NCBI GenBank assembly: GCA_026713485.1
Contig: JAPOOK010000007.1
Location: forward strand, 886 to 64,885
Length of the DNA stretch: 64,000 bases
Direction of reading: 5' to 3'
Origin: Chloroflexota bacterium
Lineage (GTDB): Bacteria > Chloroflexota > Dehalococcoidia > UBA6926
Shown here: positions 1 to 64,000 of the stretch, one piece after another
Position numbering within the stretch: position 1 is the stretch's first letter
How the letters are laid out: every line of letters begins with the position of its first letter
Program-made: the position numbers and the translations under genes
The notes under the pieces: model-generated
Databases searched by the model: none
The model's input: only the letters and a program-made list of their open reading frames with translations
Told to the model about the DNA's origin: nothing

Positions 1-283
1 TTTTTCCGTGAAAAACCTGCATTCGTCCGAATTGGTGGTCCGTCAGGGTGAGCACGCGGACCTCACCATCGGGGGGGAGTGCGGACTTTACTCGCCCGGC
101 GTGAACCTGGGCATTCTCCTCACTGGGACAATGCCGGACATAGACGGAGTACTGCAATCGGATGTACCCGTCTGTCAACAGGTGCTTGCGGAACTTCGTG
201 TACTCCCTCCGCGCCTTCTTCGTATCGACGGGAAGATCGAACATTGCGACCACCCACAAGGTCCTGAAGCCCCCAAACGCCAT
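1..283 (-). CDS. cas2: CRISPR-associated endoribonuclease Cas2 (partial; C-terminus runs off the left edge)
   Basis: My own minus-strand translation from ATG 283 gives MAFGGFRTLWVVAMFDLPVDTKKARREYTKFRKHLLTDGYIRLQYSVYVRHCPSEENAQVH..VLTLTDHQFGRMQVFHGK. This is a Cas2-like N-terminal beta-strand/Asp motif. The gene starts 12 nt after the cas1 stop. It is absent from the ORF track because it has no stop in the window. Confidence 0.85.
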   Translation of the reverse strand, partial: MAFGGFRTLWVVAMFDLPVDTKKARREYTKFRKHLLTDGYIRLQYSVYVRHCPSEENAQVHAGRVKSALPPDGEVRVLTLTDHQFGRMQVFHGK

Positions 284-294
284 CGCACGACCAT

Positions 295-1218
295 CTAGTC
301 CTGCGAGGATTCGACGGAGACATGATTTAGGGGCAACGGTAGGGGAGCCTGCACTTGTCCTTTGCCCTCGGTGATCACCCGCCTGACACTGACGGCGAGC
401 GTCTGCAGAGCAAGAAGGAGCGGGAACTCTCGTTTGTCCACGAGCACGTGTTCATGGACGACCTTGAGCAGTGGCTCTTTGGTCGCCGCGTTGACTTCTA
501 TCGGCGCGCCATCGGTGTTCAGTCCGAGTACAATCCGGTCCACTAGGGGACGAGCGGGCTCCATTAGATCGCTGGCCAGACAGAGGGCATCGTAGCGATT
601 GTGATGGTGGATGCCTAACGACGGGTGCAGCCCGGCCGCACACACGGCCCGCGCAGTGGCGGCCCGAATGATTGCATAACCGTAGTTGAGTAGGGTGTTT
701 ATGCCGTCCTGATCTGGGTCACGTCGAAATTCCTGGCCGAACATGCGTGGCCAGTAGAGACGTGCCGCCTGCCCTTCAATGTTGTCAGGGTCACCGCTAC
801 GGACTTTTGCGCCCATTCCGTCAAGTGGTGTGGGCATGCCATTCGTGGATTCGGCCAAAACGAATGCCTGCGCCTTGATCTTGGATCGGACAATCTGTTG
901 CCAGAGACGCTTGCGCGTTGGCTCAGTCATGGCTGCCTGAGCGCGCATCGTCTCGGTCTGCACGCTGTGTCCCTCAATCGGCAAGACAATGGCACTGGGC
1001 AGATGCTTCTCGTCGCTCACAACCACGGTTGCGTCATGTCGGGCGCACGAGGAGAGCAGATGCCGAGACATGGTGGCGTGAGGATGATCGATCACGAGCA
1101 CGCCGAGATCCTCCAGCGGCACTTGTCCCAGGCGCTGCCCATCTCGTTCGATCACGAGTTGTTCATGTTCAACCCGCAAGTGTGACGGCGAGGAGATTTC
1201 GACAGTGCGTCTAGTCAT
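295..1218 (-). CDS. cas1: CRISPR-associated endonuclease Cas1 (type II-like)
   Basis: 307 aa. Cas1 motifs LLNYGYAIIRAATARA and GLHPSLGIHHHNRYDALCLASDLMEPARP are present. It lies between cas9 and cas2. Confidence 0.93.
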   Translation of the reverse strand: MTRRTVEISSPSHLRVEHEQLVIERDGQRLGQVPLEDLGVLVIDHPHATMSRHLLSSCARHDATVVVSDEKHLPSAIVLPIEGHSVQTETMRAQAAMTEPTRKRLWQQIVRSKIKAQAFVLAESTNGMPTPLDGMGAKVRSGDPDNIEGQAARLYWPRMFGQEFRRDPDQDGINTLLNYGYAIIRAATARAVCAAGLHPSLGIHHHNRYDALCLASDLMEPARPLVDRIVLGLNTDGAPIEVNAATKEPLLKVVHEHVLVDKREFPLLLALQTLAVSVRRVITEGKGQVQAPLPLPLNHVSVESSQD

Positions 1219-4200
1219 TGGCCGGCCTTATGGAACCGAGGGGCGACACAACAACCTTGCGGCCCTTCCTCTTCCCAATGAGAACGTTGACACTAGCAAT
1301 GACACGTTCAGAATTGTCTTCGAGCGTCGCCGCCAAGTGGTGCCTAAGAAAGGCCCTGTTTCCAATGGGATCAAGAACTTGGACACGGTAGAGGTTGCCC
1401 ACACCGCCGTCGCCAAGCTCAACCATCTCATCAATGGCCAGGGACATGAGAAACTCATGTTCCTCCCATTCGCGGTTGATCATGGGAACTTTCTGTCTGC
1501 GGGCACGATTTGCCGCCTCCATCATGGAGACGAATCGCGCCTCGGCCTTACCGCTTAGCAGATTGCGGAAAATCTCAACGTGGTGGTTGCTGCCAAGGGC
1601 GTGGTATTTGAAGGGTTTGCCTTCCCTTGTCAGTTGTCTGTCCACTCCGTAGAGTTGCGTTTCCGACTTGTTCTCGGAGATTCTCACACGACGGACAGGC
1701 TGGCCGTTCGGGTTCTTGGGGTGGTAGAAGGGCTGATCGGGATTACCGAACGCCTCCTTGATGCTGTCGGCGTCTTCGATGCGCCGCTTAATTCCCTGAC
1801 GTAGAATCGGATCGACGATTCGCTTGACCATCGAACTTGTAAGTTCTTCCAGTCGCTTGCGGTAGACAAATTGCTTCTTGCCTGCGTCCTTCACGTAGCG
1901 GTAGCCGAAAGCGGTGTCCTCATGGAATGCGCCATGGAGTTTGCGCAATGAGGCGTGAGAGACGGCGATGCCGGATAACGCCTGCTCAATGTCTCTGTCG
2001 AAGCCCTCCCAGGGCGCGTGCTCCTTGGCGCTCTCTATCAGGGAGGCCTGCTGCTTCGTTTGATCAATCTCTCGGGCGGAGCGGGCCATGCGCTGATACA
2101 ATGAGCGAGTGGTTACGGCCACGACGATGGCATCAATCGCGTGGTGCCGGTTATCGGCACGATTTTTCTCGGCGACAGCATCGTCCGTAGGGCTGTCGCC
2201 TGCGAGAAACCGATTTAGGCCCCATGCGTGCCTGAGCGCGCCCGTCATGCCCCCCTTCGTGACATCCACGTCACGCCCCAGTGTCTTTAGGTACTCCTTC
2301 GCGTCGCGGCTGATGTAACGGGTGTCATTCAACTGTCGGCTTTCAAAGTTTTCAAGGAGTTTCTTGACCTCATCGTCTTTCTGTTGAAACCACTTTCGCT
2401 TTCGGGCCGGCACGCGGGCAACCATCTCTTGCCAACTCTCTGTAGCGCCGTAGGCTTCCCATGGTGTCCGATTGCGTTTGTGCAGGCGATTCTCTTCCGC
2501 CATGCAGAGGGTCTTGTTTCTAAAGGAATCATCCAGACTGCGGCTGAAGGGGATGATGTGCTCGACATCGACGGCTGGACTGAAGAGTTCATGGATGTTG
2601 ATGACCTTGCCTGTGTAGGGACAACGCTCGTCCGATTCTCGCCAAAGCCGGAACTTGATCAGGTCATCCCGAGATGACGCCTGAATACCTATATCCGCCA
2701 GCGCCCGCTCGGCCTCTCGGTTCATGTCCTGATTCTGGCGCTGCTGCTTCTGTAGGTTGGCTTTGTCTTTTCGGGACATTTTGAGGTCCCGCGCCATTTC
2801 GACGCGGATGATGTCGGGCTTCCCGTATTCGCGGATGATCGCATTGACCACTTTCCGGACCTCGTGGAGCGCTTTTTCGACGACAGGGTTTCTGAGGTCG
2901 CTGGGAGGTGGTCCAAGGAGTTCCGCGTCCCCAGACACCGAAGGACTGGCATACGTGTAGCCGGAGTCCTTACGGGCGTCAGAGTAGATTTTTCCCCATT
3001 CCATGTAAGGAAGGAGCTTCCTAAGTGCCTTCAGGGAAAGGTCTCCGTAACCTTCTTCAAACTCGATCGTGGCAAGCTCAAAGGCCGTAGTTCGTTCGAA
3101 GCCCCAGAATTCCTTGAGCCGTCGATAGAGAACTTTCTTGCTCTGAATGGTCGTGAGGTCTTCTACCAGAGCAATCCGCTGACCGTCGTCGGAGGCGCCC
3201 CACCAATCTCCCGCGAGACTCCGGAGCCTGGCCGCCGTTGTGTTGCCGGTGAGTTCCCTTCCTTTCGATCCGTCCAGTTCTAGATTGAATTTCGCCGTCT
3301 TGGGCAGGCCGACAGTTGAGCGGATCTTTGACCAGGTCATGGTCTGTTGAACTTCAAGGGCGGCGGCGAGCTTGTCGCGTTGGTCTTGGCTCAAAGGCGT
3401 TGATGCGCCGTCGCGCTGCCCAACAACCGCCAAGTTATTGACGTCCTGTAGAAGTCGAAACCGCTGAAATTCCAGTCGAGCCTTTGCAGTTCGTGGTCGA
3501 TTTGGCTCCAGCGAGCACATCCCGATGCGGCCTCCACGGAGCTTGAGGGGCCGTTGATGGAAGATTGTCCTGTGCAACTCGGCCTTGAGCCCATCGGTCA
3601 AGTCAGGGTGATACTCTCCCTGGGCGATCCAAATCTTCTCAAATTCGTCCTCATACATCCCCCGATCCGTGTGGCGTCCGCGACGGCGCGCGCCCTTGGG
3701 CAGATTCGCCAAATACTCTCCCAATGTGCGGGCTTCACCACCGTTCAGTTTTTTCCAGATGGCCGCAATTTCTCCGAGGACTGCACTCTCCTCCGTGTCG
3801 TCAGACTTTTCGCCCTCGTCCTTTGCTCGTTCCGCCTGAGCAATCTCATCGATGAATTCCTTGGCGTCCGGGTCATCCCGAAGGTCACCCCACCTGATCT
3901 TGCGGTTGCTCATGAAACCTCGCCGGGCGCAAATGTGAAGCAACACGCGCCCGAGCTCATAGGATTCTAGAGGGTGATCCAGTGCACGCTTGCGAAGCTC
4001 ATACGGGTCCCCAAGCATATTGAAGTGGCTCTCTTGTTCTGCCGAATCGAGCATGTCCTTTGGCAAGAAACCTGCTTTGGCCAGTTGAGAGCGTAGTGAA
4101 GCACGCCGCCTTGCCCGGCGTTGAAGGATGCGTCGAGCCAATCGAGCGGAGCGGCGTTGTGCGTTCTTCGGCGTTCGCGACTGTGCATCAACGGCTTCGT

Positions 4201-4315
4201 GGAAGATACGGACGCCGCTAGCGACGATGCTGCCGGACTTATCGATGGAGTCTTCGTCGACCAGACCCCATCCGACGGAGTTGGTTCCAAGATCGAGTCC
4301 AAGTGTGCGAACCAT
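1211..4315 (-). CDS. cas9: CRISPR-associated endonuclease Cas9 (compact, II-C-like)
   Basis: 1034 aa. Motifs seen: RuvC-I LGLDLGTNSVGWGLV, Arg-rich bridge helix RRSARLARRILQRRARRR, RuvC-II IIRVEMARDL, HNH DVEHIIPFSRSLDDSFRNKTLC..ENRLHKRNRTP, and RuvC-III NRHHAIDAIVVA. It overlaps cas1 by 8 nt. Confidence 0.95.
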   Translation of the reverse strand: MVRTLGLDLGTNSVGWGLVDEDSIDKSGSIVASGVRIFHEAVDAQSRTPKNAQRRSARLARRILQRRARRRASLRSQLAKAGFLPKDMLDSAEQESHFNMLGDPYELRKRALDHPLESYELGRVLLHICARRGFMSNRKIRWGDLRDDPDAKEFIDEIAQAERAKDEGEKSDDTEESAVLGEIAAIWKKLNGGEARTLGEYLANLPKGARRRGRHTDRGMYEDEFEKIWIAQGEYHPDLTDGLKAELHRTIFHQRPLKLRGGRIGMCSLEPNRPRTAKARLEFQRFRLLQDVNNLAVVGQRDGASTPLSQDQRDKLAAALEVQQTMTWSKIRSTVGLPKTAKFNLELDGSKGRELTGNTTAARLRSLAGDWWGASDDGQRIALVEDLTTIQSKKVLYRRLKEFWGFERTTAFELATIEFEEGYGDLSLKALRKLLPYMEWGKIYSDARKDSGYTYASPSVSGDAELLGPPPSDLRNPVVEKALHEVRKVVNAIIREYGKPDIIRVEMARDLKMSRKDKANLQKQQRQNQDMNREAERALADIGIQASSRDDLIKFRLWRESDERCPYTGKVINIHELFSPAVDVEHIIPFSRSLDDSFRNKTLCMAEENRLHKRNRTPWEAYGATESWQEMVARVPARKRKWFQQKDDEVKKLLENFESRQLNDTRYISRDAKEYLKTLGRDVDVTKGGMTGALRHAWGLNRFLAGDSPTDDAVAEKNRADNRHHAIDAIVVAVTTRSLYQRMARSAREIDQTKQQASLIESAKEHAPWEGFDRDIEQALSGIAVSHASLRKLHGAFHEDTAFGYRYVKDAGKKQFVYRKRLEELTSSMVKRIVDPILRQGIKRRIEDADSIKEAFGNPDQPFYHPKNPNGQPVRRVRISENKSETQLYGVDRQLTREGKPFKYHALGSNHHVEIFRNLLSGKAEARFVSMMEAANRARRQKVPMINREWEEHEFLMSLAIDEMVELGDGGVGNLYRVQVLDPIGNRAFLRHHLAATLEDNSERVIASVNVLIGKRKGRKVVVSPLGSIRPAND

Positions 4316-4349
4316 TGCAAATCTCCCAGTGGTTTGTTAGGGTTCGATC

Positions 4350-4453
4350 AGTGTAACTGAGTGACGCCTGCCTAGCTTTCATACCAAGGGACGAAAGTTC
4401 CGCAGGATACCCCTCGGGGACCTTACGCCCTCCCAGCGGGGGCGTTTCTCATT
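4350..4453 (+). ncRNA. Candidate tracrRNA (divergent from cas9); hypothesis only
   Basis: A promoter-like TTGCAA (4315-4320), 17-nt spacer and TAGGGT (4338-4343) precede it. An 8-bp hairpin ACGCCCTC/GGGGGCGT (4425-4445) followed by TTTCTCATT sits on the + strand, where there is no + strand CDS to terminate. The anti-repeat cannot be checked because no CRISPR repeat is in the window. Confidence 0.3.
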
Positions 4454-4568
4454 AAGAACTTCGATGGCTGTGGCTTTTGTCTGTGGTTCTTGCTCCCCAT
4501 GTTGCTTCCCTTCTGAAGCATGTGGATTCGGTGTTGGCAATACATGTTGAACCAAGCAAGGCAACCTC

Positions 4569-6356
4569 TTAGCTCTGGCCAGTTGTCTGATGCCTCCCAA
4601 CATAGCCGACGACCACCAGTTGCCTTTCCGCATCCCACGCGAAGGCGACACGGATTTGGTCACTACCACCGCCGACGCCCCGGCCGATGTGCGGCTCCAG
4701 TCGGAACTTGATGCCATTGTCGGTGGTCTCGTAGTCGGACCGGTACTTGCCCATCGTGACCTCTGACTGGCGGGGAACATAGTCCCAACCACACGCTTCA
4801 GCGAGCGACACCTTGAAGTCCGGTACAGACAGATCTCCCATCTTGGATGAGCGATACGTTGTGGCAAGCCACTCCAGCGCAGCATAGAGTTGATTCGGTC
4901 GATCGAAGATCAGCTTGCGGTCCGAACTACTATTGAGAACGACACGGAGCCCTTCAGGCCAGCGGCCATCCACGAAATCCAGCACGGCAGCCACATCGAC
5001 GAAATCGGGAGGTGCTGCGTCAGCGTTGTCAACGGCCGGAGAACCTCTCACGGCTTCACGCAGCGACTTCACTTCTGCGGAGCGCTCAAACAGCGTGGCT
5101 CTCAATCCGTCATTCTCTACCCGCAGTGAATCCCGTTCGTGGATCACGCTTTCACGAGACTGCTCAGTCTCGGCGAGTTTGATTTGGGTCTCTTGAAGAT
5201 TCGCCTTCGCGTTCTCTGCATCCCGGCGATGTTCTTCGACAGTCTCCAGCGATTCAGCGGATTCATTGGTCTGCGACGGTGTGTCTCCCTCAGTGAGGTT
5301 GCCGTCGTTTTGATCGCCCGGGTCTGGATTAGCCTGCACGGGTACGTCGGCAATGTGCTCGAGATTCTCTAGCGCCGCCAGGAGATTCTCCTGCACCTTC
5401 ATCCGCTGAGGTGACCTCTCCACTTCCTCACTGTACGTCTTACCCTGCTCCCTGACAGCAATGTATTCACTGATGAGGCTGTCCACCTCATCAAGACAAT
5501 CACCCAATGCAACGACGTCTTTCCACGGACCTGACCGATTCGGCAGCCTCTCTCCCGGGTCCCACTCGAAGTAGGTGAATATGTCGATGTGAGCGTCTAT
5601 CATGGCGTCAACGCGCTCACCAATCGTTGCCGCAGTGTCTCTCTCCATCAGCTTCCGGGCACGAAGTTCGTCCATCAGGCGCATCAAGCGAATCAAGGGG
5701 GCATCCCAGTCCGGAGCATCCGCCGGCAGGCCTTCCAGTTGTTTCAGAATGGAGTCGAACAGTTCCGCGCCCTCGGGCGACAACTGCAGCTCTCCGTCCC
5801 CCATTGCTTCATCGACAATCGCCTGCTCGGTTAGGGCTTCCTCAAGTTCCTGCTCATGGCGATGAATGTCTGCCTGATTGAAGACCAAGAATGCCATCAA
5901 CCGGGCATCGTCCCTCTTGACTTCCGGATGGTTCTCCAAGACGACAGAGGCTGCTGCTTCGCTGTGCCTCTTCATTTCATCCGGCGTCAACTTCGTCTGT
6001 TCATCTGCTAACTCGTGCTCATCCGCATATTGAATCAGCGCATCCGACACGATATCCCTGAGTTCGCCCTGGGATTCCCACCAGACGCCAAATATAGCGT
6101 TCGCCACGAATCCGTCGGTACGTGCAGCGTTACTCACCGGAATGATCAGGACCTCTACAGGGGCATCTGGAGCCTTCTCTCCTCGAAATCCATTGATCGG
6201 GACACGAGTACTTATGGCCTCATTCAGGTTGTCTCGACAGCCATCTGACACATCAGGCCGGCGTTGGAGGGCCCAACGAACGACGTCAAGCGTCGCCTGC
6301 CTGTCCATTGTGGCGAAGTACCCTGCATAGTCGCGCCTGTCTGAAGACATAGTCAT
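4569..6356 (-). CDS. Uncharacterised 595-aa protein upstream of cas9 (same strand)
   Basis: The long ORF starts at an ATG preceded by an SD-like GGGGAAAGGG. I recognise no P-loop or nuclease motif. The layout is an N-terminal region of about 330 aa that looks mostly helical, an acidic low-complexity linker, a coiled-coil-like segment (ENAKANLQETQIKLAETEQSRESVIHERDSLRVENDGLRATLFERSAEVKSLREAV), and a C-terminal domain of about 150 aa ending LEPHIGRGVGGGSDQIRVAFAWDAERQLVVVGYVGRHQ. Confidence 0.8.
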   Translation of the reverse strand: MTMSSDRRDYAGYFATMDRQATLDVVRWALQRRPDVSDGCRDNLNEAISTRVPINGFRGEKAPDAPVEVLIIPVSNAARTDGFVANAIFGVWWESQGELRDIVSDALIQYADEHELADEQTKLTPDEMKRHSEAAASVVLENHPEVKRDDARLMAFLVFNQADIHRHEQELEEALTEQAIVDEAMGDGELQLSPEGAELFDSILKQLEGLPADAPDWDAPLIRLMRLMDELRARKLMERDTAATIGERVDAMIDAHIDIFTYFEWDPGERLPNRSGPWKDVVALGDCLDEVDSLISEYIAVREQGKTYSEEVERSPQRMKVQENLLAALENLEHIADVPVQANPDPGDQNDGNLTEGDTPSQTNESAESLETVEEHRRDAENAKANLQETQIKLAETEQSRESVIHERDSLRVENDGLRATLFERSAEVKSLREAVRGSPAVDNADAAPPDFVDVAAVLDFVDGRWPEGLRVVLNSSSDRKLIFDRPNQLYAALEWLATTYRSSKMGDLSVPDFKVSLAEACGWDYVPRQSEVTMGKYRSDYETTDNGIKFRLEPHIGRGVGGGSDQIRVAFAWDAERQLVVVGYVGRHQTTGQS

Positions 6357-6635
6357 CCCTTTCCCCGCGACCCTTTATCAACGCACCGACTGTGACCAGT
6401 ACTGGAACAATGTACATCGACCCAACCCCTACTGGCAGCCCTGTAACTGCGTCGCGTAGCGTTACTGTGTATTCAGTCCGAAAGACACCTTTGCTCCCGA
6501 TCTCGGTAAACGGTCAGCTACTCCAAGTGGTAAATTGGGTAAGTTCTAACGAGACAATCCAATAGGGGCAGATTACATATGAACTGCGAGACAAGCACCA
6601 CAAATAAGGGCAGGGTGCCTGGCTCCGGGCTATAA

Positions 6636-7391
6636 GTGGATGTTGAAAATGTGGAGGCAATCGCCAAAGAACTGATTGAATCGTTGATGCGCAACTGGCC
6701 AGACGAAAAAGCGCCACCTCCATGTCGTCTGGTGCTCTATGTGCGCGCCGATTCAACGGAGCTCTGGGATGCGTGGGCAACCCATGAGTTCAGGGGTATT
6801 TCGGTCGTTGTTCGAGGTGTGCAGCACTACGTGAAGACCGGCTCCAAAAACTCCTCGGACATCGCAATCGCAATTGATGCCATGGCCGACCTTCTTCTCG
6901 GCCGCATCTCCCATATTGCCGTCCTCAGCGACGACACCGACTTCATGTCGCTCTACGCCGCCATCAAGAGGGAGTGCGGGCAGAGCAACTCCAAAGATGA
7001 CATCCCCTTCCTTTGGTTAGTGACGGATCGGAGCGGCACGAAGTCGGCCACCGTGCTAGATTTCTTCCCCGACTCTCTGATGCATGTTGTGAGGCTGTCC
7101 GACGACAACCGGTCCGAAGCAGCGAACGAAACCGAGGCTGAGGTGAATTCCTCTAAGGCGTCAAACGTATATGCCGAGATAGCCGGGGCAATCCATCAGG
7201 AATTCACTCCCGGCACTTATGGCAGTACAGCCTTCCAAGCACTCATCCAAGAACGGTGGCCGAAACATCCAATGGCGAAGTCCAACGGGGCCGCATATGG
7301 CACCGAATTCAAGAACAACGTCTGGCCGATCCTCGAAAAGGCCGGTGCCACGATGGCGAGCCAGAAACCGAACAAGTATCAGTTGCCTTAG
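6636..7391 (+). CDS. NYN-domain (LabA/PIN-like) putative ribonuclease
   Basis: 251 aa. The NYN acidic signature is present: LVLYVRADS .. KNSSDIAIAIDAMADLL .. IAVLSDDTDFMSLY. GTG 6636 is the first start after the in-frame TAA at 6633. The C-terminal ~70 aa may be a small helical (LOTUS/OST-HTH-like?) module. Confidence 0.8.
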   Translation: MDVENVEAIAKELIESLMRNWPDEKAPPPCRLVLYVRADSTELWDAWATHEFRGISVVVRGVQHYVKTGSKNSSDIAIAIDAMADLLLGRISHIAVLSDDTDFMSLYAAIKRECGQSNSKDDIPFLWLVTDRSGTKSATVLDFFPDSLMHVVRLSDDNRSEAANETEAEVNSSKASNVYAEIAGAIHQEFTPGTYGSTAFQALIQERWPKHPMAKSNGAAYGTEFKNNVWPILEKAGATMASQKPNKYQLP

Positions 7392-7737
7392 AGACTCCTC
7401 AGGCTATGGTTCCGCTTAGCGCGAGTACGCATCCAGCTTGGATTCGTCACTGACGTTTTCCCTCGCACGACTCCATACCGCCAGCAATTCGACGGAAGAC
7501 AGGCCTGTATCGCAATAATGGCCAAGAGCACGCTGGTATTCAGGGTCGTGATCATCGACTACGAATCTCCTCGATAAAGTTGCCGAAGGTGACACCTTGA
7601 GACCTAAGGGGGTCTAAACTGCCAGCTCGATAGTCAGGCTGAAAGTCTGGATTCTTGTCCAGAGTGGGGGGGTACTGCGCTGAACTCTATGACGCCCACA
7701 ACTTAGCGGGGTCACTTTAATTTATCCTGCTATCCCT

Positions 7738-8643
7738 TCAGTTGAGAAGGTTCTCCACTTCCGGGCGGAGTAAGCTGATGACCGTGTCAAAGGAGGGCAG
7801 TTCGGTGACCAAGCGTCCAAGAGAGTTTTCCCACGTACCGGCAACGAGAGCGAGCATTGGGGCAGAGAAGAAATCGCCCCACGCATTAAAGGCGACACCA
7901 CGCACCGCACACTTCTGATGCAACAGGGCACTGAACCCATGCACATCAATGGAGTCCCTGTATTCGGTCAGGATCCTCCAGAGGTCGTAATAGTCGCGCG
8001 CCCTTGACCGGCTCCATCCGCGCCTTTCCATGATCTCTGTTTGTTGCAAGATGGATCGGAGCTTTTCCGCAACCACCTCCTCTAGTGAGTAGACCTGGAT
8101 ATCGACGCTAAGTGGCTCACCGTATTCGTGTGACACCCTTCTCAGATGGACTGGGCGAAGTACTGGTTCATCAACTGTGATCTCAATTCTGACCCGAGTC
8201 GCCGGCTGATTGTGCCAGGGAAACTGAGCTCGTATGGTGAATGCTTCCTGCCCACCGGGATGTGGTTCGCGTTCCGTATATCGTTCAGAGACGATCTCCG
8301 TGGAAGCATATTCGTCCAGCGAATTGGCGGCCGCTTGGCACGCCTGCTCAATCAAAGGTTCAAGTGCCTCACCTCTAGGAATACCATCCAATGCCGAAAA
8401 GTCCAGGTCTTCCGAGAAGCGGTAATCTCCGAAATAGCACTTCTTGAGCGCCGTGCCGCCTTTGAAGACCAGCTTGTCGTTCAACGGAGGTGTTTGGCTG
8501 ATTCCCGCCAGAATCCATGAGAGCAGATAGTCTCGCTCAACGATCTCCCAGGGGGCACCTTGGCGCCGGCGGGCCTCTTGCAGGCGAGTGCGGAGAGGTC
8601 TCAGGTGGTCACGAGACCCGGCAGGTTCTCTTGAATCATCCAT
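7738..8643 (-). CDS. abiEii: AbiEii/AbiGii-family nucleotidyltransferase toxin (type IV TA)
   Basis: The motif KLVFKGGTALKKCYFGDYRFSEDLDFS is typical of DUF1814/AbiEii. The track ORF extends to 8763, but ATG 8643 (MDDSREP..) gives a more plausible short overlap with abiEi. The start is uncertain. Confidence 0.85.
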   Translation of the reverse strand: MDDSREPAGSRDHLRPLRTRLQEARRRQGAPWEIVERDYLLSWILAGISQTPPLNDKLVFKGGTALKKCYFGDYRFSEDLDFSALDGIPRGEALEPLIEQACQAAANSLDEYASTEIVSERYTEREPHPGGQEAFTIRAQFPWHNQPATRVRIEITVDEPVLRPVHLRRVSHEYGEPLSVDIQVYSLEEVVAEKLRSILQQTEIMERRGWSRSRARDYYDLWRILTEYRDSIDVHGFSALLHQKCAVRGVAFNAWGDFFSAPMLALVAGTWENSLGRLVTELPSFDTVISLLRPEVENLLN

Positions 8644-9440
8644 CTGCTGTTGCAGGGTCCCTTTCTTGCGCCCGTGGGGTCGAGCATCCTGTATCCCTTG
8701 ATGGGAATTGAAGCCAAACGCTCGATGATGGGCGACTGGTTTCCGAGGTGTTCCAGAACCCAACCGAGACGCTTTGAGATCGTCACACCCAGTCTTTCCG
8801 CGTAATTCGCGATGCGCTCGATATCGACGCGATCCATTGCGACCTCGAAGGCATGGATGGCTTCACCAAAGTCACCACAGTATTGGGGCATAGAAATGCC
8901 GTCAAGCAGCGTGCGCTCAAGGTCAGTCATGTAGACTCGCGAGTCGCCCACCCATACCTGTTGCGTGCCGAAATAGCGTTCAGGCCGTACCTGGACAAAC
9001 TTGTATGTCACCTCGCCCACGGGGTAATGTCCGTCGCGGTTGCTGGATGTGTCATCTTGAAGGCGGGGAACAGAGTGCTCAGTGGTCGTCAGGACGAAGA
9101 CGCCCCGAGGTGTTTGTTCAGTGAGGCCGTGATAACTCATTGCAGACCAATGCGAGATTGCTGCGGGCTGTACGAGCGCCATCGCAACCTCGAATTCATG
9201 AGTGTCGGAAATCCCGGGAACAGACGAAGACAGGGCATAGAGACCACGACGCAGCGGAACAATCCAGCCGTTTTGCCGAAGGTGGAACAGTGCTTCTCCC
9301 AGATAGGAATCCTTCAGACCAACACGAGGCGCAAGTTCGCGTGCACGGTCGGTTGTGAAGATGCGGTCCCCTTCGTAAGCAAGCTGCCGCACCAACTCAA
9401 TACCGACAAGAGTCTGCTTGGGTCGTGTCCTGGAGGTCAT
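8601..9440 (-). CDS. abiEi: AbiEi-family antitoxin / transcriptional regulator
   Basis: It has an N-terminal wHTH-like region (IELVRQLAYEGDRIFTTDRARELAP..LGEALFHLRQNGWIVPLRRGLYAL) and sits directly upstream of abiEii. ATG 9440 follows an AAGGAA SD. The track start at 9491 would lie inside the predicted -10 box. Confidence 0.85.
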   Translation of the reverse strand: MTSRTRPKQTLVGIELVRQLAYEGDRIFTTDRARELAPRVGLKDSYLGEALFHLRQNGWIVPLRRGLYALSSSVPGISDTHEFEVAMALVQPAAISHWSAMSYHGLTEQTPRGVFVLTTTEHSVPRLQDDTSSNRDGHYPVGEVTYKFVQVRPERYFGTQQVWVGDSRVYMTDLERTLLDGISMPQYCGDFGEAIHAFEVAMDRVDIERIANYAERLGVTISKRLGWVLEHLGNQSPIIERLASIPIKGYRMLDPTGARKGPCNSRWMIQENLPGLVTT

Positions 9441-9490
9441 GTTCAGCCGTTCCTTCGATAGTGATTCTGGCATAGCATTATGGACTCGCA

Positions 9491-9519
9491 AAGATAGCGC
9501 GATATTTGGACAATGTCAA
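9491..9519 (-). promoter_or_regulatory. Sigma70-like promoter of the abiE operon
   Basis: Minus strand reads TTGACA (9519-9514), 17-nt spacer, TATCTT (9496-9491), about 45 nt upstream of ATG 9440. Confidence 0.5.
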
Positions 9520-9639
9520 ATTATCACACTAGCTTTTTATTGGCACAATAAGCGCTCCGGATTCCGGGGCATTAGAACAATTCGGTGTGCAGCCCATCCC
9601 GCGCCTGTTGCAAAATCAAAGTGCCAACTCAAAACGGAA

Positions 9640-9960
9640 ATTTATCTGTGCCGTTGGCTTTGGCTGGCCAAAGAAGATAGGCTTCCGCGTTCCGGCTTTG
9701 GCGGTTACTTATCTTTCTTCTTGATTCGAGGTAATCGTTGGTTGGCCGGGGGATTCGCTTCCGCGTTCCGGCTTTGGCGGCCCATCCCGTCATTCCCGTG
9801 CTTGACACGGGAATCCAGTGCGGCACACCGTGACCCTGTCCTATTCCAAGCGGGTTTCTCTGTCATTCTGAGCGCAGCGAAGAATCTAAAGCCTCGATTG
9901 ATACGCCAACATCCTGAGATTCTTCACTTCGCTACGCTCCGTTCAGAATGACATTCGGGA
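9640..9960. repeat. Cluster of REP-like hairpin repeats at the right border of the defence island
   Basis: There is a 24-nt exact direct repeat GCTTCCGCGTTCCGGCTTTGGCGG at 9681-9704 and 9757-9780. A hairpin GTCATTCCCGTGCTTGACACGGGAATC lies at 9789-9815. An inverted imperfect pair GTCATTCTGAGCGCAGCGAAGAATC (9862-9886) / GATTCTTCACTTCGCTACGCTCCGTTCAGAATGAC (9918-9952) is also present. Confidence 0.85.
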
Positions 9961-10004
9961 AACTGACGCAGTTACAATAGGCCCCACACCCGAAGGAGGC
10001 ACAT

Positions 10005-10370
10005 GTGACCAGAGCCAGGTTCATCGAGGTAGAGGTAGAAGCCGGCAATAACTGCGACTTCTCCCTACACCGCATCTTCAGCGTCGTTGAAGAGCCGAAA
10101 GAGGTCGTGCGCGTGGAAGCCCCCGGCATCCGCGGCGAACTGGCGATGGTGGAGGTTATTGGCTGGGGTGAGGACGGCCCCTGCCCCGCCTACGCGGCGA
10201 TCGTGGAGGATTCCGGCGAGGGACATGCCCTGCTGATCTTTGGCGGCGATGACGGCATCCGCACGCGCCCCCTTGATTCCGACAGCCCATGGAGCCTGGA
10301 CGACCCTGCCCAGACCGGCGAACCGTGCCTCCTCCTCGACAAGACAACTCCGTACGTCCCCGCCGAATAA
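10005..10370 (+). CDS. Hypothetical acidic protein (121 aa)
   Basis: An ORF with host-like GC content, immediately followed by a second small ORF. No motif recognised. Confidence 0.5.
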   Translation: MTRARFIEVEVEAGNNCDFSLHRIFSVVEEPKEVVRVEAPGIRGELAMVEVIGWGEDGPCPAYAAIVEDSGEGHALLIFGGDDGIRTRPLDSDSPWSLDDPAQTGEPCLLLDKTTPYVPAE

Positions 10371-10374
10371 CACC

Positions 10375-10743
10375 ATGACCACCCCACAAGACGAGGCCTG
10401 GGACTACGCCGAGCAACTCCTCGCCCGACCCCAGCGCCGCATCGAAGTGACGCTTGCCCGCGGCGAGGCCGAAACACGACTACTCCATGACGGCAACGCA
10501 ATGGTCATCTGCCCCAACGACGACTTGGGACGCACACAGGCGCAGCTTGTGGCGCGAGCGCTCGGCATCCCTTTGCCGGAGGTTGGGGAATCTGAGACGG
10601 TCGGCGTCAGCAGTGGTGTGCTGCATCGCGTCATGTCCATCTCGACAATGGATCCAACGGACGAGGATATCTGGCCTCTGTTTGCCCGCCTGCTTGAAGA
10701 GGCGGAGGCCATGAGGGCCAACGTCAGCGAGTTGGAGGAATAG
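10375..10743 (+). CDS. Hypothetical acidic protein (122 aa)
   Basis: ATG 10375 (MTTPQDEAWDYAEQLL..) lies 4 nt after the stop of the preceding ORF. The track ORF from 10240 overlaps that ORF and is probably too long. Confidence 0.5.
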   Translation: MTTPQDEAWDYAEQLLARPQRRIEVTLARGEAETRLLHDGNAMVICPNDDLGRTQAQLVARALGIPLPEVGESETVGVSSGVLHRVMSISTMDPTDEDIWPLFARLLEEAEAMRANVSELEE

Positions 10744-10773
10744 GCACCGTTAGTGACATCCGTCACAAGCGTA

Positions 10774-10802
10774 TTGACAGCAGATAGGCGGGCGCTTATA
10801 GT
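10774..10802 (+). promoter_or_regulatory. Near-consensus sigma70 promoter of the cys-operon leader
   Basis: TTGACA (10774-10779), exactly 17 nt, TATAGT (10797-10802). Confidence 0.6.
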
Positions 10803-11000
10803 GCCCATAAGTAAATCGCAAGAACGATGAACACCTTCGCAAATACACATAGTCCATCAGTTGCCGCCCTGGCGCGCCGCGCCGCGGTGACCTGCTCGTG
10901 TTACATGCCCGTCCCGGGGCGGGAGGCCGCGCGCTAGCAATAGCAGGCCTCAAGGACAGAGCAGCGCTGAATCTCTGGCAACACAGAAACAAGCGCATCA

Positions 11001-11031
11001 ACCGCCCCACAACAGAAGGGGCGGTTTTTTT
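11001..11031 (+). terminator. Intrinsic terminator in the cysH leader (attenuator candidate)
   Basis: The stem is ACCGCCCC (11001-11008) paired with GGGGCGGT (11018-11025), with a 9-nt loop. It is followed by a run of 7 T (11025-11031) and lies just upstream of cysH. Confidence 0.75.
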
Positions 11032-11039
11032 ATCTCTGA

Positions 11040-11858
11040 ATGACAGAGCGACCACAGTACACAATCGCAGAGGAAATCGAGGGGGAACCGGAGCAAATGG
11101 CAACACTGGAAGCACTTCGGACGGAATGGACGGAGGAGCGGCTGGCGGAGGTGAGCGCTCAGCTTGAAGACGCGCACCCGAGCGAAATCGTCCGCTGGGC
11201 AGTTGAGAACTTCTTCCCGGACATCACTCTTGCGTGCAGCTTCGGCGGCGTGTCCGGCATGGTCCTGCTTGATATGGCCATGAAGATCAACCCGGAGGTC
11301 TCCGTCTTCTACGTGGACACGGATTTCCTGTTCCCGGATACGCATAACCTCAAAGACAAGGTGGGGCGTCGTTACGGCATCCAGCCCATCGGCTTCAAGA
11401 CGGACGTCACCGTTGCGCAGCAGGCCGCCCTGCACGGGCCCGAGCTGTGGAAGGTTGATCCCGACCTCTGCTGCGAGATTCGCAAGGTTGCGCCGAATGA
11501 GCAGGCGCTTGTCGGACAGAAGGCATGGATCGCCGGTCTGCGTCGCGACCAGGGCGACACCCGCAAGGATGTCGCGATTGTCGCGTGGGACTCCAAGTTC
11601 GACCTGATCAAGATCAATCCCCTGGCCAACTGGTCTGAGGACGATGTTTGGGACTATATCCGCGAGAACAACGTCCCGTACAACGCGCTGCACGAGCAGG
11701 GCTACCCGAGCATCGGCTGCACCAATTGCACGCGCCCCGTGGAGCCCGGCGAGGATCCGCGCGCAGGCCGCTGGTCCGATTTCGAGGACAAGGTCGAATG
11801 CGGCATCCACATCGACCCTGAGACGGGCAAGGTCGTTTCAACGACTGCGGCGAACTGA
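11040..11858 (+). CDS. cysH: Adenylylsulfate/phosphoadenylylsulfate reductase (Fe-S, APS-type CysH)
   Basis: PAPS-reductase fold with the cysteine pairs CC (DPDLCCEIRK) and CxxC (SIGCTNCT), plus the C-terminal ECGIH motif. ATG 11097 has a GGAG SD and is a likelier start than 11040. Confidence 0.9.
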   Translation: MTERPQYTIAEEIEGEPEQMATLEALRTEWTEERLAEVSAQLEDAHPSEIVRWAVENFFPDITLACSFGGVSGMVLLDMAMKINPEVSVFYVDTDFLFPDTHNLKDKVGRRYGIQPIGFKTDVTVAQQAALHGPELWKVDPDLCCEIRKVAPNEQALVGQKAWIAGLRRDQGDTRKDVAIVAWDSKFDLIKINPLANWSEDDVWDYIRENNVPYNALHEQGYPSIGCTNCTRPVEPGEDPRAGRWSDFEDKVECGIHIDPETGKVVSTTAAN

Positions 11859-11927
11859 CGCGGCCGTCTCAACATCACACAACACGCGAGAACGCCGATA
11901 ACGGCAAGGAAAACTCACAGGAGGAAT

Positions 11928-12506
11928 TTGAGAGTGACCACCAACCACAATGGAGTGACCGTTTGGTTCACCGGGCTTTCGGGCGCCGGCAAGAGCACCA
12001 TTGCAGAGCGACTGCTGGCGGTTCTGCGAGACCAGGGCATCAAGTCCGAGCTGCTGGACGGCGACGTCGTTCGCACGAACCTCAGCAAGGGACTTGGGTT
12101 CAGCAAGGAAGACCGTGACACCAACATCCGCCGCATCGGCTTTGTCAGCGACCTGCTGACACGCAACGGCGTTGTGAGCATCGTGTCCGCCATCTCTCCC
12201 TATCGCGAGGTTCGGGACGAAGTTCGCGAGCAGATCGGCGATTTCATTGAAGTCCACGTCCACGCCTCGCTTGATGAGCTCGTCAAGCGTGACGTCAAAG
12301 GCCTGTATGAGAAGGCGCTCAAGGGCGAGATTCAGAATTTCACCGGCGTTTCCGACCCCTACGAGGAGCCGCTGACACCCGAGGTTCTTGTCGACACGGA
12401 GCAGGAAGAGATCGAGGAGAGCCTGGGCAAGGTGCTGGGCGCGCTTGAGGAGCGGGGCATCATCCCGTCCGGCGCAAGCAGAGAGTTGGCGGGGGCGGCG
12501 ACCTAG
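11928..12506 (+). CDS. cysC: Adenylyl-sulfate kinase
   Basis: P-loop [15 protein letters not shown] and APS-kinase length. GTG 11934 after AGGAGG may be the true start. Confidence 0.92.
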
Positions 12507-12509
12507 ATT

Positions 12510-13718
12510 ATGGCAACGACTACGCTAAACACTCACACCACTGCGCCCCACGCGGACGTGGAAGAAACGATCGCCCCGCACGGCGGCACACTTGTCGACC
12601 GATTTGCGTCGCCTGATCAGGCAACAGAGATCCGGGAACGCGCGCCGGAGCTGACCCACATCACACTCAGCATGCGCGAGACCGCCGACCTCGACCTCAT
12701 CGCCGTCGGCGCAATGAGCCCGCTAACGGGATTCATGAACCAGGCGGACTACTCGCGCACGGTTCGTGAGATGCGTCTCGCAAACGGAACACTCTGGAGC
12801 CTGCCCATTACCCTTTCCGCCCCCGCGGACACCGCGCGCGGCCTGAAGAGTGGGCAGGACGTTGTGCTTGCGGACGCCTCCGGCCGCCACCTCGCCATCC
12901 TCTCGGTGGATGAGGTCTACGACTACGACAAGGAAGTAGAGGCGCAGCACGTCTTCGCAACGACGGAGGAGGCCCACCCCGGCGTCGCTTCCGTGTACGG
13001 CCAGCACGAGATGCTCATCGGCGGCTCCGTCACGGTTATCGAGCGTGAGAACCTGGAGCCTGAGCTGCGGCCGTACCGTGAGGACCCGGCACAGACACGC
13101 GCCGCATTTGCGGAACGGCATTGGCGGACGATCGTCGGGTTCCAGACCCGCAACCCCGTGCACCGCGCCCATGAGTACATCCAGAAGGCTGCGCTTGAGA
13201 TCGTCGATGGCCTGCTCCTCCACCCGTTGGTGGGCGAGACCAAGCCGGATGACATTCCTGCAGACGTGCGAATGCGCTGCTACGAGGCGTTGATCGAGGG
13301 GTACTACCCCGAGGATCGCGTCCACTTGTCGGTGCTGCCTGCGGCGATGCGTTACGCAGGCCCGCGCGAGGCCGTGTTCCATGCCCTCGTTCGCAAGAAC
13401 TATGGCTGCACGCATTTCATCGTCGGGCGAGGCCATGCGGGCGTCGGCAACTACTACGGGACATACGATGCGCAGGACTTGCTCCGCAGCATTCCGGCCG
13501 AAGACCTCGGCATCACGCCCCTGTACTTCGACCACTCCTTCTACTGCAATCGCTGCGAAGGCATGGCGTCAATGAAGACGTGTCCGCACGGGCCGGAGCA
13601 GCGTGTGTTCCTGAGCGGCACGCAGGTGCGTGACATGCTGTCTCGCGGCGAGGTGCCGCCCATGGAGTTCACGCGGCCTGAGGTGGCGCAGATTCTGATT
13701 GAGGCGGCGAAGGGATAG
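12510..13718 (+). CDS. sat: Sulfate adenylyltransferase (ATP sulfurylase)
   Basis: 402 aa with GFQTRNPVHRAHE and VGRGHAGVG motifs. Confidence 0.92.
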   Translation: MATTTLNTHTTAPHADVEETIAPHGGTLVDRFASPDQATEIRERAPELTHITLSMRETADLDLIAVGAMSPLTGFMNQADYSRTVREMRLANGTLWSLPITLSAPADTARGLKSGQDVVLADASGRHLAILSVDEVYDYDKEVEAQHVFATTEEAHPGVASVYGQHEMLIGGSVTVIERENLEPELRPYREDPAQTRAAFAERHWRTIVGFQTRNPVHRAHEYIQKAALEIVDGLLLHPLVGETKPDDIPADVRMRCYEALIEGYYPEDRVHLSVLPAAMRYAGPREAVFHALVRKNYGCTHFIVGRGHAGVGNYYGTYDAQDLLRSIPAEDLGITPLYFDHSFYCNRCEGMASMKTCPHGPEQRVFLSGTQVRDMLSRGEVPPMEFTRPEVAQILIEAAKG

Positions 13719-13869
13719 CCTCTCCGCCATCATTCACGCGGCCACCCAAGCCGGAACGCGGAACGCTAAGCGAATAGGCAAACCAGACTTTATCGCGAAC
13801 AGAGAAAATAATTTGAGTTGGAGCGCCGGCGGGCGTACCCTGTAGGGAGCTATCCGGAGGGAGGATAAC

Positions 13870-15672
13870 GTGGCTACGACAACGGAAACGGGACAACGTT
13901 CCGCCCGACCCTCGATCATCCAGTACCTGGATGAGGAGATTGCCGACTACGAAGGCAGGGTCAAGGAGTTTCGCGCCGGAGAGATTCCGGAGGACGAGTT
14001 CATGTCCTTCCGGCTGCGTCTCGGCGTCTATGGTCAACGGCAGCCGGATGCCCAGATGTTTCGCATCAAGATTCCCGGCGGCCTTGCTCACGCAGACCAA
14101 TGGGACGCCATCGGCCAGATTGCCGAGCAGTGGGCGCCGCTCCGCAAGGGACACATCACCACGCGAGAGAACGTCCAACTCCACCACCTCCTGCTTGAGG
14201 ACGCGGCGAAGGCCATGCACCTTCTCCAGAGCGTCGGCCTGAGCACCAAGGAGGCGTGCGGGAACTCCGTTCGCAATATCACGGCCTGCCCAATGGCCGG
14301 AATCGATCCTCAACAGGCATTTGACATCCTGCCCTACATGGGCGCGTTTGCGCGAAACTTTGTGCGACGCGATTTCACGTTCCACATGCCGCGCAAGGTC
14401 AAGCCGGCGTTTTCCTGCGGCGACCATGACTGCGCGACGGTGGGAATGCATGACATCGGCTTCGTCGCCCGGGTCCGGGAAATCGACGGCGAGCAGGTCA
14501 AGGGCTTCAAGATCACGGTCGGCGGCGGCACGTCGATCCAGCCGCTGATCGCAGAGACCATCTATGAGTTCGTGCCCGTCGATGAGTTCCTCCGCGTTTC
14601 GGAGGCCATGCTGCGCGTCTTCAACCGGACGGCGTGGCTGCGTCGCAACAAGATGAAGGCACGGATCAAGGTCCTCATCCACACCGAGGGCATCGACTCA
14701 TTCCGCGAGCAGGTCGAAGAAGAGTTGCAGCAGGACTGGGCGCAGGACTACGAGGACAAGGACTACCTGCTCTTCCACGATGATGAAGCGGCGGACATCC
14801 CCGCCCTGCCCACAGGCGTTGAGCCGCGTGGCGAGGACGATGCGGCTTTCCAGGCCTGGAAAAAGTCCAACGTCATCCCGCAAGAGGCGGACGGCTACAG
14901 CTTCGTCGGCATCACCGTGACGCGCGGCGACCTCTCGCCGGAGCAGTACTATGGAACGGCCGAGATCTCCCGCAAGTACGCGAGCTACCGTATCCGCACC
15001 ACGCCGGAGCAGAACATGATGCTCCGCTGGGTGCCGAATGCGTATCTGTACGACGTGTACCAGGAGCTCGTGGCGCTGGAGCTGCATGAAGGCGGCATGA
15101 ACCAGATCACGGACGTGACGTCCTGCCCCGGCACGGACAGCTGCAAGCTGGGCATCACGTCCTCCATGGGCCTGAACAAGGCGGTCGCGGATGCAGTGCG
15201 CAACCCCAATGGCCACACAAATTTGCTGGAAGACCCGCTCATCAAGCAGATGCACATCAAGATGAGCGGCTGCCCGAACGGCTGCGGACGCCACCACGTC
15301 TCGGACATCGGCTTCCACGGCGCGTTCATCAAGGGCCCCGGCGGCGGACAGATTCCGGCGTATGAGGTCTTCTTGGGCGGCAGCCATGAGAACGCGGACA
15401 TGCGCTTCGGCGTGCGGCCTCGCGGCAAGATTCCTGCCAAGAAGGTGACCGAGGCCGTATTCCACCTCCTCCGCTACTACAGGGACAACCGTGAGGACGG
15501 CGAGTTGTTCAAGGACTTCGCGCACCGGCTGGGTCGCGAGCCGTTCGAGGACATCATCAAGGACTACCAGGACGTCGGGCCGCTCAACAAGGCGAACCTC
15601 GATCACTACATCGACTACGACAAGTCCGTGCTGTACGTCATGGAGCGTGGCGAGGGCGAGTGCGCGACGTAG
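13870..15672 (+). CDS. sir: Sulfite reductase (ferredoxin-type, siroheme/4Fe-4S)
   Basis: 600 aa nitrite/sulfite reductase repeats with the Cys cluster TSCPGTDSCKLG .. SGCPNGCGRHH. GTG start follows GGAGGGAGG. Confidence 0.88.
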   Translation: MATTTETGQRSARPSIIQYLDEEIADYEGRVKEFRAGEIPEDEFMSFRLRLGVYGQRQPDAQMFRIKIPGGLAHADQWDAIGQIAEQWAPLRKGHITTRENVQLHHLLLEDAAKAMHLLQSVGLSTKEACGNSVRNITACPMAGIDPQQAFDILPYMGAFARNFVRRDFTFHMPRKVKPAFSCGDHDCATVGMHDIGFVARVREIDGEQVKGFKITVGGGTSIQPLIAETIYEFVPVDEFLRVSEAMLRVFNRTAWLRRNKMKARIKVLIHTEGIDSFREQVEEELQQDWAQDYEDKDYLLFHDDEAADIPALPTGVEPRGEDDAAFQAWKKSNVIPQEADGYSFVGITVTRGDLSPEQYYGTAEISRKYASYRIRTTPEQNMMLRWVPNAYLYDVYQELVALELHEGGMNQITDVTSCPGTDSCKLGITSSMGLNKAVADAVRNPNGHTNLLEDPLIKQMHIKMSGCPNGCGRHHVSDIGFHGAFIKGPGGGQIPAYEVFLGGSHENADMRFGVRPRGKIPAKKVTEAVFHLLRYYRDNREDGELFKDFAHRLGREPFEDIIKDYQDVGPLNKANLDHYIDYDKSVLYVMERGEGECAT

Positions 15673-15727
15673 AGTCGAACGCGCAAGCCGCTGAGTGATC
15701 GGAATCGACTGAGAAAGCGGGGCATAT

Positions 15728-16588
15728 ATGGCTGACCTTGGAGGACGGCGCATCGTTGTCCTTGAGGCGCGGATGCCCTCTGAACTCGGCAACCTTGTGG
15801 CCCGCCACGGCGGCGAGGCCATCAGCGCCCCTGCCCTGCGCGAGGCGGCGCTTCCAATGCGGCAGGATGTCCGGGATGTCATCGACGGCATCTGCGCCCA
15901 CACGATTCAGGCGGCTGTCTTCCTCACAGGTGTCGGCGCACGTGCCCTGATCAACGCAGCGGATGAGCTTGGCCGCAAGGATGAGTTCCTGGACGCCCTG
16001 CGTGAGACGACGGTCATCTGCCGCGGCCCAAAGCCGGTGGCGGTTCTCAAGCCGCTGCAAGTGCCCATCGCGCTCGTCTCACCGTCTCCCTACACGTCTG
16101 AGGACCTGCTGGCGGCGCTCAAGGAGTCCGACATCAATCTGAGCGGCAAGCGCGTCGTTCTTCAACATTACGGCGAGGTGAACGCCTGGCTGCGCGGTGA
16201 GCTTGAGGCGTTGGAGGCGGACGTTCTCGAAGTGTCTCTCTATTCGTGGCAACTCCCGGAGGACACACGCCCCGTCGTCGATGCTATCGCGCTGATGCTC
16301 GCACAGGACGTGGATGCCCTCATGCTGACCACGCAGTCGCAGGCCCACAATCTCTTCCGTATCGCGGAGCAGGTTGGGCTTGCCGACGAGCTTCGCGAAG
16401 CGCTGTCCTCGGGAATCGTCGTGGCGTCCGTTGGCCCCGTCTGCACGCGGGCGCTGCGCGATCACGGCGTTGAACCGGACGTCGAGCCTGTCAATCCCAA
16501 GATGGGTCCGTTGGTGCTCGCCCTCGCGGATTATCTGAACGCACAAGACTCCGTCCCGTCGCACGCAGCCGCCGCCACGGGGACATAG
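15728..16588 (+). CDS. Uroporphyrinogen-III synthase (HemD) family protein
   Basis: 286 aa with a two-lobed HemD-like sequence. It sits in the operon between sir and the siroheme genes. A second HemD domain is fused to cobA downstream. Confidence 0.6.
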   Translation: MADLGGRRIVVLEARMPSELGNLVARHGGEAISAPALREAALPMRQDVRDVIDGICAHTIQAAVFLTGVGARALINAADELGRKDEFLDALRETTVICRGPKPVAVLKPLQVPIALVSPSPYTSEDLLAALKESDINLSGKRVVLQHYGEVNAWLRGELEALEADVLEVSLYSWQLPEDTRPVVDAIALMLAQDVDALMLTTQSQAHNLFRIAEQVGLADELREALSSGIVVASVGPVCTRALRDHGVEPDVEPVNPKMGPLVLALADYLNAQDSVPSHAAAATGT

Positions 16589-16617
16589 GCCGCCTTTCAC
16601 CAACGAGCGAGACGTGC

Positions 16618-17259
16618 ATGGGCTACTTTCCCGTCTATCTTGACCTGCGCGGACGCCGATGCGTCGTCATTGGTGACGACGATGAGGCGCAGATGAAGGC
16701 GGGCTCACTTGTCGAGGCGGGCGCAGTCGTCACCGTCATCAGTCCTGAGCAACGCCCTCGTTTCACCGAGATGGCGGAGCGGGGAGACATCACGCTGCAC
16801 TCTCGCAGCTATCAGCCGGGCGACCTTGCGGATGCGTTCCTGGCCATATCCGCAACGACGCATGACCGCCCCCTCAGCGAGCAAATACGCGAAGAGGCCG
16901 AGCGCGAGAAATGCCTGCTGAACGTCGTGGATATAACTGACCTCTGCACATGGATCTATCCTGCCCTCGTGCGACGTGGCGACGCGACAGTGGCTATTTC
17001 AACCAATGGCCGCAGCCCCGCCATGGCGTCGTTCCTGCGCCGCGAGATTGATGCCGCACTGCCAGAGGGTTACGGCATGTTGCTGGATGTTCTGGCCGAT
17101 GTGAGAGAGGAGTTGCGGCGCGATGGCAAGAGACCACCGTCCCGACTTTGGCAGAACGCATTGAATGACGGCGAGACTAAGGCGATGATCGACTCGGACA
17201 ACGCGGCCGCCCTACGCGAACACATCGTCGCGCTTCTGACGGAAGAGGACGGTGGCTAG
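16618..17259 (+). CDS. sirC: Precorrin-2 dehydrogenase / sirohydrochlorin ferrochelatase (SirC/CysG N-terminal type)
   Basis: N-terminus YFPVYLDLRGRRCVVIGDDDEA shows a Rossmann motif typical of siroheme synthase N-domains. Confidence 0.8.
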   Translation: MGYFPVYLDLRGRRCVVIGDDDEAQMKAGSLVEAGAVVTVISPEQRPRFTEMAERGDITLHSRSYQPGDLADAFLAISATTHDRPLSEQIREEAEREKCLLNVVDITDLCTWIYPALVRRGDATVAISTNGRSPAMASFLRREIDAALPEGYGMLLDVLADVREELRRDGKRPPSRLWQNALNDGETKAMIDSDNAAALREHIVALLTEEDGG

Positions 17260-18751
17260 CGGCGGCATCGTCCACCTTGTGGGCGCGGGACCCGGCGATC
17301 CCGGGTTAATCACGGTGCGGGGCGCGAGACTGCTCCGCCGCGCCGATGTCATTGTTTACGACAGGCTTGTGAACCCTTCTCTGCTGGCCGAGGCGCGCCC
17401 CGACGCGGAAATGGTCGATGTTGGCAAGCCCCCGTCACGCGGCGGCGAGCATCTACAAGAGGAGATTAACGAGTTGCTCATCGAGCGGGCGCGGGGTGGA
17501 GCGCGCGTCTTGCGGCTTAAGGGCGGCGACCCTTTCCTCTTCGGGCGTGGCGGCGAGGAGGCGGCAGCGCTCGCCGAGGCGGGCGTTAGCTTTGACGTTG
17601 TTCCCGGCGTTACGTCCGCGTTGGCAGGGCCTGCTTATGCGGGAATCCCGGCGACGGATCGCAATCTTGCCTCTGCCGTCCGTATCTATACAGGACAGCA
17701 ATCGCGCAACCCTCAGCCATTGTCCCCGACCAACCAGACGTCAATCGTCCTCATGGGAGTCCGCACACTCGCCAACACGGTCAGGGCGATGCTGATGGCC
17801 GGCTGGCCCGAAGACACACCCGCGGCAGTCATTGAACAGGCCACAACGTCTCGCCAACGGACGACGACGGCTACGCTTGAGACGATTGTCGGCGCATCGG
17901 CGGAGGTCGGAATCCGTCCCCCCGCCATCTTTATCTGCGGCAACGTTGTAGGACTCCGGGACAGCATCGGTTGGTTGGAGAAGAAACCGCTCTTCGGCCA
18001 CCGCCTGATGGTGCTGCGCGGAGAGACGCGGGCAGCGGAGCTGATCACGTTGCTGGATGACGCCGGGGCAGAGGTCGTCCACGTGCCCGCAGTCGCATTC
18101 GACGGCGCGGAGGATTGGACTGAGCCGGATTCAGCTATCGAGAGGCTGGTAGGTTTTCAGGTGATAGCATTTACGAGCGTCAACGGCGTTGATTTCTTCA
18201 TGAGCCGACTGCTTGATAGCGGACGAGACGCGCGGTCTTTGGCAGCGGCGCGAATTGCGGCCATCGGTCCGGCAACAGCGGCGGCTCTGAACCGCCATGG
18301 CCTGAACGCCGATCTTGTGCCGGGTCGATTCACCACCGGCGCGTTGGCGGACGCGATCGCTTCAGAGAGCGAACAGGGAGACACCGTGCTGCTCCCTCGC
18401 GGCAACCTTGCCGATGATGCCCTGCCCGCCGCGCTTAGAGAGCATGGCCTTGAACCAACCCCCATCGTCGTCTACAGAACGCTGCCCGGGCCTAGCCTCG
18501 CAGAGCGGGCAAAGGCTGCCATGGAACGGGGCATCGACGCCGTCCTGCTCACAAGTCCGTCAACTGCGCGCAACCTCGTTGAGGCGCTCGGCGATGACCG
18601 TTCACTATTGGACGGGATTCCTGTGATCTCCGCCGGCCCCACCACGTCTCGCGGGGCTGAGAACGTCGGCTTGCGCGTTGCGCAGGAGGCAACCGAGCAC
18701 ACGGCTGATGGCCTTGTTGACGCCGCGCTTGCGTGGGCGGGGAGCAACTGA
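17252..18751 (+). CDS. cobA: Uroporphyrinogen-III C-methyltransferase fused to uroporphyrinogen-III synthase (CobA/HemD)
   Basis: The N-terminal half has VHLVGAGPGDPGLITVRGARLLRRADVIVYDRLV (SUMT). The C-terminal ~250 aa are HemD-like. Confidence 0.88.
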   Translation: MASGGIVHLVGAGPGDPGLITVRGARLLRRADVIVYDRLVNPSLLAEARPDAEMVDVGKPPSRGGEHLQEEINELLIERARGGARVLRLKGGDPFLFGRGGEEAAALAEAGVSFDVVPGVTSALAGPAYAGIPATDRNLASAVRIYTGQQSRNPQPLSPTNQTSIVLMGVRTLANTVRAMLMAGWPEDTPAAVIEQATTSRQRTTTATLETIVGASAEVGIRPPAIFICGNVVGLRDSIGWLEKKPLFGHRLMVLRGETRAAELITLLDDAGAEVVHVPAVAFDGAEDWTEPDSAIERLVGFQVIAFTSVNGVDFFMSRLLDSGRDARSLAAARIAAIGPATAAALNRHGLNADLVPGRFTTGALADAIASESEQGDTVLLPRGNLADDALPAALREHGLEPTPIVVYRTLPGPSLAERAKAAMERGIDAVLLTSPSTARNLVEALGDDRSLLDGIPVISAGPTTSRGAENVGLRVAQEATEHTADGLVDAALAWAGSN

Positions 18752-19719
18752 TGAGTGCCGGGGATGGCCGTCGCGTGCTGCGCGTCGGCACGCGGAGAAG
18801 CCCGCTCGCGATGATCCAGACCGAGCTGTTCATGCAGGCCGTGCTCGCGAAAGAGCCCTCACTCGAGTTTGAGGTTGTTGGCATCACAACGACAGCCGAA
18901 CGGCAACCAACAACGCCGATTCCTGATTTGGGTCAGGGCGTATTCGTCAAGGAGATCCAGATCGCGCTTGCGAACGGTGAGATTGATTTCGCCGTCCACA
19001 GCCTCAAGGACCTGCCTACGCGCCTGCCACCCGGCCACACGTTGGCCGGGGTCATGCCCCGAAACGATCCGCGCGATGTTCTCGTCTCACGAGACGGTCA
19101 ACTATTGAACGAACTCCCCGCAGGCGCGCGTGTTGGGACCGGCAGCATCCGCCGTGCCGCGCAGGTCCTCGCTCACCGGCCTGATCTTGAGATTGTGCTG
19201 CTGAGAGGCAACGTGGATACCCGCGTGCGGAAGGTGACAGGTGAGGGTCGGGAGATCGAGGCGGAGGCTGCAGTGCTGGCCGCCGTTGGTCTTCAACGCC
19301 TCGGCATGGACGACGTCATCACGGAATTTCTCGAGCCGGATGTCATGCTCCCCGCCGTCGGACAGGGCGCGATCGGCATCGAGTGTCTTGAGACGAACGT
19401 ACAGGCATGCGCCGTCGCCGCGCTCACCGAAGAACGCGACCACAGAATCGCCGCTGAGGCCGAGCGCTCATTTTTGCGAGCGGTTGGCGGATTCTGCCGC
19501 ACGCCCCTCGCCTGCTACGCCACCGTGCAGGGTGGCAGCCTTTCCGTTGAGGCAATGGCTGCCACGCCGGATGGAACGGTCGTGTTGCGTGAGTCCATCA
19601 CCACGGACGCCTCCACAGAGTCGGAAGAAATCGGAAAGCGGCTCTTGGACTCGCTTTACGCCCGGGGCGCCGGCGACTTCATCATCCTGGACGACGAGCC
19701 GACCGCGGACGATGACTAG
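18751..19719 (+). CDS. hemC: Hydroxymethylbilane synthase (porphobilinogen deaminase)
   Basis: LRVGTRRSPLAMIQTE .. HSLKDLPT motifs. ATG 18751 overlaps the cobA/hemD stop as ATGA. The track ORF begins at 18733. Confidence 0.92.
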   Translation: MSAGDGRRVLRVGTRRSPLAMIQTELFMQAVLAKEPSLEFEVVGITTTAERQPTTPIPDLGQGVFVKEIQIALANGEIDFAVHSLKDLPTRLPPGHTLAGVMPRNDPRDVLVSRDGQLLNELPAGARVGTGSIRRAAQVLAHRPDLEIVLLRGNVDTRVRKVTGEGREIEAEAAVLAAVGLQRLGMDDVITEFLEPDVMLPAVGQGAIGIECLETNVQACAVAALTEERDHRIAAEAERSFLRAVGGFCRTPLACYATVQGGSLSVEAMAATPDGTVVLRESITTDASTESEEIGKRLLDSLYARGAGDFIILDDEPTADDD

Positions 19720-19728
19720 GCGCTATCG

Positions 19729-20616
19729 TTAGCCGGGTTTGCGTGCCAGCACGTCAAGCTGGTGCGCGATGTAGATCAGTTCTCCGAGCTCAACCTGCCT
19801 GTGACGTCCGGCGACCCACTCCTCAAGTCCCGCGCTGAACACGACGGCGTTTTCGCTGAGCGTTTCCCACACGAAGTTGATGATGTGATGCAGGAAATAC
19901 GCCACGTCCTCCGGATAGCCGCCGTCCTGCGGGTACACCACCCAATCTGATGAACCGGCCGCCGCTATCTCAAGGCCTGCTTGCGGAATTTCGGTCAACA
20001 GTGTCCTGCCCGCTTTGCGCCCGCCGGTTGGCAGGCCGTTCGGCGTCCTTCGGTCATCCATAGCGCGGTGGTAGCTGTCGAAAACACGTGCGTTGAGCAC
20101 GGCATTAGCGGTCGGTTCAAATACAGTTTCTCCGTCAAACGTGATCGGCAGATACAGTAGGCCACCCGGACGGAGCGCGTTGGCGGCGGCTCCAAGAAAC
20201 TCCGGTACGTTTAGCAGGTCAACAAGCGCCTGCGCAATAATCACGTCGGCTAATCGACCCGCCTCAGCCTCGCCCTGCAGATATGCGACGGCATCCCCGA
20301 CAACAGGATTCACCGACAATTCGGTTCCACCGCTTGAATCGAGAATCGCGTTGGCGGCCCGGGACGCCTCTTCAAGGCTCTCGGAGTCGTGGTCGACCAT
20401 TGTGTACTCGCCGCTTGACAGCAGGCCCCGCTCAAACAGCCGCCTGAACGTGCTGCCAACACCCGCGCCAAGTTCAATCACCCGAAGAGGTTTGCCTCCC
20501 ATGTCGGAGATGCCGTGCGCCAGCGCGTCGTACACGCGCGCATTCAGAGCATCGTCGTCTACGGCAGCCTTCGCCTTCAGGTAGCGAACAGTGTTGTAGT
20601 GTTCAGGTCCCGGCAT
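19729..20616 (-). CDS. Class I SAM-dependent methyltransferase
   Basis: Motif I VIELGAGVGSTF. It is the last gene of the five-gene minus-strand operon. ATG 20616 avoids the 47-nt overlap implied by the track start at 20649. Confidence 0.8.
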   Translation of the reverse strand: MPGPEHYNTVRYLKAKAAVDDDALNARVYDALAHGISDMGGKPLRVIELGAGVGSTFRRLFERGLLSSGEYTMVDHDSESLEEASRAANAILDSSGGTELSVNPVVGDAVAYLQGEAEAGRLADVIIAQALVDLLNVPEFLGAAANALRPGGLLYLPITFDGETVFEPTANAVLNARVFDSYHRAMDDRRTPNGLPTGGRKAGRTLLTEIPQAGLEIAAAGSSDWVVYPQDGGYPEDVAYFLHHIINFVWETLSENAVVFSAGLEEWVAGRHRQVELGELIYIAHQLDVLARKPG

Positions 20617-21694
20617 TGGCTTTCTCCACAGTCTCCAGCAGGAACTCACGGACGGATGTCATGGACTGTTCCCACGTGGGGTGGCGGGCGAATCGCTTGA
20701 GCGCCTGCGCGCCCATGCGCGCCAGACGCTTTCGATCAGTTGCGAGATCGCGTAGCCGCATAGAGAGTTCCGGCGCCGAGCCAGTGGGAATCAGGAAACC
20801 GTCACGGCGATCCGTGATGATCTCATGCGCCGCGCCTGAGTCTGTGGCAATGGCCGGCATCCCGAACGCCATCCCCTCCAGGTAGACGATGCCGAATCCC
20901 TCATATGAGGACGGAACCACGAGGACGTGCGCCTGCTCAAAATGCGCGCGGAGAGCGTCATCCGCCAGAGGTCCGTGGAATATCACTCGATCCCCAAGGC
21001 CGTCGTTCTCAACCTGCTGACGCACCTTGTTGGCGTACTCCGGCTCCACCTCAAGCCCACCCACGACATCTACGCGAATACCCACATTTCCCGTCAGGCC
21101 AAGAGCTTCTATAAGCACGTGTAGCTGCTTGCGCTCAATCACGTTCCCCAAGAACAGGATTCGCAGCGGACCGTCCGCGTTGGCTCGTTCCGTGACATCC
21201 TGTTCCGTCATAGAAACATCAAATCGGTCGCCTGCGGGGTATGCCAGAACGTTCGGCTTCTCCGTCCTGATCTGATCGTGGACAGCCTTGCGTGTCGTCT
21301 CACTGTTGAACACGAATCCGTCAACGGAGCGGAGATAGCGGCGCTCAATCACGCCATAGGCGCGGTTCTTCCACGCTGCGCGCTTCTCGCTCATACGCAG
21401 ATGATGGACGATAGAGATGATTGGCCACCGGCCGCGAACCGCGCCATTAACACGCCAGAGCGACGGATGATTCAGCTCATCCTGCAGCATCACGTCCACT
21501 TTTGCGGACTTCAGATCCCGGCGCAGCCTGCGCGAAAACACGTCCGTTAGGTGACGACCGTAATTGCGCCATGGAATCCCGATAATCCTGACGGTATCGC
21601 CCGCGCGCTCCAGTGTCTCAACCAGCCTGCGGTCATACAGATAGCCGCCGGACAGGGTATCCAGGCTGCCATAGATGATGAGGCCGACCCTCAA
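20603..21694 (-). CDS. Glycosyltransferase family 4 (GT-B, group 1)
   Basis: 363 aa. The C-terminal half has VVPSSYEGFGIVYLEGMAFGMPAIAT (E-x7-E region). Confidence 0.85.
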   Translation of the reverse strand: MRVGLIIYGSLDTLSGGYLYDRRLVETLERAGDTVRIIGIPWRNYGRHLTDVFSRRLRRDLKSAKVDVMLQDELNHPSLWRVNGAVRGRWPIISIVHHLRMSEKRAAWKNRAYGVIERRYLRSVDGFVFNSETTRKAVHDQIRTEKPNVLAYPAGDRFDVSMTEQDVTERANADGPLRILFLGNVIERKQLHVLIEALGLTGNVGIRVDVVGGLEVEPEYANKVRQQVENDGLGDRVIFHGPLADDALRAHFEQAHVLVVPSSYEGFGIVYLEGMAFGMPAIATDSGAAHEIITDRRDGFLIPTGSAPELSMRLRDLATDRKRLARMGAQALKRFARHPTWEQSMTSVREFLLETVEKANAGT

Positions 21695-22074
21695 CGCCGA
21701 ATCTCCCGCCGGTAGGACGCCCAGGCATCGTCCCCTTCCCAGACGCGGATTGTCATGTAGGCAAGCGGCTCGGTCGGAATGCGCTCTACGATGAAATCCC
21801 AGAGGATGCGGGCAAAATGCTCCACGCTGGGATTCAGTCCTTCGAATTCGGGAAGCTCGTTGAGCGTCTTGCCGGCATACCGGGTATCGATAGCGGCCAT
21901 GGCTTGTTCCACCGCAATGATGTCTACCAGGTAACCATGCCTGTCCAGACCCGGGCCCTCAACCAGCGCCTCCACCTTGTACGGGTGGGCGTTGAGTTCG
22001 TTTTCGGGGCCCCAATCACCGCCGATGAGGTAGTGCCAAGCTGTGAATTCATGGGAAACGGAAACGGTGTACAT
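21691..22074 (-). CDS. 6-pyruvoyl-tetrahydropterin synthase / QueD family protein
   Basis: 127 aa with FTAWHYLIGGDWGPENELNAHPYKVE (PTPS T-fold His motif). It overlaps the GT gene by 4 nt. Confidence 0.8.
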   Translation of the reverse strand: MYTVSVSHEFTAWHYLIGGDWGPENELNAHPYKVEALVEGPGLDRHGYLVDIIAVEQAMAAIDTRYAGKTLNELPEFEGLNPSVEHFARILWDFIVERIPTEPLAYMTIRVWEGDDAWASYRREIRR

Positions 22075-22109
22075 GCGCTTCTCCCAATATGGCGTTCAGC
22101 CTTCAGTAG

Positions 22110-23159
22110 CTAGGAACTATCGTACGTCAGCAGAACCTGGAGCGCATCGCCGGGAGACCCATCCAGCAGCCGATAGGCATCCGCCGCTTCCTCAACCGGA
22201 AAGCGATGTGTGACAAGCTGTGACGGCTTGAGGAGCTCCACCATTCGCCACGCCGTCGCAAATCGCCGCTGCTTATCCCATCGACCGGACAGTTCCGGCG
22301 CAATTGTCGTCACCTGGCTGCTGATGAGCTTGATACGGCTGCGATGAAAGCTGCCGCCCAGATCAACCGGCGCGCGCTTGGTCCCGTACCAGGAACCAAT
22401 GACGATGCGGCCGCCGTAGCCGGTCGCAGCAATAGCCGTGTCCAGTGCTTCCGGCCTGCCGGACAACTCGTAGACCAGATCCGCCCCATGGCTGTCGAAT
22501 GCCGCGGTGATTTTATCCATCATGCCGGGCACGGAAGAGTCATACGATGCTGTCGCGCCGAGTTCTAATGACATTTCTCGCCGCGCCTCAACGGTGTCCA
22601 GCGTGACGAGAGAGGCGAGGGGCATCTGCGCCAGCAGAGCAGTCGTCAGAAGACCGATGACGCCTTGTCCGATAACCAGGACGTTTTCTCCCACAAGCGG
22701 CGCGCCATCCATGGCAAAGTTCACCGCTGTTTCCATGGACGGCAGCGTCACTGCGTCCTCATACGAAACTCCTGCCGGAATCTCCATGAGCGACTCCTGC
22801 TCGGCCTCTAGTAGCGACTCGTGCGGATTGAACGCAAATACACGCCGGCCGAGCAGGTTGGCATCAATTCCTTCTCCAACCTGAATCACCTCGCCAACTG
22901 CCGCATAGCCATAACGAAGAGGAAATGAGAGGGTGCCCGCCAGTGCGGCGATGGAATCGTCCGCCGCCATCCCGGACGGCGCCTCGCCTCGGTAGACCAG
23001 CAGTTCCGTTCCCGCGCTGATTGCGGACAGCCGAGTGCGAACCAGAACTCGTCCCGGCCCTGGACCACCCACCTCGTCGTGCTGAACCTCAACACGGCGC
23101 GGGCCGACAAACGTTACCGTGCTCTTCGTTAGTCCGGCGGCCATGCCGGCCTGCCCCAC
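22110..23159 (-). CDS. MDR-family (zinc-type) dehydrogenase
   Basis: GroES-like N-domain plus Rossmann VLVIGQGVIGLL. It overlaps the upstream ribA-fusion gene. Confidence 0.8.
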   Translation of the reverse strand: MGQAGMAAGLTKSTVTFVGPRRVEVQHDEVGGPGPGRVLVRTRLSAISAGTELLVYRGEAPSGMAADDSIAALAGTLSFPLRYGYAAVGEVIQVGEGIDANLLGRRVFAFNPHESLLEAEQESLMEIPAGVSYEDAVTLPSMETAVNFAMDGAPLVGENVLVIGQGVIGLLTTALLAQMPLASLVTLDTVEARREMSLELGATASYDSSVPGMMDKITAAFDSHGADLVYELSGRPEALDTAIAATGYGGRIVIGSWYGTKRAPVDLGGSFHRSRIKLISSQVTTIAPELSGRWDKQRRFATAWRMVELLKPSQLVTHRFPVEEAADAYRLLDGSPGDALQVLLTYDSS

Positions 23160-24469
23160 ACAATCAGGTCGTCGCCCTCGCGTCGGTAGCCAAGACCCTG
23201 TAGTCGTGGGAACGCCTCGCTCGTTGCGCCGTTTGTGCTCGACACTGCGTGCAGTCCTCCCACGAGCGTCGGCGCAATTGTGATGACCACGTGATCGACA
23301 AACCGCGCTTCCAGCAGCTCCGTGATAACCCGTGCGCCGCCCTCAACCATCAGGCTTCGTACACCATCCTCGTAAAGCGTGGCCATCAGCGCCCGAAGAT
23401 CCACAAGGCCGTCCGACTCTCTTGCCGGAAGCCTTAGCACGCGCGCGCCCGCCGCCTCTAGCTCCACCTGTCGATCAACCGGCGCGTCCTCCAGCGTCGC
23501 TAGCCACGGCATCGTTCGATAGTCCTCCAGCAGGCTCGCGTTCAGAGGAAAACGGAGTCGGCTATCCAGCACGATTGGCTGCGGATCCTTGCCATCCGCC
23601 AGCCGAACAGTCAGGCGTGGATCATCCGCGATAACTGTTCCGATACCGACGAGAATGGCGTCGTTGGACGAGCGAAGCAGATGGGTCATCTCGGAGGACT
23701 TGGAGCCGCTGAGGTGAAGCGGCAGTGAATCGGCGTCGGCAATCGAGCCGTCAAGACTCTGCGCGTACGTCAGCGTCACGAACGGCCGACGGTTGGCATC
23801 CGCCAGTGCGTGTTTCTCGACTGTGGGCACGAACGGGCTCGCGACCTCGTCCGACTCGGGTGGCGCGATGTCCAACATGTGCCCCATGCGGTTCACCTTG
23901 GCGGTCAGATAGTCGACATTCTGCGTGGTGACGGGGCCCGGCACGGGCACCCTCCCCGCAACCCGAATGCCCAGTCCACGCAGTTCCTCAACCTTCGCGG
24001 GGTTGTTGGTCATCAGCCTGATGGATCGCGCGCCCAGCTCTTGCAGGATTAGGGCCGCTACGTCGTAACTGCGCTCATCCGCTTGATGCCCCAACTGCAG
24101 ATTGGCGTCGACAGTATCAAGCCCCTGGTCCTGCAGGTTGTATGCGCGGAGCTTTTCCAACAAGCCGATGCCGCGTCCCTCCTGCCGCAGGTAGACGATT
24201 ACGCCCGCGCCCTCTCGCGCCACCGCCTCAATCGCAGAATCCAACTGAGACGCACAGTCGCAGCGCTGTGAACCAAAGACCTCGCCCGTCAGGCACTCCG
24301 AATGAACACGGGTGAGTACATCCTCCCGCCCCTGGACATCTCCATAGACGAGCGCAAGGTGCTCCTTGCCATCGGAATCATTGGAAAAATAATCGAGCCG
24401 GAATTCACCGTGCGCGGTGGGAATGCGCGCAGACACGCTGCGCTCTACTCTTGTTGGATAAGAAGACAT
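23129..24469 (-). CDS. GTP cyclohydrolase II fused to a RibD C-terminal (pyrimidine reductase) domain
   Basis: The N-terminal half has RVHSECLTGEVFGSQRCDC .. YLRQEGRGIGL (GCH II zinc and active-site motifs). The C-terminal half has RPFVTLTYAQSLDGSIA .. MVEGGARV (RibD_C). No deaminase domain is present. Confidence 0.88.
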   Translation of the reverse strand: MSSYPTRVERSVSARIPTAHGEFRLDYFSNDSDGKEHLALVYGDVQGREDVLTRVHSECLTGEVFGSQRCDCASQLDSAIEAVAREGAGVIVYLRQEGRGIGLLEKLRAYNLQDQGLDTVDANLQLGHQADERSYDVAALILQELGARSIRLMTNNPAKVEELRGLGIRVAGRVPVPGPVTTQNVDYLTAKVNRMGHMLDIAPPESDEVASPFVPTVEKHALADANRRPFVTLTYAQSLDGSIADADSLPLHLSGSKSSEMTHLLRSSNDAILVGIGTVIADDPRLTVRLADGKDPQPIVLDSRLRFPLNASLLEDYRTMPWLATLEDAPVDRQVELEAAGARVLRLPARESDGLVDLRALMATLYEDGVRSLMVEGGARVITELLEARFVDHVVITIAPTLVGGLHAVSSTNGATSEAFPRLQGLGYRREGDDLIVWGRPAWPPD

Positions 24470-24540
24470 CGTTTCCCTGATTCCGGATTACCTGCCAGCC
24501 GGTTGAGCGCAGACCTCCACCACTCTGCGCAAACGTACCC

Positions 24541-24569
24541 ATGATTGGCATCATCGCCGCCAATGTCAA
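24541..24569 (-). promoter_or_regulatory. Possible promoter of the ribA-fusion operon
   Basis: Minus strand reads TTGACA (24569-24564), 17 nt, AATCAT (24546-24541). Confidence 0.35.
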
Positions 24570-24578
24570 TTCGGGCGC

Positions 24579-26381
24579 TTAACCGACGGCCTCCAGCAGA
24601 CGCAAGACGACCCCGGAATCCTTATCCCCTGCACCGTCTCGCCCCCGTGCCGCGTCCAGCAGTTCGCTCATACTTTGCCGTCCTGCCGCGGTACCGGAGC
24701 CAATCATCTTGGACAGTTCATCAGCGCGTGATTCGTGATCCCGCAGTTGTTCAATTCGCGTCACTGTCCGACCGTCCTGAGTGCGCTTGAGAACGCGGAT
24801 GTGTTGATCCGCATGAGCAGCCACTTGCGGCAAGTGTGTTACGCAGATCACCTGCTGCCTTATTCCCAGCCCGGCCAACTTGCTCCCGATCGTTCCGCCT
24901 ACGTGACCGCCCACACCGACGTCTATCTCATCGAATGCCAGCGTCCGCGCATCACCGCGCGCCAACACCGTCTTCACTGCCAGCATCACGCGAGCCATCT
25001 CCCCACCGGACGCAATTGCGGACAGCGGCCTCAATGGCTCTCCCTCGTTCGGCGCAATGAGAATCTCCACCTCATCGCTGCCCGACTCGTCACACCAGCT
25101 GAGCGCGTCCACGGGTTGTCCGGACTTGGCGTCTGTATCTCTGACTTCCGGGGCTGTGAGAGCGGAGCGCACGTCCACTACGACTCGAGTCCCTGCCAGC
25201 GCAAGCGTCTCAACTTCGGCTTCCAGCGCTCGTCCGAGCCGCGCGGCTGCATGTGACCGTTCGGCGGACAGAGACCGTGCCTCTTTGATGACTTGCTGGT
25301 TCAGCCGGCTTTCTTCGGCGAGCAGCTCTTCCAGACGGGTTGATGCCCTTTCCAGCCCGGCAACTTCGTTCTCAGTGTGCTCAGCCCATTCGAGTACATC
25401 TTCAAGCGAACCGCCATGCCTTCGTTTTAGGTCATCCAACGCCGCCATGCGTTCTTCCACGGCATCAAGACGGTTCGGGTCCGCCTCAAGCCCTTCCAGA
25501 TACCGCGCCAGCAAAAGAGCAAGTTCTTGCGCCTGTTCGGCGATAGCTGCCGCCGTTTCCGACGCCCCTCGCAGGTCTGCGTCCAGCGTCGCGGCGTCAC
25601 GCATGTTCTGGCTTATCTCCGCCAGCGAATCCACTACGCCGTTTTCGCCTCGACTCGATTCAATCAGGAGCGACCGCGCGGCTCCCGTTAGCGTACCCAG
25701 CTGCTCCGCGTGTGCCAGGCGGGAGCGTTCCCGTTCAAGCGCCACGTCTTCGCCGAGTACGGGCGCGACATCCCGGTATGCGGCCAATTCAAATTGCAGT
25801 TCGTCGCGCCGGGCCGTCACCTTTGCCTCTTCGCGCCGCAGCCGTCCAATACCGGAGCGAATCTTCTTGAGATGCCTGACGAACTCTGCAAGAGACTCCC
25901 GATCGCCCTCCAGGTCGCCATAGCGGTCGAGCATTTCTCTCTGCTCAACCTGTCCCAACAGCGCCAAAGTCTGACGTTGCCCGTGCGACTCCGCGAGAAT
26001 TCGCCCCGCCTCTTGCAACGTCTTGAGGGCAATCTTGCGCCCGTTCACCCGGCAGTCGCCGCGGCCCGTGTCATCAATCTCACGGGCGACGTGAATCGGT
26101 AGCGCATCCTCTCCGTGCTTGACGTCGAGTTTTTCCAAGAGCGCGGTTGGTAGGGTGCCGTAGGTCCCGTCCTGTTCAAAGACGGCCTCGATCCTTGCCT
26201 GCCGCGCTCCGGAGCGAACCATGGCCCCATCCGCCTTTGCGCCAAGAATCAATGCGATGCAGTTGACGATGATCGACTTTCCCGCGCCCGTCTCGCCGGT
26301 CAGCACGGTGAATCCGTCGTCGAACGGGATATCCAGCCGGTCGATGACGCCGATGTTCTCGATGGTCAGCCGTCGCAGCAT
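24579..26381 (-). CDS. recN: DNA repair protein RecN
   Basis: 600 aa. N-terminus MLRRLTIENIGVIDRL..LTGETGAGKSII, a long coiled coil, and a C-terminal SMC-like signature SGGE..LAFDEIDVGV. Confidence 0.95.
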   Translation of the reverse strand: MLRRLTIENIGVIDRLDIPFDDGFTVLTGETGAGKSIIVNCIALILGAKADGAMVRSGARQARIEAVFEQDGTYGTLPTALLEKLDVKHGEDALPIHVAREIDDTGRGDCRVNGRKIALKTLQEAGRILAESHGQRQTLALLGQVEQREMLDRYGDLEGDRESLAEFVRHLKKIRSGIGRLRREEAKVTARRDELQFELAAYRDVAPVLGEDVALERERSRLAHAEQLGTLTGAARSLLIESSRGENGVVDSLAEISQNMRDAATLDADLRGASETAAAIAEQAQELALLLARYLEGLEADPNRLDAVEERMAALDDLKRRHGGSLEDVLEWAEHTENEVAGLERASTRLEELLAEESRLNQQVIKEARSLSAERSHAAARLGRALEAEVETLALAGTRVVVDVRSALTAPEVRDTDAKSGQPVDALSWCDESGSDEVEILIAPNEGEPLRPLSAIASGGEMARVMLAVKTVLARGDARTLAFDEIDVGVGGHVGGTIGSKLAGLGIRQQVICVTHLPQVAAHADQHIRVLKRTQDGRTVTRIEQLRDHESRADELSKMIGSGTAAGRQSMSELLDAARGRDGAGDKDSGVVLRLLEAVG

Positions 26382-26443
26382 TGCATATGCCCCCTACAAC
26401 CTTGGGAGCACGGTATCAGAACGCGCGTTCGTGGTCAAGCTGG

Positions 26444-27544
26444 CTAGAACTCGATCAGCGCTCGCCCCACAACCTCGCCACGTCCAAGCGCGTCGTAGGC
26501 ATCGTTGACCTGCTCAATACCGTAGCGGCGCGTAATGATCTTCGGGCTGACGTCCACCACGCCCCGCTCCACCAGGTTCAGAATCTGCGGCATGTCCGTC
26601 CCCGCCCGCGCGCCGTACGACCCCATGATCCGGATGCCGCGCCGCACGATCCGTGTAATCTCAAACGGCACCGTCTCCCCGGCTGAGGCGATGCCGATCA
26701 TCACGACACGCCCCCCGTCCGCCACGGATTGAAACGCCTGCTGCACCGTTTGCGGCCTGCCCAGCGCCTCGAACGCCGCATCCACGCCTTGCCCGCCCGT
26801 GATCTCACGAATTCGTTCCGCCGCGTCTTCTTTTCCTGCGTTCACCGTATGTGTCGCGCCGAACGACCGCGCGAGTTCCAGCTTGTCGTCGTCGAGATCG
26901 ACGGCGATGAGCGGCGATGCGCCCACGGCTGCGGCAATCTGCACGACGTTCGTGCCGACCCCGCCCACGGCGAACACCGCGGCGCTCTCACCCATCCTCA
27001 GTTCGGCCTGGTTGCGGATCGCGCCAAATGCGGTGAACACGCTGCAGCCGATGATGGCCGATTCCTGTAACGAGAGACCGTCCGGCAGGCGAAACGCGGA
27101 CGACGCCGGCGTGACTGCGTACTCGGCAAGCGCCCCCATGCTGTACATCCACACTGGCGAGCCGTCGGGCCGCGCCAACCGTGTCGTGCCGTCGTAGAGC
27201 TGTCCCTTTAGGCGGTTGTAGGCGAAGAACGTCTCACACATATCATCCCTGCCACGGCGGCAGTACGCGCACGATCCACACGGCATGATGAAGCTGCACA
27301 CGACGCGATCGCCTACCGCAACATTCGTTACGCCGTCGCCGATGGCCTCCACCGTGCCGGATGTCTCATGGCCAAGCACGCACGGCGTTGGAAAAGCCAC
27401 CTCCCCCTTCATCACGTGGAGATCCGTGTGACACACGCCCGTTGCGGCGATCCTGAGCAGGACTTCGCCTGCGCGGGGCGAAGGCGTCGGCAGGTCCTCC
27501 ACCGTCATGGGTTGATTGATGTCGTTGAGGATTGCGGCTTTCAT
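26444..27544 (-). CDS. Zinc-dependent alcohol dehydrogenase family protein
   Basis: GVCHTDLH and GHETSG catalytic zinc motifs, plus a CGSCAYC structural zinc site. Confidence 0.88.
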   Translation of the reverse strand: MKAAILNDINQPMTVEDLPTPSPRAGEVLLRIAATGVCHTDLHVMKGEVAFPTPCVLGHETSGTVEAIGDGVTNVAVGDRVVCSFIMPCGSCAYCRRGRDDMCETFFAYNRLKGQLYDGTTRLARPDGSPVWMYSMGALAEYAVTPASSAFRLPDGLSLQESAIIGCSVFTAFGAIRNQAELRMGESAAVFAVGGVGTNVVQIAAAVGASPLIAVDLDDDKLELARSFGATHTVNAGKEDAAERIREITGGQGVDAAFEALGRPQTVQQAFQSVADGGRVVMIGIASAGETVPFEITRIVRRGIRIMGSYGARAGTDMPQILNLVERGVVDVSPKIITRRYGIEQVNDAYDALGRGEVVGRALIEF

Positions 27545-28368
27545 TCACCCGCTCCCTGGCGTCGCGCCAACACGCCTATCTGCGCATACATATAGAACGG
27601 CCACTCGGACTCTGCAAATCGAGTCCACGCCGCTGAAATCCTGTCCAGGTCGTCCTGCTCTGCCAGTCCGTAAGCCAGCGCGTCCGTCCCCACGTTCGAG
27701 TGCAGGATTCTCTGCGACCACATGCCGCCCCAGAAACGCGCGTCGTCACCGTCCATCACCACCACATTTGGGTGAATCTCATACTCCGGGAATCCCGCCT
27801 CCCGCACCCACCGGGCGAGATAGCGGCCCGCATCCGGCTCAGCTCCATTGCGATACGCCACGGCGTGGTACAACCGACTCCATTCCTCGAATTCCGGGAA
27901 CTTGGGTGACGGCGTCATCGTGGCGTAGTCCGTTTCTCGCACACTGAGCAAACCACCCGGCTTGAGCACCCGCCGCATCTCTCGCAGAGCTAACGGCTGA
28001 TCGGTCAGGTGCTGTAGGACCTGATTGGCATACACGACATCGAACGTCTCATCTTCGTAGTTGAGTTGATAAACGTCGCCAGCAGTAAACGTCACGTTGT
28101 CCACGCCTTCGGACGCAGCGTGGTCGCGTGCCTGAACCAGTATCTCCTCTGAGAGGTCGATGCCGATGGTCTCGCCCGGCGCGACTGCTCGTGCCAGACC
28201 GGCGGTGATCGTCCCCGGGCCGCATCCCACGTCAAGCAGGCGCATTCCGGCCTTCAGGTGTGGGAGCAGGAACCACGCTTCACCCTCCGCGCGACGCCGC
28301 GCGTGATTCTGCACCACGGACTCATGGTGTCCGTGCGTATAGCGGTCCCGCGGCACATCTGCAGTCAT
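27541..28368 (-). CDS. Class I SAM-dependent methyltransferase
   Basis: Motif I LLDVGCGPGTIT. 4-nt overlap with the downstream adh gene. Confidence 0.82.
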   Translation of the reverse strand: MTADVPRDRYTHGHHESVVQNHARRRAEGEAWFLLPHLKAGMRLLDVGCGPGTITAGLARAVAPGETIGIDLSEEILVQARDHAASEGVDNVTFTAGDVYQLNYEDETFDVVYANQVLQHLTDQPLALREMRRVLKPGGLLSVRETDYATMTPSPKFPEFEEWSRLYHAVAYRNGAEPDAGRYLARWVREAGFPEYEIHPNVVVMDGDDARFWGGMWSQRILHSNVGTDALAYGLAEQDDLDRISAAWTRFAESEWPFYMYAQIGVLARRQGAGE

Positions 28369-28400
28369 CTACAAGCCTTTCCTCAACACCTGTAACACCT

Positions 28401-28447
28401 GTCATTCTGAGCACCCTCGCATGTCATTCTGAGCGCAGCGAAGAATC
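28401..28447. repeat. REP-like units (GTCATTCTGAGC.. family)
   Basis: A truncated copy at 28401-28414 and a full GTCATTCTGAGCGCAGCGAAGAATC at 28423-28447. The same core occurs at 9862, 41835, 59125 and 59333. Confidence 0.85.
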
Positions 28448-28509
28448 CAAAGCTACACTGTGCAGCCTGACTCCGTAACGCCTACCCCAGTGCGCGGTAT
28501 GCTGGCCTT

Positions 28510-28704
28510 ATGGTCAATATCGCGCAAACTCTTGCCCCCGCTCTACCCGCCCATGCCCTCACCGGCGCGGGCGGATGGGCCGACGAGATCATAAGTTTCG
28601 GATTCATCATCGCCATTATTGCCATCCTGGTGTTGATGTCCCGTCTCGGCCGGCGCAAGCGTCTTCGCGACGAGGAGCGGAATCGGCAGGACGCTACCGA
28701 TTAG
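28510..28704 (+). CDS. Small hypothetical membrane protein (64 aa)
   Basis: One hydrophobic helix (IISFGFIIAIIAILVLM) followed by a basic tail. Its 3' end overlaps the convergent tsaB gene. Confidence 0.35.
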   Translation: MVNIAQTLAPALPAHALTGAGGWADEIISFGFIIAIIAILVLMSRLGRRKRLRDEERNRQDATD

Positions 28705-29404
28705 CCGCCTGCGCCTCTGCGCGTTCCACGGCCGCAGGCGGTCTCAGATACAGCGGCTCCAGCGTCGCAACGTCATCGACGTCACCGCGATTTAAGCGAA
28801 GAAGACCGAGACACGCCGCATTCGCCGCCGTCCTCGTCCGAATGACGTCCGGCGCGATCGTCAGCGCGTTTCCGAGGCCGCTAAGCGCCGTCTCTGTCAG
28901 CGCCTCATCGAATTCCCCTGTCAGAACACAATCCTCGCCGCGTTCGGCCATCCGTGAGATTAGCTCTTCCGGCGAGACGATGGCCTCCTCTACGAGTTGC
29001 ACGACGCCGTGCTCATCTGAGGCCGTATACGCTGCGGCGGCGTACTGCTTCCTACCCGCGTCCACAGCCGACCACACCGTGCGTCCCAGATGAACGGCCC
29101 CATACGCTGCAACGGCGAGAGTTCCCACACCGACAATCGGCACATCAAGCCCCTGCGCGAGTCCTTTCGCCGTGGCAAGGCCGATACGAATCCCTGTAAA
29201 GCTACCCGGCCCCCGCGTGGCAACAACGCCGGTCAGATCATCGGTCGTGATCCCCGCCAGCATCATCACGTGGCGAAGTGTTGGATGCACGTGCATGGTG
29301 TGATTGCGGCCTGCACGCCACGTCAGTTCCGCTGCAATTGTGCCGTCGGGATGGGCAATCGCGACGCTTGCCGTCTCGGTAGCGGTGTCGATGGCGATGA
29401 TCAT
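28694..29404 (-). CDS. tsaB: tRNA t6A37 biosynthesis protein TsaB
   Basis: MIIAIDTATE .. GPGSFTGIRIGLATAKG. ATG 29404 overlaps the tsaE stop as ATGA. The track ORF start at 29614 is an upstream extension inside tsaE. Confidence 0.88.
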   Translation of the reverse strand: MIIAIDTATETASVAIAHPDGTIAAELTWRAGRNHTMHVHPTLRHVMMLAGITTDDLTGVVATRGPGSFTGIRIGLATAKGLAQGLDVPIVGVGTLAVAAYGAVHLGRTVWSAVDAGRKQYAAAAYTASDEHGVVQLVEEAIVSPEELISRMAERGEDCVLTGEFDEALTETALSGLGNALTIAPDVIRTRTAANAACLGLLRLNRGDVDDVATLEPLYLRPPAAVERAEAQAANR

Positions 29405-29886
29405 TCCGTCGCCCCTACGCCTTCGGGCAGCGCGCTCAGAGCCTGGGCGGACACAGGCCCGCTGGCCGTCACCGATAGCCGCCGTTCGGTGTCCGATACG
29501 TACTCGATGTGGATTTCTAGCCGATCCTCGGGGAAGATGGACGTCGCGCGGTCGGCCCACTCGATGGCCAGCACGCCGTCTCTGCCCAGGTAGTCGTCCA
29601 GCCCCAGCTCCCACGCCTCCGCCGGATCGTCGATTCGATATAGGTCCATATGGAAGAGGGGCAAGCGGCCCTGGTATTCGTTGACCAGCACGAACGAGGG
29701 GCTCTTGGTGTACGCCGTCACTCCCAGGCCGTCGGCAAGGCCTTGTGTCAGTGTCGTTTTGCCCGCGCCAAGCTGCCCAATGAGTAGGACCAGCGTCCCG
29801 GCCTCCACGGACTTGCCAATCGCCCGCCCGATCTCTTTCGTCTCATCCGCAGAGCGGGAAACGCCGCTCCAGTCTCGCGTGGTCAT
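29401..29886 (-). CDS. tsaE: tRNA t6A37 biosynthesis ATPase TsaE
   Basis: 161 aa with Walker A GQLGAGKTTL. Confidence 0.9.
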   Translation of the reverse strand: MTTRDWSGVSRSADETKEIGRAIGKSVEAGTLVLLIGQLGAGKTTLTQGLADGLGVTAYTKSPSFVLVNEYQGRLPLFHMDLYRIDDPAEAWELGLDDYLGRDGVLAIEWADRATSIFPEDRLEIHIEYVSDTERRLSVTASGPVSAQALSALPEGVGATE

Positions 29887-29932
29887 AGAACCAGATTAGC
29901 GCATGGGGCTACCATGCTCGAGCGCTGGATCC

Positions 29933-29990
29933 GCACCTCCCCCTTGATGGGGGAGGTCGCGCGTCAGCGCGGGTGGGGGTGACGCGGAGC
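29933..29990. repeat. REP-like hairpin unit (CCTCCCCC..GGGGGAGG family)
   Basis: Hairpin CCTCCCCCTTGATGGGGGAGG followed by a G-rich tail GGGTGGGGGTGA. Related units occur at 41911, 46774, 53412 and 59290. Confidence 0.7.
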
Positions 29991-29991
29991 C

Positions 29992-31359
29992 CTAGCCCGC
30001 CCTTAGGAATTGCGGCTTTATCGCCGCTACTATCACCACGGACACCGCCAGCGCAGCGCCCAGAATGGCTAATGCCCAGCCGGCCCCGTACGCGGAGCCC
30101 ATGTACCCCGCCACCAGGCTGCCGATAGGAACAAAGCCCCGGTCCAACAGGTAGAGGCTGATGACGCGCCCATGAAACTCGCTTTCCGTTTGCGTTAGCA
30201 GCATCCCGTTCGTCAGCACCCGTTGGCTTGAGTCGAGTAGGCCCAGCAGAACCATGAGAGCCAGCGCGAGAATCAACCATGGCGCGGCCCCAAGCGCGGA
30301 TAGTACCACGCCGCTCAACGCCATCGTCACGACAATCAGCATTCCCTTGTTGCGCACGTTGCCGAGGTAAGCAAGAATCGACGGCCCGATAATCGACCCA
30401 ATCCCCATGAACGTCAGCATCCCGCCGAACAGCGTCGCGCCGGCGTTCTGGTTCAGGTTGAACGCGTCGGCAATCGTCAATAGCCACTCGGCATTGGATG
30501 CGAAACGCTCGTCTGCAATCTCCGGCAGCAGCACCATGAACGGCTGGAGGAACATCAGCGACAGCAGCCCGAGCAGCAGCAGAAGCAGGATGGTCGTGTG
30601 ACGCCGGACGTACTTGAGTCCCTCCCACGTATCCCGGAACGCGCCGGACACGCCCATGCTCGCCGCGCCGCGCTGCATCAGCGGATACGACTTCATCCAG
30701 AGCCACGCGCCAATGATCCCGAACTCCAACGCGATGATGATGATAAAGACCATCTCAAAGCCGGAAACGACGATGAGCACGCCGGTGAGCAGAGGGGCCA
30801 CGATGCGCGTGCCGTTGAAAGAGAACTGCTGCAGCGCCACCGCGTTCGCAATTCGCTCCCTGCCCACAATCGCCGGTATGAGCGCCTGCCGCCCCGGCTG
30901 ATTGAAAGCGATCATCGCGCCCCGTCCCGCAAACAGGGCGTAAGCGTGCCACAATTCCAGCCGATCCTGCAGTAACAGCCCAAGCAGCACCACGTAGATG
31001 GCGAGGATGCCGATCTGCGTGACGACGAGGATTGTCTTGCGGTTGACGCGGTCGGCAAGCACCCCGGCGGGAATCGCGAGGAACAGCACCGGTATCGAGC
31101 GCCAGAAGTTGACCCAGCCGACGGCGACCGGGTCCCCCGTGATCTCCCACACCAGCCAGCTGCGGGCGACAATCTCCATCCACAGCGTGAGCGCGTGCAT
31201 GCTCACGCCCGCCCACAGGATGCGGTAATCGCGGACGGCGAACGCGGAAACGGCCTCTCTCAGTGAGGCGCGGCCTCTAGGAGTGCGTCGCCCTTCTAAG
31301 GGTTCGTCGGGCGCAGTCGTCCCCTGCTCGGTATCCGTGCCGGTGTTGCGTGGTCTCAC
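29992..31359 (-). CDS. MFS transporter
   Basis: 455 aa with about 12 hydrophobic segments and an MFS loop motif GVLADRVNRK. Confidence 0.85.
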   Translation of the reverse strand: MRPRNTGTDTEQGTTAPDEPLEGRRTPRGRASLREAVSAFAVRDYRILWAGVSMHALTLWMEIVARSWLVWEITGDPVAVGWVNFWRSIPVLFLAIPAGVLADRVNRKTILVVTQIGILAIYVVLLGLLLQDRLELWHAYALFAGRGAMIAFNQPGRQALIPAIVGRERIANAVALQQFSFNGTRIVAPLLTGVLIVVSGFEMVFIIIIALEFGIIGAWLWMKSYPLMQRGAASMGVSGAFRDTWEGLKYVRRHTTILLLLLLGLLSLMFLQPFMVLLPEIADERFASNAEWLLTIADAFNLNQNAGATLFGGMLTFMGIGSIIGPSILAYLGNVRNKGMLIVVTMALSGVVLSALGAAPWLILALALMVLLGLLDSSQRVLTNGMLLTQTESEFHGRVISLYLLDRGFVPIGSLVAGYMGSAYGAGWALAILGAALAVSVVIVAAIKPQFLRAG

Positions 31360-31374
31360 CTGTCGCGGTCCGGA

Positions 31375-32784
31375 CTAGTCCATTTGGCGGACCCTCTTCG
31401 TGAAGAAGGTGAAGAAGGTCGTTACGCACAGGAGAATGATGGCAGAACCGCCCACGGCAAGCTGCGCCCCCGCAAAGCCGCCCTGCGTGCCGACGACATC
31501 CGCCAGCACACCAACGAAAAACACGCCGAAGTTCGTCATGGCCCAGTTGAGCATGTAGATACTCATCACACGGCCCCGGTGCTCGTCGTCTGAGTACACC
31601 TGCGCGAGCGTGTTGCTGAGAGCCATGCGACCCGCCTGAGCGAATCCCAGCGGGATGAACATGATGAAGGCGATGAGATACGAATTCGTAAAGCTGAACA
31701 CAATCAGGGACGCCGCCATCACGAACATGCTGATCAACAGCCAGAGTCCGCGTTTCTTGTCATCCATCGTCGCGACGAATACGGAGCCGACCAGAGCGCC
31801 GATGCCGGAGATGCTGATCAGCAAGCCCTGACGCGCCGATGATTGGTCGAGCGTTTCAAATAACGTCCCCACCAGTGGCAGCGACGTGAAGAAGGTGAGC
31901 CGGGAGGGATCGACGGTGAGGATGGTGTCGGTGAAAGCGGGGAGCAGGAACATGTACGGCATCGACAGCACAAAGGAGAATAGCGAGAAGATCAACAGCA
32001 TGAGGAGGGCGTTGTTTCGTTTGACATACGTGAGACCTTCGCCCACCTGCTTCAGCATCCCGGAGCCGCGCAGAGCAACGGCGCCCGACAGTGGGAGACC
32101 CATCAGCATGATGACGCCTGTGCCGTACAGCACCGCCATGATGTAATACACGCCCTCGATGTCCCACAGGGCGATAAGGAATCCGGCCAGCGCCGGGCCC
32201 ATCAGGCGGAGCAGGTTCATCGCCGCGCCGTTCAACGCCACGGCGTTCGTGATCATGTTCGCGCTCACTAGCTCCGGGATGATCGCCTGTCGCGCAGGCA
32301 TCATCAGCGCCATCACGATTCCCTGCAGGAACGACGCAATGAGCAAATGCCAGACGGATATGGAGCCCAGCGTGATGGACATGGCCACGCCCACCGTGAT
32401 GATCGTAGACATGATTTGCCCGATGATGAGCACTTGCTTCTTCGGCACGCGGTCAGCAAGCACTCCGCCAAACAGGGAGAGGGTCAACATCGGCAATCCG
32501 TTTGCCAGCGCCACTGCCCCAAGCATCGTCACGCTGCCGTCGTTCGTGCCGGGTGTCTTGGATAACTCATAGACGTACCAGGAGCGCGCCATCATTTGCA
32601 TGTTCATCGCGCCCATCTGGCCGAGAACAAACAGGAAATACAGGCGATACGCCGGGACGGTCAGGGAGGCAATCGCGCGGAATCCGACGCCCCGCCGTTC
32701 AGTGACGGGGCCTGGAGGCTGTCCGCCAACGCCGGGGCCGCCACGTGGTCCGCCCGGTCCACCCATCGGAGGTCCGCCCATCAT
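31375..32784 (-). CDS. MFS transporter (paralog of the downstream gene)
   Basis: 469 aa with the motif GGVLADRVPKK and a Gly/Pro-rich N-terminus. Confidence 0.85.
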   Translation of the reverse strand: MMGGPPMGGPGGPRGGPGVGGQPPGPVTERRGVGFRAIASLTVPAYRLYFLFVLGQMGAMNMQMMARSWYVYELSKTPGTNDGSVTMLGAVALANGLPMLTLSLFGGVLADRVPKKQVLIIGQIMSTIITVGVAMSITLGSISVWHLLIASFLQGIVMALMMPARQAIIPELVSANMITNAVALNGAAMNLLRLMGPALAGFLIALWDIEGVYYIMAVLYGTGVIMLMGLPLSGAVALRGSGMLKQVGEGLTYVKRNNALLMLLIFSLFSFVLSMPYMFLLPAFTDTILTVDPSRLTFFTSLPLVGTLFETLDQSSARQGLLISISGIGALVGSVFVATMDDKKRGLWLLISMFVMAASLIVFSFTNSYLIAFIMFIPLGFAQAGRMALSNTLAQVYSDDEHRGRVMSIYMLNWAMTNFGVFFVGVLADVVGTQGGFAGAQLAVGGSAIILLCVTTFFTFFTKRVRQMD

Positions 32785-33344
32785 CGAGCCGGCACCTCAG
32801 ATCGGTTCTCTTCTGCGGCGTCGGCTTCCTGTAGTCGTTTCAGGCCCTCAAGCAATGTAGCGAGGCCCTGTTGCGCGCCGTCGGCTTCGTCGGACGTGAG
32901 TTCATTGAGACGCTCTTCCCACGCTCTGCGGCGCAGGTTCAAGAGACGCTCCGCGAGATCAACGCCGTCGGACGTGAGGCGACAGACGTTGGAGCGGCGA
33001 TCATCGGGATCCTGCCAGCGTTCGACGAGTCCTCGCTCGACAAGGCGGTCGATGACCCCCGTCGCGGTGGACAACGATGTGCCAAGCTGGCCGGCAACGA
33101 TGCCCATGCGGCAGTCACCGTGGCGGCGCAGAGCAAAGAGCGCGCGCAGCTGGGGCATCGTCAAATCGACGGTGAACCAGTCGTCTGCGATTGCCGGCCT
33201 GAGCAGACGGAAGATGACCTCAAGGTCTTCAATCAACCGCTGGGTTGCTGGGTTGGCAGGGCGAGAAGGTTCATCCGACGTTGTCACGTCGTCACCGGTT
33301 CGTTCTCGCACCGCCGAATGTCCATTGGTATCCAACACTTTCAC
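32781..33344 (-). CDS. MarR-family transcriptional regulator
   Basis: wHTH LTMPQLRALFALRRHGDCRMGIVAGQLGTSLSTATGVIDRLVERGLVER. 4-nt overlap with the MFS gene. Confidence 0.88.
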   Translation of the reverse strand: MKVLDTNGHSAVRERTGDDVTTSDEPSRPANPATQRLIEDLEVIFRLLRPAIADDWFTVDLTMPQLRALFALRRHGDCRMGIVAGQLGTSLSTATGVIDRLVERGLVERWQDPDDRRSNVCRLTSDGVDLAERLLNLRRRAWEERLNELTSDEADGAQQGLATLLEGLKRLQEADAAEENRSEVPAR

Positions 33345-33357
33345 TCACCCAAAGTAT

Positions 33358-33379
33358 TTGACCCAGGCGCACGTGTCAA
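33358..33379. promoter_or_regulatory. Palindrome TTGAC-N12-GTCAA in the marR/ndk intergenic region (possible MarR operator)
   Basis: An inverted repeat is seen directly upstream of marR. Its function is inferred only. Confidence 0.3.
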
Positions 33380-33447
33380 CTATCCCTGTCTGCTACCCTA
33401 TTGAAGACATTTCCCCAGCGTCATCACATAGGAGACACGAAGACAGA

Positions 33448-33906
33448 ATGGCAGTAGAACGCACCCTTATCCTCATCAAGCCGGACGCCGTGCAGCGCGG
33501 CCTGACGGGTGAGATTCTTGGACGATTCGAGAAGCGCGGCCTAAAGGTCGTCGGCGCGAAATTCATGCGTGTTGAGCGGTCCCTTGCAGAGGAGCACTAT
33601 GCCGAGCACGTTGGCAAGCCCTTCCTCCCGGGACTCCTGGACTTCATCACGTCATCCCCGCTGCTGGCGATGGTGCTGGAAGGCGAGCGGGCCATCGAGC
33701 TTGCCCGCCAGACGATGGGCGCAACGGATCCCGGCAAGGCCGCGCCGGGCAGCATCCGCGCCGACCTTGGCCTCTCAGTTGGGTTGAACCTGGTGCACGG
33801 CTCGGACGGGCCGGAATCTGCGGCGCGTGAGGTTTCGCTCTGGTTCGACGAGTCCGAGTTGATCGACTATCAGCAGGCCACGGAGCAGTGGCTCATTGAA
33901 TCCTGA
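33448..33906 (+). CDS. ndk: Nucleoside-diphosphate kinase
   Basis: MAVERTLILIKPDAVQRGL .. NLVHGSD (active-site His). This is the 3' part of a spurious 436-aa track ORF (32596-33906). Confidence 0.95.
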   Translation: MAVERTLILIKPDAVQRGLTGEILGRFEKRGLKVVGAKFMRVERSLAEEHYAEHVGKPFLPGLLDFITSSPLLAMVLEGERAIELARQTMGATDPGKAAPGSIRADLGLSVGLNLVHGSDGPESAAREVSLWFDESELIDYQQATEQWLIES

Positions 33907-34276
33907 CCAGCGGCACAGCGCTGCGCCACAACTGCTCCAGCCCATAGAGCTGCCGCTGCTCCCCGGCAAAGATGTGGACGATCACATCGTTGAAGTCCAT
34001 CAGGAGCCAACCGGAGTCCGCGTCGCCCTCCGTTCGCAGGACTGCCTGACCGGAATCTTTCAACCCTTTGTGCATCGCCTCCTGGATCGCCTGCCCCTGT
34101 CGCTTGGACTCCACCGTCATGAGCACAAAGGCGTCCGCGTAGCCACAGATATTTCGCACATCGAGCAGGAGGATATCGCTCGCCTGCCGGTCCTCCGCAA
34201 TCTCGACCGCCTTCCGCGCCAGCTCGATGCCGGCGGCGGCCGCATCAGTATCCGTAGAAGTAACCTGTTCCGTCAT
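33893..34276 (-). CDS. rsfS: Ribosome silencing factor RsfS
   Basis: ILLLDVRNICGYADAFVLMTVESKRQ .. WLLMDFNDVIVHIF. Confidence 0.9.
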   Translation of the reverse strand: MTEQVTSTDTDAAAAGIELARKAVEIAEDRQASDILLLDVRNICGYADAFVLMTVESKRQGQAIQEAMHKGLKDSGQAVLRTEGDADSGWLLMDFNDVIVHIFAGEQRQLYGLEQLWRSAVPLVRIQ

Positions 34277-34320
34277 GAGGCCATACTACACAACGCACCC
34301 CAACCCCGCGAGGCTGACTG

Positions 34321-35202
34321 ATGGATTCACTGGCCGTCACACTTGCCGTCGCCGCCCTCCTCCTCGGCGCAGTTGCCGACCTCCTCTATCGTGTCGCCCA
34401 GCAGCGCGGTATTGACGCCCCCAACTTTATCTTCTGGCAATCGACCATCTTCACGGCAATCATCTGGGGTGTGGCCGTCTCGAGTTGGGGAGTTTTCGGC
34501 GATGACGGCCCAGTAGACTTCATCCACAGGAGCACATGGCTCTACGGCGTGCCCGCGGGCGTGTTCGGCTACCTGGGGTTGACGCTCTTTGTGGCGAGTC
34601 TCCGTACTGGGGACGCGAGCGTCAACGCGCCCATATTCAGGCTCAACTTTGTCGTCACGGCGTTGGGCGCAATAGTCATCCTCGGTGAGTCCGCCGAGCC
34701 GATTAAGCTTGGAGGCATCCTCCTGGCTGTCCTGGCCGTCCTCGTTCTCTTGAATATCACCCAGATCTCGGCCATCCGCTCCGACCTCCGGTCAATCCTT
34801 CTGGCGGTTGCAGCATCCGGATTCTTTGGAGTCGCCGGACTGATCTCCAAGGCCGGCCTCGATACCGGCGACATCGGCGCGATTCCCATGGTTCTCACGC
34901 AGACCGTCGGATTCCAGCAGGCCGCCATCATCACACTCTTGCGAAGGCGCAACTTCAGCATTACCCGCCCCGTCGCCCAATTCGCCCCGGGTATCGCAGT
35001 CATCCAGGTCACGTGGGCGGTTCTCCTCTTCGAGTCCCTCCGCATCGGCGACGCCAGCATCAGCTATCCCATCGTGCAGATGAGTTTCGTCATCACTGCG
35101 GTGCTGGCCGTGATATTCCTGAAGGAGGAGATGAACTGGAGCAAAGGCGGCGGCCTCGTATTGGCCATCATCGCCGTCGCCGTTCTCGGCTTAGCCGGTT
35201 GA
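34321..35202 (+). CDS. EamA/DMT-family transporter
   Basis: 293 aa with about 10 TM segments in two EamA-like halves. Confidence 0.65.
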   Translation: MDSLAVTLAVAALLLGAVADLLYRVAQQRGIDAPNFIFWQSTIFTAIIWGVAVSSWGVFGDDGPVDFIHRSTWLYGVPAGVFGYLGLTLFVASLRTGDASVNAPIFRLNFVVTALGAIVILGESAEPIKLGGILLAVLAVLVLLNITQISAIRSDLRSILLAVAASGFFGVAGLISKAGLDTGDIGAIPMVLTQTVGFQQAAIITLLRRRNFSITRPVAQFAPGIAVIQVTWAVLLFESLRIGDASISYPIVQMSFVITAVLAVIFLKEEMNWSKGGGLVLAIIAVAVLGLAG

Positions 35203-35295
35203 CGACGCTGCGTGAAGGGCTTGACAGTGCTATCCTGTCCGCGTTGAACGGCTTGTTGGCGCTAAGAGAAAGGTAAGGACGAAGGGGTTCAGGCA

Positions 35296-35880
35296 ATGCG
35301 CAGAATTACTGCATTCGGCGCAATCCTCTTCTCGCTGGCACTGGGCTTGGCTCTGGTATGGGCGACTGTGGCTGTCGCCATTAGCGATGATTCTCCGGAC
35401 GATGCCGCTCCTGCTTCGCGTACACAGGCAGTCGAGAACGACCCCGACAATTCAGATGATGATGACGAGGACGATCCCGACCCCGACAGTGATAACCCTC
35501 CACTGACCGATAACGACGGCACAGACTCTGACGGCATCGATACTCCAACACCTACCGACAATGACGGCATCGACACGCCAGAACCCTCCCAACAGCAGAC
35601 CAGGGTCGCCGCTCAACAGGATCAGGCTATAGCTCAGCAGCAACAGGTCGATACGGACAACGACGGCTTCGATACCACCGCCAATACCGATCACGACGGC
35701 TTCGATACCACCGCCAACACCGATCACGACGGCTTCGATACCACTGCCAATACCGATCACGACGGCTTCGATACCACCGCCAATACCGATCACGACGGCA
35801 CCGACTCCGACGGTATCGATACTCCAACACCTACCGACAACGACGACGATAGTGATGACACCAATGACCTCAGTTCTTGA
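35296..35880 (+). CDS. Secreted acidic repeat protein with thrombospondin-type-3-like DxDxDG calcium-binding repeats
   Basis: Signal/TM segment ITAFGAILFSLALGLALVWA, then repeats of TDNDGIDTP and NTDHDGFDTTA. Confidence 0.7.
   Translation: MRRITAFGAILFSLALGLALVWATVAVAISDDSPDDAAPASRTQAVENDPDNSDDDDEDDPDPDSDNPPLTDNDGTDSDGIDTPTPTDNDGIDTPEPSQQQTRVAAQQDQAIAQQQQVDTDNDGFDTTANTDHDGFDTTANTDHDGFDTTANTDHDGFDTTANTDHDGTDSDGIDTPTPTDNDDDSDDTNDLSS
35662..35793 (+). repeat. Tandem repeat, 33 nt x 4 (in-frame, inside the CDS)
   Basis: Unit GACGGCTTCGATACCACCGCCAATACCGATCAC at 35662, 35695, 35728 and 35761, with 1-2 substitutions. It is flanked by a ~50-nt outer repeat (35516-35566 / 35794-35845). Confidence 0.9.
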
Positions 35881-37108
35881 GGAAACCAGCTGGTCTACGT
35901 CACCAGCTATTCCCCTCCGACCGGAAGTTAGTTTCCCCATCGACCCACAATTGGGTGAGCTTCCGTGCCTCTTCGATGCCGACTGGATATGGCGTGCCTA
36001 CTGCCGCGAGTTCGGACGCCCGGAAGTCGATCCGAAGGACATTCGTATTCGTCAGTTCGCTCACCGCGTAGGCAGGACAGCCCTCGTCAGCTACGAGATG
36101 GAATGGGACGCTGACACGTATCTACCCTCGCAGCATTTCTACGCCTACCTGGAGAGAAGCAGGCCTATCGAGCTCTCCCGGTTTCCGCATGATCGGCGTC
36201 TGCCCGGACTGCCTGATGCCTACCATCCGGACACGGCCCTTGCACTGCTCAATAGGCACGTACTGCCGTTCCGGGAACGGCGCGCCGCAGTGGATGTGAT
36301 CCGTTACAGGGCCATGAACCGTGCCGTGCTGCGTCATCGCGCAGGCAGGGCAAAGTTCTATGCGCGAGTCATGCGACCGGACGCCGTCGTCCCACTATTG
36401 AGGGCTCATGACCTGGTGGCGCAGTCCGGATTCGTCGCACCTCGCCTCGCAGGCCATTGGGCCGAAGGCGGCGTGGTGTGGTTCTCGGAGATACCCGGCA
36501 AGAATCTGCGGCAGCAGATTCGGCGGGACAAGGCCCCGGAGCCCTCGCTGATTCTGGATGGACTGCAGACGTTGTGGGATACCCCTCCCGATCCCGGTAC
36601 CAACCCTCCCTTCAACCTGGCAGGGGCGTATGAGAGAGCAAAGAGCAGCATCGGGCAGAATGTTCAGGACGACGTGACCTCTCTGCGAGACCTCAATGGA
36701 GCCACGGCAGCACTGGATCCCTTCGTCCATTCGTGGCGTCCCACCGCCACAGCACACAATGACTTCTACGACGACCAGATGCTGGTGTTTGATGACGGAC
36801 GCATTGCCGTCGTCGACTTCGAAGAGGCCGGGCTGGGAGACCCCCTCCTGGACATCGGCAACTTTCTGGCGCACTTGAATTGGGCCGGCACGTTTGGCAG
36901 CGAACGTCGAGCCGGGAGGTTCGCTGCGTACCACACGTCCTTCAGGGAGGCCGCGTTGGAACGCTTCGGATGGAGCGAGCCGGAGCTCGCTTATCGCGAG
37001 GCTGTCTGTCTGTTTCGGCTATGCACAAACACCATCCGCCGAGCACGGGAGGACTGGTCCGAACGGCTGCGGGACGGCCTGCGCCTTGTGAATGAAACGC
37101 TGGGCTAA
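35852..37108 (+). CDS. Aminoglycoside-phosphotransferase-like (APH/ChoK family) kinase
   Basis: Catalytic and Mg-binding loop HNDFYDDQMLVFDDGRIAVVDFEEAGLGDPLLDIGNFLAHL. The start is uncertain, since it overlaps the upstream gene by 29 nt. Confidence 0.7.
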   Translation: MMTPMTSVLEETSWSTSPAIPLRPEVSFPIDPQLGELPCLFDADWIWRAYCREFGRPEVDPKDIRIRQFAHRVGRTALVSYEMEWDADTYLPSQHFYAYLERSRPIELSRFPHDRRLPGLPDAYHPDTALALLNRHVLPFRERRAAVDVIRYRAMNRAVLRHRAGRAKFYARVMRPDAVVPLLRAHDLVAQSGFVAPRLAGHWAEGGVVWFSEIPGKNLRQQIRRDKAPEPSLILDGLQTLWDTPPDPGTNPPFNLAGAYERAKSSIGQNVQDDVTSLRDLNGATAALDPFVHSWRPTATAHNDFYDDQMLVFDDGRIAVVDFEEAGLGDPLLDIGNFLAHLNWAGTFGSERRAGRFAAYHTSFREAALERFGWSEPELAYREAVCLFRLCTNTIRRAREDWSERLRDGLRLVNETLG

Positions 37109-37221
37109 CCTCCAGAACAGGCAGGCTGGTTCTTCGCCTCTTCCGCCATTAACTGGGACGAGCCTTTGCTTAGCCTTCCTCATCTCCGCATAGAAGAAAG
37201 TGGGATGAATAACAAAGAGAG

Positions 37222-37240
37222 TGAGGGGAATTCCCTCACG
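37222..37240 (-). terminator. Intrinsic terminator after the HicA-like gene
   Basis: Hairpin GTGAGGG-GAATT-CCCTCAC. On the minus strand it is followed by TCTCTTTGTTATT. Confidence 0.55.
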
Positions 37241-37253
37241 TTAGGCTCAGCAT

Positions 37254-37478
37254 TTACAAGCCCTCAAGAAATGCATGGAACGAATCCATGCTGAGGCCCT
37301 GCGCTTCCAATTGATCCTGCAGGTCTTCTACCGGGATGTCCTCGGCGAGTGTCAGGAACACATTGGTTGTGGGATCCCCATTCGTATACGCCTCATGCGT
37401 CCCCTCACTGAAAAGGAGTGAATACCCCATCTGCGTCAATACAGCCCTGACTTGCGTGTGGCTAAGCCACTTAGGCAA
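37254..37478 (-). CDS. HicA-like (YcfA family) putative toxin
   Basis: 74 aa. VRAVLTQMGYSLLFSEGTHEAY .. LQDQLEAQGLSMDSF resembles the HicA G..GSH.. and C-terminal GLS..F pattern. The canonical catalytic His context is not clear. Confidence 0.4.
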   Translation of the reverse strand: MPKWLSHTQVRAVLTQMGYSLLFSEGTHEAYTNGDPTTNVFLTLAEDIPVEDLQDQLEAQGLSMDSFHAFLEGL

Positions 37479-37776
37479 AGACGACCTCTCGGCTCACTGA
37501 CTGTTCTTTGTCGTCAGGATAGGAGATCGTGTAGCCGACACGGTGTTTATCCAGGTAACCGCGAAATTCGTCTACGGTGTGGTTGTCTTTAAATGTCGTG
37601 GCGATAAAATCAAACATCTCGTCCGCCGCGGCAGCAGCCGCCTCCTGCGAGTCTCCATAGGCAGTCACAGCCAATCCCTCTAACCGTGCTGCCCAGTAGT
37701 CACCACGGTCTTCCAGGGTCTTGTGGATATTCACCTTGACGACTGTCATAGTCGAAGACATCGGTTTGCCTCTCAC
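37471..37776 (-). CDS. HicB-like (UPF0150) putative antitoxin
   Basis: YWAARLEGLAVTAYGDSQEAAAAAADEMF resembles the HicB N-terminal fold motif. 8-nt overlap with the downstream HicA-like gene. Confidence 0.4.
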   Translation of the reverse strand: MRGKPMSSTMTVVKVNIHKTLEDRGDYWAARLEGLAVTAYGDSQEAAAAAADEMFDFIATTFKDNHTVDEFRGYLDKHRVGYTISYPDDKEQSVSREVVFA

Positions 37777-37872
37777 GACACTAGTTATCGTTCCGCTATC
37801 ATTCTACAACCACATGTTAATGCGAACCCGCCTTTGCGCCCTATCTCCTAACTCCGTATCGTAGAAGGTGAA

Positions 37873-39009
37873 ATGAATACCAAAGAAAGAGTTATTGTCG
37901 CCATGAGCGGCGGGGTGGATTCCTCCGTCGCCGCCTACCTGCTCAAGGAGCAGGGGTATGACGTCATCGGCGTCACCATGCGCCTCTGGAGCGACGACGT
38001 AGAGGGCGCGTCACGCCACAACCGTGCCTGCTGCTCCGTAGAGGACGTGTTTGACGCCAAGCGGGTCGCTCAGAAGCTTGATATGCCGCACTACGTCCTC
38101 AATATGGAGGAGGAGTTCCGCAAGCACGTCATCGAATACTTCATCCGCGAATACAAGAATGGTCGGACTCCACACCCCTGCATCGCCTGCAACGACAAGA
38201 TCAAGTTCGCATTCTTCCTGCAGCGGGCACTGTCGCTTGAAGCAGATTGGATCGCCACGGGGCACTACGTTCGACGCCGCGCCGACGCGGACGGCCGCAT
38301 TGAGTTGCACAAGGCCGTCGACGCCTCCAAGGACCAGACCTACGTTCTCTACGGGCTCGGACAGGAGGAACTGCGCCGCTCATTGTTCCCCATCGGTGAG
38401 CTGCCCAAGCAGGATGTGCGGCGCATCGCGCATGAACTTGAGCTGCCCGTCGCGGACAAGCCGGACAGTCAGGAGATCTGCTTCGTGCCCTCGGGAAATT
38501 ACAGGGCCTTTCTCTCTGAACACATGGCGCTCACGCCCGGCCCCATTTTGGACGTCGACGGCAAGCATGTCGGCTCTCACATGGGAACTGCGGGCTACAC
38601 GGTCGGTCAGCGCAAGGGCCTCCCGCCGTCCCCCGCAGGCCGCCGCATGTACGTCATCGACATCGACACCGCCGAGAACACCATTGTCATCGGCCCAGAG
38701 GATCACCTCCTCGCAGACTCGTTGCGCGCAGCGCAGGCAACGTATATCGACGGAGTCGCCCCCGGCGGCGTCCCGACGCGCGTGCTGGCCAAGGTGCGGT
38801 ACAAGTCCCCCGAGTCGCCCGCCCTCCTCATCCCGGACGCGGACGGCGACGGCTTCACTCTTGAGTTTGACGAGCCGCAGCGCGCCGTCACGCCCGGTCA
38901 GGCAGTCGTTCTCTACAATGACGGCCGGATGCTCGGCGGCGGCGTGATTGAGCGAGCGGTAGCCGTCGAGGAGCCGCAAGTCTCTACTTTTACTGCCCAG
39001 GCGGTGTAA
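37873..39009 (+). CDS. mnmA: tRNA 2-thiouridine(34) synthase MnmA
   Basis: PP-loop VAMSGGVDSSVAAYLL, with CC..C cysteines and overall length as expected for MnmA. Confidence 0.95.
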   Translation: MNTKERVIVAMSGGVDSSVAAYLLKEQGYDVIGVTMRLWSDDVEGASRHNRACCSVEDVFDAKRVAQKLDMPHYVLNMEEEFRKHVIEYFIREYKNGRTPHPCIACNDKIKFAFFLQRALSLEADWIATGHYVRRRADADGRIELHKAVDASKDQTYVLYGLGQEELRRSLFPIGELPKQDVRRIAHELELPVADKPDSQEICFVPSGNYRAFLSEHMALTPGPILDVDGKHVGSHMGTAGYTVGQRKGLPPSPAGRRMYVIDIDTAENTIVIGPEDHLLADSLRAAQATYIDGVAPGGVPTRVLAKVRYKSPESPALLIPDADGDGFTLEFDEPQRAVTPGQAVVLYNDGRMLGGGVIERAVAVEEPQVSTFTAQAV

Positions 39010-39036
39010 AATCGTTCTCGGGATAAAGGGGTAATA

Positions 39037-39630
39037 ATGTCCATCATCGCCTTGTCGCATGGGCTTCGTGACTTTCTCAATCGCGGGGATTCCGCCGCTC
39101 ATGTGCAAAATGGATATCCGTCCGGCGACGCCCTTGCTGGCGTTTTCCAGGCATGTCACCGCACCCTGACGCAGGCCGTCGAAACGATGTCCGAGGAGGA
39201 CATGGCATGGCGGCCGTTCCCTGAGACGCCGTCCGCCGGCTACTACCTCTGGCACGTCGCCCGCGTGCAGGACGCCCTGCTCCACAAGCAGATCCTCAAC
39301 CGCCCCGAAATCAATGAGACACATGGCTATGCGCGGGAATTCGGTCTTCCCCTTGAAGACACGGGGCAGGCGTACACCGCAACACAGCGCGCCCACTTCC
39401 AGGAGCCGCCCAAGAAAGCGTTGCTGGAATACCTGAGGCTAACGTTCCAGGCCGTTTTGCGCACCATTGAGGAACTCGGGCCGGAAGGCCTGGACATTGA
39501 GACGGACAGTGGGATGCGTCGCATCCGCTACCTCATCACCCTGACCACCCACGCCAACCTCCACGCCGGCGCAATTAACCACATCAGGGAAGTTCTCACA
39601 GCCTCAAGAGAGGTTCCCGCTGAAAACTGA
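39037..39630 (+). CDS. DinB-family (four-helix bundle, metal-binding) protein
   Basis: His triad context YYLWHVARVQD .. THANLHAGAINHI. Confidence 0.55.
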   Translation: MSIIALSHGLRDFLNRGDSAAHVQNGYPSGDALAGVFQACHRTLTQAVETMSEEDMAWRPFPETPSAGYYLWHVARVQDALLHKQILNRPEINETHGYAREFGLPLEDTGQAYTATQRAHFQEPPKKALLEYLRLTFQAVLRTIEELGPEGLDIETDSGMRRIRYLITLTTHANLHAGAINHIREVLTASREVPAEN

Positions 39631-40303
39631 TCCTCCGGACGGCGGCGCCTCTCGGTCACGCCGTCCCATCGTCCCTCCCGTCACTCGCCCCGGCCTCTCC
39701 TACGAGCGTGAGCTGCTCTTAAAGGGCGCCCGCACCATCGCCGGCATAGACGAAGCGGGTCGCGGTGCTCTCGCGGGCCCGGTCGCCGCAGCTGCCGTCA
39801 TCCTCCCCGCCCGACCATTGGCATGGTTCGATGATGTTGACGATTCCAAGAAACTCAGCGCTCCCGAGAGAGAACGCCTGGCAAAGCTCATCCTGCAGGA
39901 CGCCGCCGTTGGCCTCGCCATGTCGCCCGCAAGCCGCATCGATTCCGCCGGCATCGCCACCGCAACCCGTGAGGCTATGCTCGCCGCCCTCAACGTGCTT
40001 GGCAGCCGCGTGGACGGCATCCTCGTTGACGGCTTCGCGCTGCCTCTCCCTGACGATATTCCGCAGTTGGCGCTCACGCGCGGCGACCAGGTCTCCATCT
40101 CGGTCTCGGCGGCATCCATAATTGCGAAGGTCGCCCGCGACGAGGTCATGCGCCGGCTGGACAACCAACACTCCGGCTACGGACTGGCAAGAAACAAGGG
40201 GTACGGGACGCCCAAACATCTGGCTGCGTTGCGGCAGATCGGCCCTTCCCCTATTCACCGCCGCACGTTTCGCAACGTTGAAAAAGTTGCGGAGGCGTCT
40301 TGA
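39620..40303 (+). CDS. rnhB: Ribonuclease HII (start codon uncertain, apparently non-canonical)
   Basis: The catalytic motif IAGIDEAGRGALAGPV is encoded at 39737-39784, upstream of the track start (TTG 39818). The frame is open from 39545 but has no ATG/GTG/TTG before the motif. Candidates are CTG 39620 (after AAGAGAGG) or ATC 39668. Confidence 0.85.
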   Translation: MKTDPPDGGASRSRRPIVPPVTRPGLSYERELLLKGARTIAGIDEAGRGALAGPVAAAAVILPARPLAWFDDVDDSKKLSAPERERLAKLILQDAAVGLAMSPASRIDSAGIATATREAMLAALNVLGSRVDGILVDGFALPLPDDIPQLALTRGDQVSISVSAASIIAKVARDEVMRRLDNQHSGYGLARNKGYGTPKHLAALRQIGPSPIHRRTFRNVEKVAEAS

Positions 40304-40433
40304 CAGAATATCCCTTCGCCCCATAGCATGGCGTCGTTCAGATATGGCAACCGATTTAGAGCCCCCAAGTACGGGGCACACACAAATTGCGCCGGGTCGA
40401 CGCATGACTAACGTCGCCGGGGCATAGACACCA

Positions 40434-41744
40434 ATGTCCGCCCTACTACTGCCGGCGTACCCGCTGGCGTTAATCCTGTTGACACTGGTTGTGGCGCTTG
40501 AGGACGCCTTCTTCCAAACACGGGGAGAGCGGCTGGAGCGCCTTGTTCAGCGGCGACGACCGGGTGCGCGCCGCCTTGCCCGACTCCAGGAATCCCACGA
40601 TTCGCTGGCGATGGCCGCCCTCATGATCCGTTCCACGGCGACGGTTCTATTTGCCATCATCAGCTTTGGCCTCGTGTCGACGTATACCCCCTGGCCGTCT
40701 CTGGAGGTTTTGCTCGGGATCGTGCTCACCATCGGGGGGGTCATACTGGCCCAGGCCGCCGGGCGAGTCTGGGGCGGCCATGACGCCGATCGCCTCGCCG
40801 TCGTATCCGCGCCACCGGCAGCGTTCGTCAACGCCGTTCTTTCCATACCGGCCTCAGCTCTCCGCGCCCTCTTCCGTCCGCTCGCCCGCGCACTGGGACA
40901 GAAACGGTCAGATAACGCGCCTGTAGAACGCTCCGACCAACGCAATGGCAACAGCGATCATCCGAACGGCACGGACGCTGCCGTCACCCTGGATGAGGAG
41001 TGGGAGCGAAACGTCATGCGCGGCCTTGTTCGGTTGGAGTCGCTGGCCGTCCGCGAGGTAATGGTTCCGCGACCGGATGTTGTTGGCATTGAGTCCGGCT
41101 CGTCACTCGAAGACGCCGTCCAGATCGTCATGCAGGAGGGGTACAGTCGCCTGCCGCTCTACCGGGGCAGCCTCGACGACACTATCGGCATCGTCTACGC
41201 CAAGGATCTACTGGCCGCATTTCAGAACAAGGCCGGAGATTCAACCCTTGAATCTATCATCCGTCCCCCGCTGCACGTTCCGGAAACCAAGCGCGTTGGC
41301 GACCTCTTGCGTGAGTTCCAGGCACGCCGCGTTCATATCGCCTTAGTTGTCGACGAATACGGCAGCCTCGTCGGCCTTGTCACAAACGAAGACTTGCTGG
41401 AAGAGATTGTTGGGGACATCGATGACGAGTTCACCGCGAGCGAACCACTGGTTCGCCGGGTGAACGAGCAGGAGGCCATCGTCGACGCCCGCGCCCCCCT
41501 CAAGTACATCAACGAGATGTTCAACGTGGAACTCCATGCAGAGGGCGTTGACACCGTTGGCGGGCTCATCCTTTACGCGCTCGGTCGCATCCCGCACCCC
41601 GGCGAGACCGTCAGCGACAACGGCTTGACCATGACCATCCTGTCCACCACGGGCCGTCGCGTCCGCCAAGTGCGACTCCTTCACGGCGAGTCACCCACCG
41701 GCATCGACACTGAAGACCACACCCCCACCGCCGCCTCCGCCTAA
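40434..41744 (+). CDS. Hemolysin/CNNM-family protein (DUF21 TM + CBS pair + CorC_HlyC)
   Basis: 436 aa with N-terminal TM helices. REVMVPRPDVVGI begins the CBS region. A C-terminal transporter-associated domain is present. Confidence 0.85.
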   Translation: MSALLLPAYPLALILLTLVVALEDAFFQTRGERLERLVQRRRPGARRLARLQESHDSLAMAALMIRSTATVLFAIISFGLVSTYTPWPSLEVLLGIVLTIGGVILAQAAGRVWGGHDADRLAVVSAPPAAFVNAVLSIPASALRALFRPLARALGQKRSDNAPVERSDQRNGNSDHPNGTDAAVTLDEEWERNVMRGLVRLESLAVREVMVPRPDVVGIESGSSLEDAVQIVMQEGYSRLPLYRGSLDDTIGIVYAKDLLAAFQNKAGDSTLESIIRPPLHVPETKRVGDLLREFQARRVHIALVVDEYGSLVGLVTNEDLLEEIVGDIDDEFTASEPLVRRVNEQEAIVDARAPLKYINEMFNVELHAEGVDTVGGLILYALGRIPHPGETVSDNGLTMTILSTTGRRVRQVRLLHGESPTGIDTEDHTPTAASA

Positions 41745-41771
41745 TCTCGCGCCACACCCGCTCGCTCCGGC

Positions 41772-41945
41772 CCGTCGAAGGGCGTTCCGCATCATCCCCG
41801 CCCCAACCCCCCTGTCATTCTGGGCGCTTCCCTTGTCGTTCTGAGCACAGCGAAGAATCTGAAATCACCATTGCGCTGCTCAACCCTGTATCGCGATTCA
41901 AGAATCCCGTCCCCCTAGTAAGGGAAGGTTCATGGTGGGGGAGGC
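41772..41945. repeat. Mosaic of REP-like units
   Basis: CCGTCGAAGGGCGTTCC, then GTCATTCTGGGCGC (41814), then GTCGTTCTGAGCACAGCGAAGAATCTGAAATCACCATTGCGCTGC (41835-41879), then CCCCTAGTAAGGGAAGG..GGTGGGGGA (41911-41943). Confidence 0.8.
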
Positions 41946-41968
41946 ATAGTCCCTAACCAAAACGAATA

Positions 41969-41992
41969 CGGGGGCGCCCATGGGCGCCCCCG
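41969..41992 (-). terminator. Intrinsic terminator of the collagen-like lipoprotein gene
   Basis: Perfect palindrome CGGGGGCGCCCATGGGCGCCCCCG. On the minus strand it is followed by TATTCGTTTTGG. Confidence 0.6.
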
Positions 41993-42024
41993 GCAATCGT
42001 GACTAAAGAGTTGTCAGGTGTCGG

Positions 42025-42597
42025 CTACTTGCCGCCCAGCGTCGGAGCCTCACCCGGGCCGTAGACGCGGATTGCTGTGCTTGCCGCCGCCGGTCCGGCC
42101 GCTCCCTCCGGTGTGCGACTTCCCACCGCGATAACAGTCCATACGCCGGGTGGCAGAGCCTCAGGGATTGCGGGCAATAGATCGGTGCCAACCACCATCT
42201 CAAGCGCGCCGGATGAATTCACCTGGGCGGTTCCCATTTCATAATCAGTGGCCGCGCCAAGCGCCTCACGAATGTAGAGCGTCACGTCATCCCGTCGTGG
42301 GAAGCCGGACAGCCTGAATGTCACCCGTGTCGTTCCCGGAACGAGAATAACGTTCGGGTCGAGGGTATTGATATTGGCTTCGGGATTGATGGCTCCCGGT
42401 CCGGGCGCGCCGGGCGCCCCTGCTTCTCCGGGTGCTCCTGCTTCTCCTGGCTGGCCGGGCGGCCCCTGTTGACCGTCAACTCCGTCCGAGCCGGGCGCTC
42501 CTGCAGGGCCCGCTGGGCCTCGCTCACCCTGCGCTCCTCCCGGACCCGTACATGCCGCCAAGACAAGAATAAAGGCAGTAATCAGAACAAGGGGCAT
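42025..42597 (-). CDS. Collagen-like triple-helix-repeat lipoprotein
   Basis: ATG 42597 gives MPLVLITAFILVLAAC (lipobox LAAC). It is followed by about 17 G-X-Y triplets (GERGPAGPAGAPGSDGVDGQQGPPGQPGEAGAPGEAGAPGAPG) and a ~120-aa C-terminal domain. The track ORF extends to 42699. Confidence 0.75.
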   Translation of the reverse strand: MPLVLITAFILVLAACTGPGGAQGERGPAGPAGAPGSDGVDGQQGPPGQPGEAGAPGEAGAPGAPGPGAINPEANINTLDPNVILVPGTTRVTFRLSGFPRRDDVTLYIREALGAATDYEMGTAQVNSSGALEMVVGTDLLPAIPEALPPGVWTVIAVGSRTPEGAAGPAAASTAIRVYGPGEAPTLGGK

Positions 42598-42859
42598 CCA
42601 AAATGCTTTCCCTTTAAACACGCGCTGCTCCCTCCTGCTAACCCCGTCTGACGCTGTGTAGATTGGCCGAAATACGCGCGCCGAACGGTTTAAAGACACT
42701 TAATCATATTGGCGCAGGTAGGGAACTGTCAAGAAGAACCGTCCTCAAAAAGCCCCTTCCACCTGAATTATCGCCTTGTGTACGCATGACCGCTCAGCCC
42801 AGATTTCCAACACAACCTCCACTTGCCACGCGTATAATGTCCATCGGAGAGGCCTCCAC

Positions 42860-42949
<90 letters not shown>

Positions 42950-42960
42950 TTACACAAGAC

Positions 42961-43052
42961 GGAGAGGTGCTGGAGTGGCCGAACAGGCACGCCTGGAAAG
43001 CGTGTAGGGTCTTACCGGGCCCTCGCGGGTTCGAATCCCGCTCTCTCCGCCA
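42961..43052 (+). tRNA. tRNA-Ser (anticodon GGA), CCA encoded
   Basis: Hand-folded. Anticodon stem CACGC/GCGTG with loop CTGGAAA, long variable arm, T-loop TTCGAAT. Confidence 0.9.
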
Positions 43053-43241
43053 CTTGTTTCTTATTGCCCAACAACCACTCGCGCCGGAACGCGCACCTCA
43101 AACCGCAAGGCAGATCAACACAGCTCCCCCATCCACCGCCAAAGATGGAACGCGCATCGCGAACCCCACAGGCCCATCAACATGGATCGCGAACCGAGAA
43201 CAATCCTTGACCAGAGTCTGGCAAATCGATAGCTTTGAATC

Positions 43242-44420
43242 GTGAATGACGATCTCCCATATTGGATTGCGTTTCAGCGCGTCAGCAGGCTCGGCCGGGT
43301 CAGATTCGGACATCTCGAGTCGCATTTCCCTACTCTGAAAGACGCTTGGCACGCCACAGAGTCCGAGCTCCGCGCCACTCGTCTCGATGGGCGTACGGTC
43401 GACGAAATCCTCAAGACGCGTGTCGACATCCAACCCGAGGATGAGCTTGAGAGGCTGCACCGTCACCGGGTGAGCGCCTACACCTGGCACGATGAGCAAT
43501 ACCCTGCCCGCTTACGGCAGATCTATGACATGCCCCCTGTCTTGTACGTCAAGGGAGAATTCGAGCCGGAGGACGATCTTTCGCTGGCTGTCGTCGGAAC
43601 CCGCAAGGCCACGCCATACGGCCGCGAGGTGACTCGTGAATTCGTCAGAGACCTGGTACATGCAGGACTCACGATATCCAGCGGGCTCGCCGCCGGCATT
43701 GACTCAACAGCTCACTACGCTACCTTGCAGAACCGGGGCAGGACAATCGCAGTACTCGGCAGCGGCGTTGACATCATCTATCCCGCGCAGAATCGCAAGA
43801 TGGCGGCAGAGATTGTAGAGCACGGCGCGCTCATCAGTGACTACCCAATCGGCACGCCCCCGATGAAAGAGAACTTCCCGCGCCGCAACCGCATCATGAG
43901 CGGCATCAGCCTCGGCTGCCTCGTCATTGAGGGCAACGAAAAGAGTGGCGCGCTGATCACGGCGCGCCAGGCCTTGGAACAGAACCGGGAGGTCTTTGCC
44001 GTCCCCGGAAGCGCCCTCAGCGAGCGGAGCCGCGGCCCCAACCTGCTCATTCAGAACGGCGAGGCCAAGCTCGTGTTGACTGCCGAGGACATCCTGCAGG
44101 AACTGAACCTGTCACAGGAGGATCGACAGCTAAATCTCCCGTCCACGACAGAGCCCGTTGACGAGGAACAGGCCGCTGTTCTCAAGGTTCTCAGCCGGTC
44201 TCCCATCCACATCGATGAGATCTATCGTGCCTCCGGAATGTCGATGCCTGAAGTGTCCAGTACCCTTACTATGTTGGAACTGAACGATCTCGTAAGACAG
44301 GTAGGCGGTATGCACTACGTCTTGACACGAGAGGCCCATGCGATTTACGAATCAAAAAGAGAGAACAGCAACGGCGGGGAACAGACCGAGACCAGAACTG
44401 CTGAAAATCAGCTCACCTAA
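43242..44420 (+). CDS. dprA: DNA-processing protein DprA (Smf)
   Basis: Rossmann-like core GTRKATPYG..GLAAGIDSTAH..VPG, with a C-terminal wHTH. Confidence 0.9.
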   Translation: MNDDLPYWIAFQRVSRLGRVRFGHLESHFPTLKDAWHATESELRATRLDGRTVDEILKTRVDIQPEDELERLHRHRVSAYTWHDEQYPARLRQIYDMPPVLYVKGEFEPEDDLSLAVVGTRKATPYGREVTREFVRDLVHAGLTISSGLAAGIDSTAHYATLQNRGRTIAVLGSGVDIIYPAQNRKMAAEIVEHGALISDYPIGTPPMKENFPRRNRIMSGISLGCLVIEGNEKSGALITARQALEQNREVFAVPGSALSERSRGPNLLIQNGEAKLVLTAEDILQELNLSQEDRQLNLPSTTEPVDEEQAAVLKVLSRSPIHIDEIYRASGMSMPEVSSTLTMLELNDLVRQVGGMHYVLTREAHAIYESKRENSNGGEQTETRTAENQLT

Positions 44421-44435
44421 AGAGGCAAGAATCGA

Positions 44436-46760
44436 ATGACAACCGGTCGAAAGAAGTCGACAACCACACGCAAGACAAAGAAGACGCCTGCATCAACCAA
44501 GGGCCGCTCATCGACTGCCCGTCGGTCGAGCGCGGCGACCCGCAGCAATATTGTCCCCGGCGGCGATGTCGTCATCGTTGAGTCGCCCGCCAAGGCTCGC
44601 ACGCTTTCCCGCATCCTGGGTAACGGCTACAACGTCCTCGCCTCCGTCGGCCACGTCCGCGACCTGCCCAAGAGCAAGTTGGCCATCGACGTGGATGCGG
44701 ATTTCGCGCCTGACTACGTGGTGCCGCGTGACAAATCTGCTGTCGTCAAGGAAATCAAAGCCGCTGCGAGCGCCGCGGGCATCGTTTATCTCGCAACAGA
44801 CCCTGACCGTGAGGGCGAGGCCATCGCATGGCATCTGATGCATGCAGCCGCCATTCCACAGGAGCGGATCCGCCGGGTCGTATTCCATGAGGTGACGGAG
44901 AACGCCGTCCGCCGCGCCTTTGAAGAATCCGAAGGCAACGATTCGACTGAGTCTCGCGGCGAGCCTCGCGGCATCGATGTTGATCTTGTAAATGCCTACC
45001 AGGCGCGCCGCGTCCTTGACCGCCTCGTCGGATACCGCCTTAGCCCCGTTCTCTGGAGCAAGGTCCGCAAGGGACTCTCTGCAGGCCGCGTGCAATCTGC
45101 CGCGCTCCGCCTTGTCGTTGAACGCGAAGCAGAAATCGACGCATTCGTGCCCCAAGAGTATTGGGAAATCGACGCCGACCTCGCAACCCAGGCGGCACTG
45201 GCAGTTTCGCCTGAAGAGCTCGCTGCGCGTTACAGGTCGGAGTTGGGCGGAAGCCGCGCCGTCGTTATCCCGAATCAGGAGACCGCTGACAGGATTCTCG
45301 AGGACCTGCGCGCCAGCTCTTACCAGATCGCATCCGTCCGCCGCCGCGAGACCACACGCCGCCCCGGCCCGCCATTCATCACGTCCACACTCCAGCAGGA
45401 GGCGTTCCGCAAGCTGCGATTCACAGCCCGCCGGACCATGACCGTCGCACAGCAGCTCTATGAAGGACTGTCCATCGGCAATGAGGGCCCCATTGGCCTC
45501 ATCACCTACATGCGGACGGATTCAACCAACATGGCGAATGAGGCCGTGCAAGAGGCGCGAGCCGTCATCGGCAATCGCTACGGCAAGGATCACGTCCCTG
45601 CCTCACCCCGGTCATTCTCGCGCCGCGTCAAGGGAGCGCAAGAAGCCCATGAGGCGATCCGCCCCACGTCCTTCATGCGCGACCCGGATTCTCTGCGAAA
45701 CTCTTTGAACCGCGAGCAATTCAACCTGTACCAACTCATCTGGCAGAGGGCGCTCGCATCACAGATGGCCGACGCGAAGTTCGACCAGACGACGGTAGAC
45801 ATCACAGCCTCCGGCGCGCCGTCCGGCGTCAGCCATACCCTCCGCGTCAGCGGGTCCATCATGACGTTCTCCGGCTACCTGGCCGTCTATCGCGAGGGCC
45901 TTGATGAGCCGGACGCGGAATCCGACGAGGGGCGAGTGCTCCCGGATATGCGGGAAGGACAGCCGCTCGACCTGCGCAATGTCGCGGGAACGCAGCGCTT
46001 CACGCAGCCCCCGCCCCGCTTCACGGAGGCCACCCTGATCAGGGCGCTGGAAGAGCGCGGCATCGGACGCCCAAGCACCTACGCCGCCATCCTCAGCACC
46101 ATCCAGGATCGCGGCTACGTGGACAAGGCGGACAACCGCTTCCGACCCCTCAAGCTCGGCACCGCGGTGTCCGGTCTCCTCTCACAGCATTTCCCCGAGA
46201 TTGTCAGCTTCGATTTCACATCCCGCATCGAAGAGGAGCTTGACGATGTTGCGCGGGGCGAGCGCGAGTGGGTGCCCGTGCTGAGAGAGTTCTACGGCCC
46301 GTTCAATGAGAAGATCGACACGGCCCAGGCGAACATTGAGCGCGTCAGCAACATCGACGAGGAGACGGACGAGATTTGCCCGGACTGCGGCGCGAACATG
46401 GTCATCAAACGCGGCCGCTACGGCCCGTTCCTTTCATGCTCGCGATTCCCTGAGTGTCGCGGCATGAAGCGCATTCAGAAGGGCACAGGCGCACATTGCC
46501 CGGACTGCGGAGGCGAACTCGTGCAGCGATCGTCCCGCAAGTCTCGCCGCCCCTTCTACGGCTGCTCCAATTACCCCAACTGCAACTTCCTCACCAACCA
46601 GGAACCGTTGCCTCAACCCTGCCCTGATTGCAGCGGCCTTGTTGTTGCTTCGAGCCGAACCAATGCCACCTGCAATGACAAGGAATGTGGTTGGCAGGGC
46701 TCCCGCGAGGAGCTCACCGCCGAACAGCCGCAAGCTGAACCCCAACTCGTCGAAGTCTAA
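44436..46760 (+). CDS. topA: DNA topoisomerase I
   Basis: 774 aa. TOPRIM VVIVESPAKA, the type IA core, and C-terminal CxxC zinc ribbons (CPDCGANM.., CPDCGGEL.., CPDCSG..). Confidence 0.95.
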   Translation: MTTGRKKSTTTRKTKKTPASTKGRSSTARRSSAATRSNIVPGGDVVIVESPAKARTLSRILGNGYNVLASVGHVRDLPKSKLAIDVDADFAPDYVVPRDKSAVVKEIKAAASAAGIVYLATDPDREGEAIAWHLMHAAAIPQERIRRVVFHEVTENAVRRAFEESEGNDSTESRGEPRGIDVDLVNAYQARRVLDRLVGYRLSPVLWSKVRKGLSAGRVQSAALRLVVEREAEIDAFVPQEYWEIDADLATQAALAVSPEELAARYRSELGGSRAVVIPNQETADRILEDLRASSYQIASVRRRETTRRPGPPFITSTLQQEAFRKLRFTARRTMTVAQQLYEGLSIGNEGPIGLITYMRTDSTNMANEAVQEARAVIGNRYGKDHVPASPRSFSRRVKGAQEAHEAIRPTSFMRDPDSLRNSLNREQFNLYQLIWQRALASQMADAKFDQTTVDITASGAPSGVSHTLRVSGSIMTFSGYLAVYREGLDEPDAESDEGRVLPDMREGQPLDLRNVAGTQRFTQPPPRFTEATLIRALEERGIGRPSTYAAILSTIQDRGYVDKADNRFRPLKLGTAVSGLLSQHFPEIVSFDFTSRIEEELDDVARGEREWVPVLREFYGPFNEKIDTAQANIERVSNIDEETDEICPDCGANMVIKRGRYGPFLSCSRFPECRGMKRIQKGTGAHCPDCGGELVQRSSRKSRRPFYGCSNYPNCNFLTNQEPLPQPCPDCSGLVVASSRTNATCNDKECGWQGSREELTAEQPQAEPQLVEV

Positions 46761-46773
46761 TCGGCGCAGAATC

Positions 46774-46873
46774 CCCCCCTCTTGACGGGGGGGGGCGAGG
46801 GAGGGGGTGAGCCTCCTTGCCATCACCACGTCATTCCCGCGAAGGCGGGAATCTGAATCCCATTGCGCCAACC
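46774..46873. repeat. REP-like units downstream of topA
   Basis: CCCCCCTCTTGACGGGGGGGG..GAGGGAGGGGGTGAG, then GTCATTCCCGCGAAGGCGGGAATCTGAATCCCATTGCGCCAACC (46830-46873). The latter matches 59219-59262 except in the hairpin loop (GAAG vs GCAG). Confidence 0.85.
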
Positions 46874-46929
46874 ATCTGGTAGCGCGACTCAAGGCTCCCC
46901 TCACCCCATTTTCAAACCTGGTCTAAAAT

Positions 46930-47958
46930 GTGTGTATGGCACAAGCACGCGCTCAGACTGTAGACGAGCCGACGGACGCCGCTCCAATCCCCCAAGAGTG
47001 GGCCGCCCGGCTCAAGGATTTCGCCGAGTTCCTCGAATATGAACGCGGTGCATCCCGCTATACGCTCCGCAACTACATGAGCGACATCGGCCTATTCCTG
47101 CAATTCCTGGCCGAGGTGGGCGTCAAGCAGCTGCCGAACGCCACCCGCGACCACGCGCAACGATGGGTCTATGACCTCACGATGGACGGCTCGGCCCGTT
47201 CCTCCATCGCCCGTCGTCTCTCCGCTCTCCGTTCTTTCTGGCGCTTCCTGGCACGCGAGGGTGTCATCGAAAACCCCGAAGTAATCACGAAGACACCCTC
47301 ACCCAAGATCGGCCGCCGCCTGCCGGACCTCCTCTCTGAACGCGATGCCGAGCGGCTCGTCCACGCGCCGCTCCGGTTCGCAACCCGCATTGATGCATCA
47401 ACCGTGGACAAGCAGGCGGCCCTGCAGCGCGCCCTCGCCCTGCGAGACCATGCCGTCCTGGAACTCGCCTACGGCGCGGGTCTGCGTGTGGCGGAAATCG
47501 CCTCACTGGACCTGGCAGGGCTTGATCTCCGCAACCGCGTCGCTCGTGTGTGGGGTAAACGCTCCAAACAACGCGAGACTCTCTTCGGAGAACCCTGCCG
47601 AGAGGCCCTCGCAATGTATATCAACGATGCTCGCCCGCTGCTTGCCCGAGGAATCAGGACACGCGCCGCGGTCTTCCTGAATAGTCGTGGCGGACGCCTG
47701 ACCACGCGCGGCATCGAACTCTCCCTCAAGAAGTGGGCCCGTGTAGAGAACCTCCCGGAGGACATCCATCCCCACACCCTCCGCCACTCATTTGCCACGC
47801 ATATGCTGGACGGCGGCGCGGATCTGCGACTCGTGCAAGAGATGCTTGGTCACGCCTCCGTCGCCACCACGGAAATCTACACCCACGTCTCGCAGGCACA
47901 GATGGCGCAAGCATACGCCCGCGCCCACCCCGGCATGAACCGCGACGACGATACGTAA
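46930..47958 (+). CDS. xerC: Tyrosine recombinase XerC/XerD family
   Basis: Catalytic motifs: R in [24 protein letters not shown], and TEIYTHV. It sits in the conserved dprA-topA-xerC context. Confidence 0.85.
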
Positions 47959-48086
47959 TCTCAACGAAAAGACATTCCCGACTGATAGAATGGCACCAAG
48001 GGAGCGGGACGCACCGGCTGCTAAGGCCGGAACGCGAAACACTTACTCCCCTGACATTTCGACACTGAACGCGAACGACAAAAAGC

Positions 48087-48527
48087 ATGAGAATACTGCT
48101 GATTAACGGCCCGAACCTGAATCGCCTGGGCCAAAGGGATCCCGCCGTCTACGGCACGACAACCCTCGCCGAGATCGAGGAAACCTTCACTTCACGCGTC
48201 AAGGAACGCGGCGCTGAGTGCGTCTGCTTCCAGTCGAACCACGAGGGCGGAATCGTCGATTTTCTTCAGTCGGAGATTCCAAATGGCATTGACGGCATCG
48301 TCATAAATCCTGGCGCGCTCACACACTACGGCCTCAGTCTCCGTGACGCCCTGCAGGACGTCGGCGCGCCCACCGTTGAAGTCCATCTCTCCAACATCCA
48401 CGCCCGTGAGGAGTTTCGGCGGCGCAGTGTCATCGCCCCCATCGCCCGTGGTCAGATGACGGGCTTCGGCTGGCGGGCCTACCTCTGGGCGTTAGACTAT
48501 CTCATAGATGAGCTCAGCCAGGGATAA
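48087..48527 (+). CDS. aroQ: Type II 3-dehydroquinate dehydratase
   Basis: MRILLINGPNLNRLGQRDPAVYG .. HLSNIHAREEFR. Confidence 0.95.
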   Translation: MRILLINGPNLNRLGQRDPAVYGTTTLAEIEETFTSRVKERGAECVCFQSNHEGGIVDFLQSEIPNGIDGIVINPGALTHYGLSLRDALQDVGAPTVEVHLSNIHAREEFRRRSVIAPIARGQMTGFGWRAYLWALDYLIDELSQG

Positions 48528-48535
48528 GAAGACCG

Positions 48536-49624
48536 ATGAGCGTCACAGACCGACTTACCAAGTTGCGTGAGGCGATGGAGCCCGCCGGCGTGGACGCCGT
48601 GTGGGTCTCCCAGCCCGAGAACCGCAGGTACATGAGCGGATTCAGCGGCTCCGCCGGCTCCCTCTTTATCACCCCTGAAAACGCCTTGCTCGCCACCGAC
48701 TCCCGCTACACAGAGCAGGCCGGCAAACAGTCGCCGGAGTACCAGGTCGTCCACATGGCCGGTCCGGGCAGCGAGTGGTTCAAGGAGATGCTGGCATCAA
48801 TGGGCGACGCGAAACGCGTCGGCTTCGAGGAATCCCACGTCACCGTCGCCACCCACAAACGGCTCGCCGATCTCTGCGGCGAGGCCGGTAAGGAACTCGT
48901 CCCCATCAACGACATCATCGAGACCATCCGAGCCATCAAGGACGACGCCGAGCGCGACGCCCTCATCTCCGCCATCCGCATCACGGACGAGGCATTTGTC
49001 GAAGTGCGCGACGCCCTGGAGCCGGGCGCGTCCGAACAGGACGTCGCGTGGCGCATTGAGATGGCCATGCGCAACCGCGGCGCGGAAAGCATCGCCTTCG
49101 ACCTGATCGTCGCATCCGGCCCAAACGGCGCGATGGCGCACCATAGCCCCTCCGCCGAGCCCATCGCCGTCGGCGCCCCAATCGTCATCGACATCGGCGC
49201 GCGTGTGGACGGCTATCACGCCGACATGACACGCACCATCTGCATCGGCGATCACGACGACCAGTTCCGGCGCATATATGACATTGTCCTAACCGCCCAG
49301 GAAACGGCTATAGCTACTATCGAAGAGGGCATGACGGGAGATCAGGCAGACGCCCTTGCGCGAAACATCATCGAAAAAGCAGGGCACGGCCCCGAGTTTG
49401 GCCATTCGCTCGGCCACGGTGTCGGCCTTGCAGTCCATGAATACCCTCGCCTTGGGCAGCGCGCGCCGGACGTCCTTACGCAGGGCATGATTTTCACCGT
49501 CGAGCCCGGCATCTACATCACCGGTTGGGGTGGAGTTCGCATTGAGGACATCGTTGAGTTCAAGGATGGGCGCTGCAGCGTCTTGAGCAGCGCGCCCAAG
49601 ATTAACGTGAAGAACGGGAGTTAG
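48536..49624 (+). CDS. pepP: Xaa-Pro aminopeptidase (M24 family)
   Basis: Creatinase-like N-domain plus M24 metal ligands (VIDIGARVDGYHADMTR .. GHGVGL .. EPG .. RIED). Confidence 0.88.
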   Translation: MSVTDRLTKLREAMEPAGVDAVWVSQPENRRYMSGFSGSAGSLFITPENALLATDSRYTEQAGKQSPEYQVVHMAGPGSEWFKEMLASMGDAKRVGFEESHVTVATHKRLADLCGEAGKELVPINDIIETIRAIKDDAERDALISAIRITDEAFVEVRDALEPGASEQDVAWRIEMAMRNRGAESIAFDLIVASGPNGAMAHHSPSAEPIAVGAPIVIDIGARVDGYHADMTRTICIGDHDDQFRRIYDIVLTAQETAIATIEEGMTGDQADALARNIIEKAGHGPEFGHSLGHGVGLAVHEYPRLGQRAPDVLTQGMIFTVEPGIYITGWGGVRIEDIVEFKDGRCSVLSSAPKINVKNGS

Positions 49625-49630
49625 CACGGA

Positions 49631-50188
49631 ATGATTGAAACCGGCGACCTTCGCCGAGGCGTAACCATTGAGATCGGCGGCACACTGTACCAGCTGCTCG
49701 ACTTTCACCACCTGAAGATCGGACGCGGCTCCGCGCAGGTCCGCATGAAGCTGCGCGACATCAAGGGCGGCCACACCATAGAGCGCACCGTCCAGGCCGG
49801 CGAGCGCTTCACCCGTGCCACGCTTGAGACCCGCTCCGTCCAGTTCCTCTACACCGAGGACGGCCTCTACCACTTCATGGACACCGAATCCTTTGAACAA
49901 TTCCCCGTCGACCGCGACCAAATCGAGGACTCCCTTCCCTACCTGACGGAGAACATGAACCTCGACATGGTCTTCTATCAGGACGCGCCCATCGGCGTCG
50001 AACTCCCGACAACTGTCACGTTGAAAATCGTCGAGACACCCCCCGCGTTCAAGGGCGACACCGCCAACGCCGGCACCAAGCCTGCCACGCTCGAGACCGG
50101 TCTCGTCATCACCGTCCCCATGTTCGTCGAGAACGGCATCGCCGTCGTCGTGGACACGCGTAGCGGCGACTACGTGGAGCGCGCCTAG
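49631..50188 (+). CDS. efp: Elongation factor P
   Basis: 185 aa. DLRRGVTIEIGGTLYQLLDFHHLKIGRGSAQVRMKLRD and the rest of the sequence fit EF-P. Confidence 0.95.
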   Translation: MIETGDLRRGVTIEIGGTLYQLLDFHHLKIGRGSAQVRMKLRDIKGGHTIERTVQAGERFTRATLETRSVQFLYTEDGLYHFMDTESFEQFPVDRDQIEDSLPYLTENMNLDMVFYQDAPIGVELPTTVTLKIVETPPAFKGDTANAGTKPATLETGLVITVPMFVENGIAVVVDTRSGDYVERA

Positions 50189-50201
50189 TTTCCCTTCACT
50201 A

Positions 50202-50879
50202 ATGCGCGCAGACTTCCACATCCACACCCGCGTCTCCCCCGATTCCCAGCTATCCCCCGAATCCCTCATCCGCGCCTGCCAGCGCAAGGGCATAGACATC
50301 ATCGCCGTCACGGATCACCACACCATCCGTGGCGCGCTTGCCGTTAGGGAGATCGCCCCGTTCCCCGTCATCATCGGCGCGGAACTCAAAACGGCGGATG
50401 GAGAGATCATCGGACTGTTCCTTAAAGAGGACATCCCGCGCGACCTCTCCGCCAAGGAGTCTGTCAAGCGCATCAAGGACCAGGGCGGCATCGTGCAGGT
50501 GCCACACCCGTTTGACCGATTCCGCCGCAAGCACATTACCCTTCCCGCTTTGATGGACATACTTCCAGACGTCGACATCATTGAAGCGTTCAACGCCCGC
50601 ACAACCCTTAGGAGCGACATCATGCGCGGCGTGGAGTTCATCCGCGAGCATGGGGAGCAACATGACATCCGGCCCGTCGGCGTCACGGACGCCCACACCG
50701 CCCGCGAGATCGGCAATGCCTATACGGACATACCGGCGTTTGAGGGACGCGACGACTTCATGGACGCCCTCCGCCATGCGTCAATCCACGGCAAGCGCAC
50801 CACGCCCCTCATCCACCTCGCCACGCGCTGGACTGTCTTCAGCCGGAAGATCGGCCTGGCGCGCCAATCCCATTCTTGA
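50202..50879 (+). CDS. PHP-domain metal-dependent phosphoesterase
   Basis: MRADFHIHTRVSPDS .. AVTDHHT .. QVPHP His/Asp motifs. Confidence 0.8.
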   Translation: MRADFHIHTRVSPDSQLSPESLIRACQRKGIDIIAVTDHHTIRGALAVREIAPFPVIIGAELKTADGEIIGLFLKEDIPRDLSAKESVKRIKDQGGIVQVPHPFDRFRRKHITLPALMDILPDVDIIEAFNARTTLRSDIMRGVEFIREHGEQHDIRPVGVTDAHTAREIGNAYTDIPAFEGRDDFMDALRHASIHGKRTTPLIHLATRWTVFSRKIGLARQSHS

Positions 50880-50900
50880 GAATCACGTTATAGTGTTGGC

Positions 50901-51254
50901 ATGGGACGAGTAGACGTTACTGTGCAAATCTCCAATCTCGAAAACACGCAAGCGAGAGAGGTAGAGGCGATGGTGGACACCGGAGCCACCTACTCCTTCA
51001 TGCCCGCATCGATGCTACGCGAGTTGGGTATTGCCCCGCACCGGACTATGACTTTCCGTCTTGCCGACGGGAGGACGGCAGAATATCCGGTCGGCCGGGG
51101 AATTGTGCGTGTCAACGGCTATGCCGAAGTGGTAGCTGTCTGCTTTGGTCCTGACGATGCTCGGCCTCTGGTCGGTGTGGTAACGCTTGAGGAGTTGGGC
51201 CTTGGAGTCGATCCCGTTAAGGGAGAGCTCATCGATCTAGAACCGACGCTGTAG
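50901..51254 (+). CDS. Retropepsin-like (clan AA) aspartic protease, stand-alone
   Basis: 117 aa with AMVDTGATYSFMP (D-T-G-A active-site motif). Confidence 0.7.
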   Translation: MGRVDVTVQISNLENTQAREVEAMVDTGATYSFMPASMLRELGIAPHRTMTFRLADGRTAEYPVGRGIVRVNGYAEVVAVCFGPDDARPLVGVVTLEELGLGVDPVKGELIDLEPTL

Positions 51255-51267
51255 GCTCCCCCTTTCT

Positions 51268-52428
51268 CTACGCCAGATTCCGCACCGCCGCGGCCAGTTG
51301 ATCCACTTCCTCTTCCGTATTGAAGAAGTGCAGTGATGCGCGCACACCCTCCGGATGTTCAATGTGGCGTACAACAATGCGGTTGTTCTCCCAGAGTTGA
51401 TCGTCAAGCGCATCTGGTTCCCAGCCCTCAACGGAGAATGAAACGAGACCGGACGCCAACGGCCCATCCTCCGGCGACAGCACGGTCACATGGGGTGATT
51501 CCCTCAGTTGGGCTTTGAGGCGAGATGCTAACTGGAGGTTGCGCGCCTCGATATTGCCGACCCCTATCGGCTCAATAAAGCGGGTCGCCTCTAGAAACGC
51601 CGCCTGCAGCGGGATGCTCCCTGATCCTCCAAGGAACTTGTCCATGGTGGCGGGATTCGGAACGATATGGTTCGGCGTGACTGGCGATTCCATGTGCCGC
51701 CCACCCGTATGCGCAGGATGAACAGCAGTGAGTAATTCTCGCCGGATGTAAAGCGCCCCCACACCCTCAAACCCCAGCATCCACTTCTGGCCAGGTATGG
51801 AGTAGTAGTCATAGTCGTCGGCCACCATATCCAGCGCAATGTGTCCCGCCGTCTGTGCCCCGTCCAGAAGAATTTCCGCGCCGTTCTCATGCGCCATCCG
51901 TGCAAGTTCGGGAGCGGGCATCCGCATCCCGGTTGAATACTGGATGTGGCTGATGAAGATCAGCCGCGTCCTGGGTGTCATGGCCGCCTGGAATTTCTCC
52001 AGGATGACGTCGGCGGGATCGTGAGGATCCAACGCGACGATGCGAACGCCAACCCTGTAACGCAGGCCAATCATCCACGCGGGCGCAAGAACGGACGGAT
52101 GCTCCAGGCTGCACGTAACGATCTCGTCGCCCGGCTGCCAGTCCAACCCGCTCATGACGATATTGAGCCCTTCGGTTGTGTTGCGCGTCATGACCAGTTC
52201 TTCTTCGGAGGCATTCATCAGCCTGCCGACGGCCTGCAGGGCCTGTCCGCGAATCTCCCGCGCCGTCTCAATCACCCGCATACTGGCCGGCGGCTCCATC
52301 GCCTCCATATCAATGCGGTTCTTTATGGCCTCTACAACCGACAAAGGCGACGGCCCTGACCACCCGGTGTTCATCCAGACTTGATTTGCAAGCGCCGGTA
52401 TCTGGGATCGAAGTTGTGCAACATCCAT
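51268..52428 (-). CDS. Aminotransferase class V / cysteine-desulfurase-like PLP enzyme
   Basis: 386 aa with SHIQYSTG and the PLP-lysine context SIPGQKWMLG. Confidence 0.8.
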   Translation of the reverse strand: MDVAQLRSQIPALANQVWMNTGWSGPSPLSVVEAIKNRIDMEAMEPPASMRVIETAREIRGQALQAVGRLMNASEEELVMTRNTTEGLNIVMSGLDWQPGDEIVTCSLEHPSVLAPAWMIGLRYRVGVRIVALDPHDPADVILEKFQAAMTPRTRLIFISHIQYSTGMRMPAPELARMAHENGAEILLDGAQTAGHIALDMVADDYDYYSIPGQKWMLGFEGVGALYIRRELLTAVHPAHTGGRHMESPVTPNHIVPNPATMDKFLGGSGSIPLQAAFLEATRFIEPIGVGNIEARNLQLASRLKAQLRESPHVTVLSPEDGPLASGLVSFSVEGWEPDALDDQLWENNRIVVRHIEHPEGVRASLHFFNTEEEVDQLAAAVRNLA

Positions 52429-52481
52429 TTGTTAATCTCCTCCAGCGACTATCGTACACGCCCCGATGCTACGCTTAGCCA

Positions 52482-53315
52482 ATGGCGACTGACGACGCAA
52501 CAGCATCACGCCCTCCCCTCCGCATTGGCTGGCTCTCGACAGGACGCGGTCCCGGCTCTCGTGGGCTCCTCGCAGCGGCGCACAAGGCAATTGACGACGG
52601 CGGGCTCAACGCATCCATCGACTACGTTCTCTGCACGCGTGCGCGTGGCGAGGCTGAGGGCAGCGACTTGTTCCTCGACCAAGCCGAGAGTCACGGCCTG
52701 ACCACTGTATCGCTCTCACTCCGCGATTATCGCCAACACCGTGCCCAAAACCCCTCATGGAGAGACCGCTACAACGCCGACCTGTTATCCGTCATTCAAG
52801 ACCGACCGGTCGACGCCCTGGTGTTCGCGGGCCTCATGCTCATCGTCAGCGAGGACATCGTTAATGCCTACCCTACACTCAATCTCCACCCCGCCCTACC
52901 CGGCGGGCCCGTAGGCGCGTGGCAGGACGTCATATGGGAGCTGATTGCCACGCAAGCGGAAGAAACCGGCGTCATGGTGCAATTATCGACGGCAGAAGTC
53001 GATAGAGGCCCCGTGATTGCCTGGTGCCGTTTCGCAATTCGAGGGCCGGAGTTCGACAGCCTCTGGGATGATATCGCCGGACAGTCTCTCGATACCCTGC
53101 GACAAAAACACGGTGAAGAGCACCCCTTGTTCGCCAGGATCCGCCGGGAGGGCCTCCGACGCGAGGCCCTGACACTCGTCGAGGCGCTGCGTCAGATTGC
53201 TGACGATAACGTAAGAATCGGTGACGACCGGGTCGTGACAGATGGCAACGGTCAGCCGCTGCAAAACGGCCTCGATATAACGGACAGAATCGAGGCGTTA
53301 ATTAGAGAATCCTGA
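52482..53315 (+). CDS. Formyltransferase-domain protein (PurN-like) with a C-terminal extension
   Basis: LRIGWLSTGRGPGS .. LNLHPALPGGPVG formyl-transferase core, with about 80 extra C-terminal residues. Confidence 0.55.
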   Translation: MATDDATASRPPLRIGWLSTGRGPGSRGLLAAAHKAIDDGGLNASIDYVLCTRARGEAEGSDLFLDQAESHGLTTVSLSLRDYRQHRAQNPSWRDRYNADLLSVIQDRPVDALVFAGLMLIVSEDIVNAYPTLNLHPALPGGPVGAWQDVIWELIATQAEETGVMVQLSTAEVDRGPVIAWCRFAIRGPEFDSLWDDIAGQSLDTLRQKHGEEHPLFARIRREGLRREALTLVEALRQIADDNVRIGDDRVVTDGNGQPLQNGLDITDRIEALIRES

Positions 53316-53320
53316 CTCCC

Positions 53321-53442
53321 GTCATTCCCAGCCCATATCCGTCATTCCCGCGAACGCGGGAATCTGAATCCTGGAATGCCATCCAATACAGTAACGCCAA
53401 CCGCCAAAACCCCCTCTCTGTAGGAGAGGGTTGGGGCGAAGG
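53321..53442. repeat. REP-like units between the convergent purN-like and clpX genes
   Basis: GTCATTCCCAGCC (53321), then GTCATTCCCGCGAACGCGGGAATCTGAATCC (53341-53371), then CCCTCTCTGTAGGAGAGGGTTGGGGCGAAGG (53412-53442). On the minus strand the last hairpin is followed by GGTTTTGG and may terminate clpX. Confidence 0.85.
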
Positions 53443-53450
53443 CAAAAAGG

Positions 53451-54788
<1,338 letters not shown>

Positions 54789-54869
54789 GCCCTTGCCTTT
54801 ACTCCTCCCCCGTCACCGAGTCTAAGGCAACCCTAAAGCCCGTCCCGCACGAGCCTCTATTCCTGGCAG

Positions 54870-55544
54870 TTATGCGGCGCTGGCATCGTTGCTCTCGCCT
54901 TCCGGTCCCGAGAGCACCTCATCAACGATGCCGTACTCCCTGGCCTGGTCCGCAGTGAGATAGTAGTCGCGATCCATGTCACGCGCCACCTTCTCCACCG
55001 GTTGCCCGGAATGCCGCGACAGAATACCACGGATGATCTCCTGCAGACGCAGGATCTCACGCGCCGCAATCTCAATATCCGCAGCCTGTCCCTGCGCGCC
55101 GCCCATGGCCTGGTGCATGTGAATCGTCGAGTTCGGCAGGGCGTACCGTTTGCCCGCCGCTCCGGCAGTCAATAGCACCGTTGCCATGCTTGCCGCCATT
55201 CCCACGCAGATCGTGGAAACGTCTGCGCGAATCAGCTGGATTGTGTCATAGATGGCCAGGCCGGATGTGATGACGCCGCCCGGGCTGCTGATATACAGCG
55301 AAATGTCCTTGTCGGGATCTTCCCGGTCCAGGTACAGCAGCTGTGCCACGACAAGATTTGCAATCTGGTCATTGATGGGCGTGCCAAGAAAGATAATCCG
55401 CTCCTTGAGCAGGAGGGAATAGATGTCAAAGGCCCGCTCGCCCCGCGCCCCGGTCTCAATGACCATCGGCACGATTCCCTGCGGCCCCGCCGGCACGATG
55501 CCTCCAGGCATTCCTTCGCCCGTTCCGCCTGTCCACGTTGTCAT
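54870..55544 (-). CDS. clpP: ATP-dependent Clp protease proteolytic subunit ClpP
   Basis: [22 protein letters not shown] .. GMAASMA .. MHQ catalytic context. Confidence 0.95.
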
Positions 55545-55594
55545 TTCGCTAAGTCTCCTCTGACGTGTCCGTCGGGCCCATGCGCCCGTTGGTG

Positions 55595-57112
55595 CTAGTC
55601 GTCCCCGTTATCCGAATCCTCGTCGGCCTCGGTCTCCGCCTCAGTCTCGGAGGCTTCTTCCGAATCGTCGCGCTCCCGTCGCGCGATATCTACCAGCATA
55701 TCCATTGTCTTACGCGCGACAATTCTGCGCTCCACACTCTCGCGGGCAGCCTCACTCTCAAATACCTGTCGCGCCTGCTCTTGCGCCGCCTCATCCTGCT
55801 GCGCGCCCACCACCTCAGCGATGTCCTCGTTGATTTCCTCGTCCGACGCCTCAATGCCCGTCGATTCGGCCAGGTTCGTTATCAGCAGTCCGCGCAGTAC
55901 GCGCTGCTCCGCCTGAGGCCGCACGGTATCGCGCAGCTGCTCCACGCCCTGGCCCGTCGACTGCGCGTACGCGGCGAGAGACATGCCCATTCCCCGCATC
56001 TGCTCGTCCTGGTCCTGCAGGATGCGATCCACTTCCATATCCACCACGATGGGCGGATACGTGACCGTCGCCGCCTCAGCGAATCTCTCGAGGATATTCT
56101 CCTCGAATTCGGCGCGTGTCTGCGCCTCCGTCCGCTCCGTCAGATCAGAGCGAATCCTATCTCGCAGCGCCTCCACCGTCTCAAAGACATCGTCGCCGAA
56201 TCCCTCGACTCCCTGCGCCCACTCGTCATCGAGGTCCGGCAGGTTCTGCTCCTTGACCTCGCGAACCGTCACTGTGAAATGCGCCTCTTTGCCGTTCAGA
56301 TCGCGAATCGTGAAATCATCCGGCACGGAGATCGTGAACTCTTTGGTCTCCTCCGCACTCATGCCAACGAGCTGCTCCGGCACCCCCGGCGCGGGATACG
56401 TCACGCCTTCCTGCACCATGTAGCTGATGCCCGTCTCTTCCACGAACGTCCGCCGACCCGGTACTTCCGGCTCGCCCTCGGACTCATCGCCATCGTCGGC
56501 GTCAGCTTCAGTGTCTGCCTCAGCGGTTGGCTCCGACTCCGCATTAGAATCCTCATCATCCCCGTCCTCGGATTCCGCCGCGTCCTCCGGGTCCTCGTCC
56601 ACATAGCCGCTCATATCGACGGTCAGAAGATCACCGAGCTCAACAGCCCTTTCCACCGGCTCCCACGGCGAGCCCTGCCTGCGGAGGTTATTGAGCACCT
56701 CCTCGACCTGCTCCTCGGTGACCTCCGGATCTTCCCAGTCGACGCGAATCGACTCGTAGTCGCCGAGTTCCACCTCCGGCCGCAGCGCCACGGTGGCGCG
56801 GAACGTGATGGGATCAAGAGATTCCAGGTCCGTCACCTGTGGCCGCGCGATGGGCTCAAGCTCCTGCTGCTCCACCGCGTCCGCCACCGACCGCTCCAGC
56901 AGCCCCTCGATATCGTCCTGGATGAGCGTTTCCGCCCCGATATGACGTTCGAGGATCATGCGCGGGGCCTTGCCCCTCCGAAATCCTGGAATGACGTACC
57001 GCTGCACAAGCCGACGGTACGCCCGCTGCTTGTGATCCTCAATCTCCGCCTCTTCCAACTCAATAAGCAGCCCAACCTGGCGGTCAGGCATATCTTCAGT
57101 CGTAATCTTCAC
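55595..57112 (-). CDS. tig: Trigger factor
   Basis: 505 aa. The N-terminal ribosome-binding motif GFRRGKAP and the tig-clpP-clpX order fit trigger factor. It has an acidic C-terminal tail. Confidence 0.9.
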
Positions 57113-57180
57113 GCGTGGAAACTCCGTATTCGGATTGGCTATGAGGCAGGAACAACATTATACATCGGGGCGCCCAACAA

Positions 57181-59004
57181 TCAGTCAGACGCCGCGATGT
57201 CTTGCGCGGCTTCTCGCAGCCGCAGGTTCAAATCAACCAGCTGCTGCTCGTCCACCGTGGACGGCGCGCTCATCATCAGGTCCTGTGCCGACTGCGTCTT
57301 CGGGAACGGGATTACCTCCCGGATATTCGGCTCCCCTGCCAGCACCATCACTGTCCGGTCGATCCCCGGCGCGAACCCGCCATGCGGAGGCACCCCGTAC
57401 TCGAACGCCTCCAGCATGTGCCCGAATCGATCCTCGATCTCCTCCGGTGAATGTCCCAGCAGCGCGAAAATCCTGTCCTGCAGCTCGCGGTCATGGATCC
57501 TGATCGAGCCTGACCCCAGCTCCAGCCCGTTCACAACCAGGTCATACGCCCGCGACCGCACAGCCGTCGGCGATTCCTCCAGCAGCCCCGCATCCTCCGG
57601 CACCGGCGCGGTGAACGGATGATGCACGGAACTCAACCCGCCCTCATCGTCCGCCGCCTCAAATAGAGGGAACTCCGTCACGAACGCAAACGCCAGCTCA
57701 TTCGGGTCCGCAAGCTCCAGCCGCTCCCCCAGCTCCGTCCGCAGCGCGCTCAGCGACGCGCCCACGATGCTCTCATCCGCCGCCACAATCAGCAGCAGAT
57801 CGCCCGCTGAAGCCCCCATCGCCTCCGTAATCGACCGCACCGTCTCGATATCAAGATGACGTGCTAGCGCCGACCGCACGTTGTCCGGCTGCAGGTCTGA
57901 GACTGCCGTTCCCGCCTCCGCGTCCAGACCAATGGTCGCCAGCCCGCGCGCGCCCTGCCCTCTAACGATCTCTGTCAGATTCTCGAGTTCCCGCCGACTG
58001 TACCCCGCGCACCCCGGCGCGACGATTCCCCGCACCGTGCCGCCCGTCTCCGCAAGCGCCGACGTGAAAACCCCCACGCCGCTCTCGGCAACGATGCTCG
58101 ATATATCCCTGATCTCCATCCCGAAACGCAGGTCCGGCTTGTCCGAGCCGAAACGCTTCATCGCCTCTTCATACGTCATCCGAGGAAACGGCGATGTCAT
58201 GCCCATATGTGGCGCGGTGGTCTGCGCCAGCCCCGTGTATAACTCCTCCATCAGGTCCAGCACGTCCGTCTCGTCCACGAAGCTCATCTCCAAATCAAGC
58301 TGCGTGAACTCCGGCTGCCGGTCCGCCCGCTGATCCTCGTCGCGGAAACACCGCGCAATCTGGAAATACCGCTCCACACCCGCCACCATGAGCAGTTGCT
58401 TCAACTGTTGCGGCGACTGCGGCAGCGCATAGAAATGGCCCGGGTGAACCCGTGACGGCACAAGATAGTCCCGCGCCCCCTCCGGCGTGCTCTTCATCAA
58501 CATCGGCGTCTCGACTTCCAAAAAGCCGCGCTCGTCCAGGAAATCACGGATGTACTTCACGACGCGATGCCGCAGCCTGAGGTTCGCCGCCATTCGCTCA
58601 CGCCGAAGATCAAGGTACCGATACCGCAGCCGCAGCGACTCATCGACGTCCGATTCCTCATTGATGTAGAAAGGCGGCGTCTTGGACGGATTCAGCACCG
58701 TCACCTCGCTTGCGTGGATCTCGATGCCGCCAGTCGCGATGCGTGGATTCTCCGTGCCCGCGGGCCGTACCTGCACCTCGCCGGTGATGGCCACCACCCA
58801 CTCATTGCGCAGCGCGTCCGCGGATTGGTACGCCGACTCCGCCGCCGACGGATCGACTACAACCTGCACCAGCCCGGTGCGGTCGCGCATATCGAGGAAA
58901 ATCAACCCGCCATGATCCCGGCGGCGATGAACCCACCCCGCCAGACGCACAACCTGCCCCGCCTCCGCAAGCGAAAGCTCCCCACAACTATGTGACTTCA
59001 ACAT
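57181..59004 (-). CDS. aspS: Aspartate--tRNA ligase
   Basis: 607 aa. OB-fold N-domain (VRLAGWVHRRRDHGGLIFLDMRDRTGLVQVV) and class II motifs (FRDEDQRADRQPEFTQLDLEMSF, GGFAPGIDR). Confidence 0.96.
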   Translation of the reverse strand: MLKSHSCGELSLAEAGQVVRLAGWVHRRRDHGGLIFLDMRDRTGLVQVVVDPSAAESAYQSADALRNEWVVAITGEVQVRPAGTENPRIATGGIEIHASEVTVLNPSKTPPFYINEESDVDESLRLRYRYLDLRRERMAANLRLRHRVVKYIRDFLDERGFLEVETPMLMKSTPEGARDYLVPSRVHPGHFYALPQSPQQLKQLLMVAGVERYFQIARCFRDEDQRADRQPEFTQLDLEMSFVDETDVLDLMEELYTGLAQTTAPHMGMTSPFPRMTYEEAMKRFGSDKPDLRFGMEIRDISSIVAESGVGVFTSALAETGGTVRGIVAPGCAGYSRRELENLTEIVRGQGARGLATIGLDAEAGTAVSDLQPDNVRSALARHLDIETVRSITEAMGASAGDLLLIVAADESIVGASLSALRTELGERLELADPNELAFAFVTEFPLFEAADDEGGLSSVHHPFTAPVPEDAGLLEESPTAVRSRAYDLVVNGLELGSGSIRIHDRELQDRIFALLGHSPEEIEDRFGHMLEAFEYGVPPHGGFAPGIDRTVMVLAGEPNIREVIPFPKTQSAQDLMMSAPSTVDEQQLVDLNLRLREAAQDIAASD

Positions 59005-59090
59005 TGGGCAAACAAAGAACTACTCTCGGAGATTGCCGGATGGAACAAACCGCCACGAATCCCGGCGCATCAATCATAGCATCCACACCG

Positions 59091-59380
59091 CTCACCCTGA
59101 GCCTGCCGAAGGGCCACCCCAGTTGTCATTCCGAGCGCAGCCGAGGAATCTAAAGCCTCAATTGCGCCAACCAACCCCCCGTTCACCCTGAGCGTAGTCG
59201 AAGGGCCACCCCCCCTCCGTCATTCCCGCGCAGGCGGGAATCTGAATCCCATTGCGCCAACCAAGCCCCTCAACGCCAACCACGGTATCCCCTCTCCCCG
59301 AGGGAGAGGGTTAGGGTGAGGGGGTGCCCCTTGTCATTCCGAGCGCAGCCGAGGAACCCAAGAACATAATTGCGCCGTAC
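59091..59380. repeat. Largest REP-like mosaic in the window (at least 6 units of 4 families)
   Basis: CTCACCCTGAGCCTGCCGAAGGGC (59091), GTCATTCCGAGCGCAGCCGAGGAATCTAAAGCCTCAATTGCGCCAACC (59125-59172), GTTCACCCTGAGCGTAGTCGAAGGGC (59181), GTCATTCCCGCGCAGGCGGGAATCTGAATCCCATTGCGCCAACC (59219-59262), CCCTCTCCCCGAGGGAGAGGGTTAGGGTGAGGG (59290), and GTCATTCCGAGCGCAGCCGAGGAAC.. (59333-59380). Confidence 0.9.
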
Positions 59381-59440
59381 GGTTGTGCTACTCTAAGTAG
59401 ACAGCATCATAGTAGTCTCGAGAAGAACGGGAGTTGAACC

Positions 59441-59608
59441 ATGAGAGGCTGGATTTTTGTAATCGGATGGGTGTTCCTTATGGCGGTCGTGTTGTTGGAT
59501 GGTGGAGTAGACTCTCGCGGGGACTTGCTGGCTACCAGCTTCATCTTGGCCGGCTTTGTTGCTGCGCTCGTCTGGCTTATTGATTGGGAACGAATCAGTG
59601 AGCAGTAA
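59441..59608 (+). CDS. Small two-TM membrane peptide (55 aa), hypothetical
   Basis: My own translation gives MRGWIFVIGWVFLMAVVLLDGGVDSRGDLLATSFILAGFVAALVWLIDWERISEQ. The ATG is preceded by GGGAG. It falls below the 60-aa cutoff of the ORF track. Confidence 0.4.
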   Translation: MRGWIFVIGWVFLMAVVLLDGGVDSRGDLLATSFILAGFVAALVWLIDWERISEQ

Positions 59609-59682
59609 TTACCACGAACGAACTGGTTGCGTAAGCGATTGATGGCAAGCGCCCCTAAGTCGCCGACATAATCGAGCGAATC

Positions 59683-61152
59683 GTGCCTGAACTCAACGTC
59701 CCCAACCGCACCCTCTTCCACGGCGACAACCTCCCGTTCCTACGCGGCTTGAACAGCGAATCGGTGCATCTGATCGCCACAGACCCTCCATTCAACAAAG
59801 GGCGAGATTTTCACGCGACCCCGGACAGCCTCGCTCGCGGCGCAAAGTTCCAAGACCGTTGGAAGTGGGACGACGATGTGCAGGGCGAGTGGGTCGATCA
59901 GATTACCGATGACTGGCCCAAGGTGATGAACGTGATCAACGGCGCACGAGAAAGCTACGGCGATGACATGGGTGCGTTCCTCTGTTTCATGGCCGTGCGG
60001 CTCATCGAGATGCATCGTGTTCTGCGCAGTGACGGGAGCATCTATCTCCATTGTGACCCGACGGCGAGCCACTATCTCAAGGCTTTAATGGATGCGCTTT
60101 TCGGCCCTGATGGATTCAAGACTGAGATTTCTTGGAAACGGACCAGTGCCCATAGTGATGCGCGGCAAGGACGGCGCCAACATGGCCGGATACGCGATCT
60201 CATCCTCTTCTACACCAAAGGCGGTACGTGGACGTGGAATCAGCTGTACACCGAATACGACGCTTCATACGTCAACAGCATGTACCGCCACGTCGAACCT
60301 GAAACTGGACGCCGTTACCGCCTCGATAACCTGACTGGCCCTGGAGGCGCTGCTAAAGGCAATCCTCAATATGAGGTTATGGGAGTAACGCGCTATTGGC
60401 GCTATAGCCAGCAACAGATGCAAGGGTTGATTGATGCTGGTCGTGTGATTCAAACCAAGCCTGGTCGCGTTCCCAGCTACAAGCGATATCTGGATGAGAT
60501 GCCCGGCGTGCCACTACAGGATTCTTGGGATGACATCAATCCCATCGGCTCCGGAGCTCGTGAGCGTGTCGGTTATCCGACGCAGAAGCCACTCGCACTC
60601 TATGAGCGCATCATCAACGCGAGCAGCAATGAGGGGGATATCGTTCTCGATCCATTCGCAGGGTGCGCTACAACGCCCGTCGCGGCGGAACGTCTCGGAC
60701 GGAAGTGGGTCGGGGCGGACATTTGGGACGGGGCGCTTGAGGTCGTCAAACAACGGATGGAAGACAACCGTCAACTGCTGACGGACCCGAACCCACAGAT
60801 TCACTACATCACGGAGTCGCCGGAGCGGACGGACGAGGCCGAGGAGGCAGTGCCTTTCCTACAGGTGAAGGAGCGGTATAAGGAGCCTGAGGGGACAAGA
60901 ATGTCGCGGCAGGAGATGTTTGAATATCTCATCGCTCAGAACGGGCAGCGATGCCAGGGGTGTGACCGGACCTTTGATGATCAGCTGTACCTGGAGCTTG
61001 ACCACAATACCCCGCGCTCCCAAGGCGGCTGGAATCACATCATGAATCGCGTACTACTTTGTGGGCCGTGCAATCGCATCAAGAGCAACGTCTACACGCT
61101 TGAGGGCCTACGCCGGGAGAATCGTAAGCGCGGCCGAATGGCAGAGAAGTAG
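59683..61152 (+). CDS. Beta-class N6A/N4C DNA methyltransferase fused to a C-terminal HNH endonuclease domain
   Basis: 489 aa. Motif IV IATDPPFNKG is near the N-terminus and motif I IVLDPFAGCATT lies later, which is the beta permutation. A Mod-like insertion is present (..RYWRYSQQQMQGLIDAGRVIQ..PSYKRYLDE..LQDSWDDI). The C-terminal HNH zinc-finger is CQGCDRTF..LELDHNTPRSQGGWNHIMNRVLLCGPCNRIKSN (about 60925-61152). Confidence 0.85.
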   Translation: MPELNVPNRTLFHGDNLPFLRGLNSESVHLIATDPPFNKGRDFHATPDSLARGAKFQDRWKWDDDVQGEWVDQITDDWPKVMNVINGARESYGDDMGAFLCFMAVRLIEMHRVLRSDGSIYLHCDPTASHYLKALMDALFGPDGFKTEISWKRTSAHSDARQGRRQHGRIRDLILFYTKGGTWTWNQLYTEYDASYVNSMYRHVEPETGRRYRLDNLTGPGGAAKGNPQYEVMGVTRYWRYSQQQMQGLIDAGRVIQTKPGRVPSYKRYLDEMPGVPLQDSWDDINPIGSGARERVGYPTQKPLALYERIINASSNEGDIVLDPFAGCATTPVAAERLGRKWVGADIWDGALEVVKQRMEDNRQLLTDPNPQIHYITESPERTDEAEEAVPFLQVKERYKEPEGTRMSRQEMFEYLIAQNGQRCQGCDRTFDDQLYLELDHNTPRSQGGWNHIMNRVLLCGPCNRIKSNVYTLEGLRRENRKRGRMAEK

Positions 61153-61155
61153 GGA

Positions 61156-61443
61156 GTGGGTGGCTACGTGTACTCGAAGGCTCGCTCACGCTTAATGGAG
61201 TTTTTTCTCCTACTGGCCATCAACAACTCCGATGTGGCAATTTCTCAGTATCCACCTAGGCCACCCGAATTACGTTTACATCAGGGGTATACCCGTGGCT
61301 TTTCGGGTGAGCCAGAGATTCGTGAAGAGATGTTCCTGCGGGGATACCCTTGGCTAATTGTCTTCGCGCTCAAGAAAACATTGCACCCGCTTGGCATCGG
61401 TGTCGGAATTGCTGGCGCCGCAAGGATATTTGGGTTTCTCTGA
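61156..61443 (+). CDS. Hypothetical protein (95 aa), weak call
   Basis: The ORF begins 4 nt after the methyltransferase stop. It has hydrophobic stretches and no recognised motif. Confidence 0.25.
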   Translation: MGGYVYSKARSRLMEFFLLLAINNSDVAISQYPPRPPELRLHQGYTRGFSGEPEIREEMFLRGYPWLIVFALKKTLHPLGIGVGIAGAARIFGFL

Positions 61444-61483
61444 GTTCCCCGGCTCCCCTGAGCCTGTGGAAGGGCCGCCCACT

Positions 61484-61774
61484 CTACCGCCCAGCCGCTG
61501 TCGGCAGCGCCCGGACCTTCTCCCCGGTCTCTCTTTCCGCGAGAGCGAGATCATACTGCGACTGAAGATTCAACCAGAATTGCGGCTCCACGCCAAACCA
61601 ATGGCCGAAACGCAAGGCGGTGTCGCCGGTAATTGACCGCTTGCCCGCGATAATCTGGCTAACCCTGTTCGGCGGCACGTCGATATCCCGCGCGAAAGCT
61701 GTCAGAGTGATGCCAATCTCCGCCAGCTCATCCTTGAGAATGTCACCGGGATGAACAACCCGCCTGAACGTCAC
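61484..61774 (-). CDS. higA: HigA-family antitoxin (XRE HTH)
   Basis: HPGDILKDELAEIGITLTAFARDIDVPPNRVSQIIAGKRSITGDTALRFGHWFGVEPQFWLNLQSQYDL. Confidence 0.9.
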   Translation of the reverse strand: MTFRRVVHPGDILKDELAEIGITLTAFARDIDVPPNRVSQIIAGKRSITGDTALRFGHWFGVEPQFWLNLQSQYDLALAERETGEKVRALPTAAGR

Positions 61775-61786
61775 GACTCCCTCCTT

Positions 61787-62071
61787 TCACGAGTGATAAT
61801 CCACAATCTCCACGTCCGTCGGTCCTGGACCATCGGGCCACGAAAAGCAGATCCGCCACTGACGGTTGATCCGTATCGAGTATTGCCCTGCTCGGTCCCC
61901 CCGCAAGGCTTCCAACCGATTCCCTGGCAACTGAGCCAGCGTTCGTAGCGACGGCGCCGCGTTCAGAATCGCCAACCGCCTTTCCGCTTGTACCTCAAAC
62001 GCTTGGAACTCTCGCACAAACTCCCCAGCGGCAAAGCGTTCAGTTCGACGGTCTCGATAACTCAGGATCAT
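61787..62071 (-). CDS. higB: HigB toxin (plasmid maintenance system killer, RelE/ParE superfamily)
   Basis: ..RTLAQLPGNRLEALRGDRAGQYSIRINRQWRICFSW..GPTDVEIVDYH. Confidence 0.9.
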   Translation of the reverse strand: MILSYRDRRTERFAAGEFVREFQAFEVQAERRLAILNAAPSLRTLAQLPGNRLEALRGDRAGQYSIRINRQWRICFSWPDGPGPTDVEIVDYHS

Positions 62072-62163
62072 GCTTGCCCAGATTAGCGAAATGTACGCTG
62101 TACGTCAAACGTCTTTCGCACACCTCATTCAGCAATTACCGCACGAGCACCCCAAAACACTAA

Positions 62164-62190
62164 CGGGGCGGCCTCGTTGAGGCCGCCCCG
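62164..62190 (-). terminator. Intrinsic terminator of rpoD
   Basis: An 11-12 bp GC stem, CGGGGCGGCCTC/GAGGCCGCCCCG. On the minus strand it is followed by TTAGTGTTTTGG. Confidence 0.6.
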
Positions 62191-62216
62191 CGTTTCTTGC
62201 GAGATGCACCGAGAGA

Positions 62217-63311
62217 TCAATCCTCGATGTAGCCTTCCAGGCGTTCGCGATTCCGCTGCAGCCGCATGTTCTTCATCGCCCCGGCCTGGATCTGGCGCAC
62301 ACGCTCTCGCGTCAGGCTCAGCATGTCGCCGATCTCACGCAGCGTGTACTCCTTGCCGTCCATGATCCCGAACCGCAGCTCCAGCACCAACCGTTCTCGC
62401 GGCGAGAGCGACCCCAGCACCGCTGCCATGCGCTCTCGAAGCATCGTCTGCGCCACCATGTCGATGGCCGTCTCCGCCTCATCCTGCGCTACAAAGTCCG
62501 CCAGTGTCGCCCCGTCCTCGCCGATGGGCGCGTCGATGGACGCCGGCTGCTGTGCCAGGGAGATCAGCTGCTCCACCTTCTCCAGCGGAATCTCTGTCTC
62601 TGCGGCCAGCTCCTCCGGCGTTGCCTCACGGCCCAACTGCTGCAGCAGCCGATGGCGCGCGCGGTCAACCTTCGCGGACATCTCGCCCACGTGAACCGGC
62701 AGACGGATGCTGTTCCCCTGCTCGGACACGCCCCGAGCGATTGCCTGCCGGATCCACCACGTCGCGTACGTCGAGAACCGGAACCCCCGATGGTGGTCGA
62801 AACGGTCCACCGCCTTGAGCAGGCCGATGTTCCCTTCCTGGATCAGGTCGAACAGGGACAAGCCTCTGCCCTGGTACCGCTTGGCGATGCTGACGACGAG
62901 GCGGAGGTTGGCCTCAGTCATGGACTTGCGGGCGTCCTCGCCCTCCTTGACCGCCTTCATCAGGTCTCGCCGCTCAACGGAACTCATGTTGTCCGCGCCG
63001 GCAAGGCGCTTGGTCGCGCGACGACCCTCATCCATCAGGATGCCGAGCTCCGTCTCCTGCTGAGGCGTCAACAGCTTGCGACGACCGATGTCCTGCAGAT
63101 AGCCCCTCAGAGGATCGTTCAGGTTCTCCGTGGAGCCGCTGTCGAACTCGCCGACTTTCGCAGCGTTCGCCTTCTCTTCCTGCGCATCGTCGAGGTCGAT
63201 GACATCCACGGAGGTCTCATTTACCTCCATCGGGACGTCTGCCGTACCCGGCGCGCGCCGGGCCTCGTCCTCTGCGATATCGGCACGAATCTCGTCCGTA
63301 ATCGCCTTCAT
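62217..63311 (-). CDS. rpoD: RNA polymerase sigma-70 factor (RpoD/SigA family)
   Basis: Region 2 YATWWIRQAIARG and region 4.2 TLREIGDMLSLTRERVRQI. ATG 63311 is preceded by AAGGAGG. The track ORF starts at 63350. Confidence 0.92.
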   Translation of the reverse strand: MKAITDEIRADIAEDEARRAPGTADVPMEVNETSVDVIDLDDAQEEKANAAKVGEFDSGSTENLNDPLRGYLQDIGRRKLLTPQQETELGILMDEGRRATKRLAGADNMSSVERRDLMKAVKEGEDARKSMTEANLRLVVSIAKRYQGRGLSLFDLIQEGNIGLLKAVDRFDHHRGFRFSTYATWWIRQAIARGVSEQGNSIRLPVHVGEMSAKVDRARHRLLQQLGREATPEELAAETEIPLEKVEQLISLAQQPASIDAPIGEDGATLADFVAQDEAETAIDMVAQTMLRERMAAVLGSLSPRERLVLELRFGIMDGKEYTLREIGDMLSLTRERVRQIQAGAMKNMRLQRNRERLEGYIED

Positions 63312-63627
63312 CTGCGCACCTCCTTGTGTTGGTTCCGACCGATTGCGCACCTGTCAAAACCAGACACCCCTCCCGGTTTCCCTAAAGGGATTGGCTACCA
63401 GCATAGACCCGTTCGCACGCTTGTCAATCTCTCGGTATCCGATGGTGCTTATGAGTCTCATTACTGTTCGCCCTCTATGTCCTCAATTAATTGAACGCTC
63501 AGGACAAGCACGAGGAAAGCAGATCATGGCCGAGAACGAGTTGATCGGCGAAATGTGGGACAATTAATAGCGCAGCTATGACGTGACGCAGCGAGCAACA
63601 ACCTCGACCTCCCCGGAGCAGCTGATC

Positions 63628-64000
63628 TATGCAGGAAGTCCCGCGGTCATTGGAGATCCTGGCAACACTTTGCCGCCACCCCGCCACCTCCTATTTTGAA
63701 GACAAAGTCGCCCGAGAAGTTGAGCGCATCCTTGCAGACGCCGCAATCCCGTGGGAGCAGGACGAGTTCGGCAACATCATCGCCCGCCTCACCCGACGCG
63801 ACACATCAGACCCGACGCCGCCCCGCCCGATCGCGCTCGTCGCCCACATGGACCACCCGGGATTCGAAATTGTGGAGGTCGACGGCCGGCGGCTGACCTT
63901 GCAGATGAGGGGCCGCGTCTCAGACGTCATCTACGATCAACAGGTGGATCTCGTCGTCCACTGCGCCGACGGCTCGTCGTGTGCTGCCCGGACCACCGGT
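63628..64000 (+). CDS. M42/M28-like metallopeptidase (partial; runs off the right edge)
   Basis: My own translation from ATG 63628 gives MQEVPRSLEILATLCRHPATSYFEDKVAREVERILADAAIPWEQDEFGNIIARL..IALVAHMDHPGFEIV.., which carries an AHMD-type metal-binding motif. Confidence 0.6.

Follow-up and report, generated by a model that had tools for sequence, protein, structure and literature searches.

Near the left end of the window (the whole stretch of DNA analysed, 64,000 nucleotides), an open reading frame (ORF) encoding 595 amino acids lies on the same strand as cas9, separated from the start codon of cas9 (4315) by a gap of 253 nt. The ORF is located in an island of low GC content that borders on a sulfate-assimilation operon; cas1 is followed by cas2, which runs off the left edge of the window. 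The genes at the locus are as follows.

295..1218, minus strand: cas1, same strand as the ORF and cas9
1211..4315, minus strand: cas9, 1034 aa (RuvC_III/HNH_4/Cas9_a)
4350..4455, plus strand: tracrRNA-like gene; its anti-repeat has a core at 4352-4372, and besides internal hairpins it contains a terminator-like hairpin (4425-4445) with a T-rich tail after it
4569..6356, minus strand: the ORF, with an ATG start; 595 aa, or 593 aa from the second ATG (6350); HEC-07-related, Chloroflexota-wide family
6636..7391, plus strand: NYN-domain gene, divergent from the ORF; pairing kept in the two closest relatives only
7738..8763, minus strand: AbiEii
8601..9491, minus strand: AbiEi

A preliminary description of this DNA had presented the ORF as a long coding sequence upstream of, and co-oriented with, cas9. 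The ORF is indeed a genuine gene, because it has full-length homologs (24–77% identity) and because a search with the family profile recovered 2,257 cluster representatives at E ≤ 1e-3. The second ATG is more likely the start codon, because the motif AAGGGA is better spaced in front of it and the homologs begin there. Searches of the full 595-aa protein against Pfam, NCBIfam, and PHROGs yielded sub-threshold noise only, and phmmer and profile searches of PDB sequences returned nothing other than coiled-coil matches or noise. The Pfam scan detected no catalytic domain, in agreement with the earlier failure to recognize a catalytic motif.

An AlphaFold2 model of the whole chain (pLDDT 78.8) bears out the three-part architecture that had been read from the sequence, i.e., a helical region, an acidic linker with a coiled coil, and an alpha/beta domain. 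Residues 10–335 are predicted to be helical, residues 341–366 to be disordered, residues 365–437 to form one long helix, and residues 455–590 to form an alpha/beta fold. The parts are encoded as follows.

5337..6356, minus strand: N-terminal all-helical region, residues 1-340
5259..5336, minus strand: acidic disordered linker, residues 341-366 (pLDDT <50; 23% D+E, 0% K+R)
5046..5258, minus strand: coiled-coil helix, residues 367-437
4572..5015, minus strand: C-terminal alpha/beta domain, residues 448-595 (domain model pLDDT 91.9, pTM 0.88)

The N-terminal region (~340 residues) has no match in Pfam, PDB, or BFVD and no recognized fold; Foldseek found only weak globin- or prenyltransferase-like helical matches for this region and nothing significant in PDB and BFVD for the whole chain. 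The region is present in 145 of the 167 collected relatives, none of which joins it to another C-terminal effector. Apparent exceptions among these 167 proved to be tail variants or truncations and not alternative effectors. The linker is the least conserved part of the protein (0–31% identity) and varies in length; in one relative (P0022), the N- and C-terminal regions are connected by a long, repetitive linker rich in proline and threonine. The coiled-coil helix gave profile matches to the coiled coils of M protein, GCN4, and Beclin in PDB. The C-terminal domain is the best-conserved part (its identity ranges from 84 to 39% among family members), and the N-terminal region is less strongly conserved, as one would predict if an unchanging effector were coupled to a sensor that evolves faster. 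We propose that the C-terminal alpha/beta domain acts as the effector and that the N-terminal helical region is a sensor or regulatory part. When the C-terminal domain alone was used as the query, a word-indexed homolog search yielded no more than four proteins.

The closest connection to a characterized protein is provided by HEC-07, a single-gene anti-phage system that is among the seven candidate systems reported to lower plaque formation by phages in E. coli (Payne et al., bioRxiv 10.1101/2024.01.29.577857). One of the PADLOC models for HEC-07 (PDLC04158-04161) matches the query at E 3.7e-11 (residues 372–594 against positions 330–552 of a profile of 553), and hhalign aligns the family with HEC-07 proper from residue 403 to 595 (probability 100%, E 2.6e-59), an alignment that already includes the end of the coiled-coil helix. 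On this evidence, the C-terminal ~190 residues are shown to be homologous, at the level of sequence profiles, to the corresponding module of HEC-07. The two proteins share the motifs ALEWLATTY, HIGxG, IRIAFxWD, and VVGYIGxHQ, including the histidine highlighted in HEC-07. They are also similar in length (514–568 aa in HEC-07 versus 595 aa), and both are encoded by single genes without a conserved partner. The closest relatives of the 595-aa protein adjoin other defence systems or are located inside them.

By contrast, the N-terminal ~400 residues cannot be aligned. In the hhalign comparison, the HEC-07 N-terminus remained unaligned to the N-terminal region of the family, and profile comparison shows the two regions to be non-homologous. 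The HEC-07 N-terminus is described in the preprint's account of that system as comprising AdoMetDC-like and thioredoxin-like domains, whereas that of the 595-aa protein is predicted to be all-helical. The HEC-07 profiles of PADLOC match full length in P0145, P0154, P0160, and an ORF on a Variovorax plasmid; in the query family they cover only the last ~40%, and this abundant architecture has no match in Pfam or NCBIfam. The family also differs in that its best 80 genome loci are all from Chloroflexota; its genomic relatives number at least 233. The HEC-07 effector module therefore occurs behind two or more unrelated N-terminal regions, which is the pattern expected of swappable sensors on a fixed effector, and its range extends into Dehalococcoidia, a group with few characterized defences.

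We lean, with modest confidence, towards the view that the ORF is a stand-alone gene of a family that is confined to Chloroflexota among the genomes sampled, that it combines the C-terminal module of HEC-07 with a different, all-helical N-terminus and acts in a HEC-07-like manner, and that its position beside cas9 is incidental. The N-terminal region would sense an infection cue, or be regulated by one, and the coiled coil may mediate oligomerization. The RelE-like C-terminal domain would then be the toxic effector, acting in the manner of an RNase through H556, R569, and H589-Q590, and the resulting arrest of translation in infected cells would lead to abortive infection. An anti-phage role would be analogous to that of HEC-07. 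The residues concerned are encoded as follows.

4689..4691, minus strand: His556, in H-I-G-x-G; without variation in the family and with hardly any across both architectures
4650..4652, minus strand: Arg569, in the strand I-R-V-A-F; invariant across both architectures (30 diverse domains)
4590..4592, minus strand: His589, in the G-x-H-Q tail; invariant in the family alignment and in the 30-domain alignment of both architectures

His556 and Arg569 are candidate active-site residues, judged by their conservation. The G-R-H-Q tail of the 595-aa protein aligns with G-Q-H-Q of HEC-07 (hhalign), which makes His589 the positional equivalent, in the alignment, of the conserved H543 that was highlighted in HEC-07, whose C-terminus was annotated by structure as RelE-like (HP0892) (bioRxiv 10.1101/2024.01.29.577857). 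The section on HEC-07 describes neither a mutation of the conserved histidine nor a biochemical test, and the RNase activity of HEC-07 itself, as presented there, appears to be putative. H556, R569, and H589 are direct targets for mutagenesis.

In the preliminary description, the C-terminus had already been said to recall loosely the RelE/ParE superfamily of mRNA-interferase toxins, most of which cleave RNA in a ribosome-dependent way and whose fold is a helical hairpin packed on an antiparallel sheet. Foldseek searches with the domain model placed RelE, HigB, YoeB, and ParE at the top, led by RelE of T. thermophilus (2KHE) with a target-normalized TM of 0.54, and the superfamily (including HP0892) supplies over half of the 50 best-ranked PDB matches; none of its matches is significant (target-normalized TM 0.44–0.54; E no lower than 0.075; probability up to 0.51). 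Sequence profiles lend no support to the resemblance: 30 diverse C-terminal domains had no match to Pfam toxin families at E ≤ 10, the domain profile matched no RelE/ParE protein among PDB sequences, and hhalign against E. coli RelE, YafQ, and YoeB gave probabilities of <1%, the sequence used being verified for RelE and provisional for YafQ and YoeB. The predicted fold is therefore RelE-like by ranking only. The conserved His and Arg residues lie on the terminal beta-strands, as in RelE/ParE toxins, and YoeB, YafQ, and HP0892 also possess a histidine near the C-terminus. There are several differences: with ~145 aa, the domain exceeds RelE (~90 aa) by about 55 residues and contains inserted elements, a large N-terminal region precedes it in the same chain, and there is no adjacent, conserved small gene in the place of the cognate antitoxin of RelE/ParE toxins.

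The extra elements, the failure of structure and sequence comparisons alike to give a significant match within the RelE family, and the replacement of the tail histidine by Q or R in a few relatives are consistent with the alternative that the domain is not an RNase, that its similarity to RelE is superficial, and that the His, Arg, and aromatic residues bind a ligand, a nucleic acid, or a partner in a different effector mechanism. We consider this unlikely, although it deserves to be taken seriously. It does not readily explain why a single superfamily dominates the structural ranking or why the authors of the HEC-07 preprint, who compared structures independently, arrived at the same RelE-like assignment; moreover, invariant His, Arg, and His-Gln residues on consecutive strands would suit acid–base catalysis.

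The genomic distribution of the family bears on a second alternative, namely, that the protein has no immune function and is a solitary, toxin-like or regulatory factor that serves the Chloroflexota cell itself, e.g., in stress-responsive translation control; its location in the island would then be due to chance or to hitch-hiking on mobile DNA. The abundance of the family in one phylum is compatible with this alternative, as is the presence of two copies on chromosome OZ242191.1. Phage records contain no relative, and plasmid records only one, the HEC-07 proper of Variovorax. In an uncontrolled tally of 30 non-redundant loci of the family, metabolic genes make up most of the flanks and defence-related genes are few, and a subclade at about 39% identity occupies a syntenic, housekeeping-like position in small genomes. 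No cluster of neighbouring genes occurs in more than 18 of the 87 related loci, and those 18 represent one syntenic subclade, which shows that there is no conserved partner gene across the family.

The closest relatives (48% identity or more) are located among defence genes, with type I RM, CRISPR, AbiE, Nmad2, TIR, PLD, DndB, and EcoRII genes in their neighbourhoods. The four closest loci are all either defence-rich or beside a recombinase, and three loci (L001-L003) adjoin other defence systems, as does the gene in the window (CRISPR-Cas, NYN, and AbiE). That the location differs between subclades is expected of accessory genes and, together with the homology of the C-terminal module to a system that protects E. 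coli from phages, argues against a purely cellular role, which we regard as possible but improbable. The idea of an independent defence protein in the preliminary description is thus strengthened by the relationship to HEC-07 and weakened by the mostly non-defence neighbourhoods of the wider family; a scatter of orthologs over non-defence contexts is indeed largely the situation in the wider family, though not among the relatives of at least 48% identity.

In another alternative, the gene and its divergent NYN neighbour form a clade-specific unit in which both products act together, e.g., as two effectors or as an effector and its regulator, from a shared divergent promoter region. The divergent NYN gene is retained in the window and in the two loci L001 and L088 (63% identity in L088), although L088 (62% identity) has no cas9, and the NYN proteins of HEC-09 are likewise candidate defence genes (bioRxiv 10.1101/2024.01.29.577857). 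Against such a unit, the NYN gene of L001 is truncated to roughly 84 codons, none was found beside the more distant relatives sampled, the NYN protein of the window matches no PADLOC model, and HEC-09 gave no protection according to the passages of the same preprint that deal with it. Among the loci sampled, the co-occurrence with NYN, raised as a question in the preliminary description, holds for L001 and L088 and not beyond, and we consider joint action of the two proteins to be quite improbable.

More elaborate still is the proposal that the N-terminal region is an infection sensor of a kind not described before, which gates a HEC-07-type effector, and that in this lineage the gene and its NYN neighbour may be functionally coupled to the type II-C system, e.g., to provide abortive infection as a backup when Cas9 is inhibited. 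We judge this to be very unlikely, and family-wide coupling to cas9 is excluded. Only one of the 87 related loci (L001) has cas9 or cas1 within 10 kb. Its alignment with the window is collinear for 6.9 kb (80.6% identity), and the two represent a single event because their copies are near-orthologous.

The gap between the ORF and cas9 contains the tracrRNA-like gene, which is transcribed in the direction of the ORF's 3' end, with cas9 behind it, and forms the boundary of the CRISPR module. The stretch is near-identical to its counterpart in L001, whereas the flank diverges, and the predicted duplex between the anti-repeat and the CRISPR repeat of L001 has an energy of -52.6 kcal/mol, versus -19.8 +/- 3.5 kcal/mol for shuffled sequences. 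In the window and in L001, the 595-aa gene lies directly beside the type II-C genes, as a component of that system would, but it is not part of the system because it lies outside the tracrRNA boundary and lacks linkage to cas9 in all other relatives sampled. The least probable explanation takes the protein to be a Cas9 accessory that shares a transcript with cas9 and either tunes type II-C interference or adaptation or backs up a failed Cas9. It can draw on the shared strand, the short distance, the same arrangement in L001, and the lack of a minus-strand terminator-like site in the gap (a terminator scan found none, as the preliminary description had anticipated), but it conflicts with the lack of cas9 and cas1 within 10 kb of the ORF homolog in the other 86 related loci, including L088, and with the conserved opposite-strand tracrRNA gene that separates the ORF from cas9. 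Across these loci the gene is thus shown not to be linked to cas9, and its position probably reflects defence-island clustering in one lineage and not a functional or operon link. The suggestion of a Cas9 accessory protein, a tempting lead, is thereby removed and replaced by one that can be tested.

A search of Rfam with positions 1–10000 of the window, including the gap, gave no match, and the window contains no detectable CRISPR array; by collinearity with L001, the array would be located beyond the left edge of the window. The plus-strand tracrRNA-like gene, with a terminator hairpin of its own in the 253-nt gap, had been overlooked in the preliminary description. Together with the repeat, it identifies the RNA components of a type II-C Cas9 from Chloroflexota that would be needed for any use of that Cas9.

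The 595-aa ORF upstream of cas9 appears to combine the putative effector module of HEC-07 with a new N-terminal region, in an arrangement that is abundant in Chloroflexota. Sequence searches of Pfam, NCBIfam, PHROGs, and PDB with the ORF protein gave no match; PADLOC returned HEC-07 (E 3.7e-11), with only residues 372-594 matching the final ~40% of its profile. Payne et al. (bioRxiv 10.1101/2024.01.29.577857) describe HEC-07 as a single-gene ‘Hma-embedded candidate’ and as one of the seven that lowered plaque formation in E. coli; according to the same preprint, its N-terminal domain is AdoMetDC-like, its second domain is thioredoxin-like, and its C-terminal domain resembles the RelE-family toxin HP0892 and has a conserved histidine (H543). 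We found no later paper characterizing HEC-07.

Profile–profile alignment of the ORF family with seven HEC-07 proteins identifies residues 403-595 as homologous to the C-terminal module of HEC-07 (probability 100%, E 2.6e-59) and yields no alignment upstream of residue 403. Three of the profile hits (P0145, P0154, and P0160) cover the entire HEC-07 profile (E 1e-49 to 1e-57), and the relatives of the ORF match it with their tail only. The C-terminal module is joined to the N-terminal region of the ORF type in 145 of the 167 collected proteins and to a HEC-07-type N-terminus in nine (the remainder are fragments or truncations and the long protein P0134, whose N-terminus falls below the profile threshold); it is therefore common to two architectures, of which the ORF has the undescribed one. 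The N-terminal region of the ORF is predicted to be helical, whereas that of HEC-07 is described as AdoMetDC-like and thioredoxin-like. The independent defense function considered in the preliminary description gains support from homology in the C-terminal module only. The sole relative in the plasmid collection, a 568-aa ORF of Variovorax paradoxus (NZ_CP138514.1; locus L089, 6531-8237), aligns with the HEC-07 profile for most of its length (PADLOC E 5e-47); the incomplete PLSDB gene table lists no feature for it.

An AlphaFold2 model of the ORF protein based on the family alignment (pLDDT 78.8) confirms the three-part architecture proposed earlier. Residues 10-335 are predicted to be all helical. 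They are followed by an acidic, almost unconserved linker that is predicted to be disordered (residues 341-366; 23% D+E, no K/R), a single long helix (residues 365-437) whose matches in a PDB profile search are exclusively coiled-coil proteins, and an alpha/beta domain (residues 455-590), which is modeled confidently by itself (pLDDT 91.9, pTM 0.88). Across the family, the C-terminal domain spans 84% down to 39% identity, and the faster-evolving N-terminal region 66% down to 18%. In P0022, the two regions are joined by a very long, repetitive Pro/Thr-rich linker.

The top 50 Foldseek matches of the C-terminal domain model in PDB are mostly RelE, HigB, YoeB, ParE, and HP0892 chains, with best target-normalized TM-scores of 0.44-0.54, but none is significant (best E 0.075, probability <=0.51). 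No RelE-type relationship was detected with Pfam (30 diverse C-terminal domains), with the domain profile against PDB sequences, or with hhalign against RelE (verified sequence), YafQ, and YoeB. Residues invariant in both architectures include N475, Y542, G560, R569, F572, W574, G584, G587, H589, and Q590, and H556 is nearly invariant. In the domain model, H556, R569, and H589 are located on the last three strands or immediately after them, a placement that would suit acid-base catalysis. In six proteins (P0019, P0022, P0037, P0139, P0156, and P0166), the otherwise invariant G-x-H-Q tail is altered to GRQQ, GRRQ, or GQHP. A RelE-like RNase is the leading hypothesis for this domain rather than a finding; an effector with a different activity, which the sequence comparisons and the ~55 additional residues relative to RelE would favor, seems less likely in view of the toxins that dominate the structural matches.

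The ORF is a genuine and conserved gene. In a word-indexed search, 15 full-length relatives (24-77% identity) were recovered, and the profile built from them matched 2,257 of 1.84 billion cluster representatives (E<=1e-3), with 356 reaching E<=1e-30; most are 550-650 aa long and aligned end to end. Scanning one genome per species yielded 233 relatives, the best 80 of which stem without exception from Chloroflexota, nearly all from Dehalococcoidia MAGs and a few from Caldilineaceae; the window therefore probably has a similar origin. One Dehalococcoidia chromosome (OZ242191.1) encodes two diverged copies (39% and 32% identical to the ORF protein).

Relatives with ~50% identity adjoin Nmad2, Fic, DndB, Macro, TIR, PLD, and restriction genes but no cas genes, and more distant relatives have metabolic surroundings. 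Clustering of all neighboring ORFs revealed no partner gene conserved across the family; the commonest neighbor occurs in 18 of 87 loci, which form one syntenic subclade. Metabolic families predominate among 120 flanking genes of 30 non-redundant loci, with few defense matches, which would be consistent with a non-immune cellular role, but the homology to an anti-phage protein makes such a role the less probable reading. The ORF protein shares its C-terminal module with an anti-phage protein tested in E. coli, has a coiled coil behind its N-terminal region, and lacks a partner gene. We propose that the N-terminal region may sense an infection signal or be controlled by one, that the coiled coil would oligomerize the protein, and that the C-terminal domain would act as a toxic effector, probably an RNase using H556, R569, and H589, leading to abortive infection.

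Features of the window and of the loci of the two closest relatives (L001 and L088)
295-1218, minus strand (as the ORF): cas1, after cas9
1211-4315, minus strand (as the ORF): cas9, with RuvC_III, HNH_4, and Cas9_a domains
4350-4455, plus strand: tracrRNA-like gene (anti-repeat, hairpins, terminator-like stem)
4569-6356, minus strand: the ORF (ATG start, 595 codons)
6636-7391, plus strand: NYN-domain gene, divergent from the ORF; AbiEii, then AbiEi beyond
L001, 9220-9612: NYN-domain gene, truncated
L088, 221-850: NYN-domain gene
L088, 5015-5992: serine recombinase gene, ~1.9 kb downstream of the relative (62% identical)

The boundaries of the ORF are exactly those reported in the preliminary description. 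Its 5' end has two in-frame ATGs, two codons apart (6350-6356, minus strand); the second (6350) is probably the true start, giving a 593-aa protein, because AAGGGA is better spaced and homologues begin at the equivalent position. GC content is 0.54-0.59 up to ~10 kb, compared with 0.60-0.64 in the rest of the window, and a housekeeping sulfate-assimilation operon of higher GC (11040-16588; PAPS reductase, APS kinase, ATP sulfurylase, sulfite reductase, HemD) forms the right border from ~11 kb; the ORF is therefore located in a small defense island (1-10000), together with cas2'-cas1-cas9, the tracrRNA, NYN, and AbiEii/AbiEi. There is no tRNA gene within 25 kb.

The NYN gene, which has no PADLOC match, and the ORF stand as a divergent pair in the window and at the loci of the two closest relatives, and they may form a clade-specific two-gene unit. 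The pair persists in L088 (NYN 63% identical), though cas9 is absent there and the relative is followed by a lipoprotein-like ORF and the serine recombinase gene, which suggests that the pair can travel on mobile DNA. Such a pairing is nevertheless a doubtful explanation of ORF function, as NYN is truncated in L001 and absent beside more distant relatives.

When the Cas9 and Cas1 of the window were searched by tblastn against 87 relative-encoding loci with 10-kb flanks, they were found only in L001. This locus and the window are collinear from cas2 through the truncated NYN (one 6.9-kb block, 80.6% identity) and therefore represent a single event. L001 has a 22-repeat CRISPR array after cas2, whose repeat (antisense to cas9, GTTGTGGACAGCGGGCAGGCGTCACTCAGTTACAAT) pairs over almost its full length with window positions 4345-4400 (plus strand) at -52.6 kcal/mol, compared with -19.8 +/- 3.5 for shuffles. 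Hairpins and a terminator-like stem with a T-rich tail (4425-4445) follow on the same strand; Rfam had no match for this tracrRNA-like gene. It lies in the 253-nt gap between the ORF and the cas9 start codon (4315). Because it is almost identical in L001, whereas the sequences of the two loci diverge past its terminator (which in L001 has a longer stem with pairing maintained), the CRISPR module begins at the tracrRNA, which is directed away from cas9 and convergent on the ORF, leaving the ORF outside. The ORF is not linked to cas9, and a Cas9 accessory role, as initially suggested, is unsupported. As already remarked, no minus-strand terminator was found in the gap, so that read-through from the ORF into cas9 could still occur, but despite the common strand and the short distance, coupling to Cas9 is highly improbable for a family with cas9 at one of 87 loci and a tracrRNA in between. 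Elsewhere in the window, tandem repeats occupy 35660-35799 (33-nt unit, 4.2 copies, 96% match) and 59088-59269 (92-nt unit, 2 copies).
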